Sequence record: DRR723986_8204
DNA: 34,958 nucleotides
Strand: one strand, 5' to 3'
Part shown: positions 1 to 34,958 of the stretch, one piece after another
Numbering within the stretch: position 1 is the stretch's first letter
How the letters are laid out: every line of letters begins with the position of its first letter
Program-made: the position numbers and the translations under genes
The notes under the pieces: model-generated
What the model was told of the DNA's origin: nothing
The model's database searches: none
Seen by the model: only the letters and a program-made list of their open reading frames with translations

Positions 1-1826
1 CCCTGGGCGTTGTTGTCCAGTTCCTGCTGCTTTTCTGCGTCGCTCCAATTGGTGTTGGTGGCCACTGGCACTTGCAACAGGTTGGCCAAAATGCCTGGGC
101 GTTCGGCGTCGGCATCAATCTTTTCCAGCTCGGCTTGAACAGCGGCCACGCTCACCTGGTGGTAGTGCATGGCGTGCAGTGTTGCCGCAGTTGGGCTGGG
201 TACCCAAGCGGTGTTGGCACCGGCTTTGGGGTGGCCAATTTTTTGTTCCAGCATGGCTTTCATCAGGTCGGGCATGGCCCACATGCCTTTACCAATTTGC
301 GCGCGGCCTTTCAAACCACAGCTCAAACCAACCAGCACGTTGTTGCGCTCGTAGGCGGTAATCCATGCGCTGCTCTTCATGTCAGCTTTGCGAATCATCG
401 CGCCGGCGTGCATGGCGGTGTGCATTTCGTCGCCAGTGCGGTCCAGGAAGCCTGTGTTAATGAAAGCAACACGGCTGGCTGCGGCAGCAATACAGGCCTT
501 CAGGTTGACTGATGTGCGGCGCTCTTCGTCCATAATGCCCAGCTTCACGGTGCTGTCAGGCAGGCCCAGCAGCTTTTCTACATGGGTGAACAATTCGGCA
601 GCGAAGCCCACTTCAACAGGGCCGTGCATCTTCGGCTTTACGATGTAAACCGAACCTTTGCGGCTGTTGCGAATACCGTTCACGCCATTGCCTTTCAGGT
701 CGTGCAGCGCAATCGTGGTGGTGATCACTGCATCCATAATGCCTTCGGGAATTTCTTTGTCGCCGCCCCACAAAATTGCGGGGTTGGTCATCAGGTGGCC
801 CACATTGCGCAAGAACAACATGGAGCGGCCATGCATGGTCACTTTCTCGCCATTCACGCCGGTGTACACGCGGTCAGCATTCAGGCCACGTGTGAATGTT
901 TTGCCGCCTTTGCTTACGCTTTCTGTCAGGGTGCCTTTCAAAATACCCAGCCAGTTTTTGTAGGCCACAATTTTGTCTTCGGCGTCTACGGCTGCAACAG
1001 AATCTTCCAGGTCCAGAATGGTGGACAGCGCTGCTTCCAGCACCACGTCGGCCACACCGGCTGCGTCGCTAGAACCAATCGGTGTTGAGCGGTTAATAAT
1101 GATGTCGGCGTGAATGCCGTTGTTCACCAGCAGTACTGAAGAAGGTGCGGCGGCGTCGCCCTGGTAACCCACCAGTTGTGCGGCGTTTTTCAGGCCAACG
1201 GTGCTGCCGTTCTTCAAGGCAACTTGCAGCTTGCCACCTGTTACAGCGTAGCCAGTGGCGTCTTTGTGTGATGCGCCTTCCAACGGGAAAGACTGATCCA
1301 AAAAGTTGCGTGCAAACTCAATTACTTTTGCACCGCGTACGGGGTTGTAGCCGCCAGCGCGTTCTGCACCGCCTTCTTCGGAAATAACATCAGTGCCGTA
1401 CAGTGCGTCGTACAGGCTGCCCCAACGTGCGTTGGCTGCGTTCAATGCATAGCGTGCGTTCAAAATTGGCACAACCAACTGGGGGCCAGCTTGGGTGGCC
1501 AGTTCGCTGTCTACATTGGCGGTGGTGGCTTGCACTTTGGCAGGCTGCTCAACCAGGTAGCCAATCTTCTTCAAGAATTCTTGGTAAGCCGCCATGTCGG
1601 CGATGGGGCCGGGGTTGGCTTTGTGCCAGGCGTCCATTTCCAGCTGAATGCGGTCGCGCTCGGCCAGCAGGGCAGCGTTTTTTGGGGCCAGTGTGCTGAC
1701 GATTTCGTCGAAGCCCTTCCAGAAACCAGCTTGATCAATGCCGGTGCCGGGCAGCACTTCATTGTTGATGAAGTTGTACAGGGGTGTGGCTACTTTCAAG
1801 CCATGCACGGTGGTGCGTTCTGTCAT
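1..1826 (-). CDS. glcB: Malate synthase G (3' end runs off the window)
   Basis: Manual translation from the ATG at 1826: [38 protein letters not shown]...[35 protein letters not shown], the malate synthase G signature. Absent from the ORF track because the stop lies outside the window. Confidence 0.96.
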
Positions 1827-2045
1827 TTTAGAAACCTCGGGCTGGGTAGTTAATGCGAAACAGTCGATTGTAAAGGAATTGAGTGTGATTCTGACATGTT
1901 TGGAATGGTCATAAGCACAGGCGATTGATCAAGACATCTTTAACTTTTTTGCAAAACTCTGGAAAACCCCAAGTCGATTGCGGCAACGCAGGCTTCAATC
2001 CAAATTGTGGGCTGGTTACTATTGGGTAATCGATTCGGGGTAAAC

Positions 2046-3692
2046 ATGCGGACTTTTGATTACATCGTAGTGGGGGCGGGCACGGCGGGGGCCTTGATGG
2101 CCAACCGGCTCAGTGCCAACCCCAACAATTCAGTGCTGTTGCTGGAAGCGGGCGGAAAAGACAACTACCACTGGATCCACATTCCCGTGGGTTACCTGTA
2201 TTGCATCGACAACCCCCGCACCGATTGGCGTTTTCGCACCGAGCCCGATGCAGGCCTGAACGGCCGCGCCCTGATTTACCCCCGTGGCAAAACCTTGGGT
2301 GGTTGCTCCAGCATCAACGGCATGATCTACATGCGGGGCCAGGCCCGCGATTATGAAAGCTGGGCTGCCCAAACCGGAGACGAGGCCTGGAACTGGAACA
2401 ACTGTTTGCAAGATTTTTTGGCCCATGAAAGCAACTGGCGTTACGACAACCCGCATGCCGAGTTGGCCGACACAGACCTGCCAAAGTTTCACAGAGGCAA
2501 GGGTGAGTGGCGCGTCGAAAAGCAGCGCCTGCGTTGGGAAATTCTGGAAGCGTTTTCTGAAGCGGCGCAGCAGGCAGGCATACCCGCCAGCGACGACTTC
2601 AACCGTGGCAATAACTTTGGTGTGGGCTATTTTGAAGTGAACCAGCGCAGCGGCTGGCGGTGGAACACATCCAAAGCCTTCTTGCGCCCCATCCTGAAGC
2701 GGCCCAACTTGACCGTGTGGACCCAAGCGCAAGTTAAAAATTTAATCATCGAACGCAACGCCAGTGGCGAACTGGTGTGCAATGGCGCGCTGGTGGTGAA
2801 GGGCGGTGAAGAAGTGGCCGTGAAAGCCGTGCGTGAAACCGTGCTGTGTGCGGGTGCCATTGGCACGCCACAAATTCTCGAACTATCGGGCATAGGGCAG
2901 GGCAGCCTGCTGCAGCAACACGGCATTGACGTGAAGCTGGACAAACCCGGTGTGGGTGCCAACCTGCAAGACCATTTGCAAATACGCGCCGTGTTCAAAG
3001 TGCAGGGCGTTAAAACCCTGAACACACTGGCCAACAGCCTGTGGGGCAAGGCGCAAATTGGCATGGAATATGTGTTCAAGCGCAGCGGCCCCATGAGCAT
3101 GGCCCCCTCGCAACTGGGCGCATTCACCAAAAGCAGCCCCGACCGGCCATACCCCAACATTCAATACCATGTGCAGCCGTTAAGCCTGCCCGCATTTGGC
3201 CAGCCTTTGCACAACTTCAATGCCTTCACGGCCAGTGTGTGCAACCTCAACCCCAGCAGCCGCGGTTCAGTGCATATAAAAAGTGGCCGGTTTGAGGATG
3301 CACCCGCCATTGCACCGAATTACCTCAGCACCACTGAGGATCAAAAAGTGGCGGCTGATTCCCTGCGGGTGACGCGCAACATTGCACAGCAACCCGCCTT
3401 GGCCAAGTACAAGCCCGAGGAATTCAAGCCCGGCGTGGAGTTTCAAACCGACGAGGAATTGGTGCGTTTGGCAGGCGACATTGCCACGACGATTTTTCAC
3501 CCGGTGGGCACGGCAAAAATGGGTGCGGCCAACGACCCCGCTGCCGTGGTCGATTCCCGCTTGCGAGTGATTGGTGTGAAGCACTTGCGCATTGCCGATG
3601 CCAGCGTGATGCCTACTATTACCAGTGGCAACACCAACAGCCCCACGCTGATGATTGCCGAGAAGGCAGCGCGGTGGATACTCGAAGGCTGA
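2046..3692 (+). CDS. GMC-family FAD oxidoreductase (choline dehydrogenase-like)
   Basis: GAGTAG Rossmann motif, RGKTLGGCSSINGMIY, FHPVGTAKMG and DASVMPTITSGNTNSPT GMC motifs; ATG at 2046 preferred. Confidence 0.93.
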   Translation: MRTFDYIVVGAGTAGALMANRLSANPNNSVLLLEAGGKDNYHWIHIPVGYLYCIDNPRTDWRFRTEPDAGLNGRALIYPRGKTLGGCSSINGMIYMRGQARDYESWAAQTGDEAWNWNNCLQDFLAHESNWRYDNPHAELADTDLPKFHRGKGEWRVEKQRLRWEILEAFSEAAQQAGIPASDDFNRGNNFGVGYFEVNQRSGWRWNTSKAFLRPILKRPNLTVWTQAQVKNLIIERNASGELVCNGALVVKGGEEVAVKAVRETVLCAGAIGTPQILELSGIGQGSLLQQHGIDVKLDKPGVGANLQDHLQIRAVFKVQGVKTLNTLANSLWGKAQIGMEYVFKRSGPMSMAPSQLGAFTKSSPDRPYPNIQYHVQPLSLPAFGQPLHNFNAFTASVCNLNPSSRGSVHIKSGRFEDAPAIAPNYLSTTEDQKVAADSLRVTRNIAQQPALAKYKPEEFKPGVEFQTDEELVRLAGDIATTIFHPVGTAKMGAANDPAAVVDSRLRVIGVKHLRIADASVMPTITSGNTNSPTLMIAEKAARWILEG

Positions 3693-3727
3693 TACACTTC
3701 GGGCATTGATTGCAGGGAATACACGCC

Positions 3728-3940
3728 ATGAACGAAGTCTTCATCAACAAAGAACCCGTTGAGCTATACAAAATCCTGAAGTTTCAGGGTTGGTTGTCCA
3801 GCGGCGGCGAGGCCAAAAACGTAATTGCCGATGGCCATGTGTTGGTCAACGGCCAAATTGAAACCCAGAAGCGCAAGAAAATTGTGGGTGGCGATGTCAT
3901 CGAGTTTGACGGCGTGAAGTACACAGTTAAACTGGGGTAA
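3728..3940 (+). CDS. S4-domain RNA-binding protein (YbcJ/YaaA-like)
   Basis: ELYKILK...SGGEAK..IADG.V.VNG..ETQKRKKI..GDVIEF S4-like pattern. Confidence 0.9.
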   Translation: MNEVFINKEPVELYKILKFQGWLSSGGEAKNVIADGHVLVNGQIETQKRKKIVGGDVIEFDGVKYTVKLG

Positions 3941-3981
3941 TCGTTTTATCCCAAAGCAGTTTCAATCAAGGCAGTACGGTC

Positions 3982-4896
3982 ATGGCAGTAAAAGACCAAA
4001 CAGTTTCAAAGCAGTCTCCATGTGTTGAGGTGTATTTCGACGGCTCATGCCCCATGTGCCGCCGTGAAATCGCGGTGTACCAAAACATCACGCCCGATCA
4101 GCCCATTTCCTGGGTTGATGTCTCCAAACCCGACACGCCTCTGCCCCAAGGGCAATCCAAAGAACAACTCATGGCGCGTTTTCACACGCGCACGGTGCAA
4201 GGCGAATTGCTCAGTGGTGCTGCGGCCTTTGTGCATGTGTGGGCGCAGTTGCCCGGCTGGCGGGTGTTGGCGTGGTTGGCCAAAGTGCCCGGCATGTTGT
4301 GGCTGATGGAGAAGGCTTACAAGGGCTTTTTGCCGGTACGCCCTGCCATTCAACGCTTTGTTTTGAAATTCGACACCAGCCATTTGCCGCCCACATTGGT
4401 GGCCGACATTCGCACCGACCATGCCGGTGAAACCGGGGCGGTGTGGATTTACAAGGGCATTCTGGCGGTTTCAAGAAACCCTGAAATTCGCGCATTTGCC
4501 AGTGAACACCTGCAAACTGAGCAGCGCCATTTAAAGGCCATGAATGAACTGCTGCCCGTGTTTCGCCGAAGCTGGCTGTTGGTGCCCTGGCGCATTGCGG
4601 GCTTCATCACTGGTGCTTTGCCAGCCCTGTTCAGCTCGACTGCGGTGTACCGCACCATTGCTGCCGTGGAAACCTTTGTGAACCTGCACTACCAGGAACA
4701 AATCGACAAGCTGAATGCCTTGGGCACTCACACGGCACTCAGGGCGCAACTGATTGAGTTTCAACTGGATGAGTGCGCACACCGCGACGAGGCAGCCGCA
4801 AAAACGACAAAGCCCGGCGGGTTGATCGCCAGGCTTTGGGTGGGTGCCATCGGGTCAGGCTCCAAGGTGGCAGTCACCTTGGCCCGTTTCATTTAA
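3982..4896 (+). CDS. Fusion of a DCC/DUF393 thiol-disulfide oxidoreductase domain and a Coq7-like di-iron hydroxylase domain
   Basis: N-terminal YFDGSCPMCRRE (DxxCxxC); C-terminal DHAGETGAVWIY, EQRH, VETFVNLHYQEQI and DECAH di-iron motifs typical of Coq7. Confidence 0.85.
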   Translation: MAVKDQTVSKQSPCVEVYFDGSCPMCRREIAVYQNITPDQPISWVDVSKPDTPLPQGQSKEQLMARFHTRTVQGELLSGAAAFVHVWAQLPGWRVLAWLAKVPGMLWLMEKAYKGFLPVRPAIQRFVLKFDTSHLPPTLVADIRTDHAGETGAVWIYKGILAVSRNPEIRAFASEHLQTEQRHLKAMNELLPVFRRSWLLVPWRIAGFITGALPALFSSTAVYRTIAAVETFVNLHYQEQIDKLNALGTHTALRAQLIEFQLDECAHRDEAAAKTTKPGGLIARLWVGAIGSGSKVAVTLARFI

Positions 4897-4900
4897 CTGA

Positions 4901-6064
4901 TCAGGCAGCCAATGCCGGTTTTTGAACCTGGCGAACCAGTGCCTGCAGGCGCTTGCGTTGCAGGCGCATTTCAACTTCCATGGCTTTGAATTTCGCTTTG
5001 TAGGCTGCCAGGGTTTCACCGTTTTTAATGGCGTTTTTCGTGTCCTGGTACCAGGCTTCCTTCAGTTTGGCCCAGTCTTGCAAGGCCTTGCTGTAGTGCT
5101 CGTATTCCTGCGCAAGGCGGGCCTTCATGGCCTCTACATGCGCATGCATGGCAGTGGGTTGTGCCTGCATTTTTTCTTCAGCGCGTTTGAATTGCATGGC
5201 AATGCGTGCTTTTTCAATGGCGAACTTGTCGCAGCGCTTCAGGTTTTTGGTCAAGCCCACATACGACAAGCCGGCAATCAGCCATTTGGTGGGGTCGATG
5301 TGAAACCACTTGATACCGTTGCGATAGTCGTACTGAAACAGGTGGTGGTAGTTGTGATAACCCTCACCGTAGGTGAAGATCGCCAGGAAATCGTTGTCGC
5401 GCGCAGTGTTCTCGTCGGTGTAAGGGCGGCGGCCCCAAATGTGTGCCAGCGAGTTGATAAAGAATGTGGTTTGATGGCACCACACCAGGCGAGCCAGGCC
5501 ACCCAGCAGCACCACACCCCACAAGTCGCCCACCAACAGGCCAATAATGACCGGCAAACCGAAGTTAATGCCCAAGGCCAAGGCGGTGTAGTGTTTGTGC
5601 TGGAACATCACCAGTGGGTCTTTCAGCAGGTCAGGCGAGTTGCTGAAGTCTTCTTTGCCCGATTCATATTTGCGAATCATCCAGCCCATGTGCGAGAACC
5701 AGAAGCCACGCTTGGCCGAGTAGGGGTCGTGCTCGGTGTCGTCCACATGGCGATGGTGCGTGCGGTGGCCCGAAGCCCAAATCAAAATGCTGTTTTGCAC
5801 GGCCATGGTGCCGAAGAACATCAACACGAAGCGCACGGTCCAGTGGGCTTCGTAGGTGCGGTGTGCCCACAGGCGGTGGTAACCGGCCGTAATCGAAATG
5901 CCATTCAAGATGGCCAACACCACGAATGACACCCAGGCTGCAGTGCTGTAGTCGTTGAACCAAGCGTAAGCGGGTACAAGAATGAGTGCTGCGATTGAAG
6001 TTCCGAACAGGGTGATTGCGCCGGGCCAGTGGATCGGGCTGTTGGGGTCAACTCGTGTGGTCAT
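4901..6064 (-). CDS. Acyl-CoA delta-9 fatty acid desaturase
   Basis: His boxes HRLWAH, HRTHH and HNYHH; GEGYHNYHH..YDYRNG; transmembrane segments. Start could be 6064, 6109 or 6130. Confidence 0.92.
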   Translation of the reverse strand: MTTRVDPNSPIHWPGAITLFGTSIAALILVPAYAWFNDYSTAAWVSFVVLAILNGISITAGYHRLWAHRTYEAHWTVRFVLMFFGTMAVQNSILIWASGHRTHHRHVDDTEHDPYSAKRGFWFSHMGWMIRKYESGKEDFSNSPDLLKDPLVMFQHKHYTALALGINFGLPVIIGLLVGDLWGVVLLGGLARLVWCHQTTFFINSLAHIWGRRPYTDENTARDNDFLAIFTYGEGYHNYHHLFQYDYRNGIKWFHIDPTKWLIAGLSYVGLTKNLKRCDKFAIEKARIAMQFKRAEEKMQAQPTAMHAHVEAMKARLAQEYEHYSKALQDWAKLKEAWYQDTKNAIKNGETLAAYKAKFKAMEVEMRLQRKRLQALVRQVQKPALAA

Positions 6065-6212
6065 TGAAGGTTGGGTTTTACCAGTTGGTTCAAAGGATGA
6101 GGGAATCATACTGATTCTTGCCCCTGGCATGAACCCAAATTTAAATATTTAATAATTGTTCTTGATTGTTGAGGTACAGCCGCAACGAAATCTTGAATGT
6201 CGAAGCGGCTAG

Positions 6213-6230
6213 AGTTAACACTTGTGCACT
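6213..6230. promoter_or_regulatory. DesT/FabR-like operator upstream of the desaturase
   Basis: AGTTAACACTTGTGCACT is an imperfect 18-bp palindrome resembling the DesT operator (recalled as AGTGAACGCTTGTTGACT) and lies directly upstream of a desaturase gene. Confidence 0.6.
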
Positions 6231-6243
6231 GAATTTTTAAAAA

Positions 6244-7158
6244 TTAGGCAGCGAGTTGCGAATTCGCGCCAGCCAGTTCTCCACCCAACACGTCAATCAA
6301 ACCGGGAATCAGCTTTCTCAATTCACCGGTCATCAAGGCAAAGTCGGAATCGAAAGCATCGTCGTCGGCACTGAGGGCGGCCTGTTCTTTGATCACATCC
6401 AAAGGTGCAACCCTTTTCACTTGCAGGTTTTCATGCAGCACGAAAGACACTTTGTCGGCCCAGGTCATGGCCAGTTTGGTCACGTCCTTGCCGCCCTTGA
6501 TGTGCTTGGCAATTTCCTCAGACTCCAGCGAGTGCTTCACATAGCGCACAGTGGCGGCCTGTTCACCACGGCTTTTCAGTTCGCAGTCCTGGTCCACGGT
6601 AAAGGGGGGCGGGTTGTCGTTCTCGGCCAGCCAGGCGGTCATGGCCACGGTGGGCGATATTTTGGTTTTGACCAAAGCCATGGCCACGCCTTCCACGCTT
6701 TTCATGAGCATGCCGACCAGTTCGTCGGCTTTGGCGGGGCTAGCCGCGTCAATCACCAGCCACTTGCCCTGCGGGTCTATCCACGCATTGATTCGGCTGC
6801 GAATGGCAAAAGCCCGTGGCAACAATTCGTCGGTCACGGCTTCCTTGATTTCCTTCATTTGCTTGCGGCCGGGCTTGTAGCCTTCGCGTTCTTCAATTTC
6901 CGCTGCGCGCGCTTTGGTGAATTGATTGATCACGGTGCTGGGCAGCAGTTTTTTCTCCAGGCCCAATGAAATCAGCAACTGCTGGCCGCTACGGTGCACA
7001 AAGGGTTCACCTTCGGCTTTTGGAGAAACCCAACCGCGGGTTTGCAAGTCCATGCCGCCGCAGGCTTGCAGGGCTTGTTTGGCCAGTTTGTCTTCCAGCG
7101 ATTCGGGGGTTTCTTCCCATTTGGTCAGGCGAAAGATGAACAGGTTTTTAAACCACAT
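6244..7158 (-). CDS. rdgC: Recombination-associated protein RdgC
   Basis: MWFKNL start, EKKLLP..VIN, ELLPRAF, VTKLAMTW.DK.SFVL and DFALMTGEL motifs. Confidence 0.95.
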   Translation of the reverse strand: MWFKNLFIFRLTKWEETPESLEDKLAKQALQACGGMDLQTRGWVSPKAEGEPFVHRSGQQLLISLGLEKKLLPSTVINQFTKARAAEIEEREGYKPGRKQMKEIKEAVTDELLPRAFAIRSRINAWIDPQGKWLVIDAASPAKADELVGMLMKSVEGVAMALVKTKISPTVAMTAWLAENDNPPPFTVDQDCELKSRGEQAATVRYVKHSLESEEIAKHIKGGKDVTKLAMTWADKVSFVLHENLQVKRVAPLDVIKEQAALSADDDAFDSDFALMTGELRKLIPGLIDVLGGELAGANSQLAA

Positions 7159-7334
7159 GGCTTGGCTCGCTGAAATTGAAAAAGGGCTGGCAGTGTAACG
7201 CAAAAAACCAAGGTGCAGCCAGTCGGTTTGAGGGCTGCCAAGGGGTTGAACAAATTTTCACCGGCGATTCTATTTGATAGTAGTATTTCGATACGCTGTC
7301 ATCAAAATACTCACAACCTGGTAGTCACAACCGG

Positions 7335-7895
7335 ATGCACCTTTCGCCGTTTCGCTGGATTTGGATTTTGTTCCTGCTTCCCTGGGTGAGCAGTTGTACC
7401 ACGCCGCCCCAACGCGATTTCGCCGACACCCTCAGCATGTTCGAAGAACTGCGCCAGCAGTACGATGTGCCGTATTCTCGCATGGGTTTTCAGAAAAGCC
7501 CTTTGTTTGCTTTTGCCAAGGGCAAAACCCAGATCGTGATTGACGAAGCCTTTTCTGAAGGCCTGAGCGACGCAGCCCTGCGCTATGTTTTTGTGCATGA
7601 ACTGGTGCACCTGAAATACGACGACCCCCGGCGTGGGTATGATTTGTTGAAACGCATTCACCAAACCAACGCCAAAGACACCGAACTGATGAACAATGCC
7701 TTCATGACGCTTTTGGGCGCTTATGGCCAGGACCCTGAGTTTAAGAATTTTCTCGATCAGGTTGAAACCCGGGCCAACCACTACGCTTCGCAGCATTTAA
7801 TCGATCGTGGCGAGAACCCCTGCAAGGCCATTGCAGAAATTGAACAATACACAGGCGCACGTTTTCGCTTTGGCACCGAAGACCTGTGCAAATGA
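7335..7895 (+). CDS. Putative lipoprotein with zincin HExxH motif (M48-like metallopeptidase)
   Basis: Lipobox-like VSSC after a hydrophobic stretch; YVFVHELVH followed by ETRAN (resembles the M48 ExxAD third-ligand motif). Confidence 0.65.
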   Translation: MHLSPFRWIWILFLLPWVSSCTTPPQRDFADTLSMFEELRQQYDVPYSRMGFQKSPLFAFAKGKTQIVIDEAFSEGLSDAALRYVFVHELVHLKYDDPRRGYDLLKRIHQTNAKDTELMNNAFMTLLGAYGQDPEFKNFLDQVETRANHYASQHLIDRGENPCKAIAEIEQYTGARFRFGTEDLCK

Positions 7896-8692
7896 TTCAG
7901 CTGCCCCAACGCATTGTTTGCCTCACCGAGGAAACCACCGAATGGCTTTACCTGCTCGGTGAAGAACACCGGATTGTCGGTATTTCCGGCTACACCGTGC
8001 GCCCCCGCAAAGCGCGCCTTGAAAAGCCCAAGGTGAGTGCATTTTTAACGGCCAAGATCGATCAAATATTGGCGCTGAAGCCCGACTGCGTGTTTGGGTT
8101 TTCCGATCTTCAGGCCGACATCGCCAGTGCATTGATTCGCCATGGCGTGCAGGTGACAGTGTTCAACCAACGTTCGGTGCCGGAGATATTCAGCATGATG
8201 TACCAGGTGGCCGCCATGGTGGGTGCCGCTGAAAAAGGGGCTGCCCTGATTGCAGAAATGCAGGCGAAAGTGGAGGCCGTGCGGGCCAAAGCCCGCCAAT
8301 GGACTGTGCGACCCAAGGTGTATTTTGAAGAATGGGACGAGCCGCCGATCAGCGCCATTCAATGGGTGAGCGAGTTGATTGGCATTGCCGGGGGCGATGA
8401 TTGTTTTCCCGAGCTGGCCACGCAAAGCCTGGGCAAGAACCGCATTATTGCCGACAGCAGCGAGATTGTTCGCCGCAACCCCGACATCATCATTGGCTCT
8501 TGGTGCGGCAAAAAATTTCGCCCTAAAACCGTGGCTGCGCGGGCAGGGTGGGGCAATGTGAGTGCGGTGAAGCACCAGCAAATTTTCGAGATCAAGTCGC
8601 CTTTGATTTTGCAGCCTGGCCCGGCAGCGCTCACCGATGGCCTGGATGCCTTGCACGACATCATGGCGCAGTGGCAAACCACCCGGAATTAA
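7892..8692 (+). CDS. BtuF/FepB-like substrate-binding protein (cobalamin-binding family)
   Basis: PQRIVCLTEETTEWLYLLG..RIVGIS, YFEEWDEP and LQPGPAALTDG; ATGA overlap with the upstream stop. Confidence 0.85.
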   Translation: MIQLPQRIVCLTEETTEWLYLLGEEHRIVGISGYTVRPRKARLEKPKVSAFLTAKIDQILALKPDCVFGFSDLQADIASALIRHGVQVTVFNQRSVPEIFSMMYQVAAMVGAAEKGAALIAEMQAKVEAVRAKARQWTVRPKVYFEEWDEPPISAIQWVSELIGIAGGDDCFPELATQSLGKNRIIADSSEIVRRNPDIIIGSWCGKKFRPKTVAARAGWGNVSAVKHQQIFEIKSPLILQPGPAALTDGLDALHDIMAQWQTTRN

Positions 8693-8776
8693 AAAAGAAT
8701 TGTTCTAAGTGCTTGAAGGCTTGTAATTTTTTACAGAAGTTGTAATGTTGAGTGCCAAGGTGCGGAGGACAGCAGC

Positions 8777-9034
8777 ATGAACGGACTCAACCCGACAAAG
8801 CCAAGGCTTTCAAGACGAATACTTGCAGTGATTTTTACCATGATGGCAGTGTTGGTGATCAGCTTCTGCGCCGCAGTCATGTCGATCATTTACATGCATG
8901 CCGATGAAAACGGCATGGTTCCCAAAGCGTTCTCGCTCAGTAACCAGTTGTCGCAACCCATCATCACCATATTGCCGCCCCAGCAGCCGGGCCATGGTGC
9001 ACCCAACCACACAGCGCCGCAGTACCACATCTAA
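8777..9034 (+). CDS. Small single-TM hypothetical protein
   Basis: GGAGG RBS before the ATG; one hydrophobic helix. Confidence 0.55.
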   Translation: MNGLNPTKPRLSRRILAVIFTMMAVLVISFCAAVMSIIYMHADENGMVPKAFSLSNQLSQPIITILPPQQPGHGAPNHTAPQYHI

Positions 9035-9645
9035 AACACGATTTGCTCGGGGTGTGGGCCTATTTCATGCCGGTTTGGTTGGGCATCCAGAATTTTGACC
9101 CGATCGGGATCGAAGCTGGCAATGAAGTGGTGCTTGCCCTCGGGTGTGGTGGTAAAAGCCACTGGGTGAACCAGCACTGAGCACTGCAGCAGATCGAACA
9201 CCACGGGCAAATGCTCCGGGCATTCCGGCATGAAGCGGAAGGGCTTGCGCCAGTCTATCTCGCCCTCGGGCATTTTTTTGAATGCACTGCAGGCCCGGTA
9301 AATGTCGGCCACCTCCGATACCACCTCTTTGGACACCCGGGACAAGTTTACAAATTGGGTGCCACTTTCTTCACCCAGGTCTTCAAGGTGCACCACACCC
9401 GGCTTGCGAGGGGTTTCAATGCCCACGGTGATGGTGGCCGTTGAAAAGTAGTGCCCCGCCTTTTGCGCTTGAGACAACAGTTCACCCAAGGCCATGTAGG
9501 CATTGCGGTTGCCGTACAGTGCATTGAAGTAATTCTTCGGCATGCGACCTGCCACGGGCAATTTGTAATCAGAAAGTTTCAACTGGCTGGGTGGGGCCTT
9601 GGGGCCACTCCACACTGCAATCAGTTTGACCTCGGTATAATCCAT
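9031..9645 (-). CDS. Hypothetical protein with a divergent RES-domain-like motif
   Basis: GRMPKNYFNALYGNRNAYMALGELL matches the spacing of the RES motif GR-x9-Y-x7-A-x2-E. The later VLVHPVA resembles RES xLxVPS but lacks the Ser. Confidence 0.5.
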   Translation of the reverse strand: MDYTEVKLIAVWSGPKAPPSQLKLSDYKLPVAGRMPKNYFNALYGNRNAYMALGELLSQAQKAGHYFSTATITVGIETPRKPGVVHLEDLGEESGTQFVNLSRVSKEVVSEVADIYRACSAFKKMPEGEIDWRKPFRFMPECPEHLPVVFDLLQCSVLVHPVAFTTTPEGKHHFIASFDPDRVKILDAQPNRHEIGPHPEQIVF

Positions 9646-9652
9646 GTTTCGT

Positions 9653-10234
9653 TCATGACGCCATGTGTTTGTATTTAAGTGGGTACTTCTGAATCAATAA
9701 CTTCACTGCGTCGATATCGTTGAGCGGTGGCACCTGGTTACGCGCCCGGTATTCCTGATGAACAATGTCCAGCCACAAATAACAAACTTCCGGTTCTTCC
9801 ATGCCACTGGCCAACATGTGGTGCAACCTTTCAAGCACGATGCCCACTTGTGGCGTAGCATTGCCTGAACCGTTCAACCACCGGTAACCCGAACCTGCAC
9901 TGCGACCCAACAATTGACCAAAAGTGCTTTCGCTGACTTTGGTTTTTCCGAACACCCTTTGAAACATTTTGTAGGTGTCTTCCAGGCTGAGTTCGTTGTT
10001 CAAGGGGACCAGCGACTCATGGGTTTCGTACAACCTCAAAATCAAAGCAACCGTGGGATCGAGCGGTTCATCGCTGGAATTGCCCTCGGGTGGGCGAACA
10101 ATTGAATTGAACTTCGCCTGGGTACTGATTCCAAACAAGGCGCACATTTTTGACACGGTCAAGCCGTATTTCTGCTTGAACAGGTTCAGGTAGGCACCTG
10201 TGCGTGGCTTGTTCTTATCGTTAATTTGAGGCAT
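9653..10234 (-). CDS. Putative DNA-binding protein with two XRE/Cro-like HTH segments
   Basis: LNLFKQKYGLTVSKMCALFGIS and SESTFGQLLGRSAGSGYRWLNG both fit HTH patterns; stop is 7 bp before the next gene. Confidence 0.6.
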   Translation of the reverse strand: MPQINDKNKPRTGAYLNLFKQKYGLTVSKMCALFGISTQAKFNSIVRPPEGNSSDEPLDPTVALILRLYETHESLVPLNNELSLEDTYKMFQRVFGKTKVSESTFGQLLGRSAGSGYRWLNGSGNATPQVGIVLERLHHMLASGMEEPEVCYLWLDIVHQEYRARNQVPPLNDIDAVKLLIQKYPLKYKHMAS

Positions 10235-10387
10235 GGCGCGTGATAAAGCAATCTCGTGGGTTAATGATGATACGGAATCGGAAAGCTGAAATTGTAATTT
10301 GATTTGAAAATCATGATTTAACACAAATGGACAACGCATCATGTCGCTTTGTGGTTGACCAAAAGTTGTTCAAGTAAATGAATTCAA

Positions 10388-10918
10388 TCACTTTTTTGAA
10401 CGCCACTGGGTCGCGTAATCGCGAATGTCGAAATGTACATGGCTTCTGTAAACACCAACCCCCCCGAATGCGGGGTACTGTAGGGTTTTAGCCAATTGAT
10501 CAATATTCACACCAATCGGTTTGATGTCCATGGCGTAAAACTGCCCGTTTTCATCGGGCAAATGGCGTGAATGTCGGGCCGCACCTTCAGTGATGGAATT
10601 GGTGTGATGGGTCCTCAAACCCGAGGTCACTTCAAACACGGTGTAGGCGTGGTGTTCCGCCAGAACGATTTGAGCCCAGGCCGCCAGCTGCAGCATTTCA
10701 ACATTGGGTACGCCCACTCGGTTGGCTCGAACATCGCGAAGCATCCAGGCGGCTGTGCGGTAACCTTCAGGCGTGCTGAAATCAATTTGAAAGCGGTCTG
10801 CGCCGCGTTGAATGTCCAGCAGGGTGTAGCTCGGGGCTTGTGAGGCCCACGCCAGTGTGTCCAGGTGTGCGGTCAGAGAAACCGAACTTGCAGCGGCAAG
10901 AAACTGGCGCCTGTTCAT
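10388..10918 (-). CDS. Tat-exported peptidase M15 (YcbK/MepK/DUF882-like murein endopeptidase)
   Basis: MNRRQFL twin-arginine signal; TSGLRT..TN, ARHSRH...AMD and GGVGVY..HVHFD M15 Zn motifs. Confidence 0.85.
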   Translation of the reverse strand: MNRRQFLAAASSVSLTAHLDTLAWASQAPSYTLLDIQRGADRFQIDFSTPEGYRTAAWMLRDVRANRVGVPNVEMLQLAAWAQIVLAEHHAYTVFEVTSGLRTHHTNSITEGAARHSRHLPDENGQFYAMDIKPIGVNIDQLAKTLQYPAFGGVGVYRSHVHFDIRDYATQWRSKK

Positions 10919-10920
10919 GG

Positions 10921-11925
10921 TCAAGGCACCGCAGGTGGGGTGCAAGCCTGGTTACCGTTTTGGCAGCAGCTGCTGAGAATGGACAATTGCGCGGGCGGGT
11001 TTGCATTCGGGTTGTACACGCAGCGAATAAAAGCGCTGCCGCCACCGCCAGCGCCACCGCCGCTGTCGGCATCCACCGCCACGAAGCGATAGCCCACTGG
11101 GGTGTCATTGAAAATAACGGTGGTGCATGAATTGCCATTGTTGACCCAGCTCAAGGTTCGGTTGCCTCGGCAAAAATCAACATCGGCAATCGGGTTGCGA
11201 ACATCGTACCGAGAGGCCAGTGCGCCCACTCGCACGCCGGGTATACCAGCGGCTGTGTTGGCATCGCTTGTACCATCGCCGTTTATGTCAAGCGCCACGG
11301 TGAAATTGCCGCCCGCGCTGGTGGCAGGTGTGTCGGCCTGCAGTGTGACGAAGCCATTTCCGCCCATGAAGCTCAGCATGTCGCCAGCAATGTCACTGTC
11401 GAATTCCCCTGCTGCGCCGTCTTGCCCGCCAATCGTGACTGGCTGGCTTAGCGTGATGTAGCCTTCAATGCGGCAATTGTCGGCTGCCATCGAGCAGCCC
11501 GCCGGCAATATGGAAAGACGGGTAATGAATTGACCGTTGGAGGCCGCAGGGCGATTCACGAAACTGGCTGGCAGCAAACCAATGTCGATCAGGTTTTCAA
11601 TGGTGGGCGTCAGTTTGCTGCCCTCATTGCCGGTAACGGGGTCTTCGGGAATCGTGACATCGGTGATGCCGTCGTTGTTCAAATCCACTTGTAGATCACC
11701 GGGGGCAGAAATGCCGCGCCGGTACAAGTCGGTGTAAGAATTCAGTGCGTCGCCCACCTGGTTGAGTTGATCAGCCTGGATTTTCGCGACAGAGGATTTT
11801 GCAGAACGTGCTTGTTGCTGAACCACAGCGAAGGCAATGATGGCACTGATGATGAGCACCAGCGCCAACTCGATGCTGAGAAAGCCGGTGTGCCGGGTGT
11901 TGCTGTGTTTCAGTGAGTCAAGCAT
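10921..11925 (-). CDS. pilV: PilV-like minor pilin/tip adhesin of a type IVb pilus
   Basis: Prepilin cleavage site G|FLSIELALVLII; PTIENLIDIGLLPASF motif as in PilV N-terminal domains; Cys-rich C-terminus; located after pilS. Confidence 0.75.
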   Translation of the reverse strand: MLDSLKHSNTRHTGFLSIELALVLIISAIIAFAVVQQQARSAKSSVAKIQADQLNQVGDALNSYTDLYRRGISAPGDLQVDLNNDGITDVTIPEDPVTGNEGSKLTPTIENLIDIGLLPASFVNRPAASNGQFITRLSILPAGCSMAADNCRIEGYITLSQPVTIGGQDGAAGEFDSDIAGDMLSFMGGNGFVTLQADTPATSAGGNFTVALDINGDGTSDANTAAGIPGVRVGALASRYDVRNPIADVDFCRGNRTLSWVNNGNSCTTVIFNDTPVGYRFVAVDADSGGGAGGGGSAFIRCVYNPNANPPAQLSILSSCCQNGNQACTPPAVP

Positions 11926-11949
11926 GAGTAATTCGCCTTGATTCAAATG

Positions 11950-11977
11950 AACAAGGGGGCAAAGTTGCCCCCTTGTT
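11950..11977 (-). terminator. Hairpin between pilS and pilV (terminator/attenuator)
   Basis: AACAAGGGGGCAA-AG-TTGCCCCCTTGTT is a perfect inverted repeat 18 bp after the pilS stop, with only a weak U tail on the minus strand. Confidence 0.75.
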
Positions 11978-11995
11978 GGACTTCATGAGATGGGA

Positions 11996-12550
11996 TTAAC
12001 GACGGCCGAAAGAAATGTCGAGGTTAGCCACTGCGTCAGCGTCACCACCACAAACTGTGCTGGCGTTTGCCAGGCTCATTGGACCGTTGGTGGCTAGATC
12101 CCATGTACCTACTGCACCGTTAGCGATTGCAGCGGCACCTTCACCAACAGACAGAACGATGTCCAGACATTGATCGCCCTCTACTCCGTCCCAGCTAAGC
12201 ACAGCTGTATCCGCGTTTGTTCCGACAATCGTGATTGGTTGGCCGTAACTGTTTGGCTGATCGACTGATTGAAGAACGCCTAGAGAAACGAGCAGCGCTG
12301 GAGACGCTTCTGCTGTCAAGCCAGTGTAGCCATCAGCACCACCATTGATACCAACCTTCTGCTTGGTCTCACTGATCACTTCCGTAATCTGCTTGATGTT
12401 GTCCTGCACTTCAGTACGGCGTGCATTGTTCTGGAATGCAATGAAGGCAGCAGCAGCAACAATCGCTGCGATGATCAGGCCGATTGATACTTCAATCAGG
12501 GTAATACCGCTTTGTTTGCGGCGGGCATTCAGTGTGTGCGATGTAATCAT
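11996..12550 (-). CDS. pilS: Type IVb major pilin (PilS-like)
   Basis: 15-aa basic leader MITSHTLNARRKQSG|ITLIEVSIGLIIAAIVAAAAF with Glu at +5; NSYGQPITI; C-terminal Cys pair; GGAGAGG RBS. Confidence 0.88.
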   Translation of the reverse strand: MITSHTLNARRKQSGITLIEVSIGLIIAAIVAAAAFIAFQNNARRTEVQDNIKQITEVISETKQKVGINGGADGYTGLTAEASPALLVSLGVLQSVDQPNSYGQPITIVGTNADTAVLSWDGVEGDQCLDIVLSVGEGAAAIANGAVGTWDLATNGPMSLANASTVCGGDADAVANLDISFGRR

Positions 12551-12628
12551 TTTTGATTCCTCTCCGAAGGGAAATTGTGTAGTACATGTTGGCCCAAGCA
12601 TTCCGTATATATACCAACAGACGAATTA

Positions 12629-12656
12629 ATTGTAGATCAAATGCATGCTGTGTCAA
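12629..12656 (-). promoter_or_regulatory. Sigma70-type promoter for pilS
   Basis: Minus strand TTGACA-N16-TACAAT in the pilR-pilS intergenic region. Confidence 0.7.
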
Positions 12657-12665
12657 GCACTTATT

Positions 12666-13817
12666 TCAACGCATGCGTTGCATTCTTTTCACAGGGTCCA
12701 GTTCCTCGGTCATGCTTTGGCTGATCGACAACTGACCCACGTACAAAAACACCACTACAGCCGCAGCAACACTCAGTAACACGGCATTCAAACCCTTGGC
12801 CGTGTTGCCAATTTCATTGCGAATGTCTTCACCACCCTCAGTACCCAACTGAATCAAAATTTTGTCGAATTGCGGGTTGTTGCGAATGGTGGTGGCCAGG
12901 CGCGCCAGCAGCTTCGGGCTCATTAGCCCTTTGCTGAATGCGGGAATGTAATCGGTGGGGGCCACGTTCAGGTGGTTCATGATCTTTTTCAAATGCCAGC
13001 GCATCCACGGGTCGGCATTGCGTTTCAGCGTGTCCAGCGCCGAAGACAAAGTGGCTCCGCTTTTCAAGAGCACTGCGAGCGAGGTGACCAGCAAACTGAC
13101 TTGAAAGTCGCGGTAAATGGACAGCGGCAACAGAAAGGGCGCCACCGGAAACAGCAGGAAGCCCCAGCCTTGCGGCACTTGCTCTAATTGGCTTCGCAAA
13201 TTGCCTTTCCAGCGGGGCAGTGCGTAAGTGAATGCCGCGATAGCACCAATAACACTGGCCACAATCAATCCGCCATGAGAGGCAACAATTTCCGAGACGA
13301 TTCGCACCGACATATTGAACGGTGTCCACACTTCAGGCGGTGCCACTTTCACAATAATTGGAATGGATTGCGTGGCCAGCACGTAGCTGAAACCAGCCAC
13401 ACCGGGTATCAACACCATGGGCGGGAAAATGGCTTTCCAAATGACGCTCTTTGCTTCTTTCTGCGATTTGATCGCCGCAGCCAAAGCGCGAAGGGTGCCT
13501 GGTTTGTCTTTGGCCTCATCCACGGCGGCCAGCATCATGCGGTCATTCTGCGGCATCACTGTGCCCAGAATCTGGCTGATCAAAAAGTCGTCGCCCAAAC
13601 TCAGTTTGCGAACCATCAGCTTCAAGGCCGCTTCCCGGCTGCTGTTGCGTGTTCGCTTGTGGCGGGCAATTTTCAGTTCTTCTTCCAGAAAGGTTTTGAA
13701 CTGTTCTTTGTTTTCAATCGATTTGGCCAGCTGTTCGTAAAATGCTTCGCGCTTGCCGCGAAAGTCCATCAGGTTGATGGCATTGAAAAGGTTGGTGAGT
13801 TTCTTTTTGAAGGTCAT
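12666..13817 (-). CDS. pilR: Type IVb pilus inner-membrane platform protein (PilR/GspF family)
   Basis: REAFYEQLA N-terminal motif, LAVLLKSGATLSSAL, TM pattern of the T2SS-F family; follows the ATPase. Confidence 0.85.
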   Translation of the reverse strand: MTFKKKLTNLFNAINLMDFRGKREAFYEQLAKSIENKEQFKTFLEEELKIARHKRTRNSSREAALKLMVRKLSLGDDFLISQILGTVMPQNDRMMLAAVDEAKDKPGTLRALAAAIKSQKEAKSVIWKAIFPPMVLIPGVAGFSYVLATQSIPIIVKVAPPEVWTPFNMSVRIVSEIVASHGGLIVASVIGAIAAFTYALPRWKGNLRSQLEQVPQGWGFLLFPVAPFLLPLSIYRDFQVSLLVTSLAVLLKSGATLSSALDTLKRNADPWMRWHLKKIMNHLNVAPTDYIPAFSKGLMSPKLLARLATTIRNNPQFDKILIQLGTEGGEDIRNEIGNTAKGLNAVLLSVAAAVVVFLYVGQLSISQSMTEELDPVKRMQRMR

Positions 13818-13819
13818 GT

Positions 13820-15550
13820 TCAGGTGTAAGCCGCTGTTTCGGCGCGGTCTGCGTCGTTCATGATTTCGAAACGGTCAAAGCTGTCGAAGCGTTCGCAATG
13901 GCGCGGGTCCACGTCGCCTTGCAGTGCCTTGAACAGTGTGTGTTCAAACACGGTTTTTCCATCCATGTTTTCGGATTTGAAGTTGCCATCCGATTTCGAC
14001 CGGTAGTACATCATGGCTTCATAGTCTTTGCCCTGGCGAATCAGGTTCAGCCACTTCCGGTCGGGGGTCAAAATTTCAGCAACCACACTCAGGCCAGCAG
14101 TACCGCGGTGTTTGCACTTGGGGCAACCGCCTTGTTTCTTGAAGTAGAACAAATCACGTTCAAGGCCATAGCGGTTTTCCAGTGTGTCGAGGATTTCAAG
14201 CACATGCTCCGAGTCGGGCATGCCCTGCTGATACAAGCGGCCACCAATTTTGCAGTGTGGGCACAGCTTGGGCACCAAGGCCTGGTACACCAGCAGTGTC
14301 AAAATATTCGGGTTGGTCAGCACATCGCGACTCATGCCGATTTCTTCGTTGGTCAGGCGCGGCACAATACCGGATATCAAATGCGCGTGCACCGTGCCGC
14401 AAGCCATGTGGCCTGTTTCAACAATTTGCTGTGCCGAGATCGCAGTGGCCGGGTCACGAATTTCACCCATCAACACGCAGCCCGGGTCGGCTCGCATCAG
14501 GCCAGCTACCACTTCGGCGTATTTGGCGGCGGAGCCTTTTCGGTCCAGCAAATCGCGCTGAATCGGAATTTGATGAACGCCTCGCAGTGGATATTCCACC
14601 GGGTCTTCAATGGAGTAAAACGCGTCTGTACCATTGCCAGGGTGCGTTTCAATGAAAGTTTTGAGTGTGGTGGTTTTACCGGAGCCGGTTACCCCCGCAA
14701 AAATAATGGTGCCGGAGGGCGTGTTGGATGCACTCTTTAACTGCTTCATGTGCGAAGGGGCATAACCCAGCTGCTCATAGCTGAGGGTAGGGGCATCAAT
14801 GTCCACATACAACAAGCGGCACACCACTTTGATCCCGGCCCAGCCACGCATCGACTGATAACGCATGGCCACGCGTTTGCCACCCACCTCGCGGGCGGCG
14901 ATCATGCAGTACAGGTTTTCACCCACCGAGAATTGGCTGTTGCTGTTGGAGCCCTTGCCCGACGCGTTGTTGTACGCCCAGGCCACGGCACGCTCTGCTT
15001 GCAGCGGGGTGTATACGCCGCCTTGCTGATCGCGCAGAAATTCAAGTTCACCATCCACGCGCAGTTTCACTTCGGCAATGTTGTTGACCACTTGCACGTG
15101 AATGTCGGTTGCGCGCTCCTGCACAGCCAAAGCCACCCAGGATTCAAAAATCTCCTTGGCTTTGGACTGCGCCACTGCAGGGTCTTCTTCGCCCTCTGTG
15201 CTGTCGATTTTGGTTCGGGAATTCTCGATCAGGTGCTCGATGACGCCACCACCACAACCAATTTCGGGTCGCTCAAACGTGAATTTTTCGGCAATCAGTT
15301 TGCCGCGCAGGTGGGAGATGAAAGGACGAATCTGCGCGAGTTTTTCCGCATCGTACAGAATGATGGCGCGCTTCACGCCTGTTTCAATGGCACACACATG
15401 TTTTTCAACAGCGGCTGGCAGCTTGAGCAAAGCCCCTGCACTGCCATCGGTCAACACGCGTGAAAACGCGGGCAGTTCACTGAGCTTTTCAACCTTCAGT
15501 GACTTCTCCGCCTGCGTGGCCAACACATTCAGTGCCGGGTCTCTTTTCAT
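13820..15550 (-). CDS. pilQ: Type IVb pilus assembly ATPase (PilQ/GspE family)
   Basis: ATDIH, Walker A GVTGSGKTT, Asp box IEDPVE, MRADP..LMGEIRD, TGH..GTVHA, and CxxC...CxxC Zn site. Confidence 0.93.
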   Translation of the reverse strand: MKRDPALNVLATQAEKSLKVEKLSELPAFSRVLTDGSAGALLKLPAAVEKHVCAIETGVKRAIILYDAEKLAQIRPFISHLRGKLIAEKFTFERPEIGCGGGVIEHLIENSRTKIDSTEGEEDPAVAQSKAKEIFESWVALAVQERATDIHVQVVNNIAEVKLRVDGELEFLRDQQGGVYTPLQAERAVAWAYNNASGKGSNSNSQFSVGENLYCMIAAREVGGKRVAMRYQSMRGWAGIKVVCRLLYVDIDAPTLSYEQLGYAPSHMKQLKSASNTPSGTIIFAGVTGSGKTTTLKTFIETHPGNGTDAFYSIEDPVEYPLRGVHQIPIQRDLLDRKGSAAKYAEVVAGLMRADPGCVLMGEIRDPATAISAQQIVETGHMACGTVHAHLISGIVPRLTNEEIGMSRDVLTNPNILTLLVYQALVPKLCPHCKIGGRLYQQGMPDSEHVLEILDTLENRYGLERDLFYFKKQGGCPKCKHRGTAGLSVVAEILTPDRKWLNLIRQGKDYEAMMYYRSKSDGNFKSENMDGKTVFEHTLFKALQGDVDPRHCERFDSFDRFEIMNDADRAETAAYT

Positions 15551-15552
15551 GA

Positions 15553-16128
15553 TCAAAACCTCACTTGCGCACCCACGGAGACATGCTGCGTGTTGCCGTT
15601 GCTTGCGACCAATTCAAGTCCGTTGTGGGTGATTCTCTTGATGTTGAATTTGCCAAGTTGCTCACCTTCACGAAGTGTGCGAACGTTCCGACCTGCTGTT
15701 TGAATTTCAGCGGTCATTGCACCGGTTGTGCCATACACGCCCAGCAAGGTGTTGGCAGACATGGCTGGTGCGGCTTTGCTGTTGGTTCGAGAGGGCGTCA
15801 CTGTGGCAACTGGTTTGGTTTCAGGCGCCGGTGCAGGTGACACCGCCTGGGGTTTGCTCACCGTGCTGGTGCTCACACTGCCGCCAATTTTCAGTGCAGC
15901 TTGCAATTCTTCCCGCATGGCTTGCTCTTCTTGCAGCCTTTGTATTTCTGCCAGCGTTTTGATGTTCAACGGCACCGAAACCCCGTTGAGCTTGATGTTT
16001 TCAACAGGTGTGACTGCTGTTTTGTTCTCAGCCTTCGCGTCCACTTTGGGTGGTGCGTTGTCCTGCGCATGCAGGTTGTTCAAAGCCAAGGCCGCAAGCA
16101 GGCCGCCCAGAAAATGGTTAATACGCAT
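15553..16128 (-). CDS. pilP: Type IVb pilus biogenesis protein PilP-like
   Basis: Signal peptide, coiled coil, Pro/Thr/Ser linker and C-terminal LLGVYG...AEI beta domain; sits between pilO and pilQ. Confidence 0.7.
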   Translation of the reverse strand: MRINHFLGGLLAALALNNLHAQDNAPPKVDAKAENKTAVTPVENIKLNGVSVPLNIKTLAEIQRLQEEQAMREELQAALKIGGSVSTSTVSKPQAVSPAPAPETKPVATVTPSRTNSKAAPAMSANTLLGVYGTTGAMTAEIQTAGRNVRTLREGEQLGKFNIKRITHNGLELVASNGNTQHVSVGAQVRF

Positions 16129-17407
16129 ACAGTGCTCCCTTCAATGTCACCATCACGGCGGCATCCAGGTTTTTGGGTTCAATCTTCATGGAAATCTGGT
16201 TCCAGTAAATTCCGGAAGGGTATCGGTCCAGAAAGTCTTTGATCAGGGTCAGACTGCCCGTGACTTCAGTGGCATGCCGGTTCACCGAGACGTTGGGTGG
16301 AATGCTCTTGAAGCCTGTGGGCCAGGTTTGGCCTTGTGTGTCGACCTTGAACTGAATGCCCGCTTTTTGCCAGGCTTGTTGTTCCAGATAAAGCAGTTCG
16401 CTGGCTTCCTGTTTCTTGGGCAAATCCTGCAGTTGTTGAATGCCCCGGGTGGCCATGTCGTAGGAGAAGGAGAACTTCAGTTTGTTGACATCTTTGGGGT
16501 CCGGGCTGCTTTGCTGGTTGCTTAAAAAGCTGACCAGCTCTTGGGTGTAGCCACCCTGCGATTGCCACTGGCTGGTGCACTTGCCCAAGTTGCATTGAAT
16601 GCCTTCCAGCAACCAGCCGCGCGCCATGAATGGCTGCTCGCTCAACAGGTTCAGCATGTCGATTACATCGGCATTGGCCAGGCCCACATTGCGCTGGTCG
16701 GTCGCCAGCTTTTTCAAATACTGCGGGGTTTGTATGCTCGACTGCGCCTGCTTCATGCGCGCTTCACGTGCGCTGGCTTCAAGGTATTCGTTACCGCCGT
16801 ACACGCCACCTGCCAGCAATAGCACCACGGCAAGCATGGCAGAGGCCTTGATCAAATCGGTGGGTAAACCCACCAGCGCATGTTTGTTGTTAAAGCTGCC
16901 CAAGCGGGCTGCAATGTCCAGGGGCAGGGCGCTGGGGAAGAGTTCAGGCGCATTGGTGTACACATGGTATTCCGAACTTTCGATCGATCCATTCGTGTAG
17001 GTGTTCACGGTGCTGACCACCTCGGCGTCACTGCCGATCATGTCCATGGTGGGGGCACCCTGTTCAATCACCACCAGGGCCATTTGGCCTTTCTTGTTTC
17101 CTTCCTCTATGCGAATGGCATAAATGACATGTTCCTGCTCATTCTGTGTGGCCAGCATGGCAGCCAGGCTGTACACCTGCCCCGTGCGTTCCTCATCCGA
17201 GATATCCGGGTCAAAGTTGTAAAGCCCCAGATATTCGTTTTGCTGGCCCTTGAGCAAAATGTGCTTGGTGGCATCAATTCGGTCAGCATACTCGCGAATG
17301 TCGGCAATGCGTTTGCTGTAGCCTGAGCGCGCCAGTGGTTGCCAGTTCAAGCCGGCAATGTAGGCTTTCTTCCCCAGCTGATGAACGACTGCAGACTGCT
17401 CTGCCAT
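16118..17407 (-). CDS. pilO: Pilin accessory protein PilO (PilO2 family)
   Basis: AGLNWQPL and YSLAA motifs, central TM, GWLLEGIQC..C; sits after the secretin. Confidence 0.8.
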   Translation of the reverse strand: MAEQSAVVHQLGKKAYIAGLNWQPLARSGYSKRIADIREYADRIDATKHILLKGQQNEYLGLYNFDPDISDEERTGQVYSLAAMLATQNEQEHVIYAIRIEEGNKKGQMALVVIEQGAPTMDMIGSDAEVVSTVNTYTNGSIESSEYHVYTNAPELFPSALPLDIAARLGSFNNKHALVGLPTDLIKASAMLAVVLLLAGGVYGGNEYLEASAREARMKQAQSSIQTPQYLKKLATDQRNVGLANADVIDMLNLLSEQPFMARGWLLEGIQCNLGKCTSQWQSQGGYTQELVSFLSNQQSSPDPKDVNKLKFSFSYDMATRGIQQLQDLPKKQEASELLYLEQQAWQKAGIQFKVDTQGQTWPTGFKSIPPNVSVNRHATEVTGSLTLIKDFLDRYPSGIYWNQISMKIEPKNLDAAVMVTLKGALYAY

Positions 17408-17422
17408 GGCGAGCCCCGTGCC

Positions 17423-19186
17423 TTACAGCACCACCGCGCGAACCAGAACGATGAAGTTCTCTCGCATGGTGGAAAGGTTGCGCGAACCACCGGCCAGCAG
17501 TGGGGCTTGTTCAGTCAGCTTGCGCTCGGTAAAGCCGGACACATCGCGTGACAGGCCCGTGATGGCCATCACTTCGCCAGGGCGGAGTGCAATGGTGTAT
17601 TGATCAGAAATGCTGCTGGTGTTGGGTGTTTGAACCCGTTGCAGGGTCTCGCCCGTGCCTGTGGTAATTTCAAGCAGGCTGGTCAGGTCAGACAGGCTGA
17701 TGCCCATTTTCAGCATGATGGTGTTGTTGTCCAGAATAAACGGCATGGCCGCGAACTGGTCGCCGGTCGTGATTTCATCGGTGGTCAAGCCGGGTACACC
17801 TGTGCCGCCGCCCAAAGCACCGGAGGAGGCGGGTTTCGTTTCTGACAAATAACCCGTGGTGGTCAGCCGTGCCTTGCGTGCCCACTGCCTGTTCAAAGCC
17901 ACCAGAGAAATGGGGCGATGTTGAACATTGTCGCCAATTTCATTGAGAGCCTGCACAATGGCCGAGCTGGCACCAAAACGCTGATTGGTCGGGTTGTTGG
18001 GTGGGTTTTGGCCGGGAATGAAACCTTGCAAGGCCTCAGGAATGGTCAGGGCAATCAAACCTGCCTCAGGAGCCACCAGTGATTCGGGCGACAACACGCC
18101 AATGCCGTAGCGCTGGGACAGGCTTCTGAAAAACACATCCCAGTTCACGCCCTGTTGGTCATCTTTCTTGGACATCACCGAGTAAATGTCGAGCTGCACA
18201 TGCACCTGTTTCAACATGTTTGCATTCTCGGTGCGGATGAGATCGCGCACTTGGGTTTGCATGTCACGGCTTGTTTTCACCATGACACGGCCGGTGCCCT
18301 CGGCCACAATCACTTCAGAGCCAGGCACCGAGGCAACCATGCGGTTGATCACTTCCAGTATGCTGGCCTGGCCGTCAATTTTCCCTTTTTCCGACACGCT
18401 CAAGTTCGAATTGCTTTGCACTTCATTGCCTCGCACGCGGCCTTGCGTACCGCTGCTCATGGCGTATTCATAGCCATTGGGAAAAGAGGCCAGTTCGTAC
18501 ATGGCGGTGGTGTAGCGCATGATGACAATGGAGTTGTCGCGGTACTCCCAGGACAAACCCAGTTTGTCAGTGGTGGTGTTCAGAAAATCAATCAGTGTGC
18601 CGTCCCAGTTCATGGCCACGGAACCTACAGTGGTTCGGGGTGCCAGGGCCACACTGTCGACTGCGACTGGCGTGGATGCCGGTGGTGGTGCTTCGGCTGG
18701 CGCGCTCACCGGCGGCAACTGGCGTGCGCCGCGGCGGGGTTCGGCGCTGACCGGGGCGTTGAACACATCTTGTTGAATCCGAACGGGAATACCGACCATT
18801 TGGGTCAAGCGGGCTGCCACCGTATTCAAATCCACGGGGCGGCCTTTGTCCGCAAAATTCATTTTGTAGGTTTCATGAAAAATCGCTGGCAACTTGTCGT
18901 CGTCATTCACATGCACGAACGTGCCGCCAATCCAGCTTTTGCTGGCGCGTTTCAGCACCTTGGCATTTTGTTGTTGCCTGGCTTGTTCTTCGGCGTATTG
19001 TCGACCACCGCGAAATGAACCATTGGTTGGCAAGCTGGTGTTGACCTGTTCCACTTTGCGCAAGCCATTGTCATTGTCAGCCTCTACTTCAGCCCTGATT
19101 TGCGGGCCTGTGCAGGCTGTTGTACCAAGGCTTAGCATGGCCACAATTGCCGCGCATATCCATGTTCTGTTGGGTGGTGTCTTCAT
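17423..19186 (-). CDS. pilN: Type IVb pilus secretin (PilN/BfpB family lipoprotein)
   Basis: Lipoprotein-like signal (TTAC); WDGTLIDFLN...GLSW, QVHVQLDIYSV, GVNWD, and the C-terminal secretin region. Confidence 0.88.
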   Translation of the reverse strand: MKTPPNRTWICAAIVAMLSLGTTACTGPQIRAEVEADNDNGLRKVEQVNTSLPTNGSFRGGRQYAEEQARQQQNAKVLKRASKSWIGGTFVHVNDDDKLPAIFHETYKMNFADKGRPVDLNTVAARLTQMVGIPVRIQQDVFNAPVSAEPRRGARQLPPVSAPAEAPPPASTPVAVDSVALAPRTTVGSVAMNWDGTLIDFLNTTTDKLGLSWEYRDNSIVIMRYTTAMYELASFPNGYEYAMSSGTQGRVRGNEVQSNSNLSVSEKGKIDGQASILEVINRMVASVPGSEVIVAEGTGRVMVKTSRDMQTQVRDLIRTENANMLKQVHVQLDIYSVMSKKDDQQGVNWDVFFRSLSQRYGIGVLSPESLVAPEAGLIALTIPEALQGFIPGQNPPNNPTNQRFGASSAIVQALNEIGDNVQHRPISLVALNRQWARKARLTTTGYLSETKPASSGALGGGTGVPGLTTDEITTGDQFAAMPFILDNNTIMLKMGISLSDLTSLLEITTGTGETLQRVQTPNTSSISDQYTIALRPGEVMAITGLSRDVSGFTERKLTEQAPLLAGGSRNLSTMRENFIVLVRAVVL

Positions 19187-19189
19187 GTT

Positions 19190-19897
19190 TTATCGGCACT
19201 CTTCTTTTTGATCGCCCAAGCGGGTAATGCGAAGCAATGGCGGCTCATTGTTGTAAACGCAGGCTTCCAAGGGGTACTCGCTGTTCTTGATTCCCGGTGT
19301 TTCCAGAACCTGCTCGACTGCATGTTCAAAGGTGCCTGAGAAGGTGGTGCCCGCTGCAATCATCACGTAGCGGTCGGCGTCCCAGCGGAATGTGTAACCC
19401 GCTTCTTTGGCCCATCGGCGAATCGCTTTGTCCAGTCGGCCATCCTCTACTCGCAACTCCCATTGAATGGCACGCGGTGTCACCACCAGTCTTGCACTGT
19501 CCTGTTTCACTGGCAGCGCCGCCAATTGCTCGGCTTCCCGAATGACTTTGGGTGGCAGGTCCACAATGAACACATCGGAGGAGGGGGCTTGCATGGCCAG
19601 CTGTATATTGCTGGTTTTGTTGAGCGCAGCACTGGGGGATTTGGGCTCAAGGCTGGGTTGCGCAACCACGGTAAAGCTTCGTGCCTGCGGCCCAGGGTCG
19701 GGTGCGTCGTTCCTGGCCAGTTCTACATTGCGTGACAGCAACTCATCGGCAAAGTACGGGAGTGCTTCTTCATGTTTCGCGATGACGGCCGTGTAGGCAG
19801 GCGCCTGCATGGCAACAGTGGCACTTGTCTCCCCACTCGTTTCCCCGGTTGTGTTCCATGCCATCAGCACAATGGCAAGACCAAGAGCAAATTCCAT
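19190..19897 (-). CDS. pilL: PilL/TcpQ-domain protein
   Basis: C-terminal W....GRLDKAIRRWAKEAGYTFRWD...FSGTFEHAVEQV TcpQ-domain pattern; first gene of the cluster. Confidence 0.78.
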   Translation of the reverse strand: MEFALGLAIVLMAWNTTGETSGETSATVAMQAPAYTAVIAKHEEALPYFADELLSRNVELARNDAPDPGPQARSFTVVAQPSLEPKSPSAALNKTSNIQLAMQAPSSDVFIVDLPPKVIREAEQLAALPVKQDSARLVVTPRAIQWELRVEDGRLDKAIRRWAKEAGYTFRWDADRYVMIAAGTTFSGTFEHAVEQVLETPGIKNSEYPLEACVYNNEPPLLRITRLGDQKEECR

Positions 19898-20044
19898 ATT
19901 CGTTCTACCTTCTTCGTATGGATCGGTTTTCAGCGAGTTTGCAAATTTTAATAATTCGAATATACATCAATATACGAAATAATTTCTTTTGCAGCAATCC
20001 CAAAAATTATTCTGCTGCGTCAGGGGGTTGTAGTCAGTGACAAA

Positions 20045-20521
20045 TCAATCTTGATAGATTGCATCAAGCCATTGATTGCCTTCATGCGGGCTGTAATGAA
20101 CCAGCAGGTAAGCCGCTGTCTCAAGCACTGCAAGACTGCAGGCCTGGGTTTCGTCGAAGGCTTCCTGATTGATCGCGTCGTATTCGTAAATACACACTTT
20201 CAACAGTTCGCCGATCAGGCGAGGCGTGGATTCGATGGTTTTGATCTTTGGCCGCAACTCGGAATGGGCTTTCATCAGACCACGGAAGTAGTGCCAGGTT
20301 GTGCCTTCTGTCTCAGCAAGGCCTCGAAGGATGAACGGCAGACTAAGGTTCAGAAGGCCATTGTCCTCAATGTGCGCAGCCAATTCGCTGTATGCACAGT
20401 CGCATGGATCGACCGGATGGTGTGCCCTGAAATAAGCAATATTGTTTGCGATCGATGTGCCCGAGGAGAGGCTTGCAAGCGTTGCTGCCGTACTCTCGAA
20501 TGGCTTTGTTTGTGCGACCAT
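20045..20521 (-). CDS. Hypothetical protein
   Basis: 158-aa ORF with plausible composition, co-oriented with the pil cluster; no recognised motif. Confidence 0.55.
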   Translation of the reverse strand: MVAQTKPFESTAATLASLSSGTSIANNIAYFRAHHPVDPCDCAYSELAAHIEDNGLLNLSLPFILRGLAETEGTTWHYFRGLMKAHSELRPKIKTIESTPRLIGELLKVCIYEYDAINQEAFDETQACSLAVLETAAYLLVHYSPHEGNQWLDAIYQD

Positions 20522-20896
20522 ATTTTTTATTGTTCACTCGTTGAGTTAATGAATACTTGCCCGAATTTATTGTGCGAACAAGTGTTGACTGAACAAATGT
20601 TTGGAAAAAATCACATTTTTTGTCATTTCATGTAACAGTACCTACAAAAATTGCGACAAATTCTAAGTATCCACATGAGGTGATCATCAAAGATCCATGA
20701 TTTATAAAGAGATTAATTTCCTTTTATATTTCATTCTCGTGATAAATTTGTTGCAAATTCCTGTAGTCCTCTCTGAGCTTTTTTCGGTCTTTTGCCGTTT
20801 CTAGATGTATTCAGAACCCTCCCACCCAGATTCCTCTCAATGCTCAACGAAATCAATCGCATCAAAGGGTGGGGGTGGGGGGTAAAAAGGAGGGGA

Positions 20897-21898
20897 TTAT
20901 CGTGACAATACCACCCTAAAGCGGGGGCTACCGTTGCGTACCTTCTCAATCGCTTCATTGATCTGCTCGAAGCGGTAGGTTTCTACAATCGGCTGTATGT
21001 TGTGCAAGGCTGCGAATTTCAGCATGTCGGCAATCACGCGTGGGCTGCCCACTGGCGAGGATGAAATGGTGCGTTGCTGGCCCATCAATCCAAACACGCC
21101 GATGTCCAGAGGTTCCAGCACTGCACCCAGAAAATGCAAACGCCCTTTGGGTGCCAATGTAGAAATGTAGGCATTCCAGTCCAGTTTCACATTCACAGTC
21201 GACAAAATCAGGTCGAATGAACCCGCTGCCTTTTTCAGGGCGTCAGGATCTTTGCTGTTGAGCACGTGGTGTGCGCCCATGCTTTTCAGTTCATTGGTTT
21301 TGGAGGGGTCGCTGCTGAATGCAGTGACTTCGCAGCCCCAGGCTTTGAGAAACATTACCGCCATGTGGCCCAAACCGCCCACGCCGATCACCGCCACTTT
21401 GCTTTGCGGTGAAATATTGAATTGCACAAGCGGGTTGTAAACGGTGATGCCACCGCACAGCAGCGGGCCTGCGGTTGCCGGGTTGACACCTGCGGGAATT
21501 TTTACCGCGCTGATGGCTTGAGCGCGTACTTTGTCAGCAAACCCGCCATGACGACCAACAATGGTGCCTTTGGCTGTGCTGCACAGGTTGTGATCGCCAC
21601 CCATGCACATTCTGCAACTTTCGCAGTAGCCTGCATGCCAGCCAAGGCCCACGACATCACCCAATACAAGGTGGCTGACATGGCTGCCCAATTTGCTCAC
21701 GCGACCAATAATTTCATGGCCAGCCACCATGGGGTATTGGGCGCGGCCCCAGTCGTTGTCGAGCATGCTGACATCGCTGTGGCAAATGCCGCAGTGGTCG
21801 ACATCGATTTCGATATCAAATGCACCCAGTTCACCGGGGTCGTACTGATAGGGTTTGAGTGGGCCTTTGGCCTCGAAAGCTGCGTAAGCGTTGATCAT
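20897..21898 (-). CDS. ahr: Zn-dependent NADPH aldehyde reductase (Ahr/YjgB, CAD family)
   Basis: CGICHSD, GHEIIG, structural-Zn CESCRMC..C, PLLCGGITV, GVGGLGH. Confidence 0.9.
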   Translation of the reverse strand: MINAYAAFEAKGPLKPYQYDPGELGAFDIEIDVDHCGICHSDVSMLDNDWGRAQYPMVAGHEIIGRVSKLGSHVSHLVLGDVVGLGWHAGYCESCRMCMGGDHNLCSTAKGTIVGRHGGFADKVRAQAISAVKIPAGVNPATAGPLLCGGITVYNPLVQFNISPQSKVAVIGVGGLGHMAVMFLKAWGCEVTAFSSDPSKTNELKSMGAHHVLNSKDPDALKKAAGSFDLILSTVNVKLDWNAYISTLAPKGRLHFLGAVLEPLDIGVFGLMGQQRTISSSPVGSPRVIADMLKFAALHNIQPIVETYRFEQINEAIEKVRNGSPRFRVVLSR

Positions 21899-21923
21899 GA
21901 TGTCTCCTTGAGTTTGCTTGATG

Positions 21924-21956
21924 GTATTACACCTTCGACAGTAGTATGTAGGTCAA
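21924..21956 (-). promoter_or_regulatory. MerR-type promoter upstream of ahr
   Basis: Minus strand TTGACC-N19-TGTAAT with an ACCT...AGGT dyad across the spacer. Confidence 0.5.
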
Positions 21957-21987
21957 AGTAATAATCAGAACAATCAGGAGACAAGAC

Positions 21988-24105
21988 TTGCAAACCCATC
22001 GCCGCGCCTGCCATTTGTGTGAAGCCATTTGTGGCTTGAAGATCGAGGTAGACAACAATCAGATTGTTTCAATCAAGGGCGATGAGCAAGACCCCTTTAG
22101 CCGTGGGCACATTTGCCCCAAGGCAGTGGCTCTGAAGGATATTCAGGAAGACCCCGACCGTTTAAAGCAACCGGTTAAAAAAGTGAACGGGCAATGGGTA
22201 GAAACCACCTGGGAAGACGCTATTGAGTTGGCCTGTGAAGGGTTGTTTCAGGTGCAGCAAAAATATGGTGCCAATGCCGTGGGTGTTTATCAGGGCAACC
22301 CGAATGTGCACAACTGGGGTTTGATGACCCACAGTGCCAATTTTCTGGGGTTGCTGAAAACACGCAACCGTTTTTCAGCCACCTCGGTTGATCAGTTGCC
22401 CATGCAGCTGTTGGGTTACTGGATGTTTGGGCACCAACTGCTCATCACCATCCCGGACATTGACCACACCCAATATTTCCTGATGCTGGGGGCCAATCCG
22501 ATCGCTTCGAACGGTAGCTTGATGACTGTGCCCGATGTGGCCAAACGCATCAAGGCCCTCCAGGCGCGCGGCGGAAAGCTGATCGTGATTGATCCTCGAA
22601 AGACTGAAACCGCCGAGGTGGCTGATGCGCATCATTTCATCAGGCCTGCCAGCGATGCGGCTTTTGTGTTCGCACTTATCAACACCATTGTGGAGGAGGG
22701 CCTGACCCGCATGGATCGCCTGGCCCACCACAGTGAGGGTTTGTTTGCGGCTTTGGGCGCGATTTCAAAGGTGACGCCTGAAGTGGCGCAGGCCGAGTGT
22801 GGTATTGACGCGGACACCATTCGCCAAATTGCGCGTGATTTTGCGAATGCCGGAAAGGCGGTGGCGTATGGCCGCATGGGCGCCTGTACCCAACGCCATG
22901 GCACCTTGGCGCAGTGGGGTATTCAGTTGCTGAACTTTGTGACGGGCAACACCGACCGGGTTGGAGGAAGCCTGGTGGCCAACCCTGCGCTAGACCTGAT
23001 TGCCGCGCCCAACAGCAAGCCCGGCAGTTATGGCCGCTGGCACAGCCGGGTCAGCCAAAAGCCTGAGGCGCTGGGTGAGTTTCCCAGTGCCATCATGGCT
23101 GAAGAAATTCAAACCGGGGGCGAGGGACAAATCAAGGCCATGGTGATCGTTGCGGGCAACCCTGTGTTGTCTACACCCAATGGCCAGCAGCTTGACAAGG
23201 CTTTGGCGGGGCTTGAGTTCATGGTGTCCGTGGACCTGTACATCAATGAAACGAATCGCCATGCGGATGTGATTTTGCCCACCACATCGCCTCTTGAGCA
23301 TGATCACTACGATTTGATTTTCAATATTTTCGGTGTGCGTAACCAGGCCAAGTACAGCGCGGCCACCTTGCCAAAACCACAAGGAAGCCTGGACGACTGG
23401 GAACTGATGGACAAACTGGCCGCCTGCTACAGCGAAAAGATTGGCAAACCTGCTCGGCCTTCCATGCCGCCTCAAATGATTCTCGACATGGGTTTGCAAA
23501 TGGGGCCCTATGGCATGGCCAGTGAGCAAAAGCTGAGTCTGGACAAATTAAAACAGCACCCCGAAGGCGTTGACTTGGGGCCGCTTCGCCCCAGTTTTCC
23601 AGACCGCTTGCAAACCGCTGACAAAAAAATTCAGCTGGCACCTGCGGAAGTGCTACAGGCCGCAGCAAATTATGTGGCCGACTTGCTGAATGACGACAAG
23701 CGGGCAGGTGCTGAAATGATGTTGATTGGGAGGCGCCACATTCGCAGCAACAATTCCTGGATGCACAACTCCGAGCGCCTGGTCAAAGGCAAGAACCGCT
23801 GCACCGCCATGGTCAACCCTGCGGATGCTGCGCGTTTGAATTTGCAGGACGGCTACAACGTGCGTGTGCGCAGCCGAGTGGGTGAAATTACATTGCCTGT
23901 AGAAATTTCAAATGACGTAATGCCCAGCGTGGTGAGTATTCCGCACGGTTGGGGCCACGACAAATCGGGGGTACGTTTGCAAGTGGCAGCCGCCCACGCG
24001 GGGGTTAGTTGCAATGATTTGACCGATGAGCAATGGCTGGATGAGCCCAGTGGGAACGCCGCAGTCAACGGCGTGCCCGTAACACTCATTCCTGTGGCGC
24101 AATAA
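21988..24105 (+). CDS. Molybdopterin (bis-MGD) oxidoreductase with an N-terminal 4Fe-4S site
   Basis: CHLCEAICG...GHICPKA, GANPIASNGS, ADVILP, and C-terminal RSNNSWMHN / VVSIPHGWGH; TTG start after GGAG; no Tat signal. Confidence 0.92.
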   Translation: MQTHRRACHLCEAICGLKIEVDNNQIVSIKGDEQDPFSRGHICPKAVALKDIQEDPDRLKQPVKKVNGQWVETTWEDAIELACEGLFQVQQKYGANAVGVYQGNPNVHNWGLMTHSANFLGLLKTRNRFSATSVDQLPMQLLGYWMFGHQLLITIPDIDHTQYFLMLGANPIASNGSLMTVPDVAKRIKALQARGGKLIVIDPRKTETAEVADAHHFIRPASDAAFVFALINTIVEEGLTRMDRLAHHSEGLFAALGAISKVTPEVAQAECGIDADTIRQIARDFANAGKAVAYGRMGACTQRHGTLAQWGIQLLNFVTGNTDRVGGSLVANPALDLIAAPNSKPGSYGRWHSRVSQKPEALGEFPSAIMAEEIQTGGEGQIKAMVIVAGNPVLSTPNGQQLDKALAGLEFMVSVDLYINETNRHADVILPTTSPLEHDHYDLIFNIFGVRNQAKYSAATLPKPQGSLDDWELMDKLAACYSEKIGKPARPSMPPQMILDMGLQMGPYGMASEQKLSLDKLKQHPEGVDLGPLRPSFPDRLQTADKKIQLAPAEVLQAAANYVADLLNDDKRAGAEMMLIGRRHIRSNNSWMHNSERLVKGKNRCTAMVNPADAARLNLQDGYNVRVRSRVGEITLPVEISNDVMPSVVSIPHGWGHDKSGVRLQVAAAHAGVSCNDLTDEQWLDEPSGNAAVNGVPVTLIPVAQ

Positions 24106-24124
24106 GTGCCGGGCTGACTGTCAA

Positions 24125-24874
24125 TCAGCACGCCTTTTTTTCCCACACGGTCATTTCCGCAATGCTGTGCTGGTATTTGCGGGCCGTTTCCCGAATCACA
24201 AACGGAACATTCAATGGCTCGCGAACCAGATTGAAATGGGGTGCAAGCACTTCTTGCATGCCTTCAAGCATGGTTTTGGGTTTGCCATGTTGTTCAATGC
24301 CGCCAATCCAGTTTTCTTTGGGTGTGTACTCGGTCAACAGCGTGTAGGGCGAGCTGATCACCAGCAAGCCGCCGGGCACAATGCGCTTTGGCATGTCGTT
24401 TAAGAACCCGGTGGGGTTGTTCACCCGGTCAATCAGGTTGCCTGCAAATATCAGGTCATAACCCGTGTGTTCCGCGCCCAGCTTGCAGGCGTCGCCCTGC
24501 GAAAATTCAACACGCTGGCTGCACTCGCTGTAATTGAAATTAGCAAGTGACACTTGCATGGCCCTGCCCAAATCACCCTCATCGTGCAAGAAGTAATTCA
24601 GCGTGTTGCCCTTTTGCAAGGCTTGGGTGGCGTCGATGAAACGTGCGGAAAGATCAACGCCCACGGCCGTATCAAAGCCCAAAGCCAGCTCGAAGGTACT
24701 TCGGCCAACGGCGCAGCCCAGGTCGAGTGCCTTGCGGCGTGGCCGATTGCCCATGAATTCCAGGCAAAGTTGAGCGCAGCGCACTGGGTAATTGGGAACA
24801 TCAAAATAGTCGACGCCATAGTGAAAGGCCAGGTACTGGTTTAATAGCTCGTCGGTTTCGTAAGGATTGGTCAT
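24125..24874 (-). CDS. SAM-dependent methyltransferase, OvoA C-terminal/OvsM type (putative mercapto/seleno-histidine N-methyltransferase)
   Basis: NPYETDELLNQYLAFHYG, ALDLGCAVGRSTFELA, QGDAC, NLIDR, SSPYT.L and VPFVIRETARKYQH all match the OvoA C-terminal methyltransferase pattern. Confidence 0.85.
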   Translation of the reverse strand: MTNPYETDELLNQYLAFHYGVDYFDVPNYPVRCAQLCLEFMGNRPRRKALDLGCAVGRSTFELALGFDTAVGVDLSARFIDATQALQKGNTLNYFLHDEGDLGRAMQVSLANFNYSECSQRVEFSQGDACKLGAEHTGYDLIFAGNLIDRVNNPTGFLNDMPKRIVPGGLLVISSPYTLLTEYTPKENWIGGIEQHGKPKTMLEGMQEVLAPHFNLVREPLNVPFVIRETARKYQHSIAEMTVWEKKAC

Positions 24875-24880
24875 AAAGCC

Positions 24881-26176
24881 TTATTGGGCACAGGTTCTGA
24901 AGCCGACGAATACATCGTTTCGGTCGGGCGTGTAGGCTTGGCGATAAGTGCCGCGAATGAGTATGGAAGAGGTTGCACAGGAGCCACCGCGCACCACTTT
25001 GTGGTCTCCGAATTGCAGGGTGGACATGAAGGGGTACATGTCCATGGTGAATCCGCTGTAAGGGAAAAACAGACTGTCGGTCCATTCCCAAACGGTGCCG
25101 ATCATTTGCCGGCATCCAAACGGGCTGTCTCCTTCGGGCAGGGCAGTCACCGGCAGCCTCGCAAGATGTGTGCTGTCCATGTCCACCCGGTGGCTTTCCA
25201 TGGTGTTGCCCCATGGAAACTTGTTGAAGGTGCCGTGTTCTCGATTGCCCAAGGCTGCCACTTCCCATTCAAACTCGGAAGGTAAGCGTCGCCCGGCAAA
25301 CTTGCAGTAGGCTTGTGCCTCCCAATAACTCACGTGTTTGACAGGCAGTTCGGCCTGAACAGGAAGCCATTGGTCGAAATGGCGCTCCAGCCAGATGCCG
25401 TTTTCCTCTTTCCAGAACAAGGGGTGTCTTGCTCTGTTGCTGTTGCGCCATTTCAGGCCCGCCATGCTCCAATACTGGTCGTTTTCATAGCCACCCGCCT
25501 GAATGAAAGTCAGAAACTCGGCATTGCTGACCAGTGTTCTGGAAATTTTGAAGGTTTTCATGTCAACAGTGAATTCGGGTTTTTCATTGTCGAAGCAGAA
25601 ATCTTCAGTCGCGAAATTCGCCGACTGCGAAGGCATGCCGATGCGGTACCGGCCCGCGGGTACTTCCACATCCTTGGAGTGAATGAGGTTGGTGTTTCTT
25701 GTGTCTGTGTGTTGCAACGAAGAGGGCGGCGGCGCATAGCCCAGGCTTTGGCGCGCCCACACCATCGACTCAATGTGCATGTTGAGGTGAAAAATGGCGT
25801 ACTTGTACAGGTACAAATCACTGTCGGTCAGTGGTTTGGTTTCAATTCGCTGTTTCACCTTGTTGAAGGTGTCGTCAAAGTAGCGGAGGGTGTCCGGTTT
25901 GTCCGGGAATAGCCCCTCGTGCCAGCGGTCCTCGTGAGCCAGTTCAAACGAGTCCCAGATATCGTCAAGCGCGGGGTTGTACGAGGAGGCTTTGTCCAGG
26001 TTCTGCAAAATAAACCGCTCGAAGAAAAAAGCGGCGTGCCCAACCTCCCAAATAGGCGGATTAATGCCCGGCAAATAGGGCACTTTGGTTTGCTGTGCAC
26101 TCAAGCTGTTGAGCAATTCAAGAACACGCTCACGGCTTTGTTGCAAAGAGGCGAGTAAGGATTGCTTGTTGTTCAT
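24881..26176 (-). CDS. Non-heme iron sulfoxide/selenoxide synthase (EgtB/SenA/OvsA family; DinB_2 + FGE-sulfatase domains)
   Basis: NPPIWEVGH and HLNMHIE three-His facial triad; FDNEKP, VSYWEAQAYCKFAGRRLPSEFEWE, GTVWEWT, VRGGS and GFRT FGE-like motifs. Confidence 0.88.
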   Translation of the reverse strand: MNNKQSLLASLQQSRERVLELLNSLSAQQTKVPYLPGINPPIWEVGHAAFFFERFILQNLDKASSYNPALDDIWDSFELAHEDRWHEGLFPDKPDTLRYFDDTFNKVKQRIETKPLTDSDLYLYKYAIFHLNMHIESMVWARQSLGYAPPPSSLQHTDTRNTNLIHSKDVEVPAGRYRIGMPSQSANFATEDFCFDNEKPEFTVDMKTFKISRTLVSNAEFLTFIQAGGYENDQYWSMAGLKWRNSNRARHPLFWKEENGIWLERHFDQWLPVQAELPVKHVSYWEAQAYCKFAGRRLPSEFEWEVAALGNREHGTFNKFPWGNTMESHRVDMDSTHLARLPVTALPEGDSPFGCRQMIGTVWEWTDSLFFPYSGFTMDMYPFMSTLQFGDHKVVRGGSCATSSILIRGTYRQAYTPDRNDVFVGFRTCAQ

Positions 26177-26220
26177 CGTGGTGGTACTACTAACGGATTA
26201 CAAACAATTATAGGCCACCC

Positions 26221-26754
26221 ATGTTCATGAAATCGATACTACGCACCTTGACTGTCGCATCCACCGCATTGTTGATCGCAAGCGGCAGTGCCTATGCGGA
26301 TAAACCTGAAAAAGGCAACGGCAACCAGGGTAAAAACAAGGAAAGAGGAGAACAACGGGAGCACAAGGAAAACCGCAAAGGTGGTGGCAGCGAGAAGGGC
26401 AGCCGTTTCGACGGCCGGGATTCACGTCAAGACGGTGTATCTGTGTCCTTCAATTTTGGTAGCTCTGAAACCCGAATCGTGCGCGATTATTACGGTGGCC
26501 AGGTTGCCAAGGGCAAATGCCCGCCCGGATTGGCCAAGAAGGGCAACGGTTGCCAGCCCCCGGGGCAGGCCAAACAGTGGCAAAAAGGCCGAGCCTTGGG
26601 CAGCGATGTTCGCTATTACGACATTCCCAATGAGTTGCGCATTCGCCTGCCCGCACCACCTTTGAACCACAAATATGTTCAGTTGGGCACTGATCTGTTG
26701 TTGATCGCAGTAGGAACAGCCATCGTCGTGGATGCGGTTGACGGGATTTTCTGA
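26221..26754 (+). CDS. Secreted RcnB-like protein (CPPGLAKK family)
   Basis: Signal peptide, low-complexity charged region, CPPGLAKKGNGCQPPGQAK and LPAPP..HKYV..G.DLLL. Confidence 0.75.
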   Translation: MFMKSILRTLTVASTALLIASGSAYADKPEKGNGNQGKNKERGEQREHKENRKGGGSEKGSRFDGRDSRQDGVSVSFNFGSSETRIVRDYYGGQVAKGKCPPGLAKKGNGCQPPGQAKQWQKGRALGSDVRYYDIPNELRIRLPAPPLNHKYVQLGTDLLLIAVGTAIVVDAVDGIF

Positions 26755-26759
26755 TCCAG

Positions 26760-26795
26760 GACGAATCATCACGCCGGTGATTCGTCATTTATTCT
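26760..26795 (+). terminator. Probable intrinsic terminator
   Basis: GACGAATCA-N9-TGATTCGTC stem followed by ATTTATTCT, just after the stop at 26754. Confidence 0.55.
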
Positions 26796-26835
26796 TGCGC
26801 CAAGTGGAACAGTGAATTGCTGATCCATTTGCTTA

Positions 26836-26858
26836 TCTAGTTGCTAACAACAACTAGA
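26836..26858. promoter_or_regulatory. Palindromic operator candidate
   Basis: TCTAGTTG-N7-CAACTAGA perfect inverted repeat about 30 bp upstream of the hydrolase start. Confidence 0.55.
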
Positions 26859-26889
26859 CTGGCACCGACACTATTAATTGGGTGCCTCC

Positions 26890-27747
26890 ATGACAAACAA
26901 GATTGAAGTCTCGATTCCAGCCGTGGGGCAACCTTTGGCTGGAACATTTTTTCCCGCATCAAATGGCAACACTGACAAACCGTTGCTGATTTGCCCCGCA
27001 ACAGGGATTACCCAGAAATTTTATTTTCCGTTTGCCCGATGGTTGGCCCATCAGGGATTTTCTGTATTGGTGTTTGATTATCGAGGCATCGGAAAATCTT
27101 TGCAGGAGTCGCATGTCAAGCATTGCGAGGTGAAAAAGCAGGACTGGGGCTTGTATGACATGCCTGCAGCCCTGGATTTTCTGCTTGAACTCACTGGGCA
27201 GAACGGCGCGTACCTGGTCGGTCACAGCGCGGGTGGCCAACTGTTCGGTTTGATGCATAACCATGCCAAAGTGCGGGGCGTACTGGCGGTGGCTGCTTCT
27301 TCCGGGCATGTGAAAAACATTCGCAAAGACAAACGCAACGCTGCCAAGTTCATGCTGCGATGGGTGATCCCGATCAGCTCTGCCGTGTTGGGATATGTAC
27401 CCGCCAAGCGTTTGGGATGGGGTGAGAATTTACCGAAGGGGGTTGGCCTGCAATGGGCCAAATGGTGTTCCAGCCCTGGGTATGTGGAGAATGAATTTGG
27501 TGATGGTGTGCAGCAACACTGGTTTGAACAGTTCAAATCGCCAATTACTTTTGTGCATGCCAGTGATGACGAAATCGCAACCCTACCGAATGTTGAAGAC
27601 ATCATGCGCTTGTTCACCAAAGCCAGCAAGAAACGGCTTGAAATCAAACCCGAGACATTCAAACTTGGCAAAGTGGGGCACATTGATATTTTCAGGGAGC
27701 GGTGCAACAGCATTTGGCCACAAATTTTGGCAGAGTTGACTCCTTAG
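26890..27747 (+). CDS. Alpha/beta hydrolase (predicted, COG4757-like)
   Basis: ATG...FY..FA.WLA..G, FDYRGIG, nucleophile GHSAGGQ, DDEIA, GHIDIF. Confidence 0.85.
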   Translation: MTNKIEVSIPAVGQPLAGTFFPASNGNTDKPLLICPATGITQKFYFPFARWLAHQGFSVLVFDYRGIGKSLQESHVKHCEVKKQDWGLYDMPAALDFLLELTGQNGAYLVGHSAGGQLFGLMHNHAKVRGVLAVAASSGHVKNIRKDKRNAAKFMLRWVIPISSAVLGYVPAKRLGWGENLPKGVGLQWAKWCSSPGYVENEFGDGVQQHWFEQFKSPITFVHASDDEIATLPNVEDIMRLFTKASKKRLEIKPETFKLGKVGHIDIFRERCNSIWPQILAELTP

Positions 27748-27785
27748 GCTAAGATTAGCTGATCGAATTTCTGAGTACAAAACGC

Positions 27786-28277
27786 ATGAGGTTTTTCACA
27801 AATCATCCGGTCTTCAGATGCTGGCTGGTCATTTTTTGCATTGCCTTTTCAGCAAATACATTTGCCCGCGACATTGAGCCCAAGCCCATGCATTACGAAT
27901 TGCCAGACTGGTTCAAGCAAACTTTTCTTGAAATTCCAGCGGATATTCAAGATGCTCAAACCCGTGGAAAAAAGCTGCTTATTTTCTTTCACCTGGATGA
28001 CTGCCCGTACTGTGCTTATTTGCTTCAAGAGAACTTCTCGCAGGGCGCAAACCGCGAAAAAATCGAAAGTAAATTTGATGTGATCGCGATTAATGTACGC
28101 GGTGACTTGCCTGTGAACTGGATCGATGGAACGGTCTATTCTGAAAAACAGTTGGCTAGAAAGCTGGGTGTGTTTGCGACCCCTGCGGTACTCGTGATGG
28201 GACCCAAGCCCGAAGTGAGTAAAAAAATTATGGGTTACAAAAAGCCCGCAGTTTTTATGGAATTGTTGGGTTTTTAG
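27786..28277 (+). CDS. Periplasmic thioredoxin-fold protein (SoxW-like)
   Basis: Signal peptide, PDWFKQTFL, CPYC, SEKQLARKLGVFATP, GYKKP. Confidence 0.8.
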   Translation: MRFFTNHPVFRCWLVIFCIAFSANTFARDIEPKPMHYELPDWFKQTFLEIPADIQDAQTRGKKLLIFFHLDDCPYCAYLLQENFSQGANREKIESKFDVIAINVRGDLPVNWIDGTVYSEKQLARKLGVFATPAVLVMGPKPEVSKKIMGYKKPAVFMELLGF

Positions 28278-28864
28278 GAAACAGCGGATATGTGGAACCC
28301 AAATTGGTAGGCGCTCTCCAGCCATTTCTCACGAGTGCTCGCTTTCGAGTTTTTTACTGGGCCAAAGCTGGTAATTTCCACTGGTTTGATTCCACAGAAT
28401 TCCAGAATGGTCCGTTTCATTTGGTTGTGCCCGGTCATGCGATACACCAGCCGGTAGTACCAGGGTGGTGTGTCCATGGTTGCGATCAGGTGTGCAGTTC
28501 GTTGCTTTAAAAGGCCATCGACCATCAATGCGTCTTTCTTAAACTTGAATGCAAATCCGGGCAGGAATATTCGATCAAAGAAGCCTTTAAGAATGGCCGG
28601 AATGGAACCCCACCAAATTGGATAAACAAACACAAGGTGCTCAGCCCAGGCAATCGATTCTTGTGCAGCAACAAGGTCTGGTTCAAGCGGCTGAATGGTG
28701 TTGTAACCATCGCGCAGTATTGGATCAAAATCCAGTTGTCCAAGGCTGAGCAAGCGAACATCTCGACCTGCTGCCTGCGCTCCACTTTGGTAGGCCTCTG
28801 CGATGGCACCGCACAAGCTGGCCTCAGCTGGGTGACCAAGAATAATCAAGATGCGTTGGCGCAT
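28274..28864 (-). CDS. Flavodoxin-fold NAD(P)H-dependent (quinone) oxidoreductase
   Basis: ILGHP..SLCGA, FDP.L, YPIWWGSIPAILKGFFDR and TMDTP.WYY. Confidence 0.9.
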   Translation of the reverse strand: MRQRILIILGHPAEASLCGAIAEAYQSGAQAAGRDVRLLSLGQLDFDPILRDGYNTIQPLEPDLVAAQESIAWAEHLVFVYPIWWGSIPAILKGFFDRIFLPGFAFKFKKDALMVDGLLKQRTAHLIATMDTPPWYYRLVYRMTGHNQMKRTILEFCGIKPVEITSFGPVKNSKASTREKWLESAYQFGFHISAVS

Positions 28865-28893
28865 GGCAGGCTCCTTTTTGTTGAATCACAAAA

Positions 28894-28925
28894 AGTCTAA
28901 AGCTTGCCCTTAGGGGAAGAGTCAA
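28894..28925 (-). promoter_or_regulatory. MerR-type promoter/operator embedded in the 3' end of the merR gene
   Basis: Minus strand TTGACT-N20-TAGACT with dyad CTTCCCCT-A-AGGGCAAG (7/8 match) in the long spacer. Confidence 0.7.
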
Positions 28926-29298
28926 CAGGGAGCTCGCAGTTCATTAGTTCCGGGGAGTGAAGCAATTCATGTTCTAGTTGATTTAGCAAAAGCAGTTGAG
29001 CTTGTGCTGTTTCGATCTGCGAATGAATAACTGATCGTTTCAATTCAATTTGCTCCAGCATCAGTGCCATGCTTGAACGGGGATCGTTGTTGTTGCTCGC
29101 TAAAGCGTCGACGAGTTCCTTGAGTTTAAAGCCCAAGGTTTGTGCGCAACGAATGGTTTGGATTTGCGTTACTGCAGCCGCTGGATAAATACGGTAGCTG
29201 CCTTTGCGTGTTGGCTTTGGGATTAATCCCATTTGTTCGTAAAGGTAAATTGCCTTGCGTGAGGCACCAGACTTTCTAGAGAGTTCGCCGATATACAT
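28897..29298 (-). CDS. MerR-family transcriptional regulator
   Basis: MYIGELSRKSGASRKAIYLYEQMGLI.P.RKGSYR.Y and AQTLGFKLKE. Confidence 0.92.
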   Translation of the reverse strand: MYIGELSRKSGASRKAIYLYEQMGLIPKPTRKGSYRIYPAAAVTQIQTIRCAQTLGFKLKELVDALASNNNDPRSSMALMLEQIELKRSVIHSQIETAQAQLLLLNQLEHELLHSPELMNCELPVDSSPKGKL

Positions 29299-29356
29299 TG
29301 TTTACGCCCATTCGCGGAGCCAGTTTATTTTCAGAGGATTGCCTAAAACATTTCAT

Positions 29357-29380
29357 ATTGTTATCATTATTGATAATAAT
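29357..29380. promoter_or_regulatory. AT-rich palindromic operator between merR and the HTH gene
   Basis: ATTGTTATCA-TTAT-TGATAATAAT (9/10 inverted repeat) 20 bp upstream of the ATG at 29401. Confidence 0.55.
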
Positions 29381-29400
29381 TTATTCCAAGAAGTAAATGA

Positions 29401-29907
29401 ATGACTAATCTCCAAGTGGCGCTGCATCCTGTGCGGATGAAAATCCTCTCGTATCTTTTCGCTGGGTCTTCGACTCCTCAGCAAATCCACAAGGACCTAC
29501 CCGAAATTGCGCCGGCTACCCTGTATCGTCATATCAAAGCATTGTTGGACGCCGGTTTGATTGAGGTAGAACAGGAAAATCAGAAGCGTGGTGCCACCGA
29601 GGTGACCTATCGCATATCTCGTGCGACAGCCCAAGCAAACCCATCTTCGGACGAACTCAAAAAGCTTTTCAATCTTTACCTGGCCGGGGTCTTGAACAGC
29701 TTTGACAGGTTTCTGGATTCGAACCAGGAAAAAGAGAGTTATCGACATGGGTTCAGCAAAGCGATTTTCTATGCCACCCCAAATCAACTGGATGAATTTC
29801 AGAAGAAAGTGCTGGAGGCGATTACGCCGTTGCTGAAGCCGACGGGGCAGCCAGATCAAATGGCTTACGAGCTGTCCACAATTTTGCTACCGGTGGTTGA
29901 AGAATAA
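29401..29907 (+). CDS. ArsR-like winged-helix regulator (HTH_20)
   Basis: LHPVRMKIL, ATLYRHIKALLDAGLI and RGATEVTY. Confidence 0.85.
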   Translation: MTNLQVALHPVRMKILSYLFAGSSTPQQIHKDLPEIAPATLYRHIKALLDAGLIEVEQENQKRGATEVTYRISRATAQANPSSDELKKLFNLYLAGVLNSFDRFLDSNQEKESYRHGFSKAIFYATPNQLDEFQKKVLEAITPLLKPTGQPDQMAYELSTILLPVVEE

Positions 29908-30686
29908 TGGTGATCATCTTCAATGTTTTGTCGATGTTGGCACTGTGTGCAGTCGGTCTTTGTCTGATTGTTCAGCTCAATCGTCGATTGCCGTCCGGAT
30001 CCACACCCTATTGGCTAGGTGCCATGGCGTTCGTGTTGTTTGCCAGAGTGTTAGAGCCTGTTTTTTTGAGCTCGGCAGGGTTTGCTTTACCTGGGCAGTC
30101 CGTAAGTACCCAGCAGGCCTTGGTCGGACTAGTCTTGGCTTGTCTTACTGCGGGTCTTTTTGAGGAGACCGGGAAATACATTTGTTTGAAAGTTAGAAGC
30201 GTGCGCAGCAATTTGGACCTTCCGTGGTTGGCCAAGTTCGCCGTGGGCTATGCCCTGTGCGAGGCAGTGCTTCTCGGGTTGATCAGCCATGCTCAACTGC
30301 TTTATTTTTACTCCAGTCCGGAAGTGCTTCAGGCACTGGATCTTGATTCCTCCGCGCAGATGCTCATCAAGAAACAAGTGGCAAACTTGACTGAGTGGAC
30401 CGCCTTGTTTTTATTTGTCGAGCGCATTTTCGCCATCGTGATACAAGTTGGTTTGACTTTTATCGGAGCTCTGGCTGCGGCAAAAAGGCAGCTTGCCTGG
30501 CTTATGGCGGCCATATTGATTCACGCCTTGATCAACATTCCTGCTGCAAGTTATCAGTATGGATTTCTTGCGGCAGAGCATGGTGAAATGATTTACGCGC
30601 TACTGCTGCTTATCGCGCTTTATTGCATTTGGAGAGGTGGTGCGTTTATTGTGGTGCGCTTGCGTGCTGCGCTATCAGATGAGTGA
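29907..30686 (+). CDS. YhfC-family intramembrane glutamic/metalloprotease (PrsW/CPBP-related)
   Basis: Multi-TM; AGLFEETGKY, ERIFAI and AILIHALIN motifs; TAATG coupling to the upstream gene. Confidence 0.8.
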   Translation: MVIIFNVLSMLALCAVGLCLIVQLNRRLPSGSTPYWLGAMAFVLFARVLEPVFLSSAGFALPGQSVSTQQALVGLVLACLTAGLFEETGKYICLKVRSVRSNLDLPWLAKFAVGYALCEAVLLGLISHAQLLYFYSSPEVLQALDLDSSAQMLIKKQVANLTEWTALFLFVERIFAIVIQVGLTFIGALAAAKRQLAWLMAAILIHALINIPAASYQYGFLAAEHGEMIYALLLLIALYCIWRGGAFIVVRLRAALSDE

Positions 30687-31551
30687 TCCACTCGATAAAA
30701 ACCCGAAGCTGTTTGCTGGCATATCTGTTGGGAGAATAAGCCACATACAAAGGCATCGAATCGAATTGCCAGTCTGAGAAAAGCCGCACCAGTTCGCCGT
30801 TTTTGATGTGTCGTTTGGCCATGTACTCAGGCAACCACTGCACGCCTAATCCAGCCAAACCCGCTGTCAGGTAGGCGTTGCCATCATCTATTTCCAGCAC
30901 GGAGCGTCCTTGTAACCTTGCGTCTACTCCATCTTTACGCAATCCATATGGCAATTCATTTGCCCAGCGATAACGGATAATTCGATGGTCAGATTCAATT
31001 AGTTCATGCGGATGCAAAGGTGTTCCTGATTGCTTTAAGTAAGATGGCGCAGCGTAAACACCCAACTGCAAATTACCAACGTGACGTGCTATCAAAGCAC
31101 CATCTGTAATCTCACCACCTCTGACCACACAATCGACGTTATCGCTGATCAAATCTACTTTTCTGTCACTGGCTCCCAATTCAAGTTGAATGTCTGGAAA
31201 ACGTGCGTAGAAATCTGGCAGTGCCGGCACCAGAACGATGTTGGCGAAAGGGCTTGGAACATCCACACGGAGCAGGCCACGGGGAGAACCAGGAGAACCA
31301 GGCAGGTTGTGTTCGATGTCTTCGAGTTCATTCAGCAACTTGACCACACGCTCAAAGTAGGCTGCACCATCTTTGGTTACGTTCACTTTGCGGGTGGTAC
31401 GGTTCAGTAGCTTGATGCGCAGGTGTGCTTCCAATTGCTGAATTGATTGGGTCACAGTGGCTCTACTTATGTCCAAGGTTTCGGCCGCCTTTGTAAAACT
31501 GCCTGCCTCCACCACGCGTACAAAAACCCTCATGCAATCAAATCGGTCCAC
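30646..31551 (-). CDS. LysR-family transcriptional regulator
   Basis: FVRVVEAGSFTKAA...LE..L.IKLLNRTTR HTH plus a CrgA-like substrate domain; GTG start. Confidence 0.95.
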   Translation of the reverse strand: MDRFDCMRVFVRVVEAGSFTKAAETLDISRATVTQSIQQLEAHLRIKLLNRTTRKVNVTKDGAAYFERVVKLLNELEDIEHNLPGSPGSPRGLLRVDVPSPFANIVLVPALPDFYARFPDIQLELGASDRKVDLISDNVDCVVRGGEITDGALIARHVGNLQLGVYAAPSYLKQSGTPLHPHELIESDHRIIRYRWANELPYGLRKDGVDARLQGRSVLEIDDGNAYLTAGLAGLGVQWLPEYMAKRHIKNGELVRLFSDWQFDSMPLYVAYSPNRYASKQLRVFIEWITHLIAQHASAPQ

Positions 31552-31668
31552 TCGCTTCTCCGAATAATTGTTTGAAATATTTAAATAGTGTTGCTGTTAT
31601 TTAGCAATTTATTCAAACAAAAATATCTCTTAAATTTCCGTTACCAATCAACTTTCGAGGTAACACCG

Positions 31669-32070
31669 ATGACCACACGCCAAGCAATTTTTCCAGCTGA
31701 TCGCCATGAGTTGTATAAGCTACACCGCTATTCTGCTGCGATTAAATCTGGTGATCTTCTGTTTGTGTCGGGGCAAGTCGGAAGCCTTGGCGATGGCTCA
31801 CCAGAGCCAAATTTTGAAGCTCAGGTTCGCTTGGCATTCGCCAATCTTGAGGCAACGTTGAAAGCTGGCGGATGTTCGCTGAACGACATCGTCGACGTAA
31901 CCACCTTTCAAACCGATCCAGAGAATCAATTTCCCACAATCCTGAAGGTCAAGGATGAAGTATTTCCCGAATCTCCTTATCCGAACTGGACCGCATTGGG
32001 AGTGAGCTGGCTTGCCGGCTTCGACTTCGAAATCAAAGTGATTGCTCGAGTCGCTAAAAAAGCCACGTAA
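31669..32070 (+). CDS. RidA/YjgF-family protein
   Basis: YSAAIKSGDLLFVSGQVG, PYPNWTALGV and FEIKVIA; divergent from lysR. Confidence 0.9.
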   Translation: MTTRQAIFPADRHELYKLHRYSAAIKSGDLLFVSGQVGSLGDGSPEPNFEAQVRLAFANLEATLKAGGCSLNDIVDVTTFQTDPENQFPTILKVKDEVFPESPYPNWTALGVSWLAGFDFEIKVIARVAKKAT

Positions 32071-32089
32071 GCAGATTGCAATCATTCAC

Positions 32090-32689
32090 TCAAGTTGCTC
32101 CCACCTTTTTTCTGAACTGGGCAGCTTTGTGTCGATTTCCGCAAGATGCCATGCTGCACCAGCGACGCTTATGCGATTTTGTTCGGTCGTAGAACCAAAG
32201 AATGCATTCAGGATGAGCGCATTTTTTAACAAGATCGAGCTCGCCATCGGTCAGCAATTGCGCGACTGCTTCAGCCACTGGCCCCAGCAAATTAGCAACA
32301 GGATCGGCTTTGGCAACTCGGGTCAATACAAGTCTACCGGCGTCGGTTGGTATCACCTGTGGGGCGCTGAGGTAAGCATCAAGAAACTTGTTCAGCGGCT
32401 GCACATCGCCCATCTGTCCATTCTTCCATTGTTCAATCAGCTGACGAGCGAGTGCTCGAAGTTCTCTCGCCTGCCTGAGTAATGTCTGTTTCTCTGCTGC
32501 CGCGATGGACGCGCTCGCCAACAAACCACATCGCTCAAGCCATGCGTGAACATCCTCATCACTTCGCCATAAATCCACTGACTCATTGCCAACTCGCATT
32601 TCTGTGTTCAGTAAGTCCAGAGCCAGGTGGTCACCCACCATTGGGATCTCTCCTGGATTGTTGCTTATCGACGTTTCAGTCTTTTCCAT
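32090..32689 (-). CDS. ABATE/CGNR zinc-finger domain protein
   Basis: LALDLLNT N-terminal ABATE motif; C...C..WFYDRTKSHKRRWCSMASCGNR.K. Confidence 0.93.
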   Translation of the reverse strand: MEKTETSISNNPGEIPMVGDHLALDLLNTEMRVGNESVDLWRSDEDVHAWLERCGLLASASIAAAEKQTLLRQARELRALARQLIEQWKNGQMGDVQPLNKFLDAYLSAPQVIPTDAGRLVLTRVAKADPVANLLGPVAEAVAQLLTDGELDLVKKCAHPECILWFYDRTKSHKRRWCSMASCGNRHKAAQFRKKVGAT

Positions 32690-32781
32690 AAGTAACCGCT
32701 AAAAAATAGTTTGACAGGTTACTTTTTTTGGAAGACACTTCCGTGCAAGTAACCGTATAAATCAAATTATACAGGTTATTT
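32690..32781. promoter_or_regulatory. Two tandem AAGTAACCG-N16-CAGGTTAYTT operator-like sites
   Basis: Copies at 32690-32724 and 32747-32781 have identical spacing, each a TAACC-N19-GGTTA inverted repeat, in the divergent CGNR/hydrolase intergenic region. Confidence 0.75.
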
Positions 32782-32825
32782 CAAACAAGCAGCTGATCAT
32801 TTAATTTTTATGACGAGGAATAGCC

Positions 32826-33818
32826 ATGACTAGTATTAATGCAATGCTGGCCGCAACCACGCTGGCCACTGTAACCTTCGCCGCCAGTGCAGCACCTCCC
32901 ACAGAGCAGGTTCATCACCGGTCTGTGAATATTCAGGATGTTGATGTGTTTTACAGAGAGGCCGGGCCTGAAACTGCACCCAAAGTTTTGTTGTTGCACG
33001 GATTCGGCGCGTCTTCCTACATGTTTCGTGAGCTCATCCCGCAACTAGCAGAGAAGTATCATGTCATTGCCCCTGATCTTCCTGGTTTTGGTCAAACCAA
33101 TGTTCTGCCGGGCAAGTCATTTACCTACAGCTTCGACAACCTGGCTTCGGTAATTGATGCTTTTACAGTCGCTAAGGGCATGGATCGTTACGCGATGTAT
33201 GTATTCGATTACGGTGCCCCCGTTGGCTGGCGTCTTGCCGTGAAAAATCCGCAAAAGATTACAGCGATCGTAAGCCAGAATGGAAACGCTTATGAAGAGG
33301 GTTTGAGCGAGGGTTGGGCCGATATGCGCAAGGCTTGGGCCAATCCAACGCCAGCCAATCGGGAGGCACTGCGTCGCTTCAACACATACGAGATGATCAA
33401 GTGGCAGTACACAGAGGGTGTGAAAGACACTTCACTGGTGGCTCCCGAAACCTACCAGCTGGCACATGCTGCGGTGGAACGTATCGGTGTCGAAGCCCAA
33501 ATGGACCTTTTGCTTGATTATGGTCAAAACATCAAACAATACGGCGCGCTGCACGACTTCTTCCGCCGCTATCAGCCACCCACATTGGCAATTTGGGGTG
33601 CCAATGATCCATTTTTTATCCCGGCCGGTGCAAACGCTTACAAGCGCGACAATCCCAAGGCGGAAGTTCAGTTTCTCGACACTGGTCATTTCGCAATCGA
33701 AACGCATGGCAAGGAAATCGCTGATGCGATGGTTGAGTTTCTTGATCGAAGCGTTCAGCGCCCGATGACCTCGCTCGATGGGAAAAATCTGGCTCAGTGC
33801 AACGTGGGAGATCAATAA
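32826..33818 (+). CDS. Alpha/beta hydrolase, epoxide hydrolase/dehalogenase-like
   Basis: [15 protein letters not shown], nucleophile Asp in [22 protein letters not shown]-terminal signal-like stretch. Confidence 0.88.
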
Positions 33819-34771
33819 TGAATGCATTCAAAAACTTTTTAGCAATCTTTTCAACTGCCGTATTTTCAGCAACTGTGAATGCCGCTCAACCTGCCAATCC
33901 GGTAGGCAACCTCCAAGGTAAGAGCAGCTTTGTTCAATCCGCCAGCACGATCGTCACCAAAGACAATGTGCAGCTTTATTACAAGGACTGGGGTCCTCGC
34001 GATGGTCAGCCAGTGGTTTTCAGTCACGGCTGGCCGCTGAATTCCGACAGTTGGGAATCGCAAATGATGTTTCTGGCCAGCAATGGATACAGGGTTGTTG
34101 CCCATGACAGGCGCGGCCATGGTCGATCCAGCCAACCTTGGCATGGCAATGACATGGATCATTATGCCGATGACTTGTCGGCCGTAATCGAAGCCCTGAA
34201 CTTGAAGCGTGTCACACTGGTAGGGTTCTCAACAGGCGGTGGTGAAGTGGCTCGCTACATTGGGCGGCACGGCACCAAACGCGTTGAAAAGGCCGTGTTG
34301 GTGGCAGCGGTTCCGCCGCTGATGTTGAAAACTGAAAGCAATCCCGGTGGCCTTCCGATCAGCGTGTTTGACGGGCTTCGACAAGCATCGCTGGAAAACC
34401 GTTCGCAGTTGTATCTGGATATTGCGTCGGGGCCATTCTTTGGTTTCAATCGCGAAGGCGCAAAACCCTCACAAGGGCTGATCCAGTCATTCTGGGTTCA
34501 GGGCATGCAGGCAGGTCACAAGAACACCTATGACTCGATCGCTGCATTTTCTGCGACAGACTTCCGCGAAGACCTGAAGAAATTCAATGTTCCCACATTG
34601 ATCATTCACGGCGATGACGATCAAATCGTTCCTTTGGACGCATCGGCCAAAGCATCTGCAGCGCAAATCAAAGGTTCCACCTTGATTGTTTACTCAGGTG
34701 CTCCCCATGGCTTGGCTGACACTCACAAAGATCGCTTGAATCAGGATCTACTTAATTTTCTGAATCGTTGA
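33818..34771 (+). CDS. Non-heme chloroperoxidase/perhydrolase-like alpha/beta hydrolase
   Basis: [54 protein letters not shown] coupling. Confidence 0.92.
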
Positions 34772-34879
34772 GGGTACATCAACTATGATTTAAATCCATC
34801 AATCAATTAATTGGATTCGACTAAATTGATGTGACATAGACCTTGGCATTCGCTTTGAATTGATAAAGTCTGACACCGG

Positions 34880-34912
34880 AAAAATAAAAAGCCAATCACC
34901 GAAATGATTGGC
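34880..34912 (-). terminator. Intrinsic terminator downstream of the tRNA
   Basis: GCCAATCA-N6-TGATTGGC stem (34891-34912) followed on the minus strand by a T-rich run. Confidence 0.75.
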
Positions 34913-34926
34913 CTTTCTTCTATGTT

Positions 34927-34958
34927 TGGTTGCGGGGGCAGGATTTGAACCTACGACC
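34927..34958 (-). tRNA. 3' part of tRNA, most likely initiator tRNA-Met (truncated by the window edge)
   Basis: Reverse complement GGTCGTAGGTTCAAATCCTGCCCCCGCAACCA gives a T-arm (GTTCAAATC) and an acceptor end with CCA typical of tRNA-fMet. The anticodon is outside the window. Confidence 0.85.

Follow-up and report, generated by a model that had tools for sequence, protein, structure and literature searches.

A putative ovsA-ovsM gene pair for ovoselenol biosynthesis in Limnobacter, located apart from selenosugar genes

The stretch of DNA analyzed in this study (hereafter the window; 34,958 bases) was 98.0 and 97.4% identical at the DNA level to a contig of a Limnobacter sp. MAG over 7.5 and 6.0 kb, respectively, and is assigned by sequence to the chromosome of a Limnobacter (Burkholderiaceae) host. 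As stated in the initial annotation, it contains a pair of minus-strand ORFs that are only 6 bp apart (Table 1). This short spacer is consistent with co-transcription and coupled translation of the two genes. The divergent intergenic region upstream of the first gene is probably its promoter region. A consensus scan of positions 23900-26500 that required both hexamers found no promoter-like site there. Scanning of the same interval for terminator-like sites gave 6, compared to the 3.7 expected, of which the only one near gene ends was on the plus strand, after the convergent molybdopterin oxidoreductase gene. An ovsM homolog followed ovsA in 18 of 27 OvsA-type loci, while adjacent ovsM was lost or missing in three relatives (L005, L011, and L017).

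Table 1. Features of the ovsA-ovsM locus and its immediate flanks
Feature	Position	Strand	Basis
ovsA, non-heme-iron selenoxide synthase (NHISS, OvsA subfamily), 431 aa	24881..26176	-	ORF (ATG), domains, PDB scores, motif, tree
Spacer GGCTTT, 6 bp, from ovsA stop (TAA) to ovsM start (ATG)	24875..24880	-	sequence read
ovsM, predicted SAM-dependent 5-selenohistidine N-pi-methyltransferase, 249 aa	24125..24874	-	ORF (ATG), TIGR04345, PDB scores
Divergent intergenic region, 44 bp, upstream of ovsA	26177..26220	-	sequence read
TATAAT hexamer, ~30 nt before ovsA ATG	26207-26212	-	sequence read
Molybdopterin oxidoreductase gene, convergent with the ovsA-ovsM pair	21988-24105		
CigR/RcnB-like gene, divergent from ovsA	26221-26754		

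A functional link of ovsA-ovsM to the molybdopterin oxidoreductase or CigR/RcnB-like gene was considered and rejected, because their synteny was limited to Limnobacter-group loci and was absent from Marinobacter, gammaproteobacterial and PVC loci. Region 8657-20896 of the window was also considered as an inserted island. Although it is missing from one relative (L001), eight further Limnobacter-group loci contain it, and the island was rejected.

The 431-aa oxidase possesses a DinB_2 domain (PF12867, residues 11-121, E 4.4e-09) and an FGE-sulfatase domain (PF03781, residues 170-428, E 3.5e-44), both with E-values far beyond chance, which is the NHISS architecture of an N-terminal DinB and a C-terminal FGE-type domain. 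Among solved structures, OvsA (PDB 8u41/8u42) matched residues 1-430 with 565.7 bits (E 8e-169), and the other matches were SenA (196 bits), EgtB-I (193 bits), EgtB-II (~123 bits), and OvoA (102.6 bits). For calibration, a Marinobacter homolog scored 636 bits with OvsA and 183 bits with SenA, a Verrucomicrobiales homolog 482 and 181 bits, respectively, and a SenA-motif protein with adjoining senB and selD 325 bits with SenA and 194 bits with OvsA. The oxidase did not pass the NCBIfam models TIGR04344 (ovoA_Nterm; 153 bits, cutoff 400) or TIGR03440 (EgtB; 298 bits, cutoff 360), and no OvsA-named NCBIfam model was among its matches at E<=0.01.

The two motifs reported in the initial annotation, NPPIWEVGH (residues 39-47) and HLNMHIE (residues 130-136), were present in the translation. 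Of the motifs that it had given for known enzymes, those of SenA agreed with 8k5i (NPPLWELGH and HEAMH), but HEQQH for EgtB did not agree with 4x8b, which has HEHQH. The published composite motif of OvsA is xNEH--HRHxHYMQAYR, while that of SenA ends with HYYN(F/Y)(F/Y)R (Kayrouz et al., bioRxiv 10.1101/2024.04.10.588772). Thirteen of the 17 published positions were mapped, the other four being x or a gap, and all 13 positions read in the window oxidase (N39, E44, H47, H81, R84, H130, H134, Y381, M384, Q413, A414, Y415, and R419) followed the OvsA pattern. The iron triad of H47, H130, and H134 and the catalytic Y381 align with their OvsA counterparts (Tyr398 in Halomonas utahensis OvsA for the latter). 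M384, Q413, and A414 correspond to the histidine-binding Met401, Gln430, and Ala431 of OvsA, where SenA has Tyr, Asn, and Phe; the SenA hercynine pocket of Tyr/Asn/Phe(Tyr) was not found in the window oxidase. In the alignment, the latter reads YPFM...YRQAY, as does wild-type OvsA, whereas SenA reads RDY...YRNFF and, in the engineered OvsA-YNF (8ux5), Y and NF replace the M and QA of the window oxidase and wild-type OvsA. Gln405 of OvsA (in MSTLQ) was also conserved. According to the preprint, the three residues, Tyr/Asn/Phe versus Met/Gln/Ala, switch both substrate and regiochemistry (bioRxiv 10.1101/2024.04.10.588772). Moreover, the positions facing the thiol/selenol donor are N, E, H, and R, matching the published patterns of OvsA and SenA; the corresponding residues are given as R, Y, and D for OvoA and as S and D or S and H for EgtB (bioRxiv 10.1101/2024.04.10.588772).

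A quick tree search, carried out without OvoA, EgtB-I or characterized sequences, grouped the window oxidase with 25 complete OvsA-pattern loci (SH-aLRT 99). This group was sister to a single SenA-pattern row on a long branch and was split (100) from 51 EgtB-II-pattern rows. The phylogeny that had been proposed as a check thus placed the oxidase in the OvsA-motif clade. By its scores against solved structures, its composite motif and its position in the tree, the 431-aa oxidase is classified as OvsA.

The 249-aa protein passed the TIGR04345 ovoA_Cterm model (306.1 bits, cutoff 170), and its PDB matches were OvsM 9bxh (267.5 bits), OvoA 8khq (259.5 bits), and OvoM 9bxl (222.6 bits). The alignment with OvsM 9bxh spans residues 2-246 and includes the SAM-binding stretch LDLGCAVGRS. 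Given that it passed TIGR04345 and aligned to residues 465-706 of 8khq, the protein corresponds to the C-terminal methyltransferase of OvoA encoded as an independent polypeptide, as the initial annotation had recognized. Thus, different from the fused OvoA, the oxidase and methyltransferase modules are separate ORFs. Because the margin between OvsM and OvoA is small, its score does not distinguish a preference for selenium from one for sulfur. With OvsM as its best match, it is predicted to be an OvsM-type N-pi-methyltransferase encoded beside ovsA.

No SenB, SelD, EgtD or C-S lyase was found among the window ORFs scanned with NCBIfam, which comprised 34 of the 57 ORFs that are 150 aa or longer and one ORF of 133 aa, the other 23 overlapping longer ORFs in other frames. 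In six-frame tblastn searches covering the whole window, two SenB proteins, a SelD and a PatB-type lyase, all taken from related loci, returned nothing at E<=1e-5, nor did a third SenB query at E<=1e-10. These results agree with the absence of senB, selD, egtD and lyase genes noted previously. Similarly, senB or selD was near ovsA in none of the 18 Limnobacter-group loci (up to 10 kb on each side, less at contig ends). It was previously reported that ovsA/ovsM can lie at a chromosomal site apart from senB/senC, that the four genes ovsA, ovsM, senB, and senC consistently co-occur and that the pathways for all four thio/selenoimidazoles, including ovothiol, are encoded by Limnobacter thiooxidans (Kayrouz et al., bioRxiv 10.1101/2024.04.10.588772). 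This literature on the genus suggests that senB and senC are located elsewhere in the source genome.

The gene pair is thus very probably ovsA and ovsM, the pathway-specific genes for ovoselenol on a Limnobacter chromosome whose selenosugar genes are elsewhere. The end product would be ovoselenol, N-pi-methyl-5-selenohistidine. OvsA is predicted to attach selenium from a selenosugar to histidine, at C5 of its imidazole ring. Because the selenoxide product would shed its sugar spontaneously, no lyase would be needed. OvsM would then methylate the pi-nitrogen with SAM as donor. The selenosugar would be provided by the selenosugar synthase SenB and the selenophosphate synthetase SenC/SelD, whose genes are probably part of a selenoneine (sen) cluster elsewhere in the genome. 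In the preprint, the ovoselenol enzymes were reconstituted in vitro and an ovsA mutant of Marinobacter vinifirmus lost ovoselenol; H. utahensis OvsA is the one enzyme for which C5 selenylation of histidine with SeGlcNAc is demonstrated (bioRxiv 10.1101/2024.04.10.588772). Of the two interpretations offered initially, the scores, motif, tree and OvsM match back an ovoselenol pathway with dispersed donor genes, while the use of another donor or a split ovothiol route gained no positive support.

Automatic annotation would be expected to name the oxidase a selenoneine synthase, SenA, acting on hercynine at C2, with the methyltransferase being unrelated. With the NCBIfam SenA equivalog model NF041186, which has a cutoff of 420 bits, the oxidase scored 436 bits, and NPPxWExGH and HxxMH are common to the oxidase and SenA 8k5i. 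However, NF041186 also gives 410-432 bits for other proteins with the OvsA motif, including those of Marinobacter, so that this model fails to separate the two subfamilies. The much lower PDB score with SenA than with OvsA, the replacement of the hercynine-binding residues by those that switch substrate and regiochemistry, the lack of egtD in the window and the N-pi-methyltransferase typical of ovs clusters 6 bp downstream further argue against SenA, which is extremely unlikely. If the pathway instead used sulfur, an OvsA-like enzyme with cysteine or a thiosugar and the free methyltransferase could form ovothiol A by a split route. Such a route would fit with the lack of selenium genes within 35 kb and with a methyltransferase whose similarity to the OvoA C-terminal domain nearly equals that to OvsM. 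It is very unlikely, however, as the donor-side residues fit SenA/OvsA rather than OvoA or EgtB, a cysteine route requires a C-S lyase that was not found in the window and the oxidase matches OvoA with a low score. Moreover, an ovothiol pathway is also reported for L. thiooxidans (bioRxiv 10.1101/2024.04.10.588772) and, therefore, a second ovothiol route is not needed.

The pair could also be orphaned or decaying, with senB/senC lost and the intact genes making nothing or using only imported selenosugar. The lack of nearby donor genes in the Limnobacter-group loci is in line with such a loss, as is the evolutionary lability of the locus suggested by the three relatives without adjacent ovsM. 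Against it, neither ORF is truncated and all of their catalytic and binding positions are preserved, OvsA is kept at 64–92% identity across named Limnobacter species, and it has been reported that the four genes consistently occur together and that one Limnobacter has all four pathways (bioRxiv 10.1101/2024.04.10.588772). We therefore consider it unlikely. Alternatively, in a genome without senB/senC, intact OvsA and OvsM might use a donor not made by SenB to form an N-methyl seleno- or thio-histidine. In a milder version, one senBC cassette, located in a selenoneine cluster, would feed both SenA and OvsA and, thus, a single selenosugar pool would be split between two selenoimidazoles. Taken jointly, these two versions have a very low probability. 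The results for the 18 Limnobacter-group loci are compatible with both; identical donor-side residues and the published statement on L. thiooxidans (bioRxiv 10.1101/2024.04.10.588772) oppose the stronger one.

The preferred assignment, ovsA-ovsM of a dispersed ovoselenol pathway, can be compared with known systems. Similar to H. utahensis OvsA (8U41/8U42), the window oxidase aligns over its full length with DinB and FGE-type domains, is followed by an ovsM gene and shares the iron triad, catalytic Tyr, Met/Gln/Ala pocket, Gln405 equivalent and N/E/H/R donor side. Different from the window pair, ovsA/ovsM of H. utahensis are reported to be clustered with senB/senC (bioRxiv 10.1101/2024.04.10.588772), and Halomonas OvsA has an insertion of ~14 residues near residue 245 that is missing from the window oxidase. 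Limnobacter is also a betaproteobacterium (NCBI taxonomy), whereas the OvsA family has been described as almost exclusively gammaproteobacterial (bioRxiv 10.1101/2024.04.10.588772). Similar to the window pair, ovsA-ovsM of M. vinifirmus are reported to lie chromosomally apart from senB/senC, and are functional there (bioRxiv 10.1101/2024.04.10.588772). The locus of a Marinobacter MAG (L020) likewise contains ovsA-ovsM, and senB is missing from the surrounding 10 kb. The identities of the Marinobacter MAG proteins were 55% for OvsA and 58% for OvsM, however, the flanking genes differ and the Limnobacter pair is known from sequence. OvsM 9BXH is the best PDB match of the window methyltransferase, with only a small lead over the OvoA C-terminal domain.

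SenA 8K5I belongs to the sister subfamily and shares the selenosugar-side residues and the NPPxWExGH and HxxMH motifs. It differs in score, in having Tyr/Asn/Phe rather than Met/Gln/Ala and in lacking window residues ~310-359; it is also reported to act on hercynine at C2 with EgtD, not an N-pi-methyltransferase, as its partner (bioRxiv 10.1101/2024.04.10.588772). OvoA 8KHQ shares the C5-of-histidine regiochemistry and a homologous methyltransferase module. Its oxidase domain, however, is distant, and it is a single polypeptide that uses cysteine as donor and requires a lyase.

Given that other bacteria are already known to carry ovsA/ovsM apart from their selenosugar genes, the gene pair is a real but ordinary, known ovoselenol core. 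The missing senB/selD, which the initial annotation had presented as the point of interest, is the arrangement already reported for M. vinifirmus (bioRxiv 10.1101/2024.04.10.588772). By the terms of that annotation, the pair counts as part of a known ovoselenol pathway with dispersed genes, the presence of senB/senC in the genome being taken from the literature on the genus. The same preprint already covers the enzyme family and its product, the free-standing methyltransferase, the location apart from senB/senC and the occurrence of the pathway in Limnobacter (bioRxiv 10.1101/2024.04.10.588772); it was the only literature found on Limnobacter together with selenoneine or 5-selenohistidine. As OvsA-type proteins reach or surpass the cutoff of the SenA model, ovsA genes are likely to be labelled selenoneine synthase. 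The Met/Gln/Ala triplet together with an adjoining OvoA-C-type methyltransferase provides a quick means to discriminate OvsA from SenA. Finally, Limnobacter, which is said to encode the pathways of all four thio/selenoimidazoles, would be well suited to investigating how a single supply of selenosugar is divided between selenoneine and ovoselenol.

As judged from sequence comparisons, the gene pair of the window is very probably ovsA-ovsM, the half of the known ovoselenol route that is specific to this pathway, with selenium supplied from elsewhere in the genome. The two-gene arrangement and both oxidase motifs described in the initial annotation were confirmed by the ORFs, the translation and a reading of the junction, where the TAA stop of ovsA is followed by six bases (GGCTTT) and then the ATG of ovsM. 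In the oxidase, NPPIWEVGH spans residues 39–47 and HLNMHIE residues 130–136. A divergent gene lies 44 bp upstream of ovsA; this spacer contains a TATAAT hexamer ~30 nt 5' of the ovsA ATG, although a two-hexamer promoter scan gave no hit. The stops of ovsM and the convergent gene are 19 bp apart.

Features of the window and of matched loci (L numbers) with their coordinates
Feature	Sequence	Coordinates	Strand	Remark
ovsA	window	24881-26176	-	ORF, 431 aa
ovsM	window	24125-24874	-	ORF, 249 aa
Molybdopterin oxidoreductase	window	21988-24105	+	705 aa, N-terminal Fe4S4 domain; convergent to ovsM
Redox-flavoured neighbourhood	window	26221-28864		Divergent CigR/RcnB-like secreted protein and downstream genes
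Type IVb-pilus-like gene block	window	8657-20896		12 kb
Intact OvsA-pattern gene without adjacent ovsM	L005	3190-6597 (region)		Limnobacter group
Intact OvsA-pattern gene without adjacent ovsM	L011	4695-7184 (region)		Limnobacter group
Intact OvsA-pattern gene without adjacent ovsM	L017	9992-12386 (region)		Limnobacter group
Extended cluster	L021	293-12136		Gammaproteobacterial MAG
Extended cluster	L023	41-12148		Gammaproteobacterial MAG

The oxidase contains DinB_2 and FGE-sulfatase domains. Among NCBIfam models, its scores were 436 bits for SenA (NF041186, cutoff 420), 298 bits for EgtB (TIGR03440, cutoff 360) and 153 bits for ovoA_Nterm (TIGR04344, cutoff 400), and no OvsA-named model was among the matches at E<=0.01. 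Because the SenA equivalog model gives OvsA-pattern proteins (that of the window and those of loci L019–L026) 410–436 bits, on both sides of its cutoff, some OvsA genes will be automatically named "selenoneine synthase SenA". Against PDB entries, the oxidase scored 565.7 bits with the selenoxide synthase OvsA of Halomonas utahensis (8u41/8u42; E 8e-169, residues 1–430), 195.8 bits with SenA (8k5i), 193.2 bits with EgtB-I (4x8b), 122.9 bits with EgtB-II (6o6l) and 102.6 bits with OvoA (8khq). These scores were calibrated with related proteins from matched loci: a Marinobacter MAG protein scored 636 bits with OvsA vs. 183 with SenA and a Verrucomicrobiales protein (L025) 482 vs. 181, whereas a protein with senB and selD on its flanks scored 325 with SenA vs. 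194 with OvsA.

According to the accessible text of Kayrouz et al. (bioRxiv 10.1101/2024.04.10.588772), a 17-position composite motif sorts NHISS enzymes: xNEH--HRHxHYMQAYR for OvsA and xNEH--HRHxHYYN(F/Y)(F/Y)R for SenA, with the motifs of EgtB-I and EgtB-II starting with xSDH and xSHH, respectively. Replacement of Met401/Gln430/Ala431 of OvsA by Tyr/Asn/Phe yielded a SenA-like enzyme by which hercynine was selenylated at C2 (same source). In a MAFFT alignment, the 13 mapped positions of the window oxidase were N E H H R H H Y M Q A Y R. In the printed alignments, it shares YPFMSTLQ and YRQAY with wild-type OvsA; where it has YPFM and YRQAY, the corresponding stretches are YPFY and YRNFY in the YNF variant (8ux5) and YRDY and YRNFF in SenA. 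The initial annotation had also considered a variant pathway with another sulfur or selenium donor. The donor-side residues N, E, H and R are those common to SenA and OvsA and differ from the OvoA/EgtB patterns, which argues against such a donor.

Of the 94 stretches matched in a search of genome contigs with OvsA, 84 passed confirmation and 80 were retained, which gave 79 loci. The top locus, L001, is on a Limnobacter sp. MAG contig; in the NCBI taxonomy, this betaproteobacterial genus belongs to the Burkholderiaceae. The OvsA of L001 was about 99.8–100% identical to that of the window, and the DNA identity was 98.0% across 7,531 bases and 97.4% across 5,972. The identities were 64–92% for L002–L018 (Limnobacter species or Burkholderiales MAGs), 55–58% for L020–L023 (Marinobacter or gammaproteobacterial MAGs) and 48–49% for L019 and L024–L026 (Verrucomicrobiales or Planctomycetota MAGs). 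All 25 complete proteins of L001–L026 had the full OvsA pattern, and the fragments L009 and L027 had it at the first seven positions; L057 had the SenA pattern and the remaining 51 loci an EgtB-II-like pattern. A quick maximum-likelihood tree, the kind of analysis proposed in the initial annotation, comprised 78 rows after the two fragments had been dropped; SenA was represented by a single long-branched row, and OvoA and EgtB-I by none. The window oxidase fell among 26 OvsA-pattern rows forming one group (SH-aLRT 99), which was sister to L057, the sole SenA row, and split from the 51 EgtB-II-like rows at 100.

The methyltransferase was indeed free-standing and of the OvoA C-terminal type, passing TIGR04345, the model of the N-methyltransferase domain at the OvoA C-terminus, at 306 bits (cutoff 170). 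Its fold family is certain. Its scores were 267.5 bits with OvsM (9bxh), 259.5 bits with OvoA's C-terminal domain (8khq, residues 465–706) and 222.6 bits with OvoM (9bxl), so that an OvsM or OvoA-type assignment is not decided by score alone.

As far as the accessible text describes it, the published pathway was reconstituted in vitro: OvsA yields 5-selenohistidine from histidine and SeGlcNAc, and OvsM catalyzes its SAM-dependent N-pi methylation; since the selenoxide loses its sugar spontaneously, no lyase is needed (Kayrouz et al.). Both H. utahensis and Marinobacter vinifirmus were found to contain ovoselenol, which was lost in an ovsA mutant, and 228 OvsA sequences were reported (Kayrouz et al.). 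The same paper, which defined ovoselenol, names the genus Limnobacter. A sen cluster elsewhere in the genome, with candidate senB/senC, would be the likeliest selenium source and, if so, would feed both SenA and OvsA. Consistent with the initial annotation, no SenB, SelD, EgtD or C-S lyase was found in NCBIfam scans of the window (which covered one ORF of 133 aa and 34 of the 57 that reach 150 aa or more, the other 23 overlapping longer ORFs in other frames). Its suggestion of an ovoselenol pathway with distant selenium-donor genes gained support from the scores, motif and tree, which mark the oxidase as an OvsA, and from OvsM being the methyltransferase's top PDB match; the absence of nearby senB/selD, which it had found remarkable, is a published arrangement and the rule in the Limnobacter loci inspected. 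Both genes were absent from the window and all 18 Limnobacter-group loci, several of whose flanks are <10 kb because the contigs end. In the flanking DNA examined, senB homologues were near ovsA in 5 of the 27 OvsA-type loci (L021, L023, L024, L025 and L026) and selD homologues in two (L023 and L026).

An ovsM homologue directly followed ovsA in 18 of 27 OvsA-type loci (tblastn). Among the nine others, L009 and L027 stop inside or just past ovsA, and genes other than ovsM come after ovsA in L005, L011 and L017: a molybdopterin oxidoreductase gene abutting ovsA as if by clean ovsM deletion, an Ahr gene, and a nitronate-monooxygenase/FabK-like gene (L. humi), respectively. In these three strains, ovsM may be located elsewhere, or the pathway may end at 5-selenohistidine. 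No ovsM was found in the flanking DNA examined of four PVC-group loci (L019 and L024–L026). As the OvsA family is described as almost exclusively gammaproteobacterial (Kayrouz et al., accessible text), the product in these four hosts may be unmethylated 5-selenohistidine or a different derivative. In L024–L026, senB is directly upstream of ovsA, with selD nearby in L026; in L019, a DUF4202 gene overlaps the ovsA stop. In the extended cluster of L021 and L023, ovsA-ovsM come after selD (present in L023, whereas the contig of L021 stops at senB), senB, a putative selenate ABC transporter (TIGR04553 binding protein, ATPase and permease), a PatB-family C-S lyase, a TauE/SafE exporter, a second class-I methyltransferase and an ArsP-type permease. 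This cluster suggests that selenium uptake, and perhaps further tailoring, is tied to ovoselenol.

The window pair is flanked by genes for a cytoplasmic-type molybdopterin oxidoreductase, the aldehyde reductase Ahr, a CigR/RcnB-like protein and an alpha/beta hydrolase. Among the loci compared, these genes are syntenic within the Limnobacter group only, and no reason was seen to link them to the pathway. The molybdopterin oxidoreductase scored under every NCBIfam equivalog cutoff (top, Fdh-alpha, 239 bits vs. 666); it adjoins ovsM in 13 Limnobacter-group loci (77–99.6% identity) and is absent from other OvsA hosts. Downstream of the CigR/RcnB-like gene are genes for the alpha/beta hydrolase, a thioredoxin-like protein with a signal-like N-terminus, an NAD(P)H oxidoreductase and a MerR-family regulator; no evidence links this redox-flavoured neighbourhood to ovsAM. 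The pilus-like block encodes a PilN-family secretin, a PilP-like protein, a GspE/PilB-type ATPase, a MepK-like L,D-endopeptidase and several family-less ORFs. It is missing from the nearly identical contig L001, where window position 8656 is joined to 20897. Because eight other Limnobacter-group loci carry the block, or at least the part of it next to Ahr, within the reach of the examined DNA, a loss or mis-assembly in the L001 MAG is more probable than an insertion in the window.
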